In this document: one piece after another, positions 1-64,000 of the stretch
Position numbering within the stretch: the stretch's first letter is position 1
Layout of the letters: every line of letters begins with the position of its first letter
DNA from: an uncultured Nitrososphaerota archaeon
GTDB taxonomy: Archaea > Thermoproteota > Nitrososphaeria > Conexivisphaerales > DTJL01
Assembly (NCBI GenBank): GCA_963842885.1
Contig: CAWJIE010000004.1
Location: forward strand, 320,001-384,000
Direction of reading: 5' to 3'
DNA: 64,000 nt
Notes under the pieces: generated by a model
Database searches by the model: none
What the model was told of the DNA's origin: nothing
What the model saw: only the letters and a program-made list of their open reading frames with translations
Translations under genes and position numbers: made by a program

Positions 1-894
1 AAGCTCTCTTAGGATTCTTATGTCGTTGTAGTCGCCGTAGCTACAAATCATGACTAAACCGGAGCCATACTCGGGTTTGGCGTAGGGGTGTGGAACGACC
101 TTCACGACCTTCCCGAAGATAGGGATTATCGCCTCCCTCCCCGCTAGATTTGTGTATCGCTCGTCCTCTGGATTGTAGATGATGATTTTGCAGGCGGCGA
201 GCAGCTCGGGCCTCGTCGTAGCTATTGTGATATCGCCGCCGTTGACTAGGGCGAATCTGATGAAGTTGAGATTGACTGAATATTCTTTGTATTCTACTTC
301 GGCGTCGGAGATGGTGGTGCGGCATACAGGACAGTAGTTTGCTGTCTTCTCTCCTTCGTAAATTAGCCCGTCTTTGAATAGTCTGATGAACGTCTCTTGA
401 GTGAGCCGTCGATACTCCGCATCGTCGGTTTCATAGACTGCGCCAATGCTATTCTTCTTCTCCCAACCGTTAATGCTGAGCCCCAGCTTCTTGAATGTCG
501 TAACGGAGACGCCTTCGTAGCGGTCTAGGAGCTCTTTAGCTCTCTGGATGAACTCTTCGCGGGGGGTGTTCCTGATGCTTATCTTGAACTCCTTCTCCGT
601 CTGTATTTCTATGGGTAAACCGTTTCTGTCGAGGCCCATCGGGAATAGCACGTTGTAGCCGGACATACGCTTGTACCTAGCTATGGCGTCCATGCAGGTG
701 TATGTGTATGCTTGACCGATGTGAACGGGTGTGTTGATGTAAGGAGGAGGTGTGTCTATACTGTAAACCGGTCTTTCTGATTGGGGATCGAAGCTATACA
801 ACTGTTCGTCAATCCATCTCTTGAACATCTGTTCCTCGAGTCCCCGGTTCCAGGTTTTCTCTTCAATCCTGGGCTTGAAAGACGAGGCTTCCAT
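1..894 (-). CDS. valS: Valyl-tRNA synthetase, N-terminal part (runs off the window edge)
   Basis: Manual translation from ATG 894: IDTPPPYINTPVHIGQAY (HIGH-like), GLDRNGLPIE, ATTRPELL, GSGLVMICSYGD. Confidence 0.93.
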   Translation of the reverse strand, partial: MEASSFKPRIEEKTWNRGLEEQMFKRWIDEQLYSFDPQSERPVYSIDTPPPYINTPVHIGQAYTYTCMDAIARYKRMSGYNVLFPMGLDRNGLPIEIQTEKEFKISIRNTPREEFIQRAKELLDRYEGVSVTTFKKLGLSINGWEKKNSIGAVYETDDAEYRRLTQETFIRLFKDGLIYEGEKTANYCPVCRTTISDAEVEYKEYSVNLNFIRFALVNGGDITIATTRPELLAACKIIIYNPEDERYTNLAGREAIIPIFGKVVKVVPHPYAKPEYGSGLVMICSYGDYNDIRILREL

Positions 895-949
895 TAATGT
901 GGCTAGCGTAATTTGATGAGTCTCTTAAGAGTTTAGTCGGTTGACTGAG

Positions 950-2197
950 CTACTTGGTTCTATATCTGAGCAGGGCGCCTATTCCGCCGAAGCTCTTGAA
1001 CATCTGTCCGTGTTCAGTCTTAGCGCTGACGACTTCGACGGAGGCGCCGATGGTAGACGCCTGATCAAAGAGAAAGTCAACTACGTCCTGTTGTGAGTAA
1101 TCCCACTCGTTAGCGTTGCACGAAGGACAGTTCTTACCCATGATTTCTGTCTTCTCGGAGAATATGTCGCTCTGTTTCACGAACCTTTCTATCGTCTGGT
1201 CGCATTTCCTGCATTTGAATTCTAGCCTGTAAAGATCCAGTTCTTCGGAAATGATGATGGTGCTGGCAGAGTTGTTCTTAAGGCTAAAGAGGACGTTGTC
1301 GAGGCCGTATACTGCCAAGCCATAGTCCTTCGATGCTTCACCTATGAATTTATTGATGATGTCCTTCTCTTGAACGAATCGAACGTCTTGGAGTAGTGAT
1401 CCCGCTTTCTCGACGGTTTCACGTATACCGGCTTCACCCGAATAAGAGATATCTACGAGGCCGATGACGCCGTTTTGTAGCCTATAGTCTAGGTATTCAC
1501 CTTTGTAGAATGAGTCTTTCGTGGGTCCTGGACCTCCCAGAATCATCTTCTTAACCGGAGTGACTTCGATGAATGCCTTATATGCGTGCACGGCGATGCG
1601 ATTGAAGAAATCATTGATTTCGTTGGCTCGGAGTCTCTCGAACCTGCGCGCTGACTGACCTCCTTGGCGGTGCTTACCAGCTACGCCTGATGTCATCTCT
1701 TCAATCACTGAAACTTTGTCTCCTACGAGGAGGCCGAGGGCGGCTTCGGCGGTGTCGATAGTTAGGATACCTATAGCCTCCTGTTCCCTAATCGTGTCTC
1801 TGAGGAGGTCAAGGTGAAAGTGGTCGTCGCATCTGTAAAGGTATACGCTGATTGGCTTCGGTGGTTCAATCTCGAAAAGCTGAATCACTTCCGTGTTAGG
1901 GCCACTGACCGGCAAAGCCCCACAGAAGATTACCAGACCGTTTGGTGGAGCGCTCTTGTATAGCTTGAGACGTTGTTGGACTCGGGTGAGTGCGTCTTGT
2001 ACGTGATTACGTGTCGTATCGCTCTTGATGTTGGATGCCGTTCCGTATTCGTCCCTGAGGTTGGCGATGACATCGTAGATGGGTCTCTTGGGTGGAACGT
2101 AAAGGGAAATGAGTTCCGTTCCCCGACCCTGTTTGCTGCCGAGCTCCGTTAGCAATTTCCTCACCCTGTACATTGCTACGGAGTCATATTCTGGCAA
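950..2197 (-). CDS. prf1: Peptide chain release factor aRF1
   Basis: GTELISLY, ASNIKS, YRCD, HRQGGQS (GGQ), FGGIGALLRY; Zn-ribbon insert CRKC...CPSC. Confidence 0.97.
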   Translation of the reverse strand: MPEYDSVAMYRVRKLLTELGSKQGRGTELISLYVPPKRPIYDVIANLRDEYGTASNIKSDTTRNHVQDALTRVQQRLKLYKSAPPNGLVIFCGALPVSGPNTEVIQLFEIEPPKPISVYLYRCDDHFHLDLLRDTIREQEAIGILTIDTAEAALGLLVGDKVSVIEEMTSGVAGKHRQGGQSARRFERLRANEINDFFNRIAVHAYKAFIEVTPVKKMILGGPGPTKDSFYKGEYLDYRLQNGVIGLVDISYSGEAGIRETVEKAGSLLQDVRFVQEKDIINKFIGEASKDYGLAVYGLDNVLFSLKNNSASTIIISEELDLYRLEFKCRKCDQTIERFVKQSDIFSEKTEIMGKNCPSCNANEWDYSQQDVVDFLFDQASTIGASVEVVSAKTEHGQMFKSFGGIGALLRYRTK

Positions 2198-2260
2198 TTG
2201 GTATCGCCATCCTTACCCTCAACTTTTTATTGAGGGGTTAGATGAACTTATGGGAAAGCC

Positions 2261-2938
2261 TTGAAAGGGACAGTAATTAAGATTAGTGGTTCTGTATTCC
2301 TTTGGGATGGCATCAGCAAGAATCTCCCTCCGTTGCTGAAGCTCTTCAAGAATCTTGCCAAGGCTGGAGAGAAGTTGGTTTTGGTGGCTGGCGGTGGCGA
2401 GACGGCGAGACGCTACATAACAATTGGAAGGAAGCTAGGCATCGATGAATCGATGCTAGATGATTTGGGGTTGAGAGCGGCTCGTCTCAATGCCGAGCTC
2501 TTGGTCGGCGGATTGGGGGACTTGGCGTTCCCTACTGTCCCTGAGAATATGGATCAAGCGGCTGAGGCTTTTGGTACCGGCAAGATAGTTGTTGTTGGTG
2601 GTTTTCATCCAGGGCATAGCACCAACGCTGTCGCAGCGTTGACCGCTGAAAGGATACATGCAAACCTGTTTGTAAACGCAACAGATGTAGACGGTGTTTA
2701 CACTGCCGATCCCAACAAAGATGGTAGCGCTAGAAAACTAAGTCATGTTTCAACGGCGCAATTAAGGAAGATGTTCGGAGATGGAGAAATGAGAGCCGGA
2801 ACGTATGAGCTGCTGGATCTCTTGGCTGTAAACATCATCGAACGATCGAAGATAAGGACTGTCATATTGAAGTGTGAGCCATCGGCCATTAGCAAAGCCA
2901 TAAGGGGAGAGCCGGTTGGCACGTTGGTCATAGTGTAA
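2261..2938 (+). CDS. pyrH: UMP kinase
   Basis: KISGS, VAGGGETAR, PGHSTNAVAA, TDVDGVYTADP. Confidence 0.93.
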   Translation: MKGTVIKISGSVFLWDGISKNLPPLLKLFKNLAKAGEKLVLVAGGGETARRYITIGRKLGIDESMLDDLGLRAARLNAELLVGGLGDLAFPTVPENMDQAAEAFGTGKIVVVGGFHPGHSTNAVAALTAERIHANLFVNATDVDGVYTADPNKDGSARKLSHVSTAQLRKMFGDGEMRAGTYELLDLLAVNIIERSKIRTVILKCEPSAISKAIRGEPVGTLVIV

Positions 2939-2942
2939 GAAC

Positions 2943-3161
2943 ATGAAGGATCTTTCGCAATTGCCGGCTCACGCCCATTGTAAGACCTGTGGTAAAGTTA
3001 TTCAGCCAGGTAGGAGTTACTGCTCAAGTGAATGTGAAACAATCGGCGTTAAGGAGGAGAGACACAAGAAGAGTGGCGACTTTGTTACACGGTTCGTCTT
3101 GGTGGCAATGTTCGGAATAGCCATTTTGTTTGTCTTTCTCCAGCTACTCTCTAAAGCTTAA
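2943..3161 (+). CDS. DUF2116-like Zn-ribbon membrane protein
   Basis: HAHCKTCGKVI...YCSSEC followed by a C-terminal TM helix. Confidence 0.75.
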   Translation: MKDLSQLPAHAHCKTCGKVIQPGRSYCSSECETIGVKEERHKKSGDFVTRFVLVAMFGIAILFVFLQLLSKA

Positions 3162-3204
3162 TGGAAGCAAACCATAAAATAACCACAAACCCGAGTTGTG
3201 GACT

Positions 3205-3334
3205 GCGGGGGTCCCCGAGCCAGGTCAAAGCTTCCCGAATTAGGTGACTACAGGGGGCAGACGCGAAGCTCGTAAAGCCCAAACTCAAGATCTGCTGGCG
3301 TAGGCCTTCGTGGGTTCGAATCCCACCCCCCGCA
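3205..3334 (+). tRNA. tRNA-Leu(CAA) with two non-canonical introns (3229-3251 in the D-loop; 3261-3282 at 30/31)
   Basis: Removing the two BHB-bounded segments gives anticodon arm GCAGA-CT-CAA-GA-TCTGC, a long variable arm, GTTCGAATC T-loop and acceptor GCGGGGG/CCCCCGC. Confidence 0.9.
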
Positions 3335-3335
3335 C
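3321..3335 (+). repeat. attL core (tRNA 3' end)
   Basis: TCCCACCCCCCGCAC, identical to 22013-22027. Confidence 0.85.
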
Positions 3336-3363
3336 TACAATTTGGGTGGGAATACTTTTAAGT

Positions 3364-4515
3364 ATGAACCTCGAACTCTCCCGCCGATTGAACGATCAAC
3401 TCAAAGGCCAGTCGATGGTCAACTTCCTGAAAGGCTTCAATAGCGAAGCCACAAAGGACTCCTACTACAAGAAGCTCAGGTACTTCCTCGCTTTCACTCA
3501 TATGGAGCCTGACGAGTTCCTTGAGAAGAGCAGGAACGACTCGAAGTTCGCCGAACACGCAATAATAGACTATGTGGAAGCAAGGAGGAGCCAGGTAAGC
3601 GGTTCAACCATACACCAAGTCAGAGATGCTTTGAAGCATTTCTATGAGATGAATGACCTTGATGACGCGGTAAACTGGGCAAAGATTAGCAAGCTTATGC
3701 CGCACGCTAGGAAGATAGGCAGTGATAGAGCGCCAACCTTGGAAGAAGTCAGAACCATAATCGACAACGCTGATCTGAGAACCAAATGCATCGTTCTGTT
3801 GTGTTGTAGCACTGGGATAAGGCTGGGAGCGATAGCATCCTTGACTTGGAGAGACATCGAACCACTCTTCAAGGACGGAGATCTCGTTGCGGCAAAACTC
3901 ATCGTCTACCGAGAAGATCCAGAAGAGTACTCGACGTTTATGACGCCTGAGTGCTATCATGCGTTAGCGGAATACAGGAAAAGGAGAGAGGCAATCGGTG
4001 AGCTGGTGACACCGACCTCACCTCTCATTAGAGATGTCTGGGATAATAACAAGTATAGAGCTAGCAGGAAACAAGATCCAAAGGTGGCCAAAGCCCTCAG
4101 TGCCAAAGCGATAGGAAATGAGATGGGAGATTTGCTGAGGAAGGTTGGCCTAAGGAAGGCGGGTGATAAGAAACACGAGTTCAAGCAGGTACACGGTTTT
4201 CGTAAATTCTTCAAGACCAACGCTGAAAGAGGCATGAAGACAATCGACGTCGAGAAGTTACTTGGTCATGCGGAGAACTATTACAAGCCCTCCACGCATT
4301 ACCTGCTGGACGAATACGTCAAGGTAGTTCCGCTTCTCACAATCTCAGAGGCAGTTGAATTGAAGAACAAGCTCGAAGAGAAGGTGGTCGTCAGCGACAG
4401 GAAGGTCGGCGCGCTCGAAAGGGAGAACCTTATACTACAAGGCAGACTGGCCAAGATTGAGAAGGATTACGAAGAAGTGAAGGAACTAATCGAGTCTCGG
4501 TTGCTGACACGGTGA
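3364..4515 (+). CDS. Tyrosine recombinase/integrase
   Basis: STGIRLGA (R), HGFRKFF (HxxR), LLGH, NYY (Tyr); C-terminal coiled coil. The ORF-track start at 3310 lies inside the tRNA. Confidence 0.92.
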   Translation: MNLELSRRLNDQLKGQSMVNFLKGFNSEATKDSYYKKLRYFLAFTHMEPDEFLEKSRNDSKFAEHAIIDYVEARRSQVSGSTIHQVRDALKHFYEMNDLDDAVNWAKISKLMPHARKIGSDRAPTLEEVRTIIDNADLRTKCIVLLCCSTGIRLGAIASLTWRDIEPLFKDGDLVAAKLIVYREDPEEYSTFMTPECYHALAEYRKRREAIGELVTPTSPLIRDVWDNNKYRASRKQDPKVAKALSAKAIGNEMGDLLRKVGLRKAGDKKHEFKQVHGFRKFFKTNAERGMKTIDVEKLLGHAENYYKPSTHYLLDEYVKVVPLLTISEAVELKNKLEEKVVVSDRKVGALERENLILQGRLAKIEKDYEEVKELIESRLLTR

Positions 4516-4566
4516 ACCCAGCGTTCCAAAGGCATTTATCGTCAAATAGCTAGAACGCCCTAACAG

Positions 4567-5061
4567 ATGCCGAGTTCAGAGCCCGTGCGCTCCAGCCGTC
4601 CTGACACATACGAGAAGGGCACGTTGCCCAACAAAACGCGGCTTCTCCTATACCTAGCCGTGAAGGGGAAGGTCAAGAAAGAGCAACCAAGTCTCCATGC
4701 CTTCTTAGCCAATGAGGTCGGATATAGCGTCAGCCAAGTCTATACCGACATCGAAGACCTTCAGAAGGACAAGCTCATTGCAGAGAAGAAGGAAGACGAC
4801 GGTTCTCACAGCTACTTGGTCACCAGGAAGGGTTACGACTCCATCCAGCACTTCTTTCGTTCGCCAATCCTTTACGGGGGGGAAGTCGCTCTAATGTCGA
4901 TCCTGCTTGTCTGGTTCGGGGTAGGATCGCTCTACGGCCAGATAAGCGGCTTGCCGCTCGCCGTGGGAATAGTGGCCGTCGCTGTCTTCAATGCGCTCTT
5001 TGGAATCAAGATGATGTGGACGCCCATTCGTCTTTCGAAAATTCGAAGATCCGTCTCATGA
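4567..5061 (+). CDS. Winged-helix protein with two C-terminal TM helices
   Basis: SVSQVYTDIEDLQKDKLI...YLVTRKG wHTH pattern, then two hydrophobic segments. Confidence 0.65.
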   Translation: MPSSEPVRSSRPDTYEKGTLPNKTRLLLYLAVKGKVKKEQPSLHAFLANEVGYSVSQVYTDIEDLQKDKLIAEKKEDDGSHSYLVTRKGYDSIQHFFRSPILYGGEVALMSILLVWFGVGSLYGQISGLPLAVGIVAVAVFNALFGIKMMWTPIRLSKIRRSVS

Positions 5062-5115
5062 CGAATTCTAGACCTTAACTCCAGACCATCGGTAGGTAGT
5101 CCTCGGCGATGGAAC

Positions 5116-5802
5116 TTGTTGGGCACTAACACCATCAAGAGAACGTTCAAGGCTCTTTGGCCCTCGCTTAGTGTGTTTGGCATCGTAGACGCCGTAGCCA
5201 TTCTTGCATACTACTTCCTGCCAGATCACTCAGCTGAACTCGCACTGTCTAACGACAATCCAATGGGAATTGTGACTCACATTTTCTCCCACGTGTCAAC
5301 GTTGCACGTTATTGGTAACGCAGCTATGCTGCTGGCCTTCCCCGTCATGCTGGCCATAGTAGGATACATGGGGGCACAGATGACGGACCAAGGCGAACAG
5401 TACCTCAGGTTCATCGGCAGGTGGACGGTTCCGCTATTCTTCGCTACTTCGATTACCTCTGGCATAGTTGCATTCGCAACCCTATCTGCTTCAGGCAGAG
5501 CCTTCACGTTCTCTGGGATGTCGGACGGTGTGTACGGCGTCGCGGCGGGGCTTGCCTACGCTGGTTTTGTAAAGACTTTCCCCCACGTCAGGCTGGGCCG
5601 ACCGCTTCCCACCCTCCTTCGAGGCATCACGGTTATTCTCTTGCTTTACGTCTTCTGGGCTATTGCGAACAGCGCGTTAGGTAACCTAGGACATATGCTC
5701 GGCGTGCTGTCGGCAATCGCCTTTGTGACCGCCATCGGCGTCGCGGACACCGTCACTCCCATGCTCCAAGCCACGCTGCAAGAAAGGAGGCTGGGCCGTT
5801 AA
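5116..5802 (+). CDS. Rhomboid-family intramembrane serine protease
   Basis: FSHVSTLHVIGN (HxxxxHxxxN), GMSDG (GxS), NLGHMLG (His); multiple TM helices. Confidence 0.78.
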   Translation: MLGTNTIKRTFKALWPSLSVFGIVDAVAILAYYFLPDHSAELALSNDNPMGIVTHIFSHVSTLHVIGNAAMLLAFPVMLAIVGYMGAQMTDQGEQYLRFIGRWTVPLFFATSITSGIVAFATLSASGRAFTFSGMSDGVYGVAAGLAYAGFVKTFPHVRLGRPLPTLLRGITVILLLYVFWAIANSALGNLGHMLGVLSAIAFVTAIGVADTVTPMLQATLQERRLGR

Positions 5803-5874
5803 GGTGTTCTTCGACATAGAAACGCACGGCACCAACCCATTAATCGTTCGGCGATTTGTGAGAGCGAGAGCTGA

Positions 5875-6333
5875 TTGACTGAATCCTCTTTCAAGACTAG
5901 TTGGATTACTTTCATTCCCGTAATAGGGTACCTCTGGCTGTTGAGAGATGAAACTAGGCAAGACCTTCGTGAGAACGCAGGCATCATTCTGTTCAATACG
6001 TCTGGTCTTTGGCTTCCCCCTATTGTCTTCGGTCTCATCTTTTGGCATATGCACTGGAGAGTCCTTGCAGGATTCCTCCTGCTACTCGACATATACATGG
6101 CCGTGGCCTTCCTGTTCATGATTCTTGTAGCAACCTACATCGAGACTAGAATGGTTGGTGGAGGAAAGTACCACAACAGCAGGTTGTTCAAAGCTTTGAG
6201 GTGGACAAGGGTGGAAGGTCTTTCACGGGCTGAAGTTCGCAGGCGGTTCCTAGTCTTCAATTATCACGAATTAGTGAATGCAATAGTCGGATTGGCAATA
6301 GCCACTTTCATAGTCTTGTTGTTCTTTGGGTAG
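5875..6333 (+). CDS. Hypothetical membrane protein
   Basis: 152-aa ORF with 3-4 hydrophobic segments. Confidence 0.5.
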   Translation: MTESSFKTSWITFIPVIGYLWLLRDETRQDLRENAGIILFNTSGLWLPPIVFGLIFWHMHWRVLAGFLLLLDIYMAVAFLFMILVATYIETRMVGGGKYHNSRLFKALRWTRVEGLSRAEVRRRFLVFNYHELVNAIVGLAIATFIVLLFFG

Positions 6334-6387
6334 ACCTCTCGCGCACTTTGCGAGTGACGGCTTAATGGTATCGCAGCGTATGAGCGA

Positions 6388-6834
6388 TTATCGACCGAGT
6401 AGCGTCTTGTCTAGGATCAGACTAAACTCCGCAAGGTATGAGAATAGCACCACAGAGTGCCCTTCCGTTTGGAGGCGTTTGGGTAGTCGGAACGAAATCA
6501 CGCATGAGCCTTCCGACTGTCTATGGGGAAGCAAGGGATTAGGGAAGACATCTATATGCTTGATCATCTGGCCATCGCATGACAGCTGAGTTATCAGCAG
6601 GCCTTCGTCGCTATCGTTCTGCACAAGCATGCTGATTCGCCCATTCTCTATCTCCCAGCCTACCATATGCAGCTTGATGTCGGCGTTGTAGGCTTTGACG
6701 GCTCCCTCGACAAAACTGCTCTTGGTGAACCCCCTTTTCGTTGCCTTCTCCAGAGTAAGGTTCGTCTTGGCATCTAGTGAGAGTTTCCGTTTGACATGCC
6801 CTCCATCTTCCTCAGGTCTGCCTGCTAGTGACAC
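6388..6834 (-). CDS. RHH/CopG-like N-terminus plus beta-rich domain
   Basis: KRKLSLDAKTNLTLE...TKSSFVEGAV resembles a ribbon-helix-helix domain. Confidence 0.5.
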   Translation of the reverse strand: MSLAGRPEEDGGHVKRKLSLDAKTNLTLEKATKRGFTKSSFVEGAVKAYNADIKLHMVGWEIENGRISMLVQNDSDEGLLITQLSCDGQMIKHIDVFPNPLLPHRQSEGSCVISFRLPKRLQTEGHSVVLFSYLAEFSLILDKTLLGR

Positions 6835-6927
6835 CGTCCCTACCCCAGATGTGGTACCCCTAAGGGTTTTATCTGTATAAATATAGTCCCCCTTTTTTTC
6901 TTAATAGGGCAGCTCTACCCATATAGT

Positions 6928-7080
6928 GTGAGCAAGCGGGCCCGCGCCAGAGTCAGCGACAAGGACCAGATTAGGGCCAAGCTTGTGAATCTAGAGAAAG
7001 AGCTTACAGCATTCAGGGAGCAATTTGAGGAATACCAGCGCAAGGTGCGCGAGGCACTCCTTGAAACGGAGGGAGCTTGA
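6928..7080 (+). CDS. Small coiled-coil protein (50 aa, not in ORF track)
   Basis: GTG start after an AT-rich divergent promoter; MSKRARARVSDKDQIRAKLVNLEKELTAFREQFEEYQRKVREALLETEGA. Confidence 0.45.
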   Translation: MSKRARARVSDKDQIRAKLVNLEKELTAFREQFEEYQRKVREALLETEGA

Positions 7081-7130
7081 GCATGGACCCGCGCCGTTGG
7101 TTGACCACCACAATGAGGGATTGAAGTAGG

Positions 7131-8258
7131 ATGAACCTAGACGACTTCATTTTTGGTCAGAATTGTCCACACCCTCAGGATACCCCATCAAGACCAGCGG
7201 GTGATGTCAGGTCCCGAATACTGAACAGCTGTCCGAAGTCCCGAAGACCTAACCCGACCCTGAGGGGTCGGGTTAACAAGGAGGGACTTTTGCCGCACCC
7301 ACTTGAACCCGTTAACAAACGGGTCTTCCACTTAACCCTTCAGGAACTGTCAGTCCGATGCTGCTATTGTGGAAGCTCCAATGTAACGAAGAAGGGGTCC
7401 AGAAAGAACAAAAAGACCTCACCGCAGCGCTACTTGTGCCATAGCTGCAAACGCAAGTTCACCGCTCGTAGCCTATTCGATACTCAAGTTGCCAAGGACG
7501 TCGACATAGGCTTGGACATGGCAGTCGCAGAACCGAGTCTAGCTGGTATTGCATCGAGATTACGGATAGACCTGGAGGTTGACTTGACGCGGTTCAAGCT
7601 CGCTGGGAATATTGCATCCGTTTCCCACTTACTGAACGTCTTTGAGGAAGATGATCGGGTACGCCCAATATGCGGAGAGCTGCAAGTGGACGAGATGTTT
7701 CAACGGTCGACTAATGGCTCTCATTTTTGGATTCTCAATGTCCTTGAGACGACAACCCGAAGGTGGCTTGTTTCGCTCGTTGCCGAGGAAAGGGATGAAG
7801 AAACCTGGCTCAAGGCTCTGAGGTTAGCAACGAGACGATGCCAGGGCTTCCAAGGGAAGACTGCAAAGTGCGATGGCTGGGGGCCTGCCAGCAAAGCAAT
7901 AGTGGCAGTCGGAATGGTTGCATTTGCAAGATCGAAGGCCGTGGATTACGGGCATATCAATCTTATTGAAAGGTTACATGGGTCTGCCCGAGGCTTGAGC
8001 TTCCCTCATAGGAAGTCGTTATCTTTCTCCTCGGCTACGCAAGACAGGGTCGATCTCTTGCGGCACCATTACAATTTGAGGGCTCATGATGGACTCCAAT
8101 CCAGGTCGCCATTCATGGTATCAACGGGCCTCAGGTGCCGAAAATTCTCAGAGCTGATACGCATAGCAGAGAGAGTGGTCTGGTCTAGGGCCGCCCGACA
8201 TTCAGGCAACAAGGAAGAGCGGCGTAGAGCACGGGAAAGTCTCGATCTCTACTTTTGA
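7131..8258 (+). CDS. DDE transposase/integrase-like protein with Zn ribbon (IS6-like)
   Basis: CYCGSSNVTKKG...QRYLCHSCKRKF; VDE, CDG and NLIERLHG form the D-D-E triad; start uncertain. Confidence 0.75.
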   Translation: MNLDDFIFGQNCPHPQDTPSRPAGDVRSRILNSCPKSRRPNPTLRGRVNKEGLLPHPLEPVNKRVFHLTLQELSVRCCYCGSSNVTKKGSRKNKKTSPQRYLCHSCKRKFTARSLFDTQVAKDVDIGLDMAVAEPSLAGIASRLRIDLEVDLTRFKLAGNIASVSHLLNVFEEDDRVRPICGELQVDEMFQRSTNGSHFWILNVLETTTRRWLVSLVAEERDEETWLKALRLATRRCQGFQGKTAKCDGWGPASKAIVAVGMVAFARSKAVDYGHINLIERLHGSARGLSFPHRKSLSFSSATQDRVDLLRHHYNLRAHDGLQSRSPFMVSTGLRCRKFSELIRIAERVVWSRAARHSGNKEERRRARESLDLYF

Positions 8259-8290
8259 CGTGAGCATTTTCGGGTCCCGACGTGCGAAAT

Positions 8291-8342
8291 CGGGACCTGT
8301 CGACGGGCTGGTGTGTTGTGACCGCTGGACTTCTGTCCGCCT
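8291..8342 (+). repeat. Possible degenerate copy of the island hairpin site
   Basis: GGACCTGTCGACGGGCTGG ... GTCCGCCT resembles the left and right arms; overlaps a GGTCCCGA/TCGGGACC stem. Confidence 0.35.
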
Positions 8343-8368
8343 TCGCAGGATTCCTCTTGAGGGTGCTG

Positions 8369-9127
8369 TCAAGAACTCGTCATCTCCGAGCGGTCCGTCT
8401 CCCTGTCAACTTTCGTCATCCATGAGTCATCGCCGACGGCCTTGCTGAGCCGTCGCAATAGGGTTTCGGCATCTTCTTCGTTTGCTATGTCGCAATCATG
8501 AGCGAATTCCTCTTTCAGTTCATCGATGCTGGGCTTGCGTCCTCTTTGTATTGAGGATTCAGGTTTCCGAACGACTGTAGTCAACCACTCAAGCTCACTC
8601 GGGGGTCTCTTGAATGGAATCCTTGACAAGTAGAACGGATAATCAACCTTAACGGGCATGACCTCGGGAAACGCACAATTGTAAATCAGGCGTGCGCCGT
8701 CACTCATTCGGCTTGACAACTTGGTCTTTAGTCTTGTATCAGTGGCGAGTCCGTAGAAGACAACGGTCGCTTCATTAAGATTCGCTTCTGGCAGCCTACC
8801 TCGAAACAAGTCATCCATGTCGCCAAGAACGGATTTGCCACATAGGGATATTGTCGGGTCAATCCTATCCCATTTTTTCAACCTCTCCATACAGACACTA
8901 TGACGTTCCTTGTCTTCTTCAATGCCCACAGCTTTTTTCACCTTGAATTCAGTCAAGGCAACAATTAGCGTCTGTCCCCAGCCTGAGCCAAGGTCGTAGA
9001 ATACATCTCGTTTGTCCAAGTCGGCTAAGCGAAACATGCGTCGGATATCTTGATTGGTGTAGATAATCGGTGGTCCTTTCGAGTCGTCATCCTCAAGGCT
9101 TACGTCATCAATCAGCTTCTTACTCAA
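8369..9127 (-). CDS. Class I SAM methyltransferase, DOT1-like
   Basis: MFRLADLDKRDVFYDLGSGWGQ...AVGIE...ATVVFY. Confidence 0.75.
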   Translation of the reverse strand: MSKKLIDDVSLEDDDSKGPPIIYTNQDIRRMFRLADLDKRDVFYDLGSGWGQTLIVALTEFKVKKAVGIEEDKERHSVCMERLKKWDRIDPTISLCGKSVLGDMDDLFRGRLPEANLNEATVVFYGLATDTRLKTKLSSRMSDGARLIYNCAFPEVMPVKVDYPFYLSRIPFKRPPSELEWLTTVVRKPESSIQRGRKPSIDELKEEFAHDCDIANEEDAETLLRRLSKAVGDDSWMTKVDRETDRSEMTSS

Positions 9128-10246
9128 TCAAGAGTCTCTCCCGTTCGATTTCTTGCCTGCATTTTGTATGAGTGTCATCCATTTATTCTCTCCCTCTACG
9201 GTTATCCCCGCAACTTCGGCGGGCGTCTTACCGCCAAATGCCCTGTGTGGTTTCACGTAATTGTGGTGGATAGCATAACCGTTTGCGAAATTCCGCGCTG
9301 ACTCGATAGTGCGAAACGATCCGATTACGTGAAGCCTTTTCTTCATTACTCCGTTGAGCCGCTCCACCCTGTTATTTGTCGCTGGACCGACTAGGCCAGG
9401 ACCCTGAATGTGAATCGCAGGGCGCTTCAAGGTTGATCGTAGGGCTACATCATAGGGGGCTGCTCCGTCGGTCACCACCTCTTCGGGTTCTCCCGCTCGC
9501 CTTATCCCCTCTAGGACTATCTTGGTCGCTTCCACCACGTTCCTTCTCTGACTTACTCGGACGGCTATGAGGAAGCGGGTCTTTTCGTCCAGTAGATTCC
9601 AGAACAGAATGTGCCTTCCTTTGAGGTTCACGTAGGTCTCATCAACATTCCACCTTTCGCTGGAAAGGGAGACCTGACCCTCCAAAGCTGCGCTTGCCAG
9701 CACGACGTACTTGCGAATCCAGTTCATCACGGTGACGTGTGACACCTTTAGGTGCCAGACCGAGAGGAGATGGCCCGACACCTCCCTTAGGCTCAGCCCC
9801 CTAAAGTAGAGATCCAGGGCAGAGGCAACCGCTGAACCCTCTGTCTTGGAGTTTGCGAAGGTAGAATCCACGAACCTTGTGCGACACGATTTGCAGTAGT
9901 ATCTCTGGGTTGCTCCTTTCTTGTTGTGCCTGATCCCCCGACGTACCAGTTCTATTCCACCACACCTCGGACACTTCGGAGTCTCGGTCGTTTGGTTATT
10001 CAGGATGGTCGTTACTTGCTCAGTTGCTCTATGATAGAAGACCGCCGCGATGTGCTTGCACCGCTTATGGCTTTGGCGGTAATCAGGACAGGAGCACGCC
10101 CAGTGAGTGCGCCGCCACGAGACTGTATAGACCTCCGCACACGTCTGGGATTTGACTCTATAGCATGATGAGTCGACTCGATGAACGGACTTGAGCAATG
10201 TTAGCCCTCTGACTTCCCGTCTTCCGAGTGTCGCCATACGAATCAC
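9128..10246 (-). CDS. SWIM + Zn-ribbon + DDE transposase/integrase (IS6-like core)
   Basis: CSCPDY...CKH (SWIM), CPRCG...RYYCKSC, HTH, WNVDETY, VTDGA, NNRVERLNG. Confidence 0.85.
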   Translation of the reverse strand: MIRMATLGRREVRGLTLLKSVHRVDSSCYRVKSQTCAEVYTVSWRRTHWACSCPDYRQSHKRCKHIAAVFYHRATEQVTTILNNQTTETPKCPRCGGIELVRRGIRHNKKGATQRYYCKSCRTRFVDSTFANSKTEGSAVASALDLYFRGLSLREVSGHLLSVWHLKVSHVTVMNWIRKYVVLASAALEGQVSLSSERWNVDETYVNLKGRHILFWNLLDEKTRFLIAVRVSQRRNVVEATKIVLEGIRRAGEPEEVVTDGAAPYDVALRSTLKRPAIHIQGPGLVGPATNNRVERLNGVMKKRLHVIGSFRTIESARNFANGYAIHHNYVKPHRAFGGKTPAEVAGITVEGENKWMTLIQNAGKKSNGRDS

Positions 10247-11127
10247 TTCCTTGTTTGATCCTGTGCCGCCCTCAGCTCACTAATCACGAGGGTCGCCGTC
10301 CGCTCAGCCACATAAGGGAGGTTTCTGAAGAACGAGGTGATATCCATGGCGAACTCCGAATCGTTTGCTTTGACCAACTGGCTCGTTGAAACAGATGGTC
10401 TGGTCTTGTTGTAGGCGCACGTTTGATCGGGGCAGGCTCCGCAGTAGTTCCCTGGAACCGTGATTGCTTTGTCGTTCTTCAATCGCTTGGCTTTCTCTAG
10501 AATGGAGCAAATAGAGAAGCGAGCAAACTCCTCCACTTCCAAGGGCCTGAACATTACGACTTGCCCCGTAATCACCCTGATTAGCATCAAAGGAGAGTCA
10601 TCCCAAAGGTAGCGGTCTATCTGTTCCAGAGGCAATCCCAAGCTGGCCTTGATTTCAAGCCTGATCCTCTGCTGACCGTTCTGCAGTATTCGGCAGGGGG
10701 TTCCGCTCTCTATGACGGCATCGTATATCCCGAAGTCCGCCTTCTCTTCTGTTGCAAGTCGCACATTGAGACCTTCCTCTTTTAGGCGGATCTTCAAGTG
10801 GTCGAGTATCTTGAGGGTGGCGTATTCGCTCTTCTCCCTGTAAACCGAATCGAACTTTTTGTATTCCTCTGGGATTTGGTGACACAGTATGAAGGCAATT
10901 CGTCTCTCACAGATGTCCGAAGTTAGGAGTTTCGTCACGCTCGCGATGCGCTGCCTACCCTTGTGAGTCCACCCATATCTGATGCACAGATCGTTGATCG
11001 TTACACGGAGCTGGTCTTTGCGGGCGGCGAATGCTGTGGAAGCTTCCAAGTCAGGCGGCAACGCGGCAGGTCTCTTCCTACGTTCGGGGTCTGTTCCTAG
11101 GTCATCGTCTGGGATTGGAGTCGTCAT
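10243..11127 (-). CDS. Cas4/AddB-like PD-(D/E)XK nuclease with four-Cys cluster
   Basis: SVTKL...CERR, GIYD, LEIK, QIDRY, PGNYCGACPDQTC. Confidence 0.7.
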   Translation of the reverse strand: MTTPIPDDDLGTDPERRKRPAALPPDLEASTAFAARKDQLRVTINDLCIRYGWTHKGRQRIASVTKLLTSDICERRIAFILCHQIPEEYKKFDSVYREKSEYATLKILDHLKIRLKEEGLNVRLATEEKADFGIYDAVIESGTPCRILQNGQQRIRLEIKASLGLPLEQIDRYLWDDSPLMLIRVITGQVVMFRPLEVEEFARFSICSILEKAKRLKNDKAITVPGNYCGACPDQTCAYNKTRPSVSTSQLVKANDSEFAMDITSFFRNLPYVAERTATLVISELRAAQDQTRK

Positions 11128-11357
11128 TGAAGCTCATCCTCGCCAAGAAAACGTTCAACCGCAAAGACGTGTTCGCACTTGATGCCTCTTTGCAAGAAAT
11201 CGGGGCACTCGCACCACCATTCACCTTTCTGCATCGAGACAGTGTGCCAAGTCGGTCCGCTCTGCGACTTCACTTTGAAGGACTGCGAACGACCTCGAAT
11301 AACAAATCCGATCTGTCTGCAGCCAGCTACGCGTTTCCCATTTTGTGTGTCCATCAT
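11124..11357 (-). CDS. Stand-alone SWIM zinc-finger protein
   Basis: FKVKSQS...WWCECPDF...CEHVFAV. Confidence 0.8.
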   Translation of the reverse strand: MMDTQNGKRVAGCRQIGFVIRGRSQSFKVKSQSGPTWHTVSMQKGEWWCECPDFLQRGIKCEHVFAVERFLGEDELQ

Positions 11358-11486
11358 ACCTTATCTACCTAATCGACCCATACGACTGGGCACTTTATAA
11401 AGGTATAGGTAGATGCGACCTAATAGGTATGGCGCTACATATCAGTGCATAAGACCTATAAGCCACACAGATAACATTCTGACGGG

Positions 11487-11657
11487 ATGGGCCAGAAATC
11501 AGCGGTTGCGCGTGCGAGCAACAAGTCTCCTTCGGTGCGAACTACAATCCCCGAGAAGATAGCCCAGGAACTGAAGCTTGACCCTGGGGACATCTTAGAC
11601 TGGGAGGTCGTGCAGGAGAAGGGTAGGCTAGTTGCTAAAGTTAAGAAGCTGGAATAG
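11487..11657 (+). CDS. AbrB/MazE/SpoVT-family regulator (56 aa, not in ORF track)
   Basis: SVRTTIPEKIAQELKLDPGDILDW; divergent from the SWIM operon. Confidence 0.8.
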   Translation: MGQKSAVARASNKSPSVRTTIPEKIAQELKLDPGDILDWEVVQEKGRLVAKVKKLE

Positions 11658-11672
11658 GCCTGCGACGTAGCC

Positions 11673-12320
11673 ATGGTCACGAGTAGCGCTTCTCACGGAC
11701 GGAAGAGACCATCTCTTAAGGTCAATCCAGAGGATGTGTTGCATTACATCGAACACACGCATCCCAACATACTGTCCGACGAACTGGACCACAAATCGGT
11801 CTCAGAAGCCTATCCTTGGGGCAGCGCTCAGTACAACGAAGCCGCATCCGTATTCCATGCCGCCCAGCGATACCACTTGACACCCGAACAGATGGCAAGA
11901 GTCATGGGTGGAGAGCTGACGGTCAAGCTAAAGCCGAAGAAGGATTGGGATAGGATCTTCTCGCGGTTCATAGCAAAGGACAAGGCAGACTGCGCCAAGG
12001 GTGAGAAGCGATTCTATCAATACCGCCTGAGGCGTGGCGATTGGAAGGCCGTCCCGAAGAACGGAGACGATTTCCTGAAATGGGCAAGAAAGAATGGCTG
12101 GGATCTGTGGACAGCCGTCCCCGAACTGGCCAAGCTGACTATGAGCTATCAAATGAAAGAGATATACAAGCCGATGGGAGGACCTCACTTGCTTCCCACG
12201 GCGATGTCTCCAAATGCAAAAGCGTGGGCTTCGAACTATGGCGTCGGTCTCTTGGCGCACATGATGGTTCACTACGGCATCGTCAAGGACGAGCGTAGCT
12301 TCAAGGACTTCGACACTTAG
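11673..12320 (+). CDS. Hypothetical protein
   Basis: 215-aa ATG-started soluble ORF just downstream of AbrB; no motif recognised. Confidence 0.55.
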   Translation: MVTSSASHGRKRPSLKVNPEDVLHYIEHTHPNILSDELDHKSVSEAYPWGSAQYNEAASVFHAAQRYHLTPEQMARVMGGELTVKLKPKKDWDRIFSRFIAKDKADCAKGEKRFYQYRLRRGDWKAVPKNGDDFLKWARKNGWDLWTAVPELAKLTMSYQMKEIYKPMGGPHLLPTAMSPNAKAWASNYGVGLLAHMMVHYGIVKDERSFKDFDT

Positions 12321-12370
12321 GCACTCTAACTCGCCTGAAATGGGGTCCCGCAAGCTAGCTGAGAAGGTTC

Positions 12371-12463
12371 GGTCAGTAGAGGAGATGTTCTATAACGGTT
12401 ACGGACAGAAAAGTCAGCCCTATCGGGCCCGTCGGGAATCGCGTCCACCTAGGTCCTCTAACA
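12371..12463 (+). repeat. Long inverted repeat, left copy (contains right-arm motif GGGAATCGCGTCCACCTAGGTCCTCTAAC)
   Basis: Aligns with the reverse complement of 21832-21915 apart from a 9-bp indel and scattered substitutions. Confidence 0.85.
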
Positions 12464-12539
12464 AGTTGCGATCGGAGGGCATACGGAAGATGCCGAGTCC
12501 AGAAAGCAGGGAATATAACGGTCTGGCTCATATCATCGC

Positions 12540-13589
12540 GTGATGGCCCAAGGCAGCCCACCTTCGCATGAGGTGTTACCAGCGGGCGATGGCCGCGTCC
12601 GCAAGTGGCTGGGAATTGCAGGGATCTTCCTCGGCATCGCGTGGGCGGCCAGCGATGTCCTTGCGCCCCTCTCGCTGTACTACGGCTACTTCCAGGGGAG
12701 CCTTGCCAGCTACCAGAACGACCTCCAGCCGTTCCTCAGTTTCAACGCGTGGCGGGTATTGACCGCGCCAGCTTCGGCCATGGTGGCGCTGGTAGGGTAC
12801 AGGGTGGCGAAGGGGCGAAGTCCCTCAAGGCCCGTCATCCTCGCCATAGTCCTGCTCTACGGCGGTGGCTTCAGCGTGCATTCGATCCTCACGGCCCTGA
12901 TGACTCCGTTCTTCCTGGGCCCCAACCTCTACCTCCTCCAGGGCGCGTTTCTGGCCGCATGCGGCGCGCTCTTCGTCCTGTACGGCAGGCGGGGCTTCAA
13001 GCTGGCTGGCTTCCTCCTTGCGGAAATGGGGGTCTTTCTCTTCTACATCGGTGGCCTGACCCTTCCGCCAGGCTTTGCAGACTACGGTTGGATGACCGTG
13101 GTCTCGACAGACTTCGCGAAATTCCACATCATCGAGGACCAGTTTCGCCTGTGGGTCTTCTTCACCCAAGACGTGGCACCTGCGTTCCTGGCAGTGGTCG
13201 GCGTCGCACTCGCAGCGGGAGCGATGAGGGCATATGCGTCCCAGAGGGAAGGAGTTGTGCACAAGATCGGAGACTTCCTTCTCTTTGTGTGCGGGTCAGC
13301 CTTCGGCCTCATTCTCATCATCGTCAGTTGCTTCGGTGGCGCCCTGTTCGGCGCCCTGCTGGTCTACTCCATCAACACTCTTGGACTCGGGGCGGCCTCT
13401 CCCTTCGTCCCGATACTCGCGGCTGGGCCGATCGTTTCCGCTGTCCAGGCTGTGGGTGGGGTCTTCGTGATCTTGGCATCCCTTCCCCGACGAAGTGGAA
13501 CTTCGTGGCGGTGGGGGCCTCCACTCGACTGGGCAGCAGGTTCATACGACGGCCAGAGCGGCACGGATAATAACCCAAGTCGCCTATAG
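12540..13589 (+). CDS. Multi-pass membrane protein
   Basis: About 8 hydrophobic segments; GC-rich codon usage. Confidence 0.65.
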   Translation: MMAQGSPPSHEVLPAGDGRVRKWLGIAGIFLGIAWAASDVLAPLSLYYGYFQGSLASYQNDLQPFLSFNAWRVLTAPASAMVALVGYRVAKGRSPSRPVILAIVLLYGGGFSVHSILTALMTPFFLGPNLYLLQGAFLAACGALFVLYGRRGFKLAGFLLAEMGVFLFYIGGLTLPPGFADYGWMTVVSTDFAKFHIIEDQFRLWVFFTQDVAPAFLAVVGVALAAGAMRAYASQREGVVHKIGDFLLFVCGSAFGLILIIVSCFGGALFGALLVYSINTLGLGAASPFVPILAAGPIVSAVQAVGGVFVILASLPRRSGTSWRWGPPLDWAAGSYDGQSGTDNNPSRL

Positions 13590-13599
13590 GAAATCTGCA

Positions 13600-14028
13600 A
13601 TGGCGACTCGAAGGAGGGTGGTGGTTGCGGTTGCTTCGACTCTCGTCGCGGTTGTTGTCGCCGTCGCCGTAGGCTTGTGGCTCTGGCTGGGAGCAGGCGG
13701 AGGCGGCGGGACATTCTCGGTGAGTTACTTGGAGGTGACTTCGCACCCGTCTCTTGGCTACAGCGAGGTGGACTTCACCATCTCCAACAGGAACACCGTT
13801 CCGATGGTCAGCTTGGAGGTCGATGTGAATGGCGAGAGCACGGCCCCCCTCACGATAGGCCCAACCGCCAGTTATCCAATTCCACCTGGGCAGACTGTCA
13901 CAGGTCTAAGCTACTCCCCTATCGTCCGCATCGTGCAGGGCCAGACCTACACTGTCGTTATCACGGCGGGGTTCGGCGACGGAACCAACGCGAGCTTCTC
14001 CTGGACCGTTGTGGCGGGAGGGACCTGA
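13600..14028 (+). CDS. Membrane-anchored pilin/Ig-like surface protein
   Basis: MATRRR plus TM helix, then a beta-rich domain ending QTYTVVITAGFGDG. Confidence 0.6.
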   Translation: MATRRRVVVAVASTLVAVVVAVAVGLWLWLGAGGGGGTFSVSYLEVTSHPSLGYSEVDFTISNRNTVPMVSLEVDVNGESTAPLTIGPTASYPIPPGQTVTGLSYSPIVRIVQGQTYTVVITAGFGDGTNASFSWTVVAGGT

Positions 14029-14103
14029 TGACAGCTCTAGCCTTGAGCAACAGGCTCAAGAGGCAGGGCACGTCGGGAATCGCGTCCACCTAGGTCCTCT
14101 GAC
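14021..14103 (+). repeat. Hairpin site (left arm GGACCTG ... right arm GGGAATCGCGTCCACCTAGGTCC)
   Basis: Inner stem TTGAGC/GCTCAA, outer GGAC/GTCC; overlaps the TGA of the upstream gene. Confidence 0.75.
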
Positions 14104-14152
14104 GGCCACAGAGCGACCACTTAAATCGGACAATCGAGCAAACCATCTCCGA

Positions 14153-15388
14153 ATGTCAGAGGACGTCGCGGCAGGAGAACCATCACAAGCACCCACGCCG
14201 AAAAGAAACTGGGGGGTGTGGGGAGTGTGGTTCGGCGTCGCCCTCTTCTTCTCGGTGGTCATTTTCGCGGAGGGCTACCTGGTCAACCTCATCCTGACCA
14301 CTCCAGGCTCCATGCCCGCTCCAATCCCTTTAGGCTATGCCGTGGCGCTCGGGATATGGGGCATCGTTCTGAATCTGGCGCTGATGCCTTTCGTGGGATA
14401 CTTCGTCCAGCAGAGGGTCAAGCCGTTCGACCCTACGGGGATCTTTGCCATGACCCTAGCTGCTGGGCTGCTGGTCGGGATAGTGCCCACGACAATCGGA
14501 CAGGTCTGCACGACCAATGCATCTACCACATGCAGCTACCAATTCGACGTCGGCACCCTCTGGAGTCAATCGTATTATGTAGTGTCCGCCCTCACAGACG
14601 CTCTCAACGTCTCACTAGTCATGCTGGCAGGGGCGTTCCTTTCGCAGTGGCGCCAGGGTGCGATCACGATGGCCAGCCCCGCCCGAAGTAAGCGCATCCT
14701 CCTCGTAGCTTGGCTGGTCATAGGCTTCGTAGCGGTAGGAGCACAGTCGGTCGCCTACGCTTTCGCCATCATCGGCATCAGCAACCCCTATCTGATCGAT
14801 CTTTCGTCGGGTCTTCCATGGTCGTACGGCAGCTTCGCGAGCCTGCTGGCGGGACCACTCCTCGCCTCCTGCCTCGGTTACTTCCTATACTCTAGGCTTC
14901 GTGAAGTCGGCATGAGGCAGCTGTTTTCGATGGTGGCCCTGGGGGGGATGCTGGCCTTCGTCATCACACAGGCGGCATACGGAATAACACTCGCAAGGGT
15001 GCCATCGGTCGTCTTCGGCACCATCGTCACAGGAATCTTCCCCGCGTGGATCGTCCTAGGCGGCTGCCTTCTCTCCATCCTTGAGAAGGGGCGGACACAT
15101 CCAGGCGTTGACGAGGCTGCTTCGCTCGGCCACCAGGATGCTTCAGGGAGGCTGTCGTACCCGACGCTCGCCGTCGGCTTCGCCGTCACGATTGCATTCT
15201 ACGTCCTTGGCGTATTGAGTCAGACCTCTGTGTTCAATACCTCGTATTCATTTAGGCAGGACGTCGGCGCGAGCGCGTTCTATGGTCTCCTTATCGGGCT
15301 TTTCATTGTTTTTTCTGGGTTTGCGCTGCTTCATTCAGAGCATCAAGCGAAGAAGGCCGTAGTCAGTGATGCCACCGACGTTCCTTGA
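14153..15388 (+). CDS. Multi-pass membrane protein
   Basis: About 10 TM segments; ATG 14153 follows a TTAAAT box. Confidence 0.65.
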   Translation: MSEDVAAGEPSQAPTPKRNWGVWGVWFGVALFFSVVIFAEGYLVNLILTTPGSMPAPIPLGYAVALGIWGIVLNLALMPFVGYFVQQRVKPFDPTGIFAMTLAAGLLVGIVPTTIGQVCTTNASTTCSYQFDVGTLWSQSYYVVSALTDALNVSLVMLAGAFLSQWRQGAITMASPARSKRILLVAWLVIGFVAVGAQSVAYAFAIIGISNPYLIDLSSGLPWSYGSFASLLAGPLLASCLGYFLYSRLREVGMRQLFSMVALGGMLAFVITQAAYGITLARVPSVVFGTIVTGIFPAWIVLGGCLLSILEKGRTHPGVDEAASLGHQDASGRLSYPTLAVGFAVTIAFYVLGVLSQTSVFNTSYSFRQDVGASAFYGLLIGLFIVFSGFALLHSEHQAKKAVVSDATDVP

Positions 15389-15464
15389 CCTTCTCTTCCA
15401 TGTCGCCTGTATTTGGATTGGATGCATATGCCCCCAGACCCTTTGCATGACGACTCTCCCTCGC

Positions 15465-15556
15465 GGGCTTGGACCTGCGAATGGGCTGGCTCGGTTTCAA
15501 GTTTGCCCAACCTGTAGTTTAGGCAAACAAAGGAAGCCCTTTCGTGGGTGGTCTTG
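15465..15556 (+). repeat. Hairpin site (left arm GGGCTTGGACCTGCGAATGGGCTG)
   Basis: Stems GTTTGCC/GGCAAAC, GGGCT/AGCCC, CGAA/TTCG, GACC/GGTC. Confidence 0.7.
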
Positions 15557-15631
15557 AAGTCTGCTCCTTAGGGAAACCAAGTCTTGTTAAAGTTCTGCTG
15601 GAATCGGTTTTAGGCTGTGGTTTTCCTAGGT

Positions 15632-15720
15632 GGGCATGGACCTGCGAATGGGCTGCTCGTTCGTCTTTGTGTTATTGAAAACAATAGGTTAATTGAACAA
15701 GGGCGAGGCACCTTACGGCC
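15632..15720 (+). repeat. Hairpin site; ~85-bp direct repeat with 16208-16300
   Basis: GGACCTGCGAATGGGCTG...TATTGAAA...TAGGTTAATTGAAC...GAGGCA is shared; overlaps the stop of 15713-16243. Confidence 0.75.
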
Positions 15721-16243
15721 AGACTGCCTGACAAAGGTAACTGTTCCCAGCTGCTGTTATTACTGCGATGTCATAGCTCTGTCCCGAACTGACGTTCAGG
15801 GTCGACCTCCCAATCAATAGCTCTCCTTCGGTCCCAGATGCCAGCATGAAAGCGCCCGCTGAGGTCTTATTGAAACTCCCTTCAGGGGTTATGCTGCTCA
15901 GCGGGACCGACGCGTTGTTAAACAAGACCTGGGTAACGGTCGCTGAATAAGGACAATTGTTGAAAGTGGTGATGATGAGGGTGCTGTTCGAAGCGTCCGT
16001 CGATGTGGCGAGAACGAGTTTTTCCGTGTGTTCAGGGGGTATGTAGAGACCAGACCCAAAAGACGCTATAAGTCCGAAGAAGGCCACGAACCCCACCAAG
16101 AAGATGGCTATGACAATGTACCCCTTTTTGCCTGAACTATTTTGGGCCGTACAGGAGACTGAGGTATTGCGAAGATATGAATGCTGTGGCACAGGCGCTG
16201 AGAACGTGGGCTCGGACCTGCGAAATGGGCTGATCTCGTTCAT
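15713..16243 (-). CDS. Pilin-like surface protein
   Basis: KKG followed by a hydrophobic helix (class III signal-like); C-terminal YDIAVITAAGNSY. Confidence 0.6.
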   Translation of the reverse strand: MNEISPFRRSEPTFSAPVPQHSYLRNTSVSCTAQNSSGKKGYIVIAIFLVGFVAFFGLIASFGSGLYIPPEHTEKLVLATSTDASNSTLIITTFNNCPYSATVTQVLFNNASVPLSSITPEGSFNKTSAGAFMLASGTEGELLIGRSTLNVSSGQSYDIAVITAAGNSYLCQAVWP

Positions 16244-16305
16244 CTTTGTGCTATTGAAATCAGTAGGTTAATTGAACGATAGGGGAGGCAACTTAGGTCC
16301 CCGAC
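16208..16305 (+). repeat. Hairpin site
   Basis: GGACCT/AGGTCC, CGTTCA/TGAACG and CTATTGA/TCAGTAG nested stems. Confidence 0.75.
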
Positions 16306-16368
16306 ATTTGGCAGGCCAGAGTTCAACGTAGATGATTCAATCTGCTGGACGCTGCCAGTTGCAGGAGA

Positions 16369-17151
16369 CTAGCCTGATTGCCTCGGCAAGAGAACACGAA
16401 TCAAGTTCATGACGGCAAAGACGACCGCCGCCCAGAATGCAATATCTACCGACAGTCCTAACACGTCAATGGAAAACCACGGCTGAGACTGGAGAGGTCC
16501 AAAGGAGTAGAACTGATGGGCCCAAGCAAATGGCCACCCGACATCCATGTGGGAGAAGGTCCAGCTCCCAATTGCTGAAATGAATGTGAGAGCAAAACCA
16601 GCCGAAATGCTGGAAATGACCGAGGCGCCCCTTTCCGATGCGAAAGCCATCGTGATTGAGGCCAGCCCGACCACGACTCCGATGATGGCGAGGATGGGAA
16701 GACTGTAAGGAAACAGAGGACAGAATGCTGCACCACTTGAGCCGCAGTACGTCGTGCCTACGGTTGCAGGTGGCAACGTGGCTACATCGGCTACGATGCA
16801 AAGGATTCCGACGGCAATGCAGGTGTTCCTCAGCGTCTTGTGGACCTTGGTGTCAGTGGTATCCTTCGTCGCCGCCACCTTCACCATCTTCACGAAGGCC
16901 AGAGCCTCCTTCCCGTCGTCCGTCAGGAAATAGGCCCCGTCCGAACCGCTCCTGACCAAGCCGCCCAGCTTGCTCAAGTGGAATTGAAGGTGCCCACTAC
17001 TCTCAAGCCCTACCCTTCGCCTCAGTTCCGAGAAGCCAAGCGGGCCGTCTTCGAGAACGTGAAGTATCCTGATCCTGATTGGGTGGCCAAGGGCATCAAA
17101 GAGTTCCGCCTTTGACTTGTCGAAGTCAGTGTTGTCAGGCTCGTCAGGCAT
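16369..17151 (-). CDS. ArsR-like HTH protein with C-terminal TM domain
   Basis: LFDALGHPIRIRIL...GFSEL...SSGHLQFHLSKL...YFLTDDG plus about 4 TM helices. Confidence 0.8.
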   Translation of the reverse strand: MPDEPDNTDFDKSKAELFDALGHPIRIRILHVLEDGPLGFSELRRRVGLESSGHLQFHLSKLGGLVRSGSDGAYFLTDDGKEALAFVKMVKVAATKDTTDTKVHKTLRNTCIAVGILCIVADVATLPPATVGTTYCGSSGAAFCPLFPYSLPILAIIGVVVGLASITMAFASERGASVISSISAGFALTFISAIGSWTFSHMDVGWPFAWAHQFYSFGPLQSQPWFSIDVLGLSVDIAFWAAVVFAVMNLIRVLLPRQSG

Positions 17152-17255
17152 AGCTTACGGTAAGTTGACTCGGAGATATAATGCCACGTTTATGGACAGG
17201 GAGGCGGTCATTCCCTCCCAGTCGGTCTACGAAACTGGCATGGCTACTCTAGGTC

Positions 17256-17301
17256 GTGGGCTTGGACCTGCGAGGACTCTATATAGAGCGCGTCTGCCCA
17301 T
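17256..17301 (+). repeat. Compact hairpin site
   Basis: GTGGGC-TTG-GAC-CT-GCG-AGGA-CTCTA-TA-TAGAG-CGC-GTC-T-GCCCAT. Confidence 0.75.
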
Positions 17302-17370
17302 GCCTCCTATTGAAGTTCAGAGAAGGCAGCTTAATATCGGCCGCGCTCCCTTCGAGCATCAGTCTCGTCC

Positions 17371-17742
17371 TTGTGGGCGTCACTGACCGCAGCGAACTAT
17401 TTCCCCGAGATCGTCTCATTTCTAGTCCTGTTCACGATGGCGCTGTACTACGTCTACAGGACGGCGATACTCACCGCACTCGGAGACCGCCGCCCCTCCA
17501 GCACGACGGTGCTGCTTCTCGGGGGGCGCCCGATACGCCTGGCGGCGCTCGTCGAGCCTGTTCTAGTCGTGGCTGGAAGCCTCTTGGTGTCTTACCTTGT
17601 GATATATCTCATCACCGCAGGCTTCTTTCTGGGATACCAACTCATCATTGCGGGCTTGGGGACGATGGCCCTGGGGCTCGTCCTAGTTGCCATTACCAAG
17701 CTGCGAAGGCACGCTTGGCTTGAAAGCGATCGACGAACATAG
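17371..17742 (+). CDS. Small membrane protein
   Basis: 3 hydrophobic segments; its stop is directly followed by the repeat. Confidence 0.55.
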   Translation: MWASLTAANYFPEIVSFLVLFTMALYYVYRTAILTALGDRRPSSTTVLLLGGRPIRLAALVEPVLVVAGSLLVSYLVIYLITAGFFLGYQLIIAGLGTMALGLVLVAITKLRRHAWLESDRRT

Positions 17743-17743
17743 G

Positions 17744-17781
17744 GGGAACCACGTCCACCTAGGCCCTCCGATGAGTTGCGA
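17744..17781 (+). repeat. Right-arm repeat copy
   Basis: GGGAACCACGTCCACCTAGGCCCTC...AGTTGCGA. Confidence 0.8.
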
Positions 17782-17888
17782 GTATAGAATGTTGTATACG
17801 GCCTTGGGCACATTCTGTGAAGGTTACGTACAAAGGAGCCAAGCTTGGTTGTCGGCTTCGGACACGAGGAGTTATTTCGCAGCTCGGG

Positions 17889-18584
17889 TCAGGACTTCCT
17901 TAGCCAGATTTCACGTCCGATGCCTTCGTCTACAGTTTCACATGTTCTGAAGTTGGACTTGGCGACAATGTCACAAATCTGGTCCTTCGTATAAGACGAT
18001 TTCAACAGACCCCTGAAAGTGAACCTCGTGACGAACGAGTTGACCAAGCCTAGCCGCATGTTGTTGACATATTCGTCAAGCTCAGCCTTGGTGGCTTCCT
18101 TCCGCATGTCTATGATTACCGCCTTTCCTCTGGGCCCGAGTACCCTGAAGACCTCGTCGAGTACTCTGGTGGGATCAGGGAAGTTCTTGAAAGCCGAAGT
18201 GCAGATGGCGAAGTCGAAAGTGCCATCTGAGAAGGGCATGTGCGCCGCGTCGCCTTGGTGGAACTCGACCTTTACGTTCGCCTCCCTAGCATTCTTCGAT
18301 GCGATGTCCACAAAGGTCTTGCTTATGTCGAGCCCCACGACCCTGTAAGCGCCAAGCCGAGCCAACTCGATGGACAGGTAGCCTGGGCCTGGGGCGACCT
18401 CTAGCACATTACTGCCTTCGGAAAGCTGGCCGCTCGCCAACTTGGCCCACGACGTGTACTGCTGCATGTCATTCCGCTGGGTCCTCGCATACCATTTGGC
18501 GATTAGGCCCTCCATAGCCACGCCCTTGTACGCTTTCCGTTTCTCCGAGGGTGAAGGTGGATTTGGCGTCTCGGCGCTGTCCAT
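17889..18584 (-). CDS. Class I SAM-dependent methyltransferase (UbiE-like)
   Basis: VLEVAPGPG, GLDIS, GDAAHMPFSDGTFD, RVLGPRG. Confidence 0.88.
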   Translation of the reverse strand: MDSAETPNPPSPSEKRKAYKGVAMEGLIAKWYARTQRNDMQQYTSWAKLASGQLSEGSNVLEVAPGPGYLSIELARLGAYRVVGLDISKTFVDIASKNAREANVKVEFHQGDAAHMPFSDGTFDFAICTSAFKNFPDPTRVLDEVFRVLGPRGKAVIIDMRKEATKAELDEYVNNMRLGLVNSFVTRFTFRGLLKSSYTKDQICDIVAKSNFRTCETVDEGIGREIWLRKS

Positions 18585-18710
18585 ACTCCCTTCCGAAGTC
18601 GGACAAGGTTAGCGGTTATATAGAGACTTTGGCCTCGGCAGTCGCCTCGTTCAAGAACCACACTTGAGACTGCCGCCCGTCTCGTAGTGCAACTGCGTTG
18701 CGAGCCTAGA

Positions 18711-18740
18711 GGGAAGCGCGTCCACCTAGGTCCTTGACGG
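18711..18740 (+). repeat. Right-arm repeat copy
   Basis: GGGAAGCGCGTCCACCTAGGTCCTTGACGG. Confidence 0.8.
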
Positions 18741-18854
18741 CACTCAACGATAGACGTAGCCGATCCGCCTGTCTGTCATCAGTTCTCTTTCGATTTCCCA
18801 GTGTCCTCGCCTTTGCCCACGCTTGCTCCATCGACGACCCACCCACCGCCTCGA

Positions 18855-20054
18855 CTAAACCATTCTTATGTTCGGAATGGCCCTCTCGAACTGCTTCAAG
18901 GTCATTAAGAAGGGCAATCCAGTGGCGTCACCGCCATGTTCCAGTTCGTATTCGTAGATGCTCTTAATGTAGCTTGGCAGCCTCAACCAACCCGCCCCAT
19001 CGGTAATGTAGATGAGCCTGAGGTTACGCTTGTCACAATCGTCGTAAAGCTCCTTGAAGTGAATTACTACTTCCTTTATCTTCGACATCGACGTCGTGAA
19101 ATAGTTCGTCTCCACGGCGTAGACTACCTTGCTGCCCTTGGCAAGTAGGAAGTCGAACTTCTTGTCGCCACCTCTCCAGCGTTTCTGTTCTACGAACGAC
19201 CATCTCGAAGGGTCGGCTGGTATCAATCCAGAACCGAGGCGCTCTTCTACTTCTTCAAGATCTCGGGCGCCATTCATCGACTCGTGGACGAATCCTGAGG
19301 CGAGGAGTATCTGGCGTACCCGTGTTTCCCCATAGCTCCCTCTTTCTGCCTTCACTGACTCGACGTTGGTTGTGCGCATACTCCGCTTTAGGGCGCTAAG
19401 TATGACGCTTTCCTTGATGAGCAAGAGCAAGTCTTCTTCGAACAAAAGAAATTCTGCTATCCTCTTGGCTGAAGCTGGATCTGTGGTTATCCTAGATTTC
19501 CACAATTCCCAGCACGAGGCCTCATCGTCCAAATAGGAATCGATGGTACGTTTCATGCATGCCAGCTTCTGAATCTCGTCAAGAGGCTTGATTTCAGGCT
19601 GGATTCCCGTGTAGCTCGTCCACGCCTTCGATCTGATTGCGGAACGGTACTGGTCACCGAAACGGGGATCCTCACTCATCAGTTTGTCATAGTAGGCGAG
19701 GCTATCCAACTGATCAGGGTCGAAGAGGAGTTTTATGAGTTCCGAACTTGTAAACCTTAGCTGTCTGTGCAGATGCATGAATACTAAGAAGTAGCGGGGA
19801 TCTTCCCTTATGAGGTCGGCAACCCTAGCAACGAGTTCATCAGCCTTTGCAGAGACGGCGGCCAAATCCTGAACCCGCCGAGCAAGTGCCCAGAACTTGT
19901 CTTCCCCGCCGAACACGTCAAGCAAGAATCTGTTCAACACAGGCTTGTTGGGCTCAGTAGTCTGAGGACCAGCTTTGGGGAGAAGACGCCCTCGTTCGCC
20001 GATATCGAGAGTGGCGTAGAACTCAGTAACTCGCCTATCTGTCTCCGAACTCAA
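18855..20054 (-). CDS. DpnII-family type II restriction endonuclease with N-terminal extension
   Basis: KKFDF...ETNYFTTSMSKIKEV...ITDGAGW; TTG 20054 chosen as start, downstream of a TATA-like box. Confidence 0.75.
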   Translation of the reverse strand: MSSETDRRVTEFYATLDIGERGRLLPKAGPQTTEPNKPVLNRFLLDVFGGEDKFWALARRVQDLAAVSAKADELVARVADLIREDPRYFLVFMHLHRQLRFTSSELIKLLFDPDQLDSLAYYDKLMSEDPRFGDQYRSAIRSKAWTSYTGIQPEIKPLDEIQKLACMKRTIDSYLDDEASCWELWKSRITTDPASAKRIAEFLLFEEDLLLLIKESVILSALKRSMRTTNVESVKAERGSYGETRVRQILLASGFVHESMNGARDLEEVEERLGSGLIPADPSRWSFVEQKRWRGGDKKFDFLLAKGSKVVYAVETNYFTTSMSKIKEVVIHFKELYDDCDKRNLRLIYITDGAGWLRLPSYIKSIYEYELEHGGDATGLPFLMTLKQFERAIPNIRMV

Positions 20055-20178
20055 CCCTACTGAAAGACTTCTCGTACCCAATGCTATATAAGTTGGCAGC
20101 CTTGGAGTTCGGCGTAGCATGGCGCCGAAGGCTGCGACCACAAATAGGGCACTAAATCGGCCCAGATCTTACAAGAGC

Positions 20179-21129
20179 ATGGAGCTTGTTACAGAGAAGG
20201 ACTACCTGCGCTTTGTTGGTCAGCATAGATCTGTCATGATTGGCGACGTCGAGATTGCGATAGGCCAACCATGGAACATCGGTAGCTATGCTCCGCCAGC
20301 CAGCTATGTTCCAGAAAGCTTCACAGTGTGGAGTTTCCCCGATAGAGGAGACTGGGCAACACACACGGGCAAGTATCGAGGTAATTGGAGTCCTTACATC
20401 CCGAGGAATCTGATTCTCAAGTACACGCAGGCTGGAGATACCGTACTCGATCAGATGGCGGGCTCAGGGACAACTCTGGTGGAGTGCAAGCTGCTTCAGC
20501 GCAACGGAATCGGAGTTGACATCAACCCAGACGCAGTCATGCTTGTCCAAGATCGGCTCAACTTCGCATACAATCCGTTGTTAACAGGAAGTGAACCATA
20601 TGTGGCGCCCAAGATCGAGACATATGTGGGAGATGCCCGCAACCTAGACAAGATACCTTCGGATAGCATCGACCTGATAGCAACTCATCCTCCATATGCT
20701 TTCATAATCAAGTACACAAAACAGAAGGTCGAGGGTGACCTCTCAAGCACGAGGCTTGATGAATACATCAACTCTATGAAGAGAGTTGCGAGCGAAAGTT
20801 TCAGGGTCCTCAAGCCAGGAAAGAATTGCGGAGTGCTGATAGGCGATTCCCGTGCTCACCAGCACTACATCCCGATTTCAATCGGCGTGCTAGAGGCCTT
20901 TAGAGATGCAGGCTTTATCTTGAGGGAAGACATCATAAAGCTCCAGCATCATACAAAAACGACCAGAGACAAATGGAAAGGGAGATATGACTTCTACAAG
21001 ATTGCCCACGAGCATCTGTTTGTCTTCAGGAAGCCCCTCTCCGATGAGAAGGTCGCGATGTTTCGTGATTCAGTTCGGTGGCCCAATGAAGGGTTTCTTG
21101 ATCAACTCGTGATCCCAGAAGGAGATTAG
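20179..21129 (+). CDS. Amino (N4-C/N6-A) DNA methyltransferase
   Basis: WSFPDRGDWATH, LDQMAGSGTT (motif I) before THPPY (motif IV), HEHLFVFRK; divergent from the endonuclease. Confidence 0.88.
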   Translation: MELVTEKDYLRFVGQHRSVMIGDVEIAIGQPWNIGSYAPPASYVPESFTVWSFPDRGDWATHTGKYRGNWSPYIPRNLILKYTQAGDTVLDQMAGSGTTLVECKLLQRNGIGVDINPDAVMLVQDRLNFAYNPLLTGSEPYVAPKIETYVGDARNLDKIPSDSIDLIATHPPYAFIIKYTKQKVEGDLSSTRLDEYINSMKRVASESFRVLKPGKNCGVLIGDSRAHQHYIPISIGVLEAFRDAGFILREDIIKLQHHTKTTRDKWKGRYDFYKIAHEHLFVFRKPLSDEKVAMFRDSVRWPNEGFLDQLVIPEGD

Positions 21130-21206
21130 GTAGATCTTCCACCTCATACTCATGCATGGTCAGCTTCTGATACCGTGACTGCCAGCCCATTCTTCGCAGG
21201 TCCAAG
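21127..21206 (-). repeat. Hairpin site in inverted orientation
   Basis: Minus strand reads CTTGGACCTGCGAAGAATGGGCTGG...TCAG/CTGA...GGAAGATCTACCTA; overlaps the methyltransferase stop. Confidence 0.65.
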
Positions 21207-21412
21207 TGTCGTTATATCCTTCCTCCCTCATTCATGGCGTGAAGCCCCCTAATTACAAGGAGCAGCCAGCCCGCCACGGCCCCATGTGCCGAGACTGTGA
21301 AGCCTATGAGCCTGTCGACAGCACCTGCAAGAGATATTCCGCATCGGTCGATCCCAATTACGAATGTGATAGTTGGAAGAGAAACCCCAACCTTCCGATA
21401 AAGGCGGTCTAG
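21206..21412 (+). CDS. Small HiPIP-like four-Cys protein
   Basis: NY...CRDCEAY...TCKRY...VDPNYECDSW. Confidence 0.55.
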   Translation: MSLYPSSLIHGVKPPNYKEQPARHGPMCRDCEAYEPVDSTCKRYSASVDPNYECDSWKRNPNLPIKAV

Positions 21413-21413
21413 C

Positions 21414-21433
21414 CTCGCAAGTCCAAGCCCGCG
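21414..21433 (-). repeat. Left-arm repeat copy, inverted
   Basis: Minus strand CGCGGGCTTGGACTTGCGAG. Confidence 0.65.
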
Positions 21434-21464
21434 CCCTAATGTGTCTATCAACTATCTCGGGATG

Positions 21465-21698
21465 TTATTCGCCATCCGATGCCCGTCGAGGGAGCCGAAG
21501 CCTGTACTTGGGTGAGAGCATTTCCGCTATCGTGCCAATCAGGTAGCCCACGAACGCGCCTCCGATTATTCCAATCGGATAGGCGAAGTACAACAACACC
21601 GAGGCAGCAGGGCTTCTGTAGTTCTCGACGTAGATGACGGCCCAGCCTACTCCAACCAATATGCCCAGCAGCTCAAGAGCTGTGCGCGTCCTCATCAA
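21465..21698 (-). CDS. Small two-TM membrane protein
   Basis: 77 aa with two hydrophobic helices. Confidence 0.5.
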   Translation of the reverse strand: MMRTRTALELLGILVGVGWAVIYVENYRSPAASVLLYFAYPIGIIGGAFVGYLIGTIAEMLSPKYRLRLPRRASDGE

Positions 21699-21831
21699 TT
21701 GTGAAGTACCCTGTCAGAGTAATTAACCTTAGTCTGTGCTACATCTTTGTTCGCAGCTTCAACTACAGGGTCAGCTTCAATTTGATTTCAACATGTTAGA
21801 GATAATCAATGAATTGAGAGACTTGTTTGCC

Positions 21832-21915
21832 TGTTAGAGGACCTAGGTGGATGTGGTTCCCGACGGATCCGACTTTTCTGTCCGTAACCGTCATAGAATA
21901 TCTCCTTTGCTGGCC
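21832..21915 (-). repeat. Long inverted repeat, right copy
   Basis: Minus strand GGAGATATTCTATGACGGTTACGGACAGAAAAGTC...GTCGGGAACCACATCCACCTAGGTCCTCTAACA. Confidence 0.85.
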
Positions 21916-22012
21916 AAGTTCTATTTCAGAGCTAAGGGTCTTAGCAACTGATGATGTCTGATGCGACGCGAAGCGAGAAAGGTGAAATTGAACCCAACAT
22001 GATTGGTCATAG

Positions 22013-22027
22013 TCCCACCCCCCGCAC
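22013..22027 (+). repeat. attR core
   Basis: TCCCACCCCCCGCAC duplicate of the tRNA-Leu 3' end. Confidence 0.85.
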
Positions 22028-22488
22028 ATATTGTAGAATTGAGTAGCATGCGTCCTGCCCAGACAGTTTACCGCGTCCGCCCGCTGCAGTTCTTTTGCTG
22101 AGAGATAGTGTAGAACGTAACTCTAGTCAAAGATGGCTGATCATGCCGTTTAGTAGTCATATGGCGACCTGGGGAGTGATGCGACCAAGGAAGCAAAGCA
22201 CAGGAATGTTTAATGCTGTCAGAGTGTCCTTTGGCGCGTTAGACGCCAAGCCGGTCAAAATCGGTAGGTCGATTGTCAATGGTTTGTAGTCTAGGCATCG
22301 GGCCTCGGCTTTGGGATTTCTCAAGAGAGTTCTATTAGGACCGTTTTCGTAAATGGTTACACCGTCGGATACTTGAATTTTGATGACATCTATCTGGCGA
22401 AGGAAGACAAAATCATCAGGCCGAAAGCGGAATATGTTAGGTTGAGAAACCGGGAATGTTTATTTTTGAGTGGGCGACAAAGTCTGAC

Positions 22489-23133
22489 CTAGGTTCGCTT
22501 ATGGTTGAGTTTGGACGCTTTAAGTGCTTCGAATTCCTCTGGAGTATCAACATCGAGCAAGGAAAGGAGAGAAAAATCAAATTCGGCAAGGTTTTCGGTG
22601 GATATGAACAAGGTTTTCTTGCATTTTTTAGCGATTTGCCAGAGCTCCAACGTCTTGCTTTTCCAAAGATCCTCGAGCACTGGCAAAATAGTCTTTCTAT
22701 TGTAGACGGCGTGTATTGCTTCGAGCTTGCCATCTGGCCATAAAGGTATCACTGAATCGAACTCCTTAGACTTGGAAATCATTTCTATCATCACGTTCGG
22801 GTTCATGAAAGGTGAATCGACTGGGAATACGGCTACGTGTTCTTCAGGAATTTGCCGGAAGGAAGACAAGAGGGCCAAAAGGACCGAGCGAGGACTATCG
22901 TATGAATCTGTCAAATAAGTTGTTCCGGGTGGAAGCATAGGCCTTAGACGGCTAGTTCCTCTACTGTCATGAGTTGATACATAGATGTGGTCGGCGAATC
23001 CGTTAGCTGCGTCGTAGGCCCAGGTGATAAGAGGTTTAGATTCTATTATTAGAGTGGCCTTTTCTTTGCCCATGCGTGAGGAAAGGCCTCCTGCTAGTAT
23101 CAAGGCGGCAGAAGCTCCATGTTCCGATTGCAA
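22489..23133 (-). CDS. mobA: Molybdenum cofactor guanylyltransferase
   Basis: ILAGGLSSRMGKEKA, PVDSPF, EAIHAVY, DVDTPEE. Confidence 0.85.
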   Translation of the reverse strand: MQSEHGASAALILAGGLSSRMGKEKATLIIESKPLITWAYDAANGFADHIYVSTHDSRGTSRLRPMLPPGTTYLTDSYDSPRSVLLALLSSFRQIPEEHVAVFPVDSPFMNPNVMIEMISKSKEFDSVIPLWPDGKLEAIHAVYNRKTILPVLEDLWKSKTLELWQIAKKCKKTLFISTENLAEFDFSLLSLLDVDTPEEFEALKASKLNHKRT

Positions 23134-23208
23134 ACGTGTTTACTGTCGTAAGTACTTACATATAATCGTAAAATAGGGCGAATTCAGAATAGTGATGACG
23201 CAAGGTCA

Positions 23209-24639
23209 ATGGTGAGCCGTAAAGAGGATGAGGTTGCAATAGTAAGGAAGATGCTTGAGCTAGGCTACGAAGTCGAACTCGATGCGATTGGGGAGCTGCT
23301 TGATCAAGAAGGCGGACCTGAGCCAGTGCTTCGCATACTCGAAACTATAATGAAGATTAAGGCCAAGCAGCGTGGGAAGCATTTTGTTATTGGCTCTAAG
23401 GACGTTAAACCGTTTCTGCATGCCAATGCCGATTTGGGTGTATTGGAAAGAATCGTGCCGGACTTTAAGGTCATCTTCGATCCGACTGGAAGCATCAGCC
23501 CTACGGCTGACACATCTGGATATGTAGAGATGTTCAGGAGCAGGATTGAGAAGATGTCTTCCATCATACGAAACCGACCTGATTTCTTTCAAATTGAGAA
23601 ACTGAATGCCATCAAGACGCCAATTTCGGGCAAAAAGGTGTTAGCGAAAGTTGTAGGACTTGTCGTGTCAAAGAAGGTTTCTGAGGATTACACATCGTTA
23701 ACTTTGGAGGATGACAGTGGATACTTACGGTTGATGTGTACTGACGACGCGATGCGAAAGGTGGATGAGGTTTTGATTGACGAATTCGTCTTGGCGGAAG
23801 TCGAATCGTTACCTCGAGGGTATTATGCTAGGAACATCTATCATCCAGATTTGCCTGAAAAGTCTAAACGAACATCGGACGAAAGGGTTTATGCCGTTTT
23901 CGTCTCGGATCTTCATGTGGGGTCGGCGGATTTTGACGAGGCTGCCTTTCTAAAGATGATTAGTTGGCTGAATGGTGATTTCGGTGAGCTAGAAATCGTT
24001 TCTCGAGTCGGGTATTTGATTCTGAATGGAGACCTCGTTCAGAATCCGTTGGCTCGCGACGGTCATTTGAATGAGATGGGTGTGGAATCATATTACGACA
24101 TGCTCGCGGATTACTTGAGCAAAATCAAGAGACCGGTGAAGATCTTCGTCGTGCCGGGGGAAATGGATGCTACACGAATGGCGTTGCCTCAGCCTGCTAT
24201 CATCAGGAAATATGCGAGGAGGCTCTACGAAATGAAAGGCGTGTTGATGTTGGGTAACCCATCTATGATAAGCCTCAACGGCGTGATAGTCTTGCTCTAT
24301 CATGGGCAGAGCTTGGATGATGTCTTTAGACAGCTACAGTCCACCTCTTCGAGCAGGCCCTGTACTGGAATCCGTGCCTTGTTGAGAGCCAGACACATGG
24401 CTCCTACATATGGTGGATTGACTCCGTTGGCTCCTGAAAGAGAAGATCTTTTGATTGTAGATCCGGTTCCTGACATCGTACATTGTGGTCATGTTGGCAT
24501 TCCGGATGAAGATGTCTATAGAGGGACGTTGTTACTGTCTACTCCTTCCTGGGTTGTTGACATGAAATCGTCTGCTGGTAGCCAAGGTAAGGCAGCGCTG
24601 GTTGATTTATCGACCTTTGATGTTTTGTGGCGAGCATGA
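23209..24639 (+). CDS. polB: DNA polymerase D small subunit DP1, exonuclease predicted inactive
   Basis: OB fold (LEDDSG), SDLHVGS, ALPQP, NPSMI, YHG, RHMAPTYGG; but GDLVQ, PGEMD and GHVG replace GDxVD, PGNHD and GHxH. Confidence 0.88.
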   Translation: MVSRKEDEVAIVRKMLELGYEVELDAIGELLDQEGGPEPVLRILETIMKIKAKQRGKHFVIGSKDVKPFLHANADLGVLERIVPDFKVIFDPTGSISPTADTSGYVEMFRSRIEKMSSIIRNRPDFFQIEKLNAIKTPISGKKVLAKVVGLVVSKKVSEDYTSLTLEDDSGYLRLMCTDDAMRKVDEVLIDEFVLAEVESLPRGYYARNIYHPDLPEKSKRTSDERVYAVFVSDLHVGSADFDEAAFLKMISWLNGDFGELEIVSRVGYLILNGDLVQNPLARDGHLNEMGVESYYDMLADYLSKIKRPVKIFVVPGEMDATRMALPQPAIIRKYARRLYEMKGVLMLGNPSMISLNGVIVLLYHGQSLDDVFRQLQSTSSSRPCTGIRALLRARHMAPTYGGLTPLAPEREDLLIVDPVPDIVHCGHVGIPDEDVYRGTLLLSTPSWVVDMKSSAGSQGKAALVDLSTFDVLWRA

Positions 24640-24641
24640 CC

Positions 24642-25844
24642 TCAGAAAAGCGTTTTCATGGTTTCGTCGTCCTTCAGAGATGCTTCCACCACCTGTTGCG
24701 GTACCTCTAATCTAATCTTCTTTGATCTGCCCATCCTGCCTTTGCTCACCACCGGGGCAGAGACGAGGCCCAGTAGATCTAGCTCGCTGAGCAAACCGCT
24801 TACTCTCCTTTGTGTTAAAGGCTCAAGTCCGAGTTGTTTGGTGATGTCGATGTATTTTGCGTAGACATGGCCGGTGTTCTCTGCCTCTTTGAAGTATGAA
24901 ACTGTGAACAGTGTAAGCTTGCCATGAATCGGCAGTGATTGAATGGCTTCGAGCACGCGGTCTCTTTCTATGCTCTTTGAGGCCTCCTTCACGTGAGAGT
25001 CTGTGACGATTTCGGCGCCTTCTCTTTCAGCGAGCTCTCCAGCGACCCGCAGAAGGTCTACGGCGCGCCTTGCGTCTCCATGTTCTCCGGCTGCCATGCC
25101 CGCGCAAAGATTAACTGCGGCTTCGCTGACTTTCTCTTGAACGAAGGCCATCTCAATTCGTTCGTGTAGTATTGCTTTAAGTTCGTCCACGGAATAAGGA
25201 GAAAACACTATTTCCTCCTCATTGAGGCTACTGAGGACCCTAGGATCGAGGGATTCCTTGAACTTGAGGTCATTTGATATGCCAACGAGTGCGATGAATG
25301 CGTTGTTAGTTAGGTTCTCGTTGGCCCTGGTGAATTCATAGAGTAAGTTGTCGCCAGAAGATTTCACCATGAAGTCGATTTCATCTAATATGAATATCGT
25401 CTTCAGAGAATCTTCTCTTATCTTGGTGGTGATTCTGTTGAAGGCTTCGCTGAGAGACAACCCGGTAAATGGAAGTATAACTCCAAGACTGGAAGCTAGT
25501 TCCGAGAGGATTCTGTATTCTGTCGAGGCGATACGTGTGTTAACATATGCTGTTCGGACGTTTGTATCAATGGTCTTGCTCTTTTCCGCCATGCGTTTTA
25601 GGACATATTTCGTGACGACGGTCTTACCCGTGCCTGTCTTGCCATAGATGAGAAGGCTAGATGGTTTGTGACCTGTTAAAGCAGGGGATAGAATTTGAGC
25701 GACGCCTTTAATTTGAGCATCTCTGAAGTGAATCTGATTTGGGATGAACTCGTTTCTAAGGACGTTCCTATTGATGAATAGTGTTTTACCGCTTATCGCT
25801 CTTTCGAAGATATCATCTAATGAATCGGAAGGTTGGTTTGTCAA
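24642..25844 (-). CDS. cdc6: Orc1/Cdc6 replication initiator
   Basis: YGKTGTGKT, ILDEID, LDPRVLSSL, GDARRAVDLLR, wHTH; start moved to TTG 25844 because the ORF-track start lies in an ORB. Confidence 0.95.
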   Translation of the reverse strand: MTNQPSDSLDDIFERAISGKTLFINRNVLRNEFIPNQIHFRDAQIKGVAQILSPALTGHKPSSLLIYGKTGTGKTVVTKYVLKRMAEKSKTIDTNVRTAYVNTRIASTEYRILSELASSLGVILPFTGLSLSEAFNRITTKIREDSLKTIFILDEIDFMVKSSGDNLLYEFTRANENLTNNAFIALVGISNDLKFKESLDPRVLSSLNEEEIVFSPYSVDELKAILHERIEMAFVQEKVSEAAVNLCAGMAAGEHGDARRAVDLLRVAGELAEREGAEIVTDSHVKEASKSIERDRVLEAIQSLPIHGKLTLFTVSYFKEAENTGHVYAKYIDITKQLGLEPLTQRRVSGLLSELDLLGLVSAPVVSKGRMGRSKKIRLEVPQQVVEASLKDDETMKTLF

Positions 25845-26384
25845 GGGCCCCCGCCCCAATATTTCCACTGGAAAATATATAACCTGATGGTTTGTTGAGA
25901 GTTAAAAGAAAACTATACCGCTTTTGTTTACTCTAATGAATACATATACTATCATGTCAATACTAATTGGCTAACGACCTAGACCAAATTCATATAGCAT
26001 CATCCAACGTTATACTGATTACCACGAAGAAATCTTCGACAATCTCCACTGGCAATCCATGGGTGCCCCCGTCCAGCCACACCACGGACATCCGATCCCT
26101 TGGCAATCTGTTAACTTTTAAACATCATTCGACCAACAGAGCCGATTCCCTGACCCCTTTGTTTCCACTGAACTCATTCCACACCACAGATTTGTTAACA
26201 TGCTCAAGTCGACCCCAGTGCGTCCACTGGGGCTCATAGAACTAACTAATCTTCTTGTTCTGCCAAGCGACAAGTTAACTTCGGTAAACAACCATCAAAA
26301 ACACCTGCCGTCTCATAACGAATCGAACAAGATTCACAAACCGGTTAACAGGTCATCACTGTTAACTGTTATATTCGCTAAGCA
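25845..26384. other. Replication origin (oriC)
   Basis: ORBs on the minus strand: TTCCAGTGGAAATATTGGGG (~25854-25873) and GTTCAGTGGAAACAAAGGGG (~26154-26173); partial TCCACTGG at ~26045 and ~26223; AT-rich tract 25870-25970; upstream of cdc6. Confidence 0.85.
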
Positions 26385-26840
26385 TTGACCTTACTCTACT
26401 CCTTGGGAAGACAGGTAAAAGTCCAATTCGAGGGATCCGACGGAGAACGATACACCATCAAGCTAGAGGGAACTCTTTCCCGAGACAAAGTGATGCGCAT
26501 AATGGATATGTATGAACTATTGGCCCAGGAAGAGAGCTCCAAACCCGAAGCAAACGACGAGACATTATACGGCAGAATCCAAGGCCTTATCAGCGAGAAG
26601 TTCACTCTCAAACAATTCACATCAGATCAAATACGAGATACATTCGAAGACATTTACAACCAACCAATCAAGCTAGCTGAAGTAAGTACATATCTTTCAA
26701 GGATGAACAATCAGGGCTTTGTAGCTAGAAGGAAACGTAGCAGAAAATGGCTGTACTCGCTCGTTCCTCCTGCGAAGATTCAGACGCCACAAATAATACC
26801 CAGACAGGGAACTCGGTTTACTCAGATAATAGACCGTTGA
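26385..26840 (+). CDS. Winged-helix protein, divergent from cdc6
   Basis: FTSDQIRDTFEDIYNQPIKLAEVSTYLSRM...KWLY. Confidence 0.75.
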   Translation: MTLLYSLGRQVKVQFEGSDGERYTIKLEGTLSRDKVMRIMDMYELLAQEESSKPEANDETLYGRIQGLISEKFTLKQFTSDQIRDTFEDIYNQPIKLAEVSTYLSRMNNQGFVARRKRSRKWLYSLVPPAKIQTPQIIPRQGTRFTQIIDR

Positions 26841-26879
26841 GAAACCCTCCAACGACAAAAAAGGCATTAAATGTAGATA

Positions 26880-27518
26880 CTAGAGACCGGGCAGGGGGCT
26901 ACCTGTGACCATATCACGTCCGGTATCACTCAACACATAAGAATAGGGCTTCTTCGAGGCGTCCCTGACCACAAATCCCCTATCCGCCAGAGACTTCATT
27001 ATCCTAGCAGCATGTTCCCTGCTACTCCCCAAAACAGCTTTGATCTCAGATGCGGTCATTCTTCGACCTACAAGACTTCTTAACACTACAACCTCAACCT
27101 TGGAAGATATTTTCAAGTCGCTCCGATTAACCAGTTTACTACCTTCCTTCCTGGCCCTTTCCATCGAAGAAACGGGCTCTAATCGCTGACGAAACACTGC
27201 GACGTCCGATTCTCGAGTCGCCGAGGTCAGATTGGTGACAGCGGGTGGAAAAGGAGTAAGAGCTTGGAAAGCCGACCACCCGGTTCTTAGCAATCGATCC
27301 TCCAAGACATCAAGTTTCACCTGTACATCAGCGAGTCTTCTGTCCTGTAGCGAGGCCCTCGCGTTCAACTCTTTCATCATACTTGCTATCACATCAGAGC
27401 TATCGACATAAGCAGCCGAAGCTCGCCGTAGCACAGGTAGATAGCGTATCAGAACAATGAATGAAGAGATACTGAGCAATGAAACCCCAAATGCAATGTA
27501 GACTAACACATCAACCAT
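26880..27518 (-). CDS. TM + coiled-coil + wHTH protein
   Basis: N-terminal TM helix; SREHAARIMKSLADRGFVVRD...PYSYVLSDTG. Confidence 0.7.
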   Translation of the reverse strand: MVDVLVYIAFGVSLLSISSFIVLIRYLPVLRRASAAYVDSSDVIASMMKELNARASLQDRRLADVQVKLDVLEDRLLRTGWSAFQALTPFPPAVTNLTSATRESDVAVFRQRLEPVSSMERARKEGSKLVNRSDLKISSKVEVVVLRSLVGRRMTASEIKAVLGSSREHAARIMKSLADRGFVVRDASKKPYSYVLSDTGRDMVTGSPLPGL

Positions 27519-27565
27519 ATGATGACAACATGTGATTTCTGAGGTGTGATATAAGTCTTGTCAGG

Positions 27566-27970
27566 TCACTTGTGTGATGCCCTATGCAACACAGCACTCA
27601 CCAACGCCAGAAACCGGTTTGACTCATCATCAGTCAATTCGCGGACTGCAGACTGCTCAAGCATGGACGCAACCCTCGGGATAGAGCCAATTACGCTTGG
27701 CGATACCAGGTCCAAGCTCAGGGCTAGAATCAAGGTAGCTATCGATTCAGAGATGACGCCTTCTGCTTGAGAAGCCGACCTCTCCATGGAACCCAGTGAA
27801 GTCTGCTTATCTCTCATTGACAGAACTTCCTTCAACTTCAAACGGTTCTGCAAAGCATACCTTCTTACGAGAAGCGCATCAAGTTGGGCTCTCTTGAAAT
27901 GCGTCCGGTCGAAGAGAGCTCTGAACGTCTCTCGTCGTAACACATCTTCTAACACGGTTAAGTTATACAA
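27566..27970 (-). CDS. Hypothetical protein
   Basis: 134-aa helical ORF, same strand as the downstream gene. Confidence 0.55.
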   Translation of the reverse strand: MYNLTVLEDVLRRETFRALFDRTHFKRAQLDALLVRRYALQNRLKLKEVLSMRDKQTSLGSMERSASQAEGVISESIATLILALSLDLVSPSVIGSIPRVASMLEQSAVRELTDDESNRFLALVSAVLHRASHK

Positions 27971-28092
27971 ATTTGTATATTTACGTATTCTGAGATGGGC
28001 TGAGTCGCTTGGTCTCAGAGAGCCGAAGCAAACATGATACGTTTATAACACAACCAAATCCCTACTCAATAACTAAGTCACTTGGTGAGATA

Positions 28093-28329
28093 ATGGGGAG
28101 ACGTCGAAGGAAGGTATACAAACCGGTCAGAAAAACCCTGCCGAAAATATTCAATTGTCCTAGGTGTGGCGCTCCATCCGTGAAGGTTATAAAGAAATCC
28201 GAAGAATTTCATGTGATATGTGGATCTTGTGGCTTGGCATACGATTCTGCCCCGCAAAGGCCGCGCGAAGTGATAGACATCTTCAACGACTTTGTCGACG
28301 CATTTTACAAAGGCAAGATTGGGGCCTAA
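28093..28329 (+). CDS. elf1: Transcription elongation factor Elf1
   Basis: MGRRRRK...LPKIFNCPRC...CGSCG...IDIFNDFVD. Confidence 0.88.
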   Translation: MGRRRRKVYKPVRKTLPKIFNCPRCGAPSVKVIKKSEEFHVICGSCGLAYDSAPQRPREVIDIFNDFVDAFYKGKIGA

Positions 28330-28332
28330 ACT

Positions 28333-29091
28333 TTGGAGCCAAAGGTCGACTCATACATTCTCAATGAGCTCAAGACCAAGAGCGCCCTGGTCTTCGCTTT
28401 ATTGGATTCTGAGAATGTAAGCCCAGAACAATCGGCATCGATAGCCAAGAAGATCGCTAGGGCAGGAGCCGACGCCATTCTGGTCGGCGGTTCAACAGCA
28501 GTCGACCAACTAGCCCTTGACATGGTTGTCAAACGAGTTAAGCATGTTGTGACTATTCCTGTGATATTATTCCCAGGAAATGTGACCGGCGTCTCTCCAA
28601 ATGCCGACGCAATACTTTTTTCATCACTTCTCAATTCTAGTGACCCATATTTCATAATTGGTGCACAAGCTCTCGGCTCGTTATTAGTCAAGAAGTATCA
28701 CATCGAAGCACTACCTACAGGATACATCATTGCTGGGGAAGGGGGTGCCGCCGGTTTCGTCGGCAGAATTCACTCATTCCCTCAGAACAAACCGGAGCTT
28801 GTTGCTCTCTATGCGCTTGCCGCTCAGTACCTAGGAATGAGATATGTGTACCTTGAAGCGGGATCGGGCGCTTCCTCAGTTATACCAGCTGGAACAATTG
28901 CAAGGGTGCGAAAACTATACGAAGGCCTTCTCTTGGTTGGAGGAGGCATAAGAGACCAGAGAACGGCCCTTGCAGCCATCGAAGCTGGGGCCGACATAAT
29001 AGTAGTTGGTAATCTGATTGAAACACAAGGTTTCGAAGAAGTTCTACGGCAAATATCTTTGGTCGCACACCATAAGCGATCTAAGAGATAG
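28333..29091 (+). CDS. pcrB: Geranylgeranylglyceryl phosphate synthase
   Basis: DAILVGGS, ILFPG, SLLNS, YLEAGSGA, VGGGIR. Confidence 0.93.
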   Translation: MEPKVDSYILNELKTKSALVFALLDSENVSPEQSASIAKKIARAGADAILVGGSTAVDQLALDMVVKRVKHVVTIPVILFPGNVTGVSPNADAILFSSLLNSSDPYFIIGAQALGSLLVKKYHIEALPTGYIIAGEGGAAGFVGRIHSFPQNKPELVALYALAAQYLGMRYVYLEAGSGASSVIPAGTIARVRKLYEGLLLVGGGIRDQRTALAAIEAGADIIVVGNLIETQGFEEVLRQISLVAHHKRSKR

Positions 29092-29097
29092 AGCGTC

Positions 29098-32088
29098 TTG
29101 GGACTTAATCGAGAGAAGCCAAACCTTGACGTAATTCAAAGAACCCTTAAACAACTTGAAGGCATGCCGTTGCAGGCATACTATGAAGGCATTTCCGATT
29201 CCTATCAGAGAGCATATCGATACACCATAACCGTAAAGGAGAAAAGCAACGACCCAGATCCTTGGCCACAATCACAAGAAGTATGTGACAAAGCAGATCG
29301 ACTTGAGGCACTCACACAAATCCACGGAATCGACAAACGACTCCGGGAGTATGAATCAAGCTCCTCAGTCGTCGAGACCGCTCTCAAGCTGTCTGAAGAC
29401 ATAGCGCTCGGCCACTTCGGTTTCTTCGAAAAAGAACAAACCTTGAATTTAGCCATAAAAGCCTCAGTTGCAGTTGTGACATCTTATGTGAGCGCTCTCC
29501 CTGTAGAGGACATCACAAAGGTCGTCATCAAGAAGAACGGTGATGGCACGCTTTATCCAGCCGTCTTCTTCGGTCAGATATCAAACATCATCTCTCCGCT
29601 TCAAGCTTCGTTTCTCCTCCTTATCGTCGACAAAATACGAATCATGGTCGGCTTGGATAAATATCACGTTAACTCCACGGGCGAGGACGAGATTGCCCGG
29701 TTCTTAGAAGAAGTTGGTGCGTATGAAAGGGAAGTAGGTCCCTTTGAATCGCACATCAACGAGAGCCACCTGCGTCTGGTCCTGCAAAACTTGCCTATCG
29801 AAGTTGATGGCTATGGAACCGAGGATTTTGAAGTCTTGATTAACAGAGGACTCAGTAGGATCAGAGACAACAGACTCAGAGGCGGCGCCCTGCATGTTCT
29901 AATCGAGGGAATCATCGGCAACTCAGCTCGTCTTTACTCTCTGTCAAAGGAACTGCAGCTACAGGAATGGACTTGGTTGACCGGCCTGGATAACGCCGGG
30001 AAGCCGAAAGGTCCTGGAGACCTCCAATCTTACATTCTCAACGCGAAGCCTGGCAAACCTGTTTTGTCGTTACCAGACAGGCAAGGGAGTTTTCGACTGC
30101 GCTACGGCAGGGCTCAAAATACCGGGTATGGTTGCTTCGGATTCCACCCTGCTGTCCTTGAACTCCTCGATTTCCCTATAACCACGGGAACGCAAATCAA
30201 AGTTAGCATCGCTAACCGGACCGGGTCTGTAGCCGTAGTCGACTCTCTGGAGCCCCCAATCATACGGCTTAACAATGGTGACACATGCAGGGTTGATAGC
30301 ACCGATCAGGCCAGGGCTTTGAAGGAACAAGTGGAATCCATCATTCATCTAGGGGATGTACTAGTATCACCCAACGAATTCTCCAGTTCGGGCAGCAAGC
30401 TGGAGCCATCAGGCTACGTCGAGGAGTGGTGGATTTCGGACCTTCACAGGAGTCAAGAAGATAGACACCTCGACTTGCAACAGCTTTCAGCCCTCACAAC
30501 CCTCGACATCAACAGGCTTCAGATGATGTTGACTAATCCTCTCTCCGTCAGACCGACCCTTTCCGAGTCAATACAACTTTGTGATGTGATAGGAATTCCC
30601 CTTCACCCTCGCTACTTGTACTACTGGGACGCACTCACCATAAAAGACGTATTTACGCTGAGAGAGAACATTGTAGACTACAAGGATGTGAGACCAGACA
30701 CCCGCTCTCTCACATTCATATACTCCCAACAAACCAAACGAATCCTCGACGCAGCCGGGATTCCGCACAAACTCTCAGCCTCTTTGCTAACTGTCTCAGG
30801 AGATGACGCGAGAACAACATATCTGACCTTGGCTCCGGACAAAACGATTCCTCTCGGGGCCACGTATTCTGATACTCTGACTCTTCTCAAGTTCCTATGT
30901 GGCTTCGAACTAAAAAAGAAAGCATCGACACTTGTTGGTGTAGCAATGAGGCGGGTTGAGATAGCTAGCGAACGAAAAATGAGACCGCCTGTGCACGTGT
31001 TATTTCCCGTTGGAACGAAGGCCGGACTTTCTCGAGATCTTCTGCAATTCTCGCGCTCACCGTCTAAAGTAGAAATCCGCATGAGAGTATGTCCTTCCTG
31101 TAACTCACAATCGCCATATGAATCGTGTCCGTTCTGCGAATCGCGGACTTCACAGCTGTATTATTGCACAACTTGCAGAAAGGAGAGCCGTGATGCAACG
31201 TGTCCAGACTGTGGAAACACGACATCTGATTCTGTGACTGCCGTCCCCCGGATGCAAGATCTCCTAAGGGCCGCTTCGACTAGTCTAAGCCTCCAACCTT
31301 ATCCTCCCCTTAAGGGCGTGATCAAACTCTCTAACCGTTTGCTGATGCCCGAACGACTAGAGAAAGGCATTCTTAGACAAAGGCATAACCTTACCGGCTT
31401 CAAAGACGGAACAACCAGATACGACACGGTCAATGCGCCACTGACTCATTTCAAGCCCTCTCAGTTTCACATGAACATCAAGACTCTTCATGACTTGGGC
31501 TATACCATAGATAGATACGGCCAACCCCTTGAGTCAGAAGAGCAAATCCTAGAACTCAAGCCGCAGGACGTGATTCTCCCTGAGGAAAGCGGCGATTATT
31601 TCAAAAGGCTGGCTGCATACTTAGACGACCTTCTGTCCCGTTTCTCCAAGGTAGAAACCTACTACAACGTTCAGAATCAAGAAGACCTGCTCGGCACTCT
31701 CGTGGTTGGGATATCTCCCAAGGCCTCGATTGGCGTCATAGGCAGAATCATAGGCTTCACAAGTGCGCGAATTTGTTATGCTCATCCAATGTGGCATGCA
31801 GCTAAGCATCGCGATTGTGGAGGTGACGTCGATTCACTGACTTTGCTCCTAGACGTGATGTTAAACTACTCTCCGAAGCTTTGTCCAAATCAGCTAGGGG
31901 GACTACTCGACGTCCCCTTCATGATCGAGCCAATCGTCTTACCCCCAATTATGTCCAAAGGAACCTCATTCGACGCATTAGATTCATACACCCAAGAATT
32001 CTATAACAAAGTCAGCGCCAGACCGCGGCTGCAGTCATTCGAAGAACCTATTTCTAACCCACAGAGTGCAGGAAGAAACCCACCCTAG
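29098..32088 (+). CDS. polC: DNA polymerase D large subunit DP2 (main part), polymerase predicted inactive
   Basis: FRLRYGR, IHLGDVLV, YVEEWW, PLHPRY, ERLEKGILR, FKDGTTRYD, NAPLTHFKP, GRIIGF; catalytic motif reads HAAKHRDCGGDVD. Confidence 0.9.
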   Translation: MGLNREKPNLDVIQRTLKQLEGMPLQAYYEGISDSYQRAYRYTITVKEKSNDPDPWPQSQEVCDKADRLEALTQIHGIDKRLREYESSSSVVETALKLSEDIALGHFGFFEKEQTLNLAIKASVAVVTSYVSALPVEDITKVVIKKNGDGTLYPAVFFGQISNIISPLQASFLLLIVDKIRIMVGLDKYHVNSTGEDEIARFLEEVGAYEREVGPFESHINESHLRLVLQNLPIEVDGYGTEDFEVLINRGLSRIRDNRLRGGALHVLIEGIIGNSARLYSLSKELQLQEWTWLTGLDNAGKPKGPGDLQSYILNAKPGKPVLSLPDRQGSFRLRYGRAQNTGYGCFGFHPAVLELLDFPITTGTQIKVSIANRTGSVAVVDSLEPPIIRLNNGDTCRVDSTDQARALKEQVESIIHLGDVLVSPNEFSSSGSKLEPSGYVEEWWISDLHRSQEDRHLDLQQLSALTTLDINRLQMMLTNPLSVRPTLSESIQLCDVIGIPLHPRYLYYWDALTIKDVFTLRENIVDYKDVRPDTRSLTFIYSQQTKRILDAAGIPHKLSASLLTVSGDDARTTYLTLAPDKTIPLGATYSDTLTLLKFLCGFELKKKASTLVGVAMRRVEIASERKMRPPVHVLFPVGTKAGLSRDLLQFSRSPSKVEIRMRVCPSCNSQSPYESCPFCESRTSQLYYCTTCRKESRDATCPDCGNTTSDSVTAVPRMQDLLRAASTSLSLQPYPPLKGVIKLSNRLLMPERLEKGILRQRHNLTGFKDGTTRYDTVNAPLTHFKPSQFHMNIKTLHDLGYTIDRYGQPLESEEQILELKPQDVILPEESGDYFKRLAAYLDDLLSRFSKVETYYNVQNQEDLLGTLVVGISPKASIGVIGRIIGFTSARICYAHPMWHAAKHRDCGGDVDSLTLLLDVMLNYSPKLCPNQLGGLLDVPFMIEPIVLPPIMSKGTSFDALDSYTQEFYNKVSARPRLQSFEEPISNPQSAGRNPP

Positions 32089-32557
32089 ACCAATATATGA
32101 CTATACACATTGGTCATCGATAGTCGTCGCTTCGCAGCCGCGGTCACAATACGCCACTCCTGGACCCATGCCCGACAAAGTTAGCAAGCAGATAATTATC
32201 GCAAACAAAATCAGGGCCGTCGACGTCGACGGCCTCGTCTCTTCTCTGTTAAATAACTACCTAGTCAAAGAGATAGTTCACAGCCTAGATGCCTATTCCA
32301 CTCAGAAGTTCCGTTGTAAGGGATGTGGTGAGACGTATCGCCGCCCGCCTCTAAAGGGAACATGTTTGACCTGTGGTCGGGAACTCCTTCCAACCGTAAC
32401 GTTAGCCGCGGTTGAGAAATACACGCTATTAGCTAGCGAACTGACTAAATCACACGAAATAACCCAATCAATCAAAGACAAGGTAACGTTGGCACTAGAG
32501 AACATCCAGCTCCTCTCCGAATCGAAGAAACAGACTTCTATCTCAGATTATGTATGA
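32066..32557 (+). CDS. polC: DP2 C-terminal part (+1 frame relative to the main part)
   Basis: KIRAVD, QKFRCKGC...YRRPPL...CLTCG, VEKY, PIP-box-like KQTSISDY. Confidence 0.85.
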   Translation: MQEETHPRPIYDYTHWSSIVVASQPRSQYATPGPMPDKVSKQIIIANKIRAVDVDGLVSSLLNNYLVKEIVHSLDAYSTQKFRCKGCGETYRRPPLKGTCLTCGRELLPTVTLAAVEKYTLLASELTKSHEITQSIKDKVTLALENIQLLSESKKQTSISDYV

Positions 32558-33880
32558 CTATCTCAATGAGATGTATTCATAGGCATCCTTCGCCGTATCG
32601 AAAGCATAACCGATTCTTTGATATCCACGTCGCAGGTCCCTCACTTCACTTGCTACCTTGTTAGGCTCTTCACCTCTAACCACAATCTTCGCTATCAATT
32701 CAGCGACTTGATCCATCTGATCTGTGCCCATACCTAGCCTAGTCAATTCTTGAACCCCAAAACGGAGACCCCCCGGATGGTCGAAATGCCTCCCCGCCTT
32801 GATATCTGTAGGTATCATATTCCTATTGGCGATTATGTTAGCCGATTCAAGCCTCTTCTCCAACGTTCCACCGTCTCCATATCTCGTCACATCTACCAGC
32901 ACTTGATGCGAACGTGTAAAACCAAGCCTCTCACCAAAAACATCAATCCCTCTTGAGCTAAGCGACTCAGCCAACCTTCTAGAATTCTTGATTATTTCTT
33001 GGGCGTATAATTCGCCGAAAGCTAACATTTCCGCAAAAGCAACGGCTTTCCCAGCCACATGATGAAGATGGTGATTCGAGACATTGCCTGGGAAGGTGGC
33101 TCTCTTAATAGCATCTTCGTACCTATTCCAAGACAAAACGATACCCCCCTGCGGGCCAGGTAAGGTCTTATGCGTGCTTCCCGTTACCACGTCAGCGCCC
33201 TCCCTCAAAGGATCTTGAAATTGCTTACCAGCAATCAATCCCAAGACATGTGCACCATCATATTGAACCGAGGCCCCGATTGAATGGAAAAACGATTCGA
33301 GCTCCTTAACCGGATGTGGGAAAAGGAAAACAGACGCGCCGAAGATGACCATCTTCGGCCTAATCCCTTCCGCCTCCAGCTTCTTCACCTTCGCAATGGT
33401 GCCATCCACGTCAACGTTCATCGATTCTTGATTAAAGACAAGGTACTCTACCTTCAGGCCTCGTACGCTACCAGCAGTCCCGCCGAGTTCGCTCCTACCA
33501 TACGAAATGTGACCTCCGTTAGGTATCGAAAGAGCCATCACAGTATCTCCCGGGTTCGTTAGGACCGTGTAAACGATCAGGTTGGAGTTCACGCCTGAGA
33601 TTGGGCGCACATCGACGAATTCGGCGTCGAACAACTGTTTAGCTAACCGAATGGCGATCCTCTCAACCTCGTCAATGTAGGTGCAGCCAGCATAGACTCT
33701 CTCTCCCGGCCACCCCTCAGCATATCTATTACCGAAATCCGAGACTATAGCTTCCTTGACGGCGGCACTCACGATGTTCTCGGACGCAATCAAAGGCAGA
33801 CATTCGGAGAACCACTTATGATGAGCTCTAAGAAGCTCAAAGATCTTGGCATAATCATCACGGACGCTATCCGTTCTCAT
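32558..33880 (-). CDS. glyA: Serine hydroxymethyltransferase
   Basis: LIASEN, RYAEG, GGHISY, STHKTLPGPQGG. Confidence 0.96.
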   Translation of the reverse strand: MRTDSVRDDYAKIFELLRAHHKWFSECLPLIASENIVSAAVKEAIVSDFGNRYAEGWPGERVYAGCTYIDEVERIAIRLAKQLFDAEFVDVRPISGVNSNLIVYTVLTNPGDTVMALSIPNGGHISYGRSELGGTAGSVRGLKVEYLVFNQESMNVDVDGTIAKVKKLEAEGIRPKMVIFGASVFLFPHPVKELESFFHSIGASVQYDGAHVLGLIAGKQFQDPLREGADVVTGSTHKTLPGPQGGIVLSWNRYEDAIKRATFPGNVSNHHLHHVAGKAVAFAEMLAFGELYAQEIIKNSRRLAESLSSRGIDVFGERLGFTRSHQVLVDVTRYGDGGTLEKRLESANIIANRNMIPTDIKAGRHFDHPGGLRFGVQELTRLGMGTDQMDQVAELIAKIVVRGEEPNKVASEVRDLRRGYQRIGYAFDTAKDAYEYISLR

Positions 33881-33992
33881 GGCTAGGATATGGAGTAAGC
33901 CGACTTTTTAATATGTCCGGAGAACGGTTCCATCGCCAAACCTATGTAAACACCTTCGAAGTCATATCGATACAAAGGAGCTATCGACAGGC

Positions 33993-34160
33993 ACGAGTAC
34001 AAAGAAGCAACGGAAAAGCCCCTCCCTTTCTCAAGTGCTGGTCTTCCACGCTCTTTTAAGGACGATACGCCGGGCTTTCAGATGAATCCAGAGGTCATCA
34101 GAGGCGTAGGAGTCACCCTAATCGTTGGCTCCTTAATGGTCTTGACAGTCCTCAAATAGA
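33993..34160 (+). pseudogene. Sec61beta/SecG-like gene, apparently damaged
   Basis: KPLPFSSAGLPRSFKDDTPGFQMNPEV plus a TM helix; ACG where ATG is expected and a frameshift in the Lys-rich N-terminus. Confidence 0.6.
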
Positions 34161-34210
34161 CGAAAGATTAATAGTCACAGCGAATACGCTTATATCCCAA
34201 CCTACAACGG

Positions 34211-36004
34211 GTGCACGATGGATTCATGGAAAGCGCCTCAGCCAGCATGGCGAAGAGATTCCAGCTGCTCTTCGTCCTTCCCAAATCCCTTTATTCCATC
34301 ATAACTTCATATCTTGCAATCATTTCCTTACTCGCATTCTGTTACGAATACTGCTTCGGCCTGCAGCTGCCGTTCTCCATCATCATGCTCGCTCTCATCG
34401 TAATCATCCAAGGACTCGTGTTGCGGATACTCAAAATCATCTCATCTCACCTTTCTCCGATAGCCACCACTAGGAGGATAGCCGCTAGCTTAGTCATCGT
34501 CAACGCAATCTGGCTTGTCACGACACTCTTGATATTGCTCGCAAAAGGTTTCGATCCCTCAGGCGCTTCGTATTCATTCATGTTTACTTCGTTCGTCTCC
34601 CTGGCCTTAGGCATACTCATTTTCTGGCCCGTCTTCACTGAGTCTGTATGGCTTGCCATAGCGATTTCGACTCTCAACATACTTCCACTTACTCTCAGAT
34701 TCTCTCTGCTGACAACTTACAGCGCCTCTCCAATCCTAGCCCTTCCATTCGCCTTTGGACTTGGCTTCCTTGTCGTCACGTTGATAACGCTGAATTGGAT
34801 TAACGGAGCAGCCAAGAAACATCTTACGGTGCCTTCGTTCAAGCTCTTGAAGGCTTTCCTAGATGCTTGGACGAACCTAAATGGTCAAGCTCTTGAATCG
34901 ATACTCTCGACGTTTGGAGAGGAAGGCCCCATCTCCACATACTTGCTTGAATTCTCTACAGAGTTGAAGAAGAAGAAGGCGGCCCTTGTGGTTCCGGAAG
35001 TTCACCCAGGTCCATTCGCGCCTGTCGGAGCATTCGACCTTCCGGGCAAGATATACTGGTATTTGAGACAAAGAGGATACGACGAAGCCTTCATCCTTCA
35101 CGGGGCCGTCGACCACTCCTTGAACCTCTTCAGCTCTCAAGACGTAGAACACTACCTAAATCAGCTTACCATACCACCCACCGAAGGCACATTCAGCAAC
35201 AAACTCTCTTCTCCTTTGGTAAGAGAATCTGGAGATGTCGTGGTCACGGGGTTCCGATTTGGAGATTCACTTTGTCTCTTCATCTCCGTGCCAAAGGGAT
35301 CGGAAGACTATCCCTCCAGTTTTCGTGAAGCAGTGAAAAACTTGTGTGCTAAGATTGGTTATCGAAGGGTGATTCTAGTCGACGCACACAATTCGATAGG
35401 AGATAACCCCTCCAACGCATTACAGTCGGACGCCCTTGAAGGAATCAAACATGTGGCTTCAGAGCTCTTCTCCGCTCCGCAGTACGAAACTAACTTCGGC
35501 TTCGCAAACAAACAATTCACATTTGCTTCAATCAACAACGCAGACATAGGAGCTGGAGGCATCGGCTGCCTAGTCTTGGAAGTCAACGGCGTCAGCCATG
35601 CCATCGTCTCGGCTGACTCCAACAACGCCGCAGTGGGGTTACGACATGAAATAGACATGGCCCTAGCCGAGAAGTCAATCCATCTGCTGGAGTTTTGCAC
35701 GTCCGACTCCCATTTCAACGCAGCAAGGATTCGGAACAAAAAAGGCTATCTGGTCCTCGGCGAAACCACAACTCCCAACAAGGTCACTAACGACATATCA
35801 GAACTGGCCGAGCAAGCCAGAATGAACATGAGTAAGGCCTCCATCGGATTCTACGAATGGGTTTCACATGTACGGCTTCCCAAGGCCGACCTCCTCAGTC
35901 AAATGGAAGCAACCCTTACGGATGCCCTCAACGCCACCAAGAGAGGCCTTTTGATTGTCTTCGGCCTACTGTTAGTGGAACTAGCCATACTGCTCATCAT
36001 CTGA
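34211..36004 (+). CDS. DUF2070-family membrane protein
   Basis: N-terminal TM bundle; HPGPF, HG..DH, DAHN, DSNN, TSDSH. Confidence 0.85.
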   Translation: MHDGFMESASASMAKRFQLLFVLPKSLYSIITSYLAIISLLAFCYEYCFGLQLPFSIIMLALIVIIQGLVLRILKIISSHLSPIATTRRIAASLVIVNAIWLVTTLLILLAKGFDPSGASYSFMFTSFVSLALGILIFWPVFTESVWLAIAISTLNILPLTLRFSLLTTYSASPILALPFAFGLGFLVVTLITLNWINGAAKKHLTVPSFKLLKAFLDAWTNLNGQALESILSTFGEEGPISTYLLEFSTELKKKKAALVVPEVHPGPFAPVGAFDLPGKIYWYLRQRGYDEAFILHGAVDHSLNLFSSQDVEHYLNQLTIPPTEGTFSNKLSSPLVRESGDVVVTGFRFGDSLCLFISVPKGSEDYPSSFREAVKNLCAKIGYRRVILVDAHNSIGDNPSNALQSDALEGIKHVASELFSAPQYETNFGFANKQFTFASINNADIGAGGIGCLVLEVNGVSHAIVSADSNNAAVGLRHEIDMALAEKSIHLLEFCTSDSHFNAARIRNKKGYLVLGETTTPNKVTNDISELAEQARMNMSKASIGFYEWVSHVRLPKADLLSQMEATLTDALNATKRGLLIVFGLLLVELAILLII

Positions 36005-36074
36005 GAGGTCAGACCAACGAAAACGTATAGGTTAATATAACAAACAGGCAGCCTTCTTTCCGGCAGCCTTCACA

Positions 36075-37527
36075 TTGCCGGATGACAGACTAGACAAGAT
36101 CCTCCATGAGATGATCAAGCAGCGTAACGACCTCACAAAGGATCAGCTTCTTGGCCTCATCGCCGAGAAGAAGAGGAAAATCGGTTCCGGGTTCTTGACA
36201 GATACAGGTGCCGGCTACTTGGTGGCCAGCGAACTGAACATAGATCTCAACAACGTTGGTCTCAACGATTACTCTCTCAAGGACCTCGGACCAGGGATGG
36301 TAGCCGTAAATGTAAAGTCTTACTTCTTGGCTGCATCCGGAGCCCGGAGCTTCAACCGCAAGGATGGATTGGAGGGAACGTACCGTTCAGTCTTCCTTTT
36401 CGATGACAGCATCACCACTAAGGCTCATGCTGTGGGATGCCCAAGCTAGGGACGATTCGTTCGCAACAATCTCCGTCGGCGAGCCAATAAGAGTGTCAAA
36501 CGTGACGACGAGGATGGGAAGAGACAACGTCTTGGAGATTCATTCGAGCCCCCAAACGAAGATAGAGCTGCTGGACTCGCATGTCGACGGCTCCAAGAGG
36601 CTCGACACAGTGACCCTCAGGACCTCCGACGTAGGTTTCGCGAGGAGGGGTCTAGTCGTCAGGGGCTTCGTCACCAGCGACCCCAAACCGATATCCTTCC
36701 AGAGGCAAGATGGTTCAGCCGGGAAGGCACTTCAACTCACCTTGTCAAGCCAAAACTCCGCCGAGTCGAACCTCAGACTGGTCCTTTGGTCGTATCGCCC
36801 TGAATATGAAACACAGGTGAGACGGGGCATGGAAATTAGACTGATCAACCTAGAATCAAAAGCCCAACCTGCTGGCTCGTACGAGCTTCAAGGCAACGAA
36901 GACACGACGATTGAACTTCTTACATCTTCCGATATCAACCAGCAGTCGACTGGCGAAGAGCCTTTTGTCGTGATATCCATAGGCCCGATAACCGACTTTG
37001 CGGGCAGGCAACGAAGGTCGACGTTATTGGGAAGGGACAAACACACCTTCCTTCTCACAGCCAGCGATGTTTCAGCCCGCTTGTTTGACAGCATCGATTC
37101 CGGCGACCAAATTAGGCTGAAGAACTACTTCATCAAAGGAGACGAAATCTTCGTTTCAAATCTCTCCGAAGACGATCTCCAGCTCTTGGGGAGTTCGCAA
37201 GAGAAGCTTAACCAATTCAAGTTCAGAATTCAAGACCTACCTAACGTGCACACGGCCGGTCTTATCGAGTTGGTCGTCTTGGCCAAGCCTGTTGCTAAGG
37301 ATATCATCTTGAGAGATGGCAAGACGGTTCCAATGGGTGAAGTCTTGGTCGGCGATGAGACAGGTGAAAGCAGGCTTGTAGCATGGCGGGGCCTTTCAGA
37401 CATCTTGAACGGCCTGTTGCCCGGGGCAAGGTTGCTCATCTACGGCGCCGTGCCTAAGACTGACAGCCGTGGGAATCACTCCATAGAGTTGAGAGACTAT
37501 TCGTCTGTTCAGCATATACTAAGCTAG
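36075..37527 (+). CDS. rpa: Replication protein A (multi-OB-fold), frameshifted near 36420
   Basis: GFLTDTGAGYLVASEL; OB motifs FNRKDG, LMLWD, FQRQDG, GDETGESRLVAW spread over two frames. Confidence 0.8.
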
Positions 37528-40235
37528 TTATCCCAGTACTGGCGGTAAAGCAAGAAATTCCTTTCCGCATGATAGAGCTGGAGGAACAAGTCCTCTTCCG
37601 TCACCGACTGCCTCAGGATTCTAGCAGCCGTGTCTTCGCCCACTCCATAGCAAGACATGGCTATAGCCGCTTTCCGTCCGAAGGACATGCCGAGCGAGGC
37701 CGACTTCCAAGCCTTCTTGAACCGTCTGTCTTCTTCATCTGTCAGGTGTTTCTTCTTCACCCTCTTCCCAACGACTTTCTCCGTCATGGTGTCATAGGGA
37801 GATGTTATGGCAATCATCTTGGAGCCACAGACCTTGCATCGGAACTGGTTAGGGGATTCGAATGCCTTGATTACGCTACTCCATTTACCACAGGTCAAAC
37901 AGACCAACTTAGCGTGACGCACGCTCAGACGTTCCTTCAGTTTCTCAACGGCCTTTTCCGGCCCTTCGACACCTCTATCTATAGCATCATCTACGATTTT
38001 GGAAGATAACAGTGAATACTTCTCCACGTTTACAATGTGGATCTTGATGCGACCATCTCGTATCCTCTCTAGCACGCCTTTTGCACCTATGACGTCGTAC
38101 TTCCTCTGTAAGACCTCGCTCAGGGCTTCAACATAGACGGGCGTGTTGAGATATCTCTCCATGATTACCTTTGCTGCCCTGCGATCGTATTTCGCGGTCC
38201 TGTCTAACACCCCAAACCTCTTTGCCACCTGCCATATCGTATAGTGGAAGATTCTAAAGGATGTGATTTCTGGAGTGACGACGGCTTCCAAGTCTTTCAC
38301 CTGCATTATCAAGTCTCTGAGCTTCTCTCCGCTCGTAGGTGGTTGGGAAAGGATCAGTATCCTGTACGGGTCACTAATCGACTGGGGAACTCCGCCGTAA
38401 AGCCCCTTGATCATGGCGGAGGCGACCTTCTCGAGCGTGCTATTGATTTTGGTTCCAAAGCAGGAATGTATCACAGCTCCTCCTTGTCCAACTTCAATGA
38501 CCATGTTTTCCTGATCTGGAACTACTCCCAATTCCTCCAGAATCCGACGGTGATACCTTTGCAACTCTTCATCCTTTGTTCTCGATGAACCGCTTCTTAT
38601 CCTCCCGACCATTCTTGCGGTTTCACATTCAACGGGTATCATTTCACCTGTCCAGATTGGTATAGCTCCAGCCAAGGTCTTGGTCCTCTCCACGAACACC
38701 TTGGCCTCATGATCATCTATTGAAACGATTCGCCATGGCTCGCCATGCAGTATTACCGACTGGTTCTGTTCCATGTTTTCAGCCACAAACCGTTCATCTA
38801 GGAAGCCCACTTTCTTCCTGCTCAACAACTCGACCACTTCGTACTTCTCGACTTCAGGGATCATCGAAACATTGGAGAAATAGAACTCGTAGGTCTTCCT
38901 GCCTCGCCCCCTGATTGTCGGTCCGTCCCGCCAAATCAAATAGTTCCCTGACAGAATCGTGACTACATCGTCAAACACCAGACCATCCAAGTCCTTGTAT
39001 TGGTAGACCTTTCTCAGCATAGCTAGGAAGTCGTCGCTTGAGTATCTCCCCCTTTCAATGGCGGTGCCGACGACATGATGAGCTAGAACGTCAAGCGGCT
39101 GATTCAGGGGTCCGATCTTCTCTATGCTACCTACACTAAGGCGATTGATCAACGCCAAGCTTTCTACATAGTTGTCTAGGTCCGTGCATAACACGGTTCC
39201 ATGGGCTCTATGCCCGACTTCATGGAAGCTTCTACCTATCCTTTGGGCGAGCTTAGTGACTTGGCGCGGCGAGTTGATTTGATACACATGATCGATGTCT
39301 CCGATGTCAAGACCCAACTCGAGGGAAGAAGTGGACACTACGACCCTGAGCTTCCCCTCTTTCAGCGCGCCCTCCACCTCTTCCCGAATCTCCTTCGACA
39401 AAGAGCCGTGGTGTACTCCGACGCTCAACTCATTCTTCTCTTTCATCAGCGCAGCCACAATCTCCACTTCATCCCTGGTATTAGCGAAAACCAAAGAAGC
39501 ATGATAGTCCTTGCTGCACACATCTTTCAGAACGTAGTTCGCAACAGCTCGAAAGTCACCGCTCAACAGAATCGGCTCGATTTCATACTCCCTCGGCACA
39601 GGGTCCGTGATTACAGCATGACCTCCCTTTTCGCCGAGGATGAACTTGGCAACCAAGTCAAGGTCTCCAATAGTAGCCGAGATGCCTATCCTGACGGGAG
39701 GTTTGTCAGCAAGACAAGACAGTCGTTCGAGACTTATGGCCAAGTGAGCCCCTCGCTTGTTGCTCACAAGCTCATGGACTTCATCGACCACTATCCACTC
39801 GACGGCCCTCAAGTTCTCTTTGAACCTTCTGGAAGACAGAAGGATTCCCAACGTCTCAGGTGTCGTTATCAAGAGGTCGGGAGGATTCGAAAGGGTCTTC
39901 CTCCTAGCCGACTCTGACGAGTCGCCATGCCTGACCGCCGCTTTCAATCCGACTGCTTCAGCATATTCAGTCAACCGAATCAGCAGGTCGCGGTTCAAGG
40001 CGCGCAGGGGTGTGATGTAGACCGCTCTGATTCCGGGTCTTCTACTTGAAGCAGCCATCGACACCAATATTGGAATCATCACAGCCTCCGTCTTTCCAGA
40101 CCCCGTCGGAGCCGAAATCAGGGAGTTTTTGCGCCGGACCACGACTGGCCATGCCTTTGTTTGAATTGGGGTCGGGGTGTCTATTCCCGCCTTTGACAAC
40201 AGGGTACGAAACGCGAGGTCAGCGGCCATTGTCAA
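37524..40235 (-). CDS. lhr: Lhr-family SF2 helicase
   Basis: APTGSGKT, TPLRALNRD, DEVH, SAT, SSLELGLD, QRIGRS; C-terminal Zn finger. Confidence 0.92.
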   Translation of the reverse strand: MTMAADLAFRTLLSKAGIDTPTPIQTKAWPVVVRRKNSLISAPTGSGKTEAVMIPILVSMAASSRRPGIRAVYITPLRALNRDLLIRLTEYAEAVGLKAAVRHGDSSESARRKTLSNPPDLLITTPETLGILLSSRRFKENLRAVEWIVVDEVHELVSNKRGAHLAISLERLSCLADKPPVRIGISATIGDLDLVAKFILGEKGGHAVITDPVPREYEIEPILLSGDFRAVANYVLKDVCSKDYHASLVFANTRDEVEIVAALMKEKNELSVGVHHGSLSKEIREEVEGALKEGKLRVVVSTSSLELGLDIGDIDHVYQINSPRQVTKLAQRIGRSFHEVGHRAHGTVLCTDLDNYVESLALINRLSVGSIEKIGPLNQPLDVLAHHVVGTAIERGRYSSDDFLAMLRKVYQYKDLDGLVFDDVVTILSGNYLIWRDGPTIRGRGRKTYEFYFSNVSMIPEVEKYEVVELLSRKKVGFLDERFVAENMEQNQSVILHGEPWRIVSIDDHEAKVFVERTKTLAGAIPIWTGEMIPVECETARMVGRIRSGSSRTKDEELQRYHRRILEELGVVPDQENMVIEVGQGGAVIHSCFGTKINSTLEKVASAMIKGLYGGVPQSISDPYRILILSQPPTSGEKLRDLIMQVKDLEAVVTPEITSFRIFHYTIWQVAKRFGVLDRTAKYDRRAAKVIMERYLNTPVYVEALSEVLQRKYDVIGAKGVLERIRDGRIKIHIVNVEKYSLLSSKIVDDAIDRGVEGPEKAVEKLKERLSVRHAKLVCLTCGKWSSVIKAFESPNQFRCKVCGSKMIAITSPYDTMTEKVVGKRVKKKHLTDEEDRRFKKAWKSASLGMSFGRKAAIAMSCYGVGEDTAARILRQSVTEEDLFLQLYHAERNFLLYRQYWDN

Positions 40236-40251
40236 TACGGGTCGTTCTATC

Positions 40252-40362
40252 TTATTTCTTCTTCGCGGCGTAATGCTCGTAAATGAATAAGGCTATGACG
40301 GCCGCTACAAGAATGGCGAAAGTAACCGTTCCCGCAAAAGAGTAGAAGTCAGCTGGAGCCAT
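40252..40362 (-). CDS. Putative small single-TM protein (36 aa)
   Basis: MAPADFYSFAGTVTFAILVAAVIALFIYEHYAAKKK after a TTTAATAA box. Confidence 0.35.
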   Translation of the reverse strand: MAPADFYSFAGTVTFAILVAAVIALFIYEHYAAKKK

Positions 40363-40438
40363 GGGATGTACGACATCACCCTTGACCCCTACAATTATTA
40401 AAGCTTACAACGACAAACCGCCCGGAGAAGGAGAAAGG

Positions 40439-40577
40439 TGCCGGGAGAGGGTTTCGAACCCTCGACTTCTGGTGGCTCGCGTCCACCTCCAGATTATGAG
40501 TATCGCCCTTCATAGGAGGCTGGCGCTCTAACCAGGCTGAGCTATCGGGCTTCAGGTCTGAATCCCGGCCTCCCGGC
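40439..40577 (-). tRNA. tRNA-Met(CAT), probably elongator, with three introns (~8/9, 30/31, 45/46)
   Basis: Spliced: GCCGGGATAGCTCAGCCTGGTTAGAGCG-CCAGA-CTCATAA-TCTGG-AGGTC-GAGGGTTCGAAACCCTC-TCCCGGCA; 5' end at 40569 or 40577. Confidence 0.85.
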
Positions 40578-40674
40578 AGACGTCCCTACTTAGCGACGGT
40601 ATATTTACCTTATACTCTGTCCCGATGGTTACGGTTAAAACCACCTCTGTGGTGGGGGGCATGAAGGGGAAGAA

Positions 40675-42816
40675 TTGTCCACCCTCGACGATGCTTTCAT
40701 CCGGCTCAGCGCATTCATGAACCCGTCTTCAGTAGCGGTGATCGGGGCTTCAGCTAGAGAGGAAAGCGTGGGTTACGCCGTCTTTGCCAATATATTGAAG
40801 ACCGGATTCAAGGGGATAGTGTATCCAGTGAACCTTACAACACGCTCCATCTTGTCTGTGCGTTCTTACTCTTCCATTCTGGACATTCCTGATGAGGTCG
40901 ACTTGGCGATTATATGCATTCCCAGCAAATTCGTGCCTCAGTCAGTGATTGACTGTGGTAAGAAAGGAGTCAAAGGCGTCATCGTCATCAGCGCCGGGTT
41001 CAAGGAAACTGGACCAGAAGGAGCTAAACTGGAAGAGGCTGTAAAGGAGGCCGCAAAATCGTATGACCTCCCACTAATCGGCCCCAACTGTCTAGGACTT
41101 GCTAACATGGACTCCAAAATCCAACTGAACGCGACCTTCGCCAAACGTGTTCCCAAACCTGGGAACATTGCCATTGTTTCGCAGAGCGGCGCCCTCGGCG
41201 TGGCGCTTATGGATTATGCTTCCTCGCGCAACATCGGGATTTCAAAGGTGGTGAGTCTAGGCAACAAAGCCGTCCTCAATGAACTTGATTTGCTGAAGGC
41301 TCTGGCCAACGATCCTCAGACGAAGGTGATTCTTCTCTACCTTGAAGATCTCGTCGACGGCAAGGGTTTCATAGAAACTGTCAGGACGGTCACCGATACG
41401 ATAAGGAAGCCCATCCTAGCTCTCAAGGCCGGCCGAACCGCGGCCGGAGCCAAGGCGGCATCTTCTCACACAGGGTCTCTAGCCGGCTCTGATGAAGTAT
41501 ACGATGCCATCTTCCTTCAGAGCGGTGTCTTACGTGTCGAATTCACGTCCGAGCTATTCGATTATGCCATAGCTTTCTCGAGGCAATCCATCCCCAAGAG
41601 CAACAGAGTCGGCATCATCACCAATGCTGGAGGTCCAGGCATATTGACGACGGATGCCTGTATAAGATATGGGATGTCAATCCCCACGCTGACGCCTGAA
41701 ACGATTTCTGCCTTGAGAGCATTCCTTCCGGCAGCCGCTGCCTTGAACAACCCCATCGACATAATCGGAGATGCCGACGAAGCCAGATATGAAAAGACGC
41801 TACAAATCATGATAAAGGACCCAACCATCGACTCTCTCATAGTGATAGCCACAAGACAGCTTATGACGGATACCAAGGCCATCGCAGAGGCCATAGCCAG
41901 AGCGGCCAGCCAGACCGACAAGACAATCATGGTCTCCTTCCCGGGGGCGCCGTTCGAAGATGAAGGAGCGCTCTTCTTGGAGAACAGCAACGTCCCCGTA
42001 TACCAGTTCTCCGAATCCGCTGTAAGGGCCCTGGCCATGATGCAGAAGTATGGGAGTTGGGTCGTAAGGCGCAGGACAGAGGTCAAGACATTTCACGATG
42101 TGGACAGGGAGAAAGCCGAGAGAATCATCGACTCGGTGATGAAAGATAAGAGAGAGGTGATGACCGAACTCGAAGCATACGATGTCCTCGAGGCATATAG
42201 ATTCGACGTCCCAAAACACTCTCATGCGAAGGATTTGGACCAAGCCCTCAAGGCAGCCCAGAGGATAGGCTATCCGGTCGTTCTGAAGATAGTATCACCC
42301 GATATCCTCCACAAGACGGATGTTGGAGGTGTCAAGGTCGGAATTCAGGACGCTAGCGAATTACGTCGAGCATATGAAGACATGATGAAGGCAGTGACCG
42401 CGGCCATGCCTGAGGCGCATATCTGGGGCGTCGGGGTCTATGAAATGGTCAAAGGTGGAATAGAGACAATACTGGGAGTGAAGAGAGATCCTCAGTTTGG
42501 CCCCATCATCGTATTCGGCACAGGAGGCACGGCGGTGGAATTGTACAAAGACGTGTCATTCAGACTGGCGCCAATCAGGGAACTGGGTGCCCAGAACATG
42601 ATAAACTCCACCAAGGCCAGCCAGCTTCTTGCCGGCTATCGAGGATCCAAGAAGGGCGACATCCTCAAGCTAGAGGAGAACCTCGAGAGACTGTCACAGA
42701 TGGCCTGCGAGCTTCAAGAGATAAATGAACTAGATATCAACCCGCTCGTCGTGTTCGAAGATGGAAAGGGCTGCAAAGCGCTGGACGCGAGAATACTCAT
42801 CAAGTCAGCACCATAA
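40675..42816 (+). CDS. ADP-forming acyl-CoA synthetase, fused alpha/beta
   Basis: AVIGAS, GPNCLG, SQSGA, SHTGSLAG, ATP-grasp domain with HKTDVGGV and ELDINP. Confidence 0.9.
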   Translation: MSTLDDAFIRLSAFMNPSSVAVIGASAREESVGYAVFANILKTGFKGIVYPVNLTTRSILSVRSYSSILDIPDEVDLAIICIPSKFVPQSVIDCGKKGVKGVIVISAGFKETGPEGAKLEEAVKEAAKSYDLPLIGPNCLGLANMDSKIQLNATFAKRVPKPGNIAIVSQSGALGVALMDYASSRNIGISKVVSLGNKAVLNELDLLKALANDPQTKVILLYLEDLVDGKGFIETVRTVTDTIRKPILALKAGRTAAGAKAASSHTGSLAGSDEVYDAIFLQSGVLRVEFTSELFDYAIAFSRQSIPKSNRVGIITNAGGPGILTTDACIRYGMSIPTLTPETISALRAFLPAAAALNNPIDIIGDADEARYEKTLQIMIKDPTIDSLIVIATRQLMTDTKAIAEAIARAASQTDKTIMVSFPGAPFEDEGALFLENSNVPVYQFSESAVRALAMMQKYGSWVVRRRTEVKTFHDVDREKAERIIDSVMKDKREVMTELEAYDVLEAYRFDVPKHSHAKDLDQALKAAQRIGYPVVLKIVSPDILHKTDVGGVKVGIQDASELRRAYEDMMKAVTAAMPEAHIWGVGVYEMVKGGIETILGVKRDPQFGPIIVFGTGGTAVELYKDVSFRLAPIRELGAQNMINSTKASQLLAGYRGSKKGDILKLEENLERLSQMACELQEINELDINPLVVFEDGKGCKALDARILIKSAP

Positions 42817-42844
42817 GAAAGGAGCTCTGGGCGCCCTTCCATGA

Positions 42845-43210
42845 TCATGACGGCCTTGTCTTGAAACCATCGAAGTATATCCGCTTGAAATCCTTCACCC
42901 TTCCGCCTTCCACACGGACACCTTCAGCAGCCAACAATTCAATCTTCCTTGCTACGCCGCGCCGATCACCAAAACCTCCAATGCGGCCATCTTTATGCAC
43001 GACCCTATGGCATGGAACAACAGGAGCGTAGGGGTTGACATGCATGATGCTTCCTATGGCTCGCGCAGCCTTTGGCTGTCCGACGGCAGCCGCCAGCTCC
43101 CCATAACTGGTCACCTTTCCCTTCGGAATCTGCCTTGCAAGCGAGTAAACTAGCTCAGAATCTATCTTCTGTCTTTTCAAAGCCCGTCCTTCATCATTCT
43201 CTGTGGCCAT
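42845..43210 (-). CDS. ogt: O6-alkylguanine DNA alkyltransferase
   Basis: IPKGKVTSYGELA, ARAIG, PCHRVV. Confidence 0.88.
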   Translation of the reverse strand: MATENDEGRALKRQKIDSELVYSLARQIPKGKVTSYGELAAAVGQPKAARAIGSIMHVNPYAPVVPCHRVVHKDGRIGGFGDRRGVARKIELLAAEGVRVEGGRVKDFKRIYFDGFKTRPS

Positions 43211-43239
43211 CCGTATTAAGGCATCTATTCAGCCCGTTT

Positions 43240-43698
43240 CTATTGCGTTTCTGTTTTCTTCTTCGTCTTCGTGGTCCGTGGTTTTCTAGGCTTAGTGCTC
43301 CTCACTCTCTTCGCCGCAGGCTTGGGTTCGGGAACGGCGACTGATTCCATAACCCGTGCTACTGGCGCAGTTTCGATGACAGGTTCAGGAGCAGCTGCGG
43401 GCGTGGCAATTTCAGGTTTCTCGACCACCGGCTCTGCGTTCGGCATGGAAGCGACGGGAGCCTCTATTGGTTGAATCGGTTCGGGAGCAGGTTCACGTGA
43501 TGGAGGTATAATCTCTTCTTTGATAGGCTCGGGGACCGGTTGCATAGCTGCAGCCGCCACGGGCACCGGTGTCGAAGCAGGCACAGCTCTCGCCGGTAGC
43601 GGCGCTGCCTTGGGCCTGCTTCTATATCCTAGCACCAGAGCCACTATGATTACGACCACAACCACGGCCACTATGACGACAAGTAGCCCAGAGTCCAA
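43240..43698 (-). CDS. Membrane-anchored Pro/Ala/Glu-rich protein with basic tail
   Basis: N-terminal TM helix, low-complexity linker, K/R-rich C-terminus. Confidence 0.6.
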   Translation of the reverse strand: MDSGLLVVIVAVVVVVIIVALVLGYRSRPKAAPLPARAVPASTPVPVAAAAMQPVPEPIKEEIIPPSREPAPEPIQPIEAPVASMPNAEPVVEKPEIATPAAAPEPVIETAPVARVMESVAVPEPKPAAKRVRSTKPRKPRTTKTKKKTETQ

Positions 43699-43885
43699 AT
43701 GAGCTTCGCAAGAAATTGAGGGTGGTCTTCGATATACCCCTTAGCGTCAACATCCGCTCACCAAGTGCTTGGCTAAGCTTGACAATCAGTCAAATCTCGT
43801 CTTTTCGGCCTCTTTCATTCAGATTCTATTCGCGCCCTCTCCACGAAAAGCTTTTACAACTAGCATCCTTGACGTCTAGTCCGAA

Positions 43886-43973
43886 GCGGGGGTCGCCCAG
43901 CCTGGTCAAAGGCGTGAGGCTCAGGACCTCATCTCGTAGGAGTTCGTGGGTTCGAATCCCACCCCCCGCACCA
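43886..43973 (+). tRNA. tRNA-Leu(CAG), intronless, CCA encoded
   Basis: TGAGG-CT-CAG-GA-CCTCA anticodon arm; long variable arm. Confidence 0.95.
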
Positions 43974-44069
43974 CCATTTGCACCGACAGCAATCTCTCGA
44001 ATGGTGTCGCCACACATGAGCAGCTTCCCGTTGAGCTTTTAAGAAGGGACAAACCACAATCCGCGACTA

Positions 44070-44192
44070 ATGTCGATTCAATCCGTGACGATAACCATAA
44101 TTGAAATCATAATCCTCTTCGAGGCCGCAGTGGTGGTTTATGCGATAATCAGGGGCGCAATGAAGAGGCTCCTATCTCCTCCGGACGGTTGA
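44070..44192 (+). CDS. Putative small single-TM protein (40 aa)
   Basis: MSIQSVTITIIEIIILFEAAVVVYAIIRGAMKRLLSPPDG after a TTTTAAG box. Confidence 0.35.
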   Translation: MSIQSVTITIIEIIILFEAAVVVYAIIRGAMKRLLSPPDG

Positions 44193-44418
44193 CGGAGGTC
44201 ATCCTGAAGCGAATCCCACGTCAACGGCTTAATATCTGTGGGACGTCTTTGGTTGGCTTCAGGCTCCCGGCATATATACCAGAATCAGACTTACCTTGAA
44301 GTCAAAAGGCGTCGATACGATCTGTTCTCTTTCGTCCTGGAGAAAGTGGCCTCCCGACTTGAGGCGTCATGCGATGCAACCCGCCAAACTCTATAAGCTC
44401 CTCGGTCGAACAATTTGA

Positions 44419-45675
44419 GTGACCTTGGAGAACAACGTCGTTCTTGTCCCCCTCGTATCAGTGCTCCATGATCCTGAGTCCGTCAAGGGCGTCTTGGATC
44501 ACTACACCACTTGGCTGAAGGGCTCTTACGACATGAAGCTGCGTTCGGTCTCAGAAGCCGGAGCTCTGTATTCACTTGACTTGGGACATGCCGCGGGCAT
44601 CTTGGCCTTAGTGGTCACTGGAGGCACCGAGAGGCTGATTCAATCCGCTGCCAGCTTTGGCCGCCCTCTCATGATTCTTGCGCACGAATCCATGAACAGT
44701 CTGCCGGCGGTCCTCGAGGCCCTACCCTCCCTCGACCAGTCTCACGGGACGGCAGTAGCGTTTGGCCGGAACGGCGTCGAACTCGCCAAGGTCAAACGGT
44801 TTGTAGCGGCGGCCAAAGCGCTTGACAGGATGAAGAGCCACAGGATAGGTCTTGTGGGCGGGCCGAGCTCCTGGCTGACTTACAGTCTGCCCGATGAGAA
44901 GAGCTTGGAGGGGCGTTTTGGCATGAAGGTCATGGTCATACCGATGGAGGAGTTCGATGGCGAATACAAAAGGGCACGCAAGCCCTTGGTCGCCAAGCTC
45001 GCCAAGGAAGCCCGCTCCAAGGCTCCATCGGTCGCCGAAATCAACGATGTGGATTTCGACAAGTCGGCTAGGATATTCGTCGCATTGAAGGAGCTCATAA
45101 AGAAGCACGAGTTGACATCGCTCAGCATTCGCTGCTTCGACTTTATCGGCAAATACAGGTCGACCGGCTGTTACGCCGTCTCCTTACTGAACGACCGCGG
45201 AGTGGTCGCGGGATGCGAAGGCGACATACCCGCCACCGTGGCCATGATAACTCTCTCTGAGGTAACAGGCAGCCCTACATTCTTGGCCAACCCGACATAC
45301 GTCAGGGGTCATAAGCTCGTGCTTGCCCACTGCACCATAGCGCCCAAGCTCACCACGAAATACCGGTACCGTACCCATTTCGAGTCCGGGCTTGGCGTAG
45401 CCATATCGGGCGCCCTCAAAGAGGGCGAGAGGGTCACGGTGGCCAGATACAACCGAGAATACAGCGTCCTGCGCGCGGGGGAGGGCAAGATAGTCAAGGG
45501 GGTTGCTTGGAGCGAGGAGCTGTGCCGGACCCAAGCTGAGATAGAGATGGACGGCGACGCCGAGACAATCAAAGATAATCCAATGGGAAACCACCTCGTC
45601 ATGACGTACGGGAATCATATCAATTTGTTGCGGGAATTGGCGTCGCTTGCCGGCATGCGATTCGAGGAAATCTGA
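44419..45675 (+). CDS. L-fucose isomerase-like protein
   Basis: NSLPA, IRCF, GCEGD, AHCT, THFESG, CRTQ, GNH. Confidence 0.8.
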   Translation: MTLENNVVLVPLVSVLHDPESVKGVLDHYTTWLKGSYDMKLRSVSEAGALYSLDLGHAAGILALVVTGGTERLIQSAASFGRPLMILAHESMNSLPAVLEALPSLDQSHGTAVAFGRNGVELAKVKRFVAAAKALDRMKSHRIGLVGGPSSWLTYSLPDEKSLEGRFGMKVMVIPMEEFDGEYKRARKPLVAKLAKEARSKAPSVAEINDVDFDKSARIFVALKELIKKHELTSLSIRCFDFIGKYRSTGCYAVSLLNDRGVVAGCEGDIPATVAMITLSEVTGSPTFLANPTYVRGHKLVLAHCTIAPKLTTKYRYRTHFESGLGVAISGALKEGERVTVARYNREYSVLRAGEGKIVKGVAWSEELCRTQAEIEMDGDAETIKDNPMGNHLVMTYGNHINLLRELASLAGMRFEEI

Positions 45676-45734
45676 ATCAACAGGCCATCTAGCACTCTTT
45701 AAATAAAGAGTGACGGGGCATGAGGGCTTGAGCT

Positions 45735-45862
45735 GCCGGGGTGGCGGAGTGGCTGCGGCTAAAGGCCGTCACAGAACGCGTCAGCCTCGAGATCTCAACG
45801 AAAGTGGCTAGACAGCTGATGGGCCTTCACGGCCCTCATGGGTTCAAGTCCCATCCCCGGCG
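45735..45862 (+). tRNA. tRNA-Ser(CGA) with D-loop and 37/38 introns
   Basis: Spliced arm TCAGC-CT-CGA-GA-GCTGA, long variable arm, G discriminator; D-loop BHB helix GTGG/TCAC. Confidence 0.85.
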
Positions 45863-45907
45863 CTCCTTTCTTTTTACCGGAGTGCTTTAGATTCGAAATT
45901 TGAAGCG

Positions 45908-47494
45908 CTACACTGGCACGTTCCCATGCTTGCGCAGCTGGTCCCCCACCATCCTACTGCGTCTGGGGAGGAGCGCCTCCAACGCCCTGATGAGTGTCGG
46001 CCGGGTCTGCGCAGGTTCAACAATCTGATCCACGTAGCCTTTGGAGGCTGCGTAGTATGGGTTGCCGAAACGCTTCCTGTAATCATCGACGAACGCCTTC
46101 AGCACCCTATCTCTTTCCTCCGGGGTCTTCGCCTCTGTCAACTCCTTCCTGGCCAGCACCTCTGCGGCACCTTCGGCACCCATGACGGCAATCTCAGCCG
46201 TCGGCCAAGCCGCTACGAAGTCTGCCCCCAGATGCTTGCTACTCATGGCGATATACGCTCCGCCGTAGGCCTTTCGTATCTCAAGAGTCATCTTGGGGAC
46301 CGTCGACCTGGAATAGGCGTACAATATCTTCGCCCCATGCCTTATGATGCCACCATGTTCCATCCTGGTCCCAGGCATGAACCCGGGCACGTCCACCAAC
46401 GTCACCAGAGGTATACCGAACGCGTCGCAGAACATCACAAACCTAGAGATTTTGTCCGACGCATCGATGTCTATGACGCCAGCCAACGAATTCGGCTGGT
46501 TCGCGATTACACCCACCACGTGCCCGTGAAGCCTAGCGAATCCCGTTATGGCCGACTTGGCCCATCCACGCTTGATTTCAAAGAAAGATTCCTTGTCGAA
46601 TACCTCATCAATCACGGAGTACATGTTGAATGACCTGTATGGCTCGGTGGGCACCACTGCGTTCAGCTCCAACGACACCCTGTTCGGATCGTCGCCCATG
46701 TCTAGATATGGCGGGTCCTGGAGGTTATTCTGCGGAAGGTAGCTCAGGAGCTTGCGAATTATCCTCACAGCATCAGCGTCGTTCTCCGCCACGAAATCGG
46801 CGACGCCGCTCTTGGTGAAATGAGCTTCGGCGCCTCCCAGCTTGAACTCGTCGGTGTCCTCGCCCGTGGTGGCCTTGACGACCTTGGGACCTGTAATGAA
46901 CATGAACCCGGACTTCTTCACCATGATGATGAAATCCATCAGTGCGGGAGAATAGACGGCGCCGCCTGCGCAGGGGCCCATTATGACCGCGATCTGCGGA
47001 ACGACGCCGGAGGCCCTCGTATTCATATAGAAGATATCTCCATAACCTTTCAAGGCGTCCACGCCCTCCTGTATCCTCGCCCCACCCGAATCGTTCATGA
47101 ACACCACCGGCACGCCCAGCTTGATGGCTTCATCGATGGCCTTGGCAGCTTTTGTGGCATTGATTTCGCCCAGGGATCCTCCGAGGAAGGTGAAATCCTG
47201 AGCTATGACGACCAGGTCCCGTGCGTTTGCCTTCCCAAGACCAGTCACGACACCGTCTCCAAAGGCCCTCTTCTTCTCCATGCCAAAATCGATGGAATGA
47301 TGCTCTGCGAACATGCCGAACTCAAGTAACGTGCCCGGGTCAAGAAGCATGTCAATCCTCTCTCTGGCGGTGGACTTCCCCCTCTGATGCTGCTTATCTA
47401 TCTCCTCGGTCCCTCCCCCCAGCTTAGCCTTCTCTATCATCGATTTCAGCTGGGCGAGAGGATCCTCTCTGGCCTCATCCTTCTCCATGGGCAT
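45908..47494 (-). CDS. Acyl-CoA carboxylase/decarboxylase carboxyltransferase subunit
   Basis: DSGGARIQEG, GPCAGGAVYSPA, DVPGFMPG, RKAYGGAY, KHGNVP. Confidence 0.93.
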   Translation of the reverse strand: MPMEKDEAREDPLAQLKSMIEKAKLGGGTEEIDKQHQRGKSTARERIDMLLDPGTLLEFGMFAEHHSIDFGMEKKRAFGDGVVTGLGKANARDLVVIAQDFTFLGGSLGEINATKAAKAIDEAIKLGVPVVFMNDSGGARIQEGVDALKGYGDIFYMNTRASGVVPQIAVIMGPCAGGAVYSPALMDFIIMVKKSGFMFITGPKVVKATTGEDTDEFKLGGAEAHFTKSGVADFVAENDADAVRIIRKLLSYLPQNNLQDPPYLDMGDDPNRVSLELNAVVPTEPYRSFNMYSVIDEVFDKESFFEIKRGWAKSAITGFARLHGHVVGVIANQPNSLAGVIDIDASDKISRFVMFCDAFGIPLVTLVDVPGFMPGTRMEHGGIIRHGAKILYAYSRSTVPKMTLEIRKAYGGAYIAMSSKHLGADFVAAWPTAEIAVMGAEGAAEVLARKELTEAKTPEERDRVLKAFVDDYRKRFGNPYYAASKGYVDQIVEPAQTRPTLIRALEALLPRRSRMVGDQLRKHGNVPV

Positions 47495-48048
47495 CCACCT
47501 TTGCCGCGCATCCGAGCTGTATTAATAATTTATGTATGAAGGAGCGGTGCTATTGACCAATAAATAGTGAAAGTCCTAGTCCAGTAGGAGCGCGACTAGC
47601 CGGGTCTTCGACTCAAGCAGGACGCATTAGTCATGCCGTCGGACGGTAAGGCTTTCAAGACCATCCGTCGGCGACGACCCTTACTCAGGTGTCATGCTCA
47701 CAAATTCCTCTCCTCAATCGGCGACCGTGTAATCTACGCATATGATTATTCGTTTCTTTCATCCTTCATAGTGCAAACTTTGCATGGTTTTAGGCGTGTT
47801 CTGCCTTCAACCCATCAATTTCTCTGTTTCCTTGAGAAGGCAACCCGCTAAAAGCTTATATCGCCCCCACTCATGGGCTATGTTTCGCACGTTGTAATTG
47901 GCGGCGTTGTCGCCGAGGCGGGCCTAGCCCGACTGTGAATCGACAACCTCCTGATGTGCGTACAAAATGAGGGTTCAACCCTTATAGGATTGAATCTGAG
48001 CATTTGAGTTGCGTGCTTCTCGCAATAGCCAATAGCGTCGTTCTCCCG

Positions 48049-49548
<1,500 letters not shown>

Positions 49549-49741
49549 ACGAAACAAGGAGGAGTGTACGGCGCTATTGGCTGCGAAGAAAAGCCTGCAA
49601 CTCATTTGCTCTGTTAAGATGCAACTCGGCATCAGCCATGATGTCGGGTGAAGGGCGTAGCGGAAGGCCCTCAGGGTCTGTCCGCGATTAACGCCGTGTA
49701 TAGGAACGCGCAAGCCTTAATGTATTGCTCCCGATGGGCGT

Positions 49742-52795
<3,054 letters not shown>

Positions 52796-52933
52796 CATCA
52801 TATGAGGGCGATACATAAGGGCGCAATTTTCCTATACATGGCGTTCGCCGTTCTTAACATCATTTCATATTGACCAGCCCCGAGCTTGGACGTCTCTCTT
52901 GTCTTTGCACATGACGACCCTTCGCCTAGTCCA

Positions 52934-53251
52934 CTACGGGCGCAGATGCCGCCAATTGCGCGCGGAGAGGTAAAAGATCCACCCCTTCGCGACGAGTGCA
53001 AGGACCGGGGTGGCTCGATTCGTTTCGGCAGACCTGCAGAGGGCAGCCCTTTCTATCGTGCTGAGCTTCTGGACGAAGGTCACAGGCCTGCGGGTGGCCT
53101 TCACCTGCACCAACCAAGCGCGACGACGCTTGACCGCCTTCATGTCGTAAGGGCCTCGGCTACCTGGCGACATCACAACGGACCACCCGCTTGCCCGAAG
53201 AGATTCGGCGACCTTCCTCTCCATGTCGCGGCCGTATTCGAAGTCCCACAA
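52934..53251 (-). CDS. Hjc-like PD-(D/E)XK nuclease
   Basis: GRDMERKV, SPGSRGPYD, LVQVK. Confidence 0.75.
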   Translation of the reverse strand: MWDFEYGRDMERKVAESLRASGWSVVMSPGSRGPYDMKAVKRRRAWLVQVKATRRPVTFVQKLSTIERAALCRSAETNRATPVLALVAKGWIFYLSARNWRHLRP

Positions 53252-53282
53252 CGGGCCGTTCGCCAGCCGGGTGGGCTGTCCC

Positions 53283-53636
53283 CTACTCCGGTTCTAGCCA
53301 GAACACGTTCCCGTCGAGGTCCTTGAACATGGCGTAGGGTCCCCAGCCGTCGTCCTTTGGTTTCTTGGTGAACTCCACGCCTTTCTTGGTCAATTCCTCG
53401 TACGTCTTGTTCAGGTCATCCACCCGGAACAGGATGCCCGTATTCCCCTCCTCTGGAGGGGTCGTCTTGCACAGGTGCAGCACTGGACCCTTGGACCCCC
53501 TGGGGGCGACAGCCACCCAGTGGCCCTCTTCTGCAACGACCTCGAACCCCAGCTTCTCCTCGTACCACTTCTTGGCTTTGGCGGCGTCGCTGACGACGAC
53601 TGCCATGGAGCCGATACCCTTGATCATGCCAATCAT
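53283..53636 (-). CDS. VOC/glyoxalase-family protein
   Basis: AKKWYEEKLGF...FRVDD...FKDLDGN. Confidence 0.88.
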   Translation of the reverse strand: MIGMIKGIGSMAVVVSDAAKAKKWYEEKLGFEVVAEEGHWVAVAPRGSKGPVLHLCKTTPPEEGNTGILFRVDDLNKTYEELTKKGVEFTKKPKDDGWGPYAMFKDLDGNVFWLEPE

Positions 53637-53784
53637 CTGCTCTTCCTCACCGGGCCAGATAAAAACCCATTGTCAGCCTCTCCTCCCGCGCGCACAAAGA
53701 CCCAAGGTCCACAGGTCAGCTAACTGGCCGGCCCAGCGATGCCATCGTTAATAAGGCGGCCCTATGCCGATTCACGCCTAGGGC

Positions 53785-54660
53785 TTGCAGGTTCAACTCA
53801 GCGACAAGCGTCTTCAGGGATACATCTTCGCCTTTCTGGCGGCCCTAGGCTATGGCTCGTCCTCTACGCTGGGCAAGTTCGCCCTGGGCTCGGGCAGTCC
53901 AATACTCATAGCCTCTTTCGGTGCCACAGTCGGCGGCCTCATCCTCTTCCCCTACAGGCCCACGGCCGGGATTGACCGCAGGAGCCTCCCGCTGTTCGCC
54001 TTGGTCACCCTGTGCGGGGCCATCATCGGGCCCCTCCTCTTCTACAGCGGCCTCAGGCTGACCTCTGCTGTGAGCGCGGCCCTCCTCTCCAACGGCGAGC
54101 TCCTGTTCACTTCAATCATAGCGATAGTGATCTTCAAGGAGTCTCTCAGCCGCCGCCAGTACTTCGCCAGCCTGCTGGTGGTGGCAGGCATCGTAGCCAT
54201 CTCCACCAACCTCAATCTGGGGGCCGTGTCCCTCCTGGGCAACCTCGCCGGCAGCCTCTGCGTCCTCGGGGCGATGTTATCTTGGAGCATAGAAAACAAC
54301 CTCGTCCGGAAGCTGAGCCAACGCGTGGACCCCATAGTGATGGCCAAGTGGAGGAACTTCGGCGGTGGCCTCGCGCTGTTGGCGTTCATCCTGATTTCAG
54401 GGCAGGGCATCTCTGTTGAGGCCTCCACCATCCCTTACATCGTGCTCATCGGGATAATCCCTGTCGGCCTCACCACGGTCTTCCTCTTCCTCGCCCTCAG
54501 CAGGATCGGGGCGGTCAGGACCCTCTTGATATTCTCCACCGGCTCCCTCTTCGGGACCCTCTACGCCCACATCCTTCTCGGAGAGCCCATCACATGGGTC
54601 CAGGCGGTCGGAGGGGCCATCCTATTCGCCGGGATAATCCTGGTCAGTCGCAGCGAGTGA
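53785..54660 (+). CDS. EamA/DMT transporter
   Basis: 10 TM helices in two repeats; FKESL and LGEPIT. Confidence 0.88.
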   Translation: MQVQLSDKRLQGYIFAFLAALGYGSSSTLGKFALGSGSPILIASFGATVGGLILFPYRPTAGIDRRSLPLFALVTLCGAIIGPLLFYSGLRLTSAVSAALLSNGELLFTSIIAIVIFKESLSRRQYFASLLVVAGIVAISTNLNLGAVSLLGNLAGSLCVLGAMLSWSIENNLVRKLSQRVDPIVMAKWRNFGGGLALLAFILISGQGISVEASTIPYIVLIGIIPVGLTTVFLFLALSRIGAVRTLLIFSTGSLFGTLYAHILLGEPITWVQAVGGAILFAGIILVSRSE

Positions 54661-54722
54661 GGCCCTGCAGGCAAGATGGAGGCAACCCTTTATTATCGGC
54701 CCGGGCTCCCCCTTCAAGATTC

Positions 54723-55175
54723 ATGAAGATAGTCTTCGTCTGCTCGGCCAACACCTGCCGAAGCCCCATGGCCGAGGGTTTCGCCAGGAGGCTCCTGAGC
54801 GGCAACGGCGTCTCCGGCGTCACGGTGGATTCCGCTGGGCTCGACGCCTTCGAAGGCGCGCCCCCCACCGAGGAGGCGATTGAAGTGATGAAGGCAAGAG
54901 GGGTGGACATCACGTCTCACAGATCCAAGCGATTCAGCTCGAACTTGGGAGAGGATGGCATGGTGCTCACGATGACGAAGTCACAGAAGGAGAGGATGCT
55001 GGCAGAGCACCCGGCCCTCGCCGGCAGGGTCTTCATGTTGGATGAATACGCCAGGAACACGCCCGAGGACATACCTGATCCCTTCAAGGGTCAGGTGGGC
55101 TACGAAGAGGCGGCAGACCACATCGAGTCCTCCGTGAAGCTGGTCTTGGGCCTGTCTTCAGAACATAGGAAATAG
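54723..55175 (+). CDS. Low-molecular-weight protein phosphatase family
   Basis: VCSANTCRSPMAE, SAG, DIPDP. Confidence 0.88.
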   Translation: MKIVFVCSANTCRSPMAEGFARRLLSGNGVSGVTVDSAGLDAFEGAPPTEEAIEVMKARGVDITSHRSKRFSSNLGEDGMVLTMTKSQKERMLAEHPALAGRVFMLDEYARNTPEDIPDPFKGQVGYEEAADHIESSVKLVLGLSSEHRK

Positions 55176-55236
55176 CAGTTCAAGTTGGATTTCTTGAAAC
55201 TGTTTTAAGCTGCGAGGCCGCCGTCAGCCCCGTTCC

Positions 55237-57321
55237 TTGGCGAAGGACCCAGTCTGCGGCATGTACGTGGACGAATCAACGGCCGAGCTCAAGGCTACCG
55301 TGAGGGGCACCACCTACTACTTCTGCAGCGAGACATGCCTGCAGCAGTTCGTCGCCCCGGAGAGGGCGCTCCGGACCCTGAAGCTCTCCTTGACCGTGTC
55401 GGCAGTCCTCGCCGTGCCCATCCTGCTCATTACGTACGTCACCCTGCTTCCGATGCATCTGGCTAACTACGTCCTCCTGGCCCTCGACACGCCTGTGCAG
55501 TTCATAGTGGGCTGGCGGTTCTACAGGGGGACCTACGACAGCGTCAGAAACAGGATGGGCAACATGGACGTGCTCATAGCGTTGGGCACCACGGCAGCTT
55601 GGGCGTACTCCGCCGTCGTCACGGTCTTCCCCAGCACGGCCCCATCGTCCAACACGTACTACGACACATCGGCCGTCATCATCACCCTGATCTTGGCAGG
55701 CAACTACCTGGAGCACGTCACAAAGGCCAGGGCATCCGACGCCGTGAGGAAGCTCATGGACCTCCAGCCCACCATGGCACGGAGGCTGAGAGGGGACGTC
55801 GAGGAGGAGGTGCCCGTCGAGCAGGTGGAGGTGGGCGATGTCCTCCTGGTGAAGCCGGGCGAGAAGGTCCCCGTGGACGGTGTCGTCCTCCAAGGCCCCT
55901 CCACGGTGGACGAATCCGCCGTGACTGGAGAGAGCATCCCTGTCGAGAAGGGCGAGGGCGACAAGGTCATCGGTGCCACGGTGAACAGGACGGGCCTGCT
56001 GAAGATGAGGGCCGAGAACGTCGGACAGGACACGACGCTGGCTCAGATAGTCAGGCTCGTGGAGGAGGCCCAGATAGGCCGGGCGCCCATACAACGCCTC
56101 GCCGATCGGATAGCCGCCTACTTCGTTCCGGTCGTGGTCTCGATCGCTGTCCTCGCCGGCCTCTCCTGGTTCTACCTTGGGCAGGTCGGGCTCAACTTCG
56201 CCGTCCTCATCTTCGTCTCCTGCGTCGTCATAGCGTGCCCCTGCGCCCTGGGCATAGCCACGCCTGCAGCCCTCTTAGTGGGGACGAGCAAGGGAGCCCA
56301 GAACGGCATCCTGATCAAGGGAGGTGAGAACCTTGAACGGGCTGGCAAGGTCGACGCGGTGGTCTTCGACAAGACGGGGACCCTGACCATCGGGAAGCCT
56401 TCCGTGACCGACGTCATACCTCTTGCGGGCTACGATGCCGACACGGTCTTGAGGATCGCGGCCTCGGTGGAGAGGGCTTCAGAACACCCCCTGGCCGAGG
56501 CGATAGTGACAGAGTCGTCTTCTAGGACCCTCCAGCCTCTCGAGGCCAAGGGCTTCGAGGCGGTGGCAGGCAGCGGCGTCAAGGCCGAAGTGGACGGCAG
56601 GAAGGTCGTCCTGGGGAACAGGAAGATGTTCGCGGGATTCGGGGAGCTGGCCGCCGTGGAGTCGAAGCTTGATGAGCTCGAGACGCAGGGGAAGACGGCC
56701 ATGATCCTGTCGGTAGACGGCAAGATCGCGGGCCTCATCGGGGTAGCCGACACCCTCAAGCCATCAGCCAGGGACGCCGTTCGCGCCCTGAAGAAGCTCG
56801 GGGTCAGCGTCGTCATGCTGACGGGTGACAATGCGAAAGTGGCTGCCGCGATTTCAAGGGAGGCCGGCATAGATCGCTACATCGCGGACGTCCTCCCGCA
56901 GCAGAAGGAGGAGGCCATAGAGTCCCTTCAGAGGGAGGGCCTCGTGGTGGCCATGGTGGGCGACGGCATCAACGACGCCCCGGCCCTGGCCAGGGCCGAC
57001 GTGGGCATCGCAATCGGCAGCGGAACAGACATCGCGAAGGAGACGGGAGGCATCGTGCTCATCAGGGACGACCTGAGGGACGTAGCCACGGCCATCAGGC
57101 TCAGCAGGAAGACCCTCGCGAAGATCAGGCAGAACCTGTTCTGGGCGTTCGCCTACAACGCCGTGCTGATACCCGTCGCCGCCGGAGCCCTCGTGCCGCT
57201 CTTCGGCATCGAGATGTACAACATCCTTCCGTTCCTGGCGGCCGGGGCGATGGCCGTGAGCTCCGTGACGGTGGTGGGCAACTCCCTGACGCTCTTCAGG
57301 TTCAAGGCGGCCGGAGGGTGA
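55237..57321 (+). CDS. copA: Cu-translocating P1B ATPase with N-terminal YHS/TRASH domain
   Basis: DPVCGM..YFCS, TGES, CPC, DKTGT, HP, GDGIND, YN, MAVSS. Confidence 0.93.
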
Positions 57322-57327
57322 GGTAAC

Positions 57328-57573
57328 ATGAACGATCCTCCCGACGCCAGCTCCAGGGCGGTCTTCCTGGTCAGGGAAGTCAGCTGCTCCGCCTGCGGCC
57401 TGGCGATAGAGAAGCAGGTGAAGAAACTGGAAGGCGTAAAGGACGTCAGGACGGCGGTGATGTTGAACAAGGTCTTCGTAGACTTCGACCCCTCGAAGGT
57501 CGGCTTGGATGAAATCAAGAAGGCCGTGGACAGGACGGGCTACGGCGCCTACATGACCCTGACGGAGCGCTGA
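57328..57573 (+). CDS. Heavy-metal-associated (CopZ-like) chaperone
   Basis: SCSAC in an HMA fold; follows copA. Confidence 0.85.
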   Translation: MNDPPDASSRAVFLVREVSCSACGLAIEKQVKKLEGVKDVRTAVMLNKVFVDFDPSKVGLDEIKKAVDRTGYGAYMTLTER

Positions 57574-57590
57574 ACCGAAGCTGGGCTCGC

Positions 57591-57926
57591 TCAGACCGGC
57601 AGGTTGACCTTCCCATCGTACTTCTTGATGCCGCCAAGCTCTATTTGCTTGATGACCTGCTGCGACCTGATCTTCCCCACATAGGACGACATGGCCTTGG
57701 CGTTGCCCTCGCCGTCGACGAGGGCGACCATGACCGTGCCGGGGTTTATTTCGACCACGGCGTAGAGGTTCTCCTCGCCCACCGGCTCGAAGCCGTCCTT
57801 CGTACTCTTGAGGAATATGGCGGCTCTCGCGAACCCCGTGTACTTCGCCAGAAGCTTCTCGGCATCGTCGCTTCTCTTCTGGCCGATCTGGGTGGCCTCG
57901 AAATACTGCACGAACTCTACCTCCAA
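57591..57926 (-). CDS. Hypothetical protein
   Basis: 111-aa ORF with host-like codon usage. Confidence 0.55.
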   Translation of the reverse strand: MEVEFVQYFEATQIGQKRSDDAEKLLAKYTGFARAAIFLKSTKDGFEPVGEENLYAVVEINPGTVMVALVDGEGNAKAMSSYVGKIRSQQVIKQIELGGIKKYDGKVNLPV

Positions 57927-57994
57927 GGAGCTCTGATATTTATCCTACGGAGATTCCGAAGGAATATGACCCCGCATGGCGGGGGCTCGGCCCG

Positions 57995-59642
57995 TCAAAG
58001 GCCCGTGCTGCCCACGGCATATCTCTGCAGGAGCTTCGAGAACTTCATGAAGTCCTTTGCCGCGGCGTCAGGGTCGACCTCTTTGAATCTCACTCTCGAC
58101 CCCGGCTTGAGCTGCGAGAACCTGCCCATGTCCGAGGGCAGTATGGCCGCCGCCAGCTGATATCCGCCAGTCGTGGGGCAGTCTTCGTTGCAATACGATG
58201 GAGGAGCCGTCGGGCGGGACCTGAACGTAACCCGGATAGGTCGGATAGGTGAGCACCTGTCCTCTGGCTCCAGGGATCCTTTCAGAACGCTTCAGTCGGT
58301 ATCCCGTCCTATCAGAGGCCTCGCTCACCGAGAACTCAGAGCCGAAGAAGGCGTCTTCTGTAGCCGGTTCGCTATCACGGAGAGAACCCCTGACAGCCCT
58401 AATCGTGTCCCCGCTCAGGGGCGTCCTTCCGGATGCAGGCACGCTGCGCATAAGCACATGGTCTGAAAGCCCCTCCACGCCCAGCATGTCGCCAGCCTTC
58501 AGGGCCCTTCCCGAGTGGCCTCCGAAGCCGCCTTTGGAATAGGTCGAGCAGCTCCCCATGACGGGCTCGACGGCGAGCTTGCCCGCCACCGACAGGTAGT
58601 TCAGGAGGCCCACAGCCCTCCCCAGCGCCAGCTCGTCTCCCTCCCTCAGCAGGAGGGGCGAGTAGGTCTCGGCCTTACTCCCGCCGACGGTCAGCTCGCA
58701 ATCGCTTCCGGTGACGGCTACCACCACGTCCGCGAGCGCCCTGACGCTGAAGAACCCACCCATCACCTCTATGACAGGGGAACCTCCCGGGTTGCCCACC
58801 ACATAGTTCGACTGCAACTGAGAGAGGACGTCCAGGCCGCCCGAACTGGGCACCCCCAGATGTCTGAAGCCGGGCCTCCCCATGTCCTGCACCGTCGCGA
58901 ACAGGCCAGGCTGCCTCACTTCCAGGACCGGGTTCCCAGCCACGAAGGAGGGAGGCGCGGGCGAAGCCTTCTTCACGAACTTGAATTCCTCGGCCGATAT
59001 GGGCTCGAACTTCACTCGGTCACCGGGGCCCACGGGCGTCGGAGGCGACGCGTGGGCGTTGAACATGGTCAGGGGGGTCCGCCCGATCAGGCGCCAGCCG
59101 CCCGGCGTCTCCAGGCCATAGATGCCCGTCTGCGCCCCGGCTATCCCCACCGACCCCGGCTGCACCCTGGTCCTGGGCGTCTCCAGCCTGTCCGCCCTTA
59201 TCTTCGGGTCCACCTCGTCGAGATAGACGAACCCGGGCGCGAAGCCCAGCATCATGCAGGTGTACTCCTTGGACGAATGCAAAGTGACGACCTCCTCCGG
59301 CTTGAGCCCGGCGTTCCTTGCCACCCACTCCAGGTCCGGGGCGAACCCTTCTTCGTAGCACACGGGGACCTTGACCAGCCTCCCCCTGGCTTCGTCGGCC
59401 GCCCCTGCAGCCCATGCCTTCTCCGCCGCCCTGATGACTGAAGCGACCTTGGCGGACGTGGGGTCGACCCTGGCCGCCAGGCTCGCGTAGGCGGGCGTCA
59501 CTTCGTCCACCCCCTCCGTCTTGTAGAGCGCCGCGAACAGGTGGTGCACTTTGGCGCTGCAGGAGAGGCTTATCTCGTCCCCGACCTCGATATGGAGGAC
59601 CGACCCTCCCTGCACGGAGAATCGCAGCCTGTCGTAGATCAT
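57995..59642 (-). CDS. 5-oxoprolinase PxpB-PxpC fusion, frameshift near 58190
   Basis: GFAPGF, GSVGIAG, PGGWRLIGRT, TVQDMGRPG, SDRTGYRL; after the shift DCPTTGGY continues to a stop at 57995. Confidence 0.85.
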
Positions 59643-60439
59643 GGAGCCCGGCTCCCGAATAGCAAGGAGAGGGGGAGGACCTCCACCCCTTCATCCTTCA
59701 GCCTGCGCCGGACCTCGGCAGCTATGGCGGGGGCGCCCGGCGTATCGCCATGGATGCAAAGGGTGTCCACGTCCAGACTGACCGGCCTCCCGGTCACGGA
59801 GATGACGGAGCCCCGCTTGACCATCATGGAGGCGCGCTCGGCCGCGACCCTTGGGTCGGTTATGAGGGCGAGCGGCGAACCCCTCGGGGCCAGCCTTCCA
59901 TCGTCGAGGTAGCCCCTTTCGGGGAATCCCTCCCTTGCTACGACGAGCCCCGCCTTCCTCGCGATTCTCTCAATCACGGAGTTGGGAGGGGCTATCAGGA
60001 TCAGCTCCATGGAGATGGCGCTCACCGCTTCGACTATGGCCCTGGCGTAGTCCTCCCTCCCCCAGGCCATGTTGTAGAGGGCGCCGTGAGGCTTCACATG
60101 CTGCATTTTCACCCCAAGAGATTCTGAGATGCCCCTCAGGGCCGAGACCTGATAGAGCACCGCGGCCTCCAGCTCCTCCACGGGCATCTCCATCTCGTTC
60201 CTCCCGAAGCCCTCTCGGTCAGGGAAGCTGGGGTGGGCCCCAATCTGGACGCCGTTGGCCCTGCAGAGCTCCACCGTCCTCCTGATGGTGAACGGGTCGC
60301 CTCCATGGAAGCCGCAGGCGAGGCTAGCCGACGAAACCACCTTGACCAGCTCCTCGTCCGACCCCACCCTCGACGCCCCGAAGGACTCGCCCATGTCGGC
60401 GTTGAGGTCCACCTTCCCCCTCAATCGTCCTGAAATCAT
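59639..60439 (-). CDS. pxpA: 5-oxoprolinase subunit A (LamB/YcsF)
   Basis: DLNADMGES, ACGFHGGD, HVKPHGALYN, CIHGD. Confidence 0.93.
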   Translation of the reverse strand: MISGRLRGKVDLNADMGESFGASRVGSDEELVKVVSSASLACGFHGGDPFTIRRTVELCRANGVQIGAHPSFPDREGFGRNEMEMPVEELEAAVLYQVSALRGISESLGVKMQHVKPHGALYNMAWGREDYARAIVEAVSAISMELILIAPPNSVIERIARKAGLVVAREGFPERGYLDDGRLAPRGSPLALITDPRVAAERASMMVKRGSVISVTGRPVSLDVDTLCIHGDTPGAPAIAAEVRRRLKDEGVEVLPLSLLFGSRAP

Positions 60440-60472
60440 ACCCCGTTCGATTTAAAGTTGAACATGGAGCTA

Positions 60473-60525
60473 TGGTGCGGCCGCTAAGGCGAATCGAACC
60501 CCTGTCCAAGGCTCCATCGGGCCTC
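60473..60525 (-). pseudogene. Degenerate, intronless 3' copy of tRNA-His
   Basis: Aligns with 61625-61692 minus the intron, with a few substitutions. Confidence 0.75.
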
Positions 60526-60593
60526 CAACGTTGAAAACAACCTCTCGCATCGGGTTATCTCTTAATAGCACGGATGTAAGCAAACCACCTACG

Positions 60594-61572
60594 ATGAGAC
60601 AGGCCTTCGTCATCAGGGAGTTCCAGCCTGCGGACTACGAGCGGATGGCGGAGGTCGCCCATTCGAATCGATCCTCAATTCAATCCGACGGTCGAGGGGC
60701 TTCGATTCGATGATGATAGCTTCGATCGGACGAAGTACATCCTAAGACGTTACGTTGCCCTTGAGCATGGCGGGGAAAAGGCCATCGCCTTCGGCGACTT
60801 CGCCCATACCCCCCAGACCTTCCACCCCCTCATATTCTTCATGGACATTCAGATCGACCCGCCGTGGCAGGGGAGGGGCGCGGGCTCCGCGCTCTGGGCG
60901 CGGTTGGAGTCGGACCTCCATGACCTTGGAGCCATCTCCGTTAGGGCAGAGACCAGGGAGGACAGGCCGGCCGCCATCTCCTTCCTGATGAACAGAGGCT
61001 TCACAGAGACCATGCGCATGTGGGAGAGCCACCTACGAGTGAGCGATGCCGATTCGACAGGGCTCGGGGAGCAGGTCGAACGCCTGAAGGCTGGAGGGAT
61101 CAGCGTCTCCACCCTGGAGGCGGACTCGAAGAAGGACCCATCATGTCTCAGCAAACTCCACGGCCTCTACCTCTCCGTCATGCCGGACATACCTCTGCCA
61201 GGCCCCTTCACGGAGGTGCCCCTCGAGGAGTTCCTGAACCAGTACGTCAGGAGGCCAGGCACCCTGCCAGATGGCTTCTTCATAGCCAGGGACGGGGAGA
61301 ACTATGTCGGGCTCAGCAGCCTCTGGAGGGAGGAGAACACGTCCGACCTATGGCAGATCATAACCGGCGTCCGGAGGGAGTACAGGCGCCGGGGCGTCGC
61401 CTTGGCGCTCAAGCTCAGCGTCATGGATTACGCCAAGAAGCGCGGCGCCGAAACGATCAAGACCTGGAACGCGTCGACGAACCTCGCAATGCTTTCCCTG
61501 AACGAGAGGCTCGGGTACCGCAGGAAGGTCGGATGGATCGCCTTCGAGAAGAGCCTCTCAAGTCCAATGTAA
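60594..61572 (+). CDS. Tandem GNAT acetyltransferase, two frameshifts near 60665 and 60830
   Basis: WQGRGAGS...FLMNRGF; TGVRREYRRRGVA...NLAMLSLNERLGY. Confidence 0.8.
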
Positions 61573-61627
61573 TAGCCGGGAAGGGCATCCCACTCGATTC
61601 AGGGATGAACGTGGGTGTCGCAGATGG

Positions 61628-61718
61628 TGGGGCCGCCAAGGGGAATCGAACCCCTGCCCAAGGCTTTCTGCCGCGCAGCGACCACAGGCCTCGATACTAC
61701 CACTATACGATGGCGGCC
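61628..61718 (-). tRNA. tRNA-His(GTG) with 37/38 intron (61666-61681); G-1 and CCA encoded
   Basis: GAGGC-CT-GTG-GA-GCCTT arm; BHB helix CTGT/GCAG; C discriminator. Confidence 0.92.
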
Positions 61719-61952
61719 ACTAATCGAATCAGACACGAATGAAATCGGTAATTAAGCTTTCGCCGACGGGACGCAGCGACAGCAGGAGACCCGGCTATCG
61801 GACATAAGGGACGAACGTGAGCATGAGAACAGTCGAGCGACAGCGGTATCCCGAGCTTGAGGAATTCGCCGAAGCTGAGCCTTCGCTACCAGATCGGCCG
61901 CTTCCGCGCAGCCTCTTATCTACGGTGCTCTGCCAAACTTCCCGGAGTCAGC

Positions 61953-62240
61953 TTACCCGAAGAGCTTCCGCGCTTCCCGCTTGGACACGGCGGTGAGGGT
62001 CTCTGTGGCAACTATGTGGGCCTGGGCGAGGAAGAAATCCATGACCGTCTTGACGTCTGGAGCCTCGACGACCATGACGTTGTCGTACCTCCCCAGAGTG
62101 TAGAAGTCGCTGCGAACCTTCAGTCCCTTCTTCGCAAATTGCGCCTCCAGCTTGTCCTCCTCCGCAAGGTCCGCCTTGGTGAGCTTCTTCCGGAACTTCA
62201 GCAGTGTGACGAACCACATTGCAGCTACACTTCGTTTCAT
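61953..62240 (-). CDS. GYD-domain protein
   Basis: YTLGRYDNVMVVEAPD...TETLTA. Confidence 0.8.
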   Translation of the reverse strand: MKRSVAAMWFVTLLKFRKKLTKADLAEEDKLEAQFAKKGLKVRSDFYTLGRYDNVMVVEAPDVKTVMDFFLAQAHIVATETLTAVSKREARKLFG

Positions 62241-62358
62241 ATGGCTAATAAGCTTTCAGGCCTCCGGGGCGCTTCGTTCGGACGCTTGATGAAGGGCCCT
62301 TCGTGAGGCCTCTAAAGCTTATATGGAGCCCGAAGGCCAGTTAAGACTCGAGTTTACT

Positions 62359-62751
62359 TTGAGCCATCCAACGGACCTCGGGGCCGTCAAAGAAGGCTCT
62401 TACGTAGTCCTCGACGGCGAACCCTGCAAAGTCGTGCAGTCGGACAAGAGCAAGCCGGGGAAGCACGGCGCCGCAAAGATCAGGCTTGCGGCCGTATCGA
62501 TCTTCACGGGCTCGAAGCATGCCTACGTGGGCCCCTCGGCTTCAAGGATAGAGGTCCCCAACATCGACAAGCGGAGCGGCCAGGTCCTCTCTATGCTGCC
62601 CAACTCCATCCAGATCATGGATATGGAGACCTACGAGAACTTCGAGACGAACCTCGTGGAGGACGAGATAAGGGCGAAGGTCCAGCAGGGGTCAGAGGTC
62701 GAGTACTGGTCCGTGATGGGGAAGGTCCGCATCATGCGCGTCAAAGGATAG
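62359..62751 (+). CDS. eif5a: Translation factor aIF5A
   Basis: SKPGKHGAAK hypusine loop; QIMDMETYE. Confidence 0.95.
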   Translation: MSHPTDLGAVKEGSYVVLDGEPCKVVQSDKSKPGKHGAAKIRLAAVSIFTGSKHAYVGPSASRIEVPNIDKRSGQVLSMLPNSIQIMDMETYENFETNLVEDEIRAKVQQGSEVEYWSVMGKVRIMRVKG

Positions 62752-62827
62752 ACTGAAGCAGGCCTCGTTTCCATTAGCAATACAACGTTCTTATCGCAGT
62801 TCAGGTTGTCTACGCCGCGCAGCGACC

Positions 62828-63379
62828 ATGCTCGTCAGACGTGCAACCATCGCCGACGCCGATTCGATCGCACATGTCCAAGTGGATACCTGGCGAGCCT
62901 CCTATCGGGGGATAATCCCCGCCAGCTACCTCGACGGGCTGTCATACGAAAGGTCCAGCGGCATGTGGGCAAGGGCCATCCGAGGAAGGGAAAAGGGATC
63001 TGGCGTCCTCGTGGCTCAGGAGGAGGGTGGGGCCATCGTCGGGTTCGCTTCATTCGGCCCAGAGCGGACAAGGGACCCGAATTATAGGGGCGAACTCTAC
63101 GCCGTCTACGTCCTCCAGGGAAGTCAGAAGAGGGGGATCGGTTCAACCCTGGTAGTGTTTGCGTCGAGGGAGCTGCTGGAGAAAGGCTTCACTTCCATGC
63201 TGCTGTGGGTCCTGGTCGAGAACCCGTCTCGGCGGTTCTACGAGAAGCTGGGGGGCCAATATCTTCGCGACCAGTCGATTGAAATCGGCGGGGCGAAGCT
63301 GCAGGAAGTTGCCTACGGCTGGAAGGACCTCTCTTCTCTGGAGGGCCTCCTTCAGGCACGTCTCCGGAGCCAAAGTTAA
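62828..63379 (+). CDS. GNAT acetyltransferase
   Basis: GELYAVYV...QKRGIGS...NPSRRFYEKLGG. Confidence 0.9.
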   Translation: MLVRRATIADADSIAHVQVDTWRASYRGIIPASYLDGLSYERSSGMWARAIRGREKGSGVLVAQEEGGAIVGFASFGPERTRDPNYRGELYAVYVLQGSQKRGIGSTLVVFASRELLEKGFTSMLLWVLVENPSRRFYEKLGGQYLRDQSIEIGGAKLQEVAYGWKDLSSLEGLLQARLRSQS

Positions 63380-63620
63380 TACGCACGTCCCATTGGTCTC
63401 ATTCTCGCGAAGGCGGAGGTCCGTCAGCGGAAGGAGGGCAGCCACCGACGGGCAAGCCGACCCTCTCGGATGACTCCAGAGAGGAGGATGAAGATCACGC
63501 CCTCCTACGCCGGAAATCCTCCCGCCCTCCATCGCTCCTGCCTAGACGCCCCCCCCCAAGCCACAGGATGAAAGGCATAAGTGTCCATGCCCGCCCTAGA
63601 GGACCGGCTCGAGACCTCCA

Positions 63621-64000
63621 ATGGCTCACAGAGGGGATGACGACGGGCCGGCCGTCAGGCTTGAAAGGATCTCCAAGAGCTTCGGCCCGATCAAGGCGGT
63701 GGACGGGCTCAGCATGGAGGTGCGAAAGGGCACCATCCACGGGCTCCTCGGCCCAAACGCTGCGGGCAAGACGACGACCATCAAGCTGATGACGGGTAAG
63801 CTGAAGCCCGACTCGGGTTCGGCCACCGTCCTGGGCCAGGCGATGCCTGAGGGCTATGGCAAGATCGCCGCCTCGGTGGGAGTCATGCCTCAGGGGCAGG
63901 CCCTGTATGGCGACCTCTCCGCGGCCCAGAACCTCCGCTTCTTCGCTTCTCTTCAGGACATGCGAGGTCCCGGCGCCAGGACCAGGATCGACGAGCTGCT
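63621..64000 (+). CDS. ABC transporter ATP-binding protein (partial)
   Basis: KAVDGLS...GLLGPNAAGKTT Walker A; Q-loop MPQ. Confidence 0.88.
   Translation, partial: MAHRGDDDGPAVRLERISKSFGPIKAVDGLSMEVRKGTIHGLLGPNAAGKTTTIKLMTGKLKPDSGSATVLGQAMPEGYGKIAASVGVMPQGQALYGDLSAAQNLRFFASLQDMRGPGARTRIDEL

Follow-up and report, generated by a model that had tools for sequence, protein, structure and literature searches.

The window analyzed here is a 64,000-nt stretch (contig CAWJIE010000004.1, positions 320,001–384,000; assembly GCA_963842885.1) from the genome of an uncultured Nitrososphaerota archaeon from peat soil (G000), in which a first-pass annotation had flagged positions 12371–21915. We compared it with four sister genomes of the same genus (G001–G004), a set of 36 genomes from outside the genus plus controls, and contigs from three public peat runs, which contain relatives only.

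An ~18.7-kb element (about 3336–22027) is integrated at a tRNA-Leu-like gene (3205–3335, + strand), and the flagged region constitutes the cargo portion of this element. The 3′ end of the tRNA-Leu-like gene carries the left copy (3321–3335) of a 15-nt att repeat, TCCCACCCCCCGCAC, with three exact copies in the window (3321, 22013, and 43957) versus none expected. The right copy (22013–22027, +) is the predicted right end of the element, and homology to sister chromosomes begins at 22519–22996. The tRNA-Leu-like gene aligns with tRNA-Leu(CAG) (43886–43973) over its first 24 and last 44 nt, and includes a 29-nt exact copy of the 3′ end of tRNA-Leu(CAG). Because neither ARAGORN nor Rfam called the gene, the assignment is our own reading of 3205–3335, and its insertions are, judging from sequence, probably non-canonical introns. 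The element encodes a tyrosine integrase (3310–4515, +; PF00589, 31.2 bits, E = 2.2e-7) and an IS6/IS240-type DDE transposase with a SWIM zinc finger (9128–10246, −; PF13610, E = 1.1e-22). The neighboring gene at 10243–11127, previously annotated as Cas4, had no Pfam match at E ≤ 0.01.

An inverted repeat of ~93 nt bounds the flagged region. Its left arm (12371–12463, +) comprises the M3 repeat (about 12380–12415) and site R1 (12425–12462), and its right arm (21832–21915, −) comprises R5 (21832–21870) and M3 (21871–21906); M3 has three further locations in the genome. Unit a (12540–14030, +) encodes a 349-aa membrane protein (12540–13589) and a 143-aa protein (13602–14030), neither with a Pfam family, and is followed by site R2 (14066–14103, +; 95% identical to R1) and unit b (14113–15458, +), which encodes a multi-pass membrane protein of 459 aa and has a TATA-like promoter of its own. 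The 23-nt block of site L1 (15459–15481, +) precedes a class B tail (15489–15545), and site L2 (15626–15648, +) precedes a class A tail (15656–15700). Unit c (15713–16243, −), a 176-aa pilin-like or membrane protein with no Pfam family, is accompanied by site L3 (16202–16224, +) with a class A tail (16235–16277). Unit d (16369–17151, −) is a wHTH (DUF7347/HTH_20) membrane protein, followed by site L4 (17252–17274, +; L profile, 23.8 bits) and unit e (17371–17742, +), a 123-aa membrane protein with no Pfam family. Sites R3 (17735–17772, +) and R4 (18702–18739, +), both matches to the R 23-mer, flank unit f (17889–18584, −), a SAM-dependent methyltransferase (PF08241, E = 1.3e-24). Unit g (18855–21129, both strands) is a restriction-modification pair of a DpnII-like endonuclease (18855–20141, −; PF04556, E = 1.7e-15) and an N6/N4 DNA methylase (20119–21129, +; PF01555, E = 8.7e-24). 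The remaining features are inverted: site L5 (21193–21215, −; 5′ part diverged, 3 mismatches, 14.5 bits), unit h (21212–21451, −), a small ORF (79 aa as listed) with no Pfam family, site L6 (21414–21436, −; 1 mismatch, 16.4 bits), and unit i (21465–21698, −), a 77-aa membrane protein. As first reported, motifs mark most gene boundaries: L or R occurs at 8 of the 10 internal boundaries in 12.4–21.9 kb and R at both outer ends, and the two site-less boundaries are internal to two-gene units (12540–14030 and the restriction-modification pair).

Two site families, L and R

The L site, GGACGTGGGCTTGGACCTGCGAA, spans 23 nt, is not palindromic, and has an orientation. Its 16-mer, searched at ≤3 mismatches, had seven matches in the window versus 0.87 expected, a number reached by none of 100 shuffles. 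Six are the copies originally described (15465, 15632, 16208, and 17258 on the + strand; 21194 and 21415 on the − strand); the seventh, at 27704 with 3 mismatches, is a weak match. Also at ≤3 mismatches, the R 23-mer matched at all five positions claimed for intact copies (12434, 14075, 17744, and 18711, +; 21839, −) versus none expected. Two further copies could not be recovered: a partial L at 14021 was absent from both the mismatch search and an nhmmer profile of 134 L copies, and a degenerate R at 16283 was absent at ≤3 mismatches.

A search for L at ≤1 mismatch returned 61 copies in G000, 24 in G001, 61 in G002, 49 in G003, and one in G004. A pattern with two tolerant positions has 45, 14, 44, 26, and 3 copies in G000–G004 and no matches in the 36 out-of-genus genomes or the controls. 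L is a genus-wide repeat present in all five genomes, with only three variant copies in the fifth. Information content computed over 132 L copies (three genomes) is high across ~23 nt and drops to zero on either side, although orthologous units are only 70–95% identical. A short A/G run of variable length follows on the 3′ side, and then often TGGGCTG. Nearly all L sites in G000 (57/61) lie outside called genes. R (~38 nt) is a rarer and more diverged family; G000 has five copies, all inside the flagged region, and one sister genome contains a few R-like copies. An R4-like copy was identified in G003:C60 (96% over 28 nt), and half-R copies in G000:C9 and G003:C27 diverge within the site.

The model derived from the first-pass annotation makes L and R the complementary arms of one attC-like site, which would fold as single-stranded DNA and serve as substrate for an integron-type integrase. 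The array-like layout of unrelated cargo is real, and three of the four sites proposed to form hairpins fold modestly better than shuffles as single strands (best z −2.0/−2.8 at 14015–14100, −2.0/−1.8 at 15460–15560, and −2.0/−0.2 at 17250–17305); the fourth does not (16203–16305, −0.1/+0.3). In addition, good pairing with the sequence downstream was observed for two L copies of the window (15466, z −3.7; 16209, z −3.2). However, L occurs ~60–70 times genome-wide without R, and the arm complementarity seen by eye is not significant (score 8; shuffle mean 5.9, with 11.6% of 2,000 shuffles scoring at least as high). Nor does L have a general pairing partner: mean duplex energy of the core is −24.7 downstream, −25.4 upstream, and −24.3 when shuffled, and downstream pairing has a mean z of −0.15, with z < −2 at 5 of 69 sites. 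The best-folding tail, class B, shows no covariation (one compensatory change, equal to shuffles; RNAalifold, −0.15 kcal/mol). RYYYAAC/GTTRRRY ends are absent, most arrays have no adjoining integrase, gene orientation is mixed, and units have their own promoter-like TATA. The attC reading is already largely refuted, and we consider it extremely improbable; L and R are two separate sites and not arms of a single hairpin site.

Cargo units and homology breakpoints

L copies form strand-coherent arrays within hypervariable islands, with several small clusters per genome. Modules of all types follow one strict polarity within an island. Contig C2 has a run of 19 L copies on the − strand and, directly after it, 7 on the + strand. 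A seemingly lone L lies within a 5.5-kb variable island, with flanks conserved in all five genomes. Singletons account for 90 of the 114 array genes, and the 66 array genes that were scanned match 63 Pfam families. By a crude criterion, 48/114 array genes encode a TM segment, versus 465/2154 genome-wide. The units between sites are unrelated cargo, enriched in membrane proteins, that recur in sister genomes with other neighbors.

This recurrence, in sister genomes and peat contigs, bears out the claim of unrelated one- to two-gene cargo with conserved sites. Unit b is 87% identical to a unit in G001:C14 and 74% to one in G002:C96, with a paralog in G000:C2, in a different context each time; in G001 and G002, an L core precedes the homologous gene where the window has R2. 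Unit c (window 15705–16279) is 77% identical to G002:C51:4003–4587 and has a paralogous unit at G000:C2 98998–99590. G003:C22 and G000:C2 both share with the window the 5′ end of unit d along with ~108 nt and the L core. Matches extending from core to core were detected between C2 26692–28864 and G002:C112 (88%) and between C8 4315–4848 and G002:C69, and single G002 contigs join units found on four or five separate G000 contigs.

The sites, which are real, conserved, intergenic, and oriented, coincide with or adjoin points at which homology breaks off. Among 60 non-redundant homology endpoints in array space, 14 fall ≤20 nt from an L core (null mean 1.05, maximum 5 in 300 draws); the other 46 lie >20 nt from a core, which counts against reading the sites as recombination junctions. 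Homology between the window and G001 stops directly after ...CTGCGAA at L1. Peat contigs of relatives break at R as well, departing from the window sequence at 12424 (two runs), 14094 (two runs), 14113, and 17744. Unit a is covered by contigs that end at 12424 and 14094, and at R3 one contig begins to match the window at 17744, after 689 dissimilar bases. One recently transferred segment (95% identity) is shared only as far as the stop codon, which lies 34 nt before L; the sister genome lacks L at this place, and hence the same gene can have or lack L and its flank beside it. Excised circles, empty sites, or same-strain polymorphism were not seen, the three public runs holding relatives only. 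The first-pass annotation had named two observations that would speak against it: MITE-like scatter across the genome, which applies to L in that its copies are many, and a failure to mark breakpoints, which clearly does not apply.

Explanations for the sites and their arrays

Based on the statistics, distribution, intergenic position, polarity, and conservation of the sites, the breakpoints, the cargo, and the island context, we tentatively interpret L and R as recombination junctions for gene-unit exchange, recognized as duplex by a sequence-specific factor, with confidence just short of even. A trans-encoded factor would recognize both sites as double-stranded sequence, and the sites would not act as folded attC-like hairpins. 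Units flanked by L or R would be excised, inserted, or replaced at other site copies, so that an island would keep a single polarity and become a different mosaic in each genome. Since units have different neighbors in each genome, the sites look like a new, non-integron route of gene swapping. Besides the distant endpoints, several observations count against this interpretation: no recombinase tracks the sites, modules occur without L, the segment shared in the recent transfer stops short of L, no circle, empty site, or same-strain polymorphism was seen, one gene family has opposite orientations relative to the adjoining L in two G000 copies, and L lacks the dyad symmetry of classical tyrosine or serine recombinase core sites.

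Tyrosine integrases, DDE, Y1, and IS110 genes were compared across the genus genomes, and none tracks the sites, including the tyrosine integrase and DDE transposase previously put forward as recombinases. Paralogs of the tyrosine integrase (3310–4515) were identified in G000 and G002, with weak matches only in G003 and none found in G001 or G004. Tyrosine integrases are absent beside most arrays, and one inside a G003 array has no orthologs. The three full G000 copies of the DDE transposase have no common terminal repeats and no nearby L- or R-like site. Some L-rich genomes yielded no DDE, Y1, or IS110 genes, and no recurrent recombinase or nuclease family was found in the arrays. An IS110-family element of ~1.3 kb (DEDD and Transposase_20 domains) has three copies in G000. 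All three occupy the same position in module C, beside L, and point the same way. As neither G001 nor G003 yielded a copy, the element is a guest of the arrays, not their engine; it targets, or derives from, module C and not L itself.

An alternative that we regard as rather unlikely treats L, R, and the companion modules (A, B, and C) as intergenic mosaic repeats of a selfish or structural kind, comparable to Neisseria NIME/dRS3 or enterobacterial BIME/REP, which would spread by themselves into intergenic DNA within flexible islands. Units would then be shuffled passively, by ordinary homologous recombination from one repeat copy to another, e.g., after uptake of foreign DNA, with no dedicated cassette recombinase. 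The linkers have a mosaic build, with modules found both together with L and on their own (L is lacking in 14/25 copies of A, 7/14 of B, and 28/32 of C), so the system also resembles a patchwork of independent intergenic repeats. The many genome-wide copies in several small clusters, the repeat-like abundance of L at contig ends, the presence or absence of L and its flank beside one gene, and the lack of a site-linked recombinase are consistent with this explanation, as is the IS110-family insertion in module C, which resembles opportunistic insertions described for NIME arrays (PMC1797815). However, no terminal inverted repeats or target duplications were found around L, the conserved block is only ~23 nt with mostly unique flanks, and L, unlike REP or dRS3, is not palindromic. 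The single Y1 transposase gene has no modules nearby, and the genome comparison revealed no instance in which L had inserted into DNA that was otherwise collinear. The strict island polarity across all module types also argues against independent spread, and the sharp 23-nt conservation requires a sequence-specific reader.

Alternatively, L may serve mainly to bind a protein, in a regulatory or architectural role within the flexible islands: it could be an operator for the wHTH (DUF7347) membrane proteins common in arrays, or for a foreign-DNA silencer. Breakpoints would then be a by-product of a conserved sequence lying between variable genes. The L core contains a tandem direct repeat (GGACGTG-N5-GGACCTG, 12-nt period), and in six of nine members of a wHTH/TM family that recurs in G000, G002, and G003 arrays, L lies 52–133 nt upstream of the start codon, divergently. 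The Neisseria NTS provides a precedent, its cognate protein having been found through repeat association (PMC11893778). We nevertheless consider this explanation improbable: L orientation is unrelated to flanking genes (same/opposite direction at 32/29 sites for the upstream gene and 25/34 for the downstream gene), many L copies sit between convergent gene ends, and just two of seven G000 wHTH paralogs are in arrays.

Comparison with known systems

In T4-type phages, modules are shuffled through promoter/stem-loop (PeSL) cassettes, which are promoter-terminator units pointing in the same direction as the genes, and pdif modules of Acinetobacter plasmids have dyad-symmetric Xer sites in alternating orientation. 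Like L and R, both are short conserved intergenic sequences flanking exchanged small gene modules, but L is neither a promoter-terminator unit nor an Xer site. IS1111/IS110-family elements insert site-specifically into integron attC sites. The IS110-family element described here resembles such attC-targeting elements in its fixed position and single orientation; unlike them, its target or source is module C rather than the boundary site L. Group IIC-attC introns are also described as inserting site-specifically into attC (PMC3001079). Integrons, as described in Archaea (Ghaly et al., bioRxiv 10.1101/2022.02.06.479319), share with L arrays unrelated small units, conserved boundary sites, one polarity per array, and content that differs between relatives. 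Unlike integrons, L and R have no folded attC, no R″/L″–L′/R′ symmetry, and no covariation; no IntI adjoins the arrays, orientation is mixed, promoters belong to the individual units, and each genome has many small arrays in place of one platform.

Arrays of att-bounded tyrosine-recombinase elements are known, and the whole island resembles the Thaumarchaeota tandem tRNA-gene elements in its tRNA 3′-end direct repeat and adjoining tyrosine integrase (Krupovic et al. 2019, PMC6563490). Unlike those elements, L/R units are 0.2–6 kb and without integrases, and their sites are unrelated to the tRNA att repeat; the part of that account considered here describes nothing like L arrays.

The closest analog is the dRS3/NIME arrays of Neisseria, in which dRS3 repeats separate RS elements and NTS is the oriented form (PMC1797815, PMC11893778). 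Host and structure differ: L belongs to an archaeon, it is non-palindromic with no folding signal whereas dRS3/NTS is a hairpin-forming palindrome cut as single-stranded DNA by SsnA (PMC1797815, PMC11893778), and whole gene units lie between L/R sites whereas NIME arrays are mostly non-coding. According to the portions of these accounts that describe the arrays, both systems have conserved repeats of ~20–28 nt between variable short modules and are genus-specific, seldom intragenic, and clustered near variable, often membrane or surface, genes. Both also feature recombination endpoints in arrays, accumulation of IS elements, and an array-targeting mobile-element recombinase, and the mechanisms proposed for NIME arrays, a specific recombinase or homologous recombination, match those considered here (PMC1797815, PMC11893778).

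Conserved, polar sites at gene boundaries

The flagged region of the window (~12.4–21.9 kb) had been described in a first-pass annotation as a series of gene units punctuated by two motifs, and both motifs were recovered at the places noted. L, an oriented 23-nt site, gave seven matches in the window as a 16-mer with ≤3 mismatches (0.87 expected), and R, a rarer family of ~38-nt sites, gave five as a 23-mer with ≤3 mismatches (0 expected). Their association with gene boundaries also held: of the 10 boundaries that a crude in-house gene caller drew inside the 12.4–21.9 kb region, eight are occupied by L or R, R stands at both outer ends, and a ~93-nt inverted repeat (12371–12463 and 21832–21915) encloses the region. 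Two listed copies were not recovered, a partial L at 14021 being absent from both the mismatch search and an nhmmer profile search, and a degenerate R at 16283 being absent from the mismatch search. The profile search returned no convincing degenerate copies of L (every additional match had E > 0.5).

L and R are separate things and not one site. L is present in ~70 copies in the 2.03-Mb source genome, G000 (≤2 mismatches to a 15-nt core), and all five R copies of that genome sit inside the flagged region. R-like copies (90–96% identity over 28–32 nt) were identified in one sister genome, and R is thus not strictly private to G000; half-R copies, in which divergence starts inside the site, occur on G000 contig C9 and on contig C27 of the sister genome G003. 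Among 41 genomes searched for L with ≤1 mismatch, four of the genus had 61, 24, 61, and 49 copies, the fifth had one, and the remainder had 0–1. A pattern with two variable positions was found 45, 14, 44, 26, and 3 times in the five genomes of the genus, the fifth of which carries L cores of a variant type, and was absent from the 36 genomes outside it. Across species-representative genomes, several copies of an L 17-mer were seen solely in MAGs whose titles read Conexivisphaerales or Nitrososphaerota archaeon; the remaining records had one copy each, roughly as many as chance would give. In metagenome contigs, an R 17-mer matched seven contigs, all by chance and without homology; in viral contigs, an L 16-mer matched one unrelated coding site alone, which recurred in overlapping records, and M3 (a 36-nt repeat beside R) was absent. 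Rfam returned no relevant family for window positions 11500–22500, and the sole match in a literature search with a 12-mer of the site was a chance one, to a human qPCR primer.

Alignment of 132 L copies from three genomes demonstrated a sharply bounded conserved block of ~23 nt, GGACGTGGGCTTGGACCTGCGAA, which contains the tandem repeat GGACGTG-N5-GGACCTG, lacks dyad symmetry, and is non-palindromic. On its 3' side comes a short A/G run that varies in length, and then often TGGGCTG. L lies outside called genes in 57 of 61 copies, and its orientation is unrelated to that of flanking genes (same/opposite 32/29 for upstream genes and 25/34 for downstream genes). The strand of L is nonetheless uniform within a region; on contig C2, for example, 19 successive copies on the minus strand are followed by seven on the plus strand. 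Replication direction was rejected as the source of this polarity, because the short repeats that recur downstream of L are on the minus strand at ~130 kb and on the plus strand at ~335 kb of the same GC-skew arm of contig C4.

Flanks downstream of L are unique at ~42 of 70 sites, and upstream flanks are mostly unique. A recurrent tail follows the core in 24 of 70 copies, comprising 16 in one cluster (in which classes A and C were merged by the clustering) and eight of class B. As modules in their own right, classes A, B, and C number 25, 14, and 32 copies, of which 14, 7, and 28, respectively, are without L, and all three classes always lie on whichever strand the nearby L copies occupy. Units without a gene also exist, as at 15465–15632 of the window. 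The class A tail core at 15664–15697, TTATTGAAAACAATAG, lies between GGTTAAT-like direct repeats; this core is abundant in peat metagenomes, where its flanks vary on both sides.

The two motifs had been interpreted as partly complementary arms that fold into hairpins, but pairing between them does not exceed that of shuffled sequences. Genome-wide, the extended L core pairs no better with its downstream flank (-24.7 kcal/mol) than with its upstream flank (-25.4) or with shuffled sequence (-24.3); the mean z-score for downstream pairing was -0.15, and z was below -2 at 5 of 69 sites. The four hairpins listed in the window do fold modestly as single-stranded DNA, but L has no pairing partner across the genome, and the window happens to contain the two strongest-pairing L copies, which accounts for the hairpins having been noticed there. 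The anticipated covariation was not detected in the class B tail (22 copies, three genomes), for which RNAalifold gave no consensus structure. A manually drawn 7-bp class B stem is paired in 88% of cells and has one pair broken in 9 of the 22 copies, and its covariation is at shuffle level with one compensatory change. L is not a folded site.

Reshuffling of gene units and enrichment of breakpoints at L

The units of the flagged region reappear on unrelated contigs of sister genomes and homology breaks at the sites, as the proposed comparison of unit gain and loss had anticipated. Window positions 14203–15486 match contig C14 of G001 (87%), 14113–15088 match C96 of G002 (74%), 15705–16279 match C51 of G002 (77%), and 16900–17272 match C22 of G003 (75%). 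At base level, the match between the window and G001 covers the 3' untranslated region together with the L core and ends directly after ...CTGCGAA. Upstream of the gene of unit b (14113–15458, encoding a 459-aa membrane protein), both G001 and G002 carry an L core at the position of R2, the second R copy of the window. Elsewhere in G000, positions 26692–28864 of C2 match C112 of G002 from core to core (88%), positions 4315–4848 of C8 match C69 of G002 from core to core, and individual G002 contigs unite units found on four or five separate G000 contigs. An L copy on C4 that seemed isolated lies within a 5.5-kb variable island whose flanks all five genomes share; three sisters have islands of 2.9, 10.5, and 9.4 kb at this locus, with differing content.

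G000 was compared with 20 array loci from two sister genomes; the sister genomes as a group are fragmented MAGs, 59–95% complete. Among 60 non-redundant homology endpoints ≤3 kb from a core, 14 fell ≤20 nt from an L core; random positions drawn 300 times from the same space averaged 1.05 and never exceeded five. Contigs of relatives (90–99% alike) from three public peat metagenomes (0.06 share), which contain relatives and not this strain, likewise depart from the window at the L core and at R, the latter at 12424 (two runs), 14094 (two runs), 14113, and 17744. Apparent joints in the peat contigs are other L or tail copies mapped piecewise and are not deletions.

Several observations count against a strict cassette model. 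The other 46 endpoints lie >20 nt from a core. In one recent transfer (95% identity), the common segment stops at a stop codon, beyond which G000 has 34 nt and then L, and the sister has unrelated sequence without L. In one gene family, two G000 copies are oppositely oriented relative to their own L. The main alternative, which we consider possible, if somewhat unlikely, is that L, R, and the modules are self-spreading mosaic repeats and that units are exchanged by ordinary homologous recombination.

Array cargo is diverse. Ninety of 114 array genes are singletons, the 66 scanned genes match 63 Pfam families, and at least one crudely predicted transmembrane segment is present in 48 of 114 array genes, compared to 465 of 2,154 genes genome-wide. 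Pfam content includes transporters, sensors, a mechanosensitive channel, glycosyltransferase and exosortase-like proteins, and acetyltransferases. In the window, the cargo comprises membrane proteins without a Pfam family, a pilin-like protein, a wHTH (DUF7347) membrane protein, a SAM methyltransferase, and a DpnII-like restriction enzyme with an N6/N4 methylase. A wHTH/TM family, an ABC ATPase, and a cNMP-binding protein recur in the arrays of all three genomes, and no recombinase or nuclease is among the recurrent families. In six of nine members of the wHTH/TM family, L lies 52–133 nt upstream of the start and is divergent. This placement would suit a site bound for regulation or architecture, perhaps by wHTH proteins, a reading of L that we regard as unlikely.

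The 23-nt block is nearly invariant in >130 copies while its surroundings diverge to 70–90% identity, which argues that L needs a sequence-specific reader. Since breakpoints cluster at the edge of L and arrays keep their polarity whatever the gene direction, a duplex recombination site is the most economical reading. We thus tentatively favor a model in which a sequence-specific factor would read the L block and units would be inserted, excised, or replaced at the L duplex.

A probable integrated element around the flagged array

Both ends of window positions 3205–3335 align with a bona fide tRNA-Leu, and by our own reading of the sequence this interval is a putative tRNA-Leu-like gene with insertions; it was not called by ARAGORN on the window or by Rfam on 3100–3450. 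The insertions, between the D-arm and T-arm regions, are probable non-canonical introns, with a possible CAA anticodon loop. Exact copies of the last 15 nt of this gene (from 3321) stand at 22013 and, within the true tRNA-Leu, at 43957, none being expected by chance, and a gene for a tyrosine integrase (3310–4515) comes after it. Homology to sister chromosomes begins at 22519–22996. The interval 3336–22027 therefore has the direct repeats of a tRNA 3' end and the adjacent tyrosine integrase that characterize tRNA-integrating elements, and on the basis of the 15-nt repeat, the integrase, and the start of sister homology we read it as an integrated element with the flagged array for its right half; comparison with sister genomes yielded no demonstrated empty site for this island.

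M3, which contains ACGGTTACGGAC and forms the 5' half of the 93-nt inverted repeat, is at 12380–12415 and 21871–21906 in the window and at three further places in the genome (C9:53–89, C5:17158–17190, and C3:382513–382545), one of which is 330 nt from a tRNA-Gly gene. It adjoins R and lies near tRNA genes or att ends of putative integrated elements. Given these extra copies, including that beside tRNA-Gly, M3 looks like an end feature of integrated elements, and its reading frames are unconserved, which indicates that it is non-coding.

Genes for the PolD small subunit, Orc1/Cdc6, and the PolD large subunit are grouped at 23209–32088, with a gene-free stretch of ~2.4 kb after orc1/cdc6 (25869–28332), and the cumulative GC skew of C4 turns at 340–350 kb (window ~20–30 kb). 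This locus is likely a replication origin, directly beside the integrated element. Farther along the window, ARAGORN called a minus-strand tRNA with a four-base anticodon (gtgg) and no assigned identity at 61628–61717, which a 42-nt repeat (90%; 60472–60513 and 61624–61665) ties to a place 1.15 kb away; together they are possibly a pair of intron-containing tRNAs. About 1.5 kb between the arms of a 44-nt inverted repeat (75% complementary; 47998–48041 and 49568–49611) is possibly a small mobile element.

Candidate recombinases and comparison with known systems

The recombinase had been proposed to be the tyrosine integrase or a Cas4/DDE module. The integrase family of the window does not track L, and integrases are not beside most arrays; an integrase in a G003 array was also rejected as the L enzyme, being without orthologues. 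The IS240-type DDE genes are without common ends and without L- or R-like sites, and the supposed Cas4 has no Pfam match. A second IS240-type DDE gene (C5:414114–417027 of G000, outside the window) occupies a 2.9-kb segment with 61-nt inverted repeats (93% identical) at its ends, and 0.7 kb adjoining this segment is homologous to a G003 unit between L cores. The single Y1_Tnp gene (C5:213342) was likewise rejected, as L, modules A, B, and C, and M3 are all absent within 2 kb of it.

The sole recombinase found inside arrays belongs to an IS110-family element of ~1.3 kb, with three copies in G000 outside the window (C3:189224–190519, C7:18996–20294, and C3:1403–2709). All three interrupt the 60-nt module C at one and the same position, adjoining L, with identical junction sequences, and the element carries subterminal inverted repeats ATGAAAGACGCCC. 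Its domains (PF01548, 98 bits; PF02371, 88.8 bits), its orientation-specific insertion at one target, and its lack of long terminal repeats are those of the IS110/IS1111 group (DEDD_Tnp_IS110 with Transposase_20). The element was not found in two L-rich genomes, which suggests that it is a site-specific guest. Some 30 empty copies of module C are present in the genome. Module C may be either the target of this element or a derivative of its joined ends.

Integrons, archaeal ones included, share the array logic, since site-bounded units vary among related genomes and move as units, but the other three of four defining features are absent. The first of these is an integron integrase that adjoins the array and an attI site: PF00589 matches in G000 are at C5:9966, C5:11288, C3:398951, and window 3310–4515, and none adjoins the large arrays on C2, C3, C8, and C10. 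Checks of pairing, covariation, symmetry, and complementarity detected no attC site with an R''-L''...L'-R' fold and RYYYAAC/GTTRRRY ends. The genes are not promoterless, co-oriented cassettes: gene orientation is mixed, and unit b has its own conserved TATA-like box. The proposal of an attC-like cassette site with L and R as its two arms is thus largely refuted, and an attC-hairpin model is now highly improbable. A more speculative idea, which we put forward as rather unlikely, is an undescribed gene-capture system of archaea, integron-like in function and different in mechanism, which would recombine at L and have R as a second specificity. Such a system would use an asymmetric duplex site of ~23 nt, and its recombinase, encoded in trans and possibly guided by RNA or unconventional in some other way, would insert, excise, and exchange promoter-bearing units at many chromosomal and mobile-element arrays.

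To our knowledge, the cassette platforms so far reported in archaea are canonical integrons only, and how archaea build and renew their flexible genomes is poorly known. In this genus of non-ammonia-oxidizing Nitrososphaeria from peat and soil, much of an accessory, membrane-related gene pool is held in L-joined units that are reshuffled between species. Should L have a dedicated enzyme, this would be a new site-specific recombination system whose short asymmetric target could serve as a tool. Either way, the sites provide a sequence handle by which the flexible islands of these uncultured archaea can be located, bounded, and compared, and primers for circles and junctions.

L does not have the terminal inverted repeats, target-site duplication, and conserved body of a MITE, as conservation is limited to ~23 nt and there is no inverted partner, nor does it resemble REP/RAYT elements, as it is not palindromic and the Y1 gene has no modules nearby. 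The available portion of a survey of thaumarchaeal mobile elements (PMC6563490) describes nothing resembling an L array. The closest known system is the NIME/dRS3 (NTS) arrays of Neisseria. Both consist of short, genus-specific repeats and mosaic spacers, with L and its tails forming a short conserved repeat between short variable intergenic modules; in both, recombination endpoints lie in the arrays, the arrays adjoin variable membrane-protein genes, and a mobile-element recombinase targets them. If there is no dedicated enzyme, the L arrays would be the first equivalent in an archaeon of the repeat arrays of Neisseria, with short repeats steering where recombination swaps genes. The two differ in that dRS3 is a 20-bp palindrome acting as a hairpin and NTS is a hairpin, whereas L is neither palindrome nor hairpin, and in that the L arrays hold whole genes between their sites and are hosted by an archaeon.

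Follow-up and report, generated by a model that had tools for sequence, protein, structure and literature searches.

Both DNA polymerase D subunits are conserved without their synthesis and proofreading residues in a non-ammonia-oxidising Nitrososphaerota lineage

DNA polymerase D (PolD) is taken to be an essential replicase wherever it is present. In an uncultured, non-ammonia-oxidising Nitrososphaerota archaeon, both PolD subunits are well conserved and the residues for synthesis and proofreading are gone, which raises the question of why such a pair is kept. An earlier note, made from the sequence of this locus, had proposed a pseudo-polymerase acting as a replisome scaffold. We assessed this reading by a combination of alignment, inspection of public contigs, rate analysis and comparison across the order.

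PolD genes beside a probable origin

The window, which is the whole 64,000-nucleotide stretch of DNA analysed, encodes the small subunit DP1 at 23209-24639 (+ strand, 476 aa), with an N-terminal helical domain, an OB fold and a degenerate phosphodiesterase domain. DP1 matches the Pfam families DNA_pol_E_B (PF04042, 3e-20) and Metallophos (PF00149), with a weak match for the OB fold, and aligns with P. abyssi DP1 across residues 103-451, covering the OB and calcineurin-like phosphodiesterase folds. It does not group with the eukaryotic B-subunits: its best matches are archaeal DP1 (E 6e-68, the value for P. abyssi DP1) as opposed to Pol delta subunit 2 (2e-08), and its partner is DP2. The large subunit, DP2, lies at 29098-32557 (+) and occupies two frames in the window, a first frame of 996 aa (29098-32088, +) and a C-terminal part of 163 aa in the next frame (32066-32557); without an extra base at 32070 it would read as about 1152 aa in one frame. 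The N-terminal, central and catalytic domains were matched in Pfam (PolC_DP2_N and the central and cat families; PF03833 1e-55, PF24844 3e-90, PF24846 1e-84), and the comparison with P. abyssi DP2 (E 2e-169) showed the expected order of N-terminal, central, catalytic and C-terminal domains. The gene at 28333-29091, which fell within the span originally noted, encodes a GGGP synthase (PcrB) according to Pfam and is separate from DP2.

Between the two subunit genes lies an Orc1/Cdc6 initiator gene (24642-25868, - strand; Pfam Cdc6_lid, Cdc6_C and AAA). The adjoining 516-bp spacer contains all three exact matches of TCCACTGG in the whole window. These matches fall in a probable origin spacer at 25861-26232, where an AT-rich stretch accompanies four dyad-like TCCACTG(G) boxes. 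The description of the locus as "beside oriC" is thus plausible. In two complete genomes, G010 and G038, DP1 and DP2 likewise lie on either side of the origin and Orc1/Cdc6, and this location is the ancestral position of the replicase.

Catalytic motifs of the two subunits

All of the motif positions given in the earlier note were right when rechecked. The DP2 a-motif, HAAKHRDCGGDVD (31795-31833, +), corresponds to the canonical thaumarchaeal H[SA]AKRRDCDGDxD. Counted from the alignment with the P. abyssi chains, Gly908 (codon GGA, 31819-31821) occupies the place of the catalytic Asp D956, so that the motif reads DCGGD in place of [ND]xDGD with its two invariant catalytic Asp (P. abyssi D956 and D958). 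The reported Asp-to-Gly change is therefore borne out by this alignment, as it is by the public contigs and genus members described below. One of the two Arg of the motif (R960) is also changed, and across the genus the first and third Asp are retained together with a further Asp two residues on. The b-motif, GTQIKVSIANR (30187-30219, +; canonical GTQxKxxxPGK), has Ala for the invariant Pro and Arg for the invariant Lys (9N K398), a residue that is Lys in 145/145 canonical DP2 and Arg or His in the genus. In the s-motif, SPKAS (31714-31728, +; canonical APHTS), the steric-gate His is replaced by Lys. The remaining losses are likewise concentrated in conserved motifs: GQISNIISP (29572-29598, +) does stand, as claimed, where AGPIRSAGGT is nearly invariant, and RRVEIA (30949-30966, +) replaces the near-invariant GRPEKA.

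The expected effect of these changes can be judged from published mutagenesis. In Thermococcus 9N PolD (PMC7708050), D964A and D966A, equivalent to P. abyssi D956 and D958, abolish synthesis, with D964A at the very position of the present Gly doing so wholly, and K398A nearly abolishes it, the b-motif Lys holding the primer 3' end. The change equivalent to D964A also abolishes synthesis in P. horikoshii PolD (PMC4996933). Because DP2 has lost the a-motif Asp together with the b-motif Lys, the steric-gate His and one of the two Arg of the a-motif, we infer that it polymerises very poorly or not at all.

Some weak DP2 activity is nevertheless conceivable, because the thaumarchaeal a-motif has three Asp (DxDGD), of which the genus keeps the first and the third, in addition to the Asp two residues on. 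The enzyme might accordingly still be a polymerase, weak or altered, using the remaining acidic residues of D-C-G-G-D-x-D and, without the steric-gate His, perhaps taking other substrates, as in repair or primer handling. Favouring this, the first and third Asp are present in 5/6 genus members, with Glu in the sixth; the third Asp of thaumarchaeal PolD is absent from the 9N enzyme, in which N962A, at the position of the thaumarchaeal extra Asp, leaves partial activity; and DNA synthesis persists in H931A, which alters the 9N steric gate (both from PMC7708050). The catalytic domain is, in addition, strongly constrained (omega 0.08-0.12). Opposed to it are the 9N and P. horikoshii results at the equivalent position, the accompanying changes of the b-motif Lys, R960 and the PHT motif, the change of the second Asp as well in one genus member, the sister genera that lack any catalytic Asp and still have the gene, and the loss of the DP1 proton donor at the base of the order. 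We regard a surviving polymerase as improbable.

In DP1, motif I (SDLHVG, 23905-23922, +) is intact by alignment with P. abyssi and comparison with DP1 of the order, and motif IV is retained. Motif II reads GDLVQ (24028-24042, +; canonical GDxVD), in which the metal-binding Asp is kept and the second Asp is Gln. Motif III reads PGEMD (24154-24168, +; canonical PGNHD), with Glu for Asn and Met for the proton-donor His (P. abyssi H451), and motif V reads GHVG (24487-24498, +; canonical GHxH), in which the second His is lost. DP1 hence lacks the full set of five motifs that includes GNH. In the alignment with P. abyssi DP1, the Glu-Met pair falls on Asn and on the residue that is Ala in H451A constructs, and GHVG falls on GHVH, confirming the proposed loss of phosphoesterase ligands. 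The H451A substitution renders DP1 exonuclease-deficient (PMC6355029, PMC4996933). Without its proton-donor His and two of its ligands, one Asn and one His, DP1 is probably unable to proofread.

Shared substitutions under purifying selection

An alternative explanation would be that the genes are decaying pseudogenes, or that sequencing errors account for both the frame shift and the substitutions. The window DP2 is indeed in two frames, and the assembly holds at least one other split gene, encoding PRPP synthetase. We examined Logan contigs of three public runs (X1, X2 and X3, from two studies, one of them possibly the source sample). All three cover the GGA codon with no difference, and all three lack one base at 32070, within the overlap of the two frames (32066-32088, +). 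In relatives, DP2 is an unbroken ORF of 1152-1180 aa. Since the frame shift is absent from both, it is probably an assembly error, and a real split of DP2 was rejected on these grounds and on the strain SNPs in 31500-32557, which are 5/5 synonymous. The earlier note did not mention the split of DP2 in the window. Together with a dN/dS of about 0.1 and changes common to species only 57-66% identical, these observations make decay or artefact highly improbable.

A 78-base segment beginning beside the Gly codon (31820-31897, +) recurs at 95% identity 39 kb upstream (G000:C4:312744-312821), which suggested that an integrated element had used this site for attachment. The upstream copy sits in the spacer between the PRPP synthetase gene and a ThiF-like gene. 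Such an element was rejected as the cause of the substitution because there is no integrase among the genes surrounding the upstream copy, the stretch separating the two copies consists of core genes in an order conserved in relatives, and the Gly is common to distant species.

To measure selection, we used the closer metagenome loci L146 and L147, as the GTDB genus members were unsuited to dN/dS, with saturated synonymous sites (pS 0.65-0.9). The NG86 dN/dS of DP2 was 0.094 against L146 (dS 0.73) and 0.113 against L147, compared with 0.054 and 0.038, respectively, for SHMT and 0.139 for orf597. By domain, all values were 0.08-0.22, with 0.08-0.12 in the catalytic domain. The root-to-tip distance of DP2 in the genus, about 1.07 compared with 0.6-0.85 in canonical lineages, indicates a slightly raised rate. 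Strain-specific decay, for which a ratio near 1 was expected, is not borne out. These results show purifying selection on the genes and establish the substitutions as genuine, old and shared.

The Gly at D956 occurs in 6/6 genus-level DP2 examined (G000, L006, L007, L008, L146 and L147; 57-87% identity), with Glu at D958 additionally in L147, and the a-motif loop is almost invariant within the genus. In an alignment of 157 DP2 sequences, 145 have D-G-D, and the 12 without it come from this genus, from relatives in its order and, in one case, from another Nitrososphaeria MAG. The order is Conexivisphaerales according to submitters' labels, including those of the submitter of the genus's closest named relative; the genus itself, judged from the public runs carrying it, is a mesophilic peat and freshwater lineage, and there were no RNA runs among those listed. 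The GNH motif is lost in 26/26 DP1 of the order examined, whereas 4/4 outgroup DP1 keep all five motifs, and the order forms one clade in the DP1 tree (SH-aLRT 97); the proton donor was lost at the base of the order.

Beyond the genus, DP2 is progressively reduced. Sister genera retain the gene with no catalytic Asp left, and in other families the full-length, point-inactivated form of the genus gives way to relics of about 700-845 aa. Of the 145 columns conserved to 97% or more among 145 canonical DP2, 103-107 are kept in the five genus sequences that are full length, 94/140 in the 996-aa part in the window, 60-70 in sister genera and 58-60 in the 845-aa forms. Protein queries found neither DP1 nor DP2 in G003, G008, G009, G012 and G037 (88, 85, 86, 68 and 91% complete, respectively), nor did PF04042 find DP1 in these incomplete genomes. 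In one family of the order no PolD pair was found. A profile of the order's DP1 matched 275 of 401 Thermoproteota genomes; families without a strong match gave hits only at E 1e-4 to 1e-7, which may be other phosphoesterases. The earlier proposal of an intermediate in a PolD-to-PolB switch is consistent with this graded decay.

Retained contacts and a likely non-catalytic role

The elements through which PolD contacts other proteins are preserved. Two Zn fingers of DP2, CPSC..CPFC and CTTC..CPDC (31090-31212, +), keep all eight Cys, and by alignment and complex model the Zn-III module of the C-terminal domain (CTD) carries YRRPP (32315-32377, +), a DP1-binding motif of the KxRRxP type. DP2 ends, by alignment, in the PIP-like peptide KKQTSISDYV (32525-32554, +). 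All Cys of the three Zn-binding modules are kept in the window, and Zn-III, YRRPP and a KKQxx[LI]x[DE][FY] C-terminus were found in 18/18 DP2 C-termini compared, relics included. Pfam and alignment likewise agree with the noted persistence of the Zn fingers, OB fold, N-terminal helical domain and PIP-like C-terminus. The DP1 N-domain is retained in families f1 and f4 and mostly lost in family f3. A model of DP1(100-476) with DP2 CTD(40-163) gave an ipSAE of 0.74, compared with 0.00 for the best control, a mark reached by 58/80 solved complexes and 2/110 mismatched pairs; three runs shared at least 80% of contacts, which included CTD 92-98 (RRPPLKG), with a partner pLDDT of at least 74. As a like complex has been solved, this pass indicates likeness only. 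In studied systems, the cPIP of PolD binds PCNA and primase, DP1N is reported to bind Gins51C, and PolD is reported to stimulate CMG and to connect primase to GINS via the DP2 C-terminal motif.

GINS (C4:57727-58020), PCNA (C4:99619-99900) and PriS (C4:101120-101635) are encoded in the genome. A search for family B polymerases revealed an intact PolB on contig C5 (DIEV, SLYPS and a YGD/TDS motif interrupted by inteins, of which there are two). A second PolB, on C3, has HGIVDS for YxDTDS and is itself an example of an inactivated family B polymerase. Neither has a DP2-like Cys-rich C-terminal domain, with no Cys in the last 100 residues. A search for other PolD copies gave only one DP2 match in this 87%-complete genome.

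Taken together, we think it likely that the heterodimer has neither catalytic activity and is kept by selection as a non-catalytic part or adaptor of the replisome. As judged from conservation, DP1 and DP2 would still pair through the Zn-III C-terminal domain of DP2, the DP1 N-domain would dock on GINS/CMG, and the DP2 C-terminal peptide would bind PCNA, primase or both; the dead pair would thus tether clamp and primase to the helicase, and the intact two-intein PolB would make the DNA. The erosion across the order, stepwise from full-length point-inactivated DP2 through loss of the catalytic Asp to relics, with one family in which PolD was not found, would fit a hand-over from PolD to PolB, with the scaffold outliving the enzyme. 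The scaffold role proposed at the outset is therefore supported, as an interpretation, by the shared changes, the low dN/dS, the kept contact elements and the intact PolB.

Several observations weigh against an adaptor. Constraint is no weaker in the catalytic domain than elsewhere in DP2, and a pure scaffold might relax there, as it does in sister genera; the DP2 rate in the genus is only slightly raised; the residual Asp leave weak activity conceivable. There is no known route linking PolB to DP1, because neither PolB has the Cys-rich domain, and a search of the 87%-complete genome with PF04104 did not find PriL. Since family f3 lost most of the DP1 N-domain, the GINS link is not the whole explanation across the order. 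The pair could instead owe its retention to some task other than replicating the chromosome, for example in repair or recombination, in regulating the origin, or in a structural association that has nothing to do with CMG, primase and PCNA. Purifying selection indicates some function and not which one, and the f3 truncation and the position of the genes around the origin and Orc1/Cdc6, in G010 and G038 too, are compatible with such a role. That same position, however, is the ancestral one of the replicase, and the most widely kept parts, the DP1-binding domain and the C-terminal PCNA/primase peptide, are fork-assembly elements in studied PolDs; we consider a role outside replication unlikely.

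The replisome adaptor can be taken further, tentatively. Living members of the order may represent successive stages of the path along which PolD was abandoned in Crenarchaeota, and possibly in the eukaryotic stem: catalysis and proofreading would go first, the module of DP1, DP2 C-terminal domain and PIP would stay indispensable because nothing else bridges primase, clamp and CMG, and the protein would shrink to this module, then be lost or captured by PolB. On this doubtful extension, the pseudo-PolD of the genus would be essential without making DNA and would be the archaeal equivalent of the inactive half of Pol epsilon with Dpb2, which is the essential part of that enzyme.

The genus provides a natural separation-of-function allele, full length, slowly evolving and constrained, without synthesis or proofreading residues. 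Together with the other members of the order, it opens the non-catalytic functions of PolD to testing, and the parts it points to as indispensable would be the Zn fingers, the domain that binds DP1 and the C-terminal PCNA/primase peptide. One member of the order, Conexivisphaera calida, is in culture according to published work, making cell-based tests possible. The findings bear on why Crenarchaeota lost PolD and on how eukaryotes paired PolB with dead DP1-like subunits. For annotation, "DNA polymerase II" genes in this clade should not be taken as active polymerases, and the relics of about 700 aa, at or below Pfam thresholds, are likely left unnamed.

Compared with canonical PolD (P. abyssi 5IJL, 5IHE, 6HMS and 6T8H; Thermococcus 9N; T. 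kodakarensis), the pair shares the domain order, Zn fingers, C-terminal domain, KxRRxP-type motif, C-terminal PIP and cdc6 adjacency, but DP2 lacks D956, the b-motif Lys, the PHT gate, GPIRSAGGT and GRPEKA, and DP1 lacks the motif III Asn-His and the last motif V His. Inactivated archaeal family B polymerases, reportedly described by Rogozin and colleagues in 2008, are replicative homologues conserved after loss of catalytic residues; PolD, in contrast, is of a different fold and family. The B-subunits of eukaryotic polymerases are homologous to DP1. Their phosphodiesterase domain is dead, and they connect polymerases with CMG and bind a Zn-containing domain at the C-terminus of the catalytic subunit (PMC7544198). 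In eukaryotes that domain is fused to an active PolB, whereas here it sits on a dead two-barrel DP2 and PolB is separate and without it. The same paper describes other archaeal routes for giving up PolD catalysis, in which DP1 or PolB takes over: the Aenigmarchaeota B6 PolB with a DP2-type C-terminal domain, and Nitrosocaldus without DP2. Unlike these, in which DP2 is replaced or absent, the present lineage retains it whole.

A literature search for earlier descriptions of inactivated PolD in this lineage returned one paper, Kazlauskas et al. 2020 (NAR 48:10142, PMC7544198), which reports, for two or three MAGs of the order, that DP1 is inactive and that an active DP2 is missing. Its group of "GCA_002499005-like" Nitrososphaeria comprises two MAGs (UBA160 and UBA164) and one protein (NAY82623), from which conclusions were called premature; UBA160 and UBA164 belong to a family placed in Conexivisphaerales, an order shared with the window genus according to submitters' labels and papers. 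Like that group, the window genome shows inactivation of DP1, lacks an active DP2 and encodes no PolB ending in a Cys-rich domain. The main text on that group does not describe a full-length, point-inactivated DP2, selection measures, the order-wide gradient or the conserved contact motifs. Dead PolD is thus a kind already known, to which the genus adds the least-decayed stage.

Catalytic residues at the PolD locus

The window encodes both subunits of DNA polymerase D (PolD), the small subunit DP1 (23209-24639, plus strand) and the large subunit DP2, which starts at 29098 on the plus strand and is read as a 996-aa frame to 32088 followed by a 163-aa frame (32066-32557). Between them lie Orc1/Cdc6 (24642-25868, minus strand), an adjoining spacer of 516 bp, three small ORFs, Elf1 (28009-28329) and GGGP synthase (28333-29091). 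Exact matches to TCCACTGG number three in the 64-kb window, and all of them lie in the spacer beside cdc6, adjoined by an AT-rich stretch; a replication origin is plausible there. The G+C content around DP1, cdc6, DP2 and SHMT (20000-42000) is 0.46-0.53, compared to 0.57-0.60 for the contigs, with the low-GC zone reaching upstream to about C4:284000 on the same contig; it rises up to 0.65 at 58-60 kb of the window. A short repeat (44-93 bases, 80-93% identity) was seen at four genome sites, namely window positions 21832-21915 and 12371-12463 (minus strand), G000:C9:51-94 and C5:17150-17196.

The earlier note had described a PolD apparently dead in both subunits and proposed that it is kept as a scaffold. 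Its motifs and coordinates all proved correct when checked against the window, and alignment with the characterised P. abyssi subunits bore out the catalytic substitutions. In DP1, SDLHVG (motif I) and YHG (motif IV) are intact, whereas motif II reads GDLVQ, motif III reads PGEMD instead of the wild-type PGNHD, and motif V reads GHVG instead of GHVH. The DP1 residue H451 is described as the proton donor, and H451A as the standard exonuclease-deficient variant (PMC6355029, PMC4996933). In DP2, the HAAKRRNCDGDED is HAAKHRDCGGDVD when aligned to the P. abyssi protein, and Gly908 (GGA, 31819-31821) corresponds to D956, as counted along the printed alignment. D956 and D958 are reported as the two invariant catalytic Asp of P. 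abyssi PolD (PMC4996933), and either D964A or D966A abolished synthesis by the Thermococcus 9N enzyme (PMC7708050).

To place these changes, the 996-aa part of DP2 was aligned with 156 DP2 sequences, drawn from 166 fetched loci after exclusion of 10 whose longest ORF was below 1000 aa. The canonical D-G-D of the a-motif is present in 145 of the 157 proteins; the 12 others are six from this genus, three sister genera of its family, two 845-aa forms from another family, and one further Nitrososphaeria MAG (L039). The a-motif core of the six genus members is GGD, except for GGE in L147. Of 145 columns with at least 97% conservation across the 145 canonical proteins, 103-107 are kept in the five full-length genus DP2, and in the window's part 94 of the 140 that it covers; the counts are 60-70 for the sister genera, 58-60 for the 845-aa forms and 40 for L039. 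The losses in the genus are concentrated in five motifs and exceed those spotted in the earlier note: KRR[DN]CDGD became K[HY]R[DN]CGG[DE] (a-motif), PGK became A/L-x-R/H (b-motif, with a Lys present in 145/145 canonical DP2), PHT became PKA, PEA or PKT (s-motif), AGPIRSAGGT became GQISxIxSP, and GRPEKA became RRVEIA. For the 9N enzyme it is reported that K398A extended less than 15% of primers, by one nucleotide, that R960A and R961A reduced extension, and that the His of PHT, H931, acts as the steric gate (PMC7708050).

By analogy with this mutagenesis in other species, the DP1-DP2 pair would have lost its activity, and the best-supported reading of the comparative data is that it is a pseudo-enzyme. 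The main rival holds that PolD of this genus still has some polymerase activity, residual or altered; in its favour are an a-motif loop unusually well kept in the genus and the third Asp that thaumarchaeal PolD typically has. Against it stand the D-to-E change in the L147 a-motif and the fact that the steric gate, the DP1 centre, the b-motif Lys and one Arg of the a-motif have been lost in parallel.

Sequence error, decay and selection

Logan contigs from three public runs span the GGA codon and show no difference there. Two of the runs are peat metagenomes from a single study and the third is a freshwater metagenome from a second study, one of the three possibly being the source sample. The Gly is common to the six genus members. 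The contigs of the same runs lack the base at 32070, without which DP2 forms a single continuous frame of about 1152 aa. Because these contigs lack the base, the DP2 of relatives is unbroken (1152-1180 aa), and a ribose-phosphate pyrophosphokinase (PRPP synthetase) gene is also split, an assembly error is the most likely cause of the DP2 frame shift. The PRPP synthetase gene, just upstream of the window (G000:C4:311447-312341; L145:7447-8341, minus strand), is divided into two overlapping ORFs, an N-domain of 104 aa and a catalytic part of 209 aa, and looks like a second single-base indel of the assembly.

All five single-base differences between the window and the run contigs (31500-32557) are synonymous. 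By the Nei-Gojobori method, the dN/dS of DP2 is 0.094 against L146 (87% identical; dS 0.73) and 0.113 against L147 (78%), the closest metagenome relatives. The corresponding values are 0.054 and 0.038 for the SHMT gene next door, and 0.139 for a neighbouring 597-aa ORF. Individual DP2 domains give 0.08-0.22, with the catalytic domain inside this range. Synonymous sites are saturated in comparisons with genus members farther away, where the DP2 dN of 0.24-0.35 falls among the values of ordinary neighbours. A dN/dS of about 0.1 is far from neutral decay and shows purifying selection on the gene; sequencing error or decay as the cause of the substitutions is ruled out by the run contigs, the synonymous differences and the dN/dS.

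A 78-base DP2 stretch (31820-31897), which begins at the second base of the Gly908 codon, has a copy of 95% identity 39 kb upstream (G000:C4:312744-312821; L145:8744-8821), in the spacer that separates PRPP synthetase from a ThiF-like gene. The repeat is real, since public contigs break at both its ends, carrying the other flank.

Decay of PolD across the order

The order Conexivisphaerales was sampled by 36 species-level genomes, the source genome among them, of which 31 yielded a DP2-like gene and 29 a DP1 gene. In family f2, neither subunit was matched in either of the two genomes available (86% and 68% complete). The DP1 alignment comprised 30 loci, 26 from the order and, as an outgroup, four from elsewhere in the class (other orders), with three matches without a locus left out. 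Motif III lacks Asn-His in all 26 (PGE[MTCSLN]D, PGD.D, PGH.D, PGY.D or PGP.D), whereas all five motifs are present in each outgroup sequence. In the DP1 tree the order is one clade (SH-aLRT 97), in which the genus's own family resolves as (genus g1, (g4, (g2, g3))), beside families f3 and f4. Because the motif is lost throughout a single clade with intact outgroups, the loss of the exonuclease centre maps, on these sequences, to the stem of the order.

The decay of DP2, followed in an alignment of 19 of the 30 DP2 loci, is stepwise. In this genus the protein is full length with one catalytic Asp missing; in the sister genera (1071-1109 aa) CRGRSD, CSGVAD or YENNNT replace CDGDxD; in genus g11 of f4 it is 845 aa; and in the rest of f4 and in f3 it is 687-724 aa, where the Pfam matches, at or below threshold, are limited to a fragment of the catalytic domain and the end of the central domain that bears the Zn fingers. 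In a tree built on 32 of the 157 rows, root-to-tip distances are about 1.07 for the genus, 0.6-0.85 for canonical lineages and 2.0-2.6 for the sister genera, the DP2 of the genus having evolved only slightly faster than canonical forms. The closest public matches are labelled 'Conexivisphaerales archaeon', 'Nitrososphaerales archaeon' and 'Nitrososphaerota archaeon', and farther, canonical ones belong to Nitrososphaeraceae, Nitrosopumilaceae and Nitrosotalea; the metagenomes with this DNA are from peat and freshwater.

L039 (JARVKA010000006.1, 'Nitrososphaeria archaeon isolate JZ1_bin.63') is a further, more extreme case. Its a-motif is replaced by HETSEAIVDNTKP, most Zn-finger Cys are gone, and it groups apart from this family on a very long branch (4.7). 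A phylum scan also found three genomes of one Thermoproteota genus (G127:C4:89003-90475, G087:C1:88640-90112 and G079:C30:93841-95316) whose DP1 match, 505 aa and otherwise full length, contains one in-frame TAG; the codon could be recoded or read through, or the three genomes could share a break.

Retained contacts, PolB and known systems

All eight Cys of the two central DP2 Zn fingers and the GRIIGF strand are kept, as are the C-terminal Zn-III with YRRPP and the C-terminal peptide KKQxx[LI]x[DE][FY]; these elements are common to the genus, the sister genera, the 845-aa and roughly 700-aa relics, and the canonical outgroups. The N-terminal helical domain of DP1 persists in families f1 and f4 and is largely gone in f3. 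In studied PolD, the Zn-III KxRRxP region is reported to bind DP1 (PMC6355029), the C-terminal PIP to bind PCNA and primase (PMC7101311) and to be required for the connection of primase to GINS (PMC8096248), and DP1N to bind Gins51C, with PolD stimulating the CMG helicase (PMC9023282). When DP1(100-476) was modelled in complex with the C-terminal 124 residues of DP2, the score was 0.74 (best control 0.00), a mark that 58 of 80 solved complexes reached, as did 2 of 110 mismatched pairs. The result indicates likeness to known complexes and not proof of binding, since like complexes have already been solved. Three runs agree on at least 80% of contacts, which include RRPPLKG, with partner pLDDT of at least 74. 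GINS, PCNA and PriS are encoded in the genome (a bin of 2.03 Mb in 11 contigs); PriL was not found by a Pfam-model search of this 87%-complete bin.

The polymerase inventory of the same genome comprises one DP2, no second copy having been found in the 87%-complete bin, and two PolB genes, as in most genomes of the order; neither PolB carries a Cys-rich C-terminal domain. The PolB on contig C5 (G000:C5:348276-353402; L226:390-5402) is a 1709-aa open frame with exonuclease DIEV, motif A SLYPS and motif C YGD/TDS, interrupted by two inteins, one in motif B with a LAGLIDADG domain and the other between YGD and TDS; it looks fully competent. The PolB on C3 (G000:C3:483891-486140; L002:418-2667; about 750 aa) carries DFSALYPN as its motif A and matches the exonuclease domain only in part. 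Its motif C reads HGIVDS in place of the YIDTDG of P. abyssi PolB and therefore lacks one Asp; this is possibly another inactivated or specialised polymerase.

The pseudo-polymerase interpretation of the earlier note is supported by comparative evidence. According to this model, the pair would have given up both synthesis and proofreading and been retained for fork assembly, with the DP2 C-terminus holding primase and PCNA, the DP1 N-domain tying them to CMG, and PolB carrying out synthesis.

An inactivated PolD is already known as a kind because of the group of Kazlauskas et al. (UBA160, UBA164 and one more protein), for which they report an inactivated DP1, the lack of an active DP2 and no PolB with a DP2-like C-terminal domain, while calling conclusions premature (PMC7544198). 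The family UBA164 is assigned to Conexivisphaerales (bioRxiv 10.1101/2025.10.01.679748) and is placed with Conexivisphaera calida in a thermophilic non-ammonia-oxidising clade (PMC10640624). The words polymerase and PolD were not found in the text of the genomic papers checked on these lineages, and a full-text literature search returned no description besides PMC7544198, whose supplements may show more of DP2 than its text. In comparison, what is new here is a mesophilic genus in the least-decayed state, the measure of selection and the additional lost motifs, the order-wide series over all 36 genomes, and the finding that the DP1-binding domain and the PCNA/primase peptide outlast all else, which is of solid interest for archaeal replication and early eukaryotic replication.
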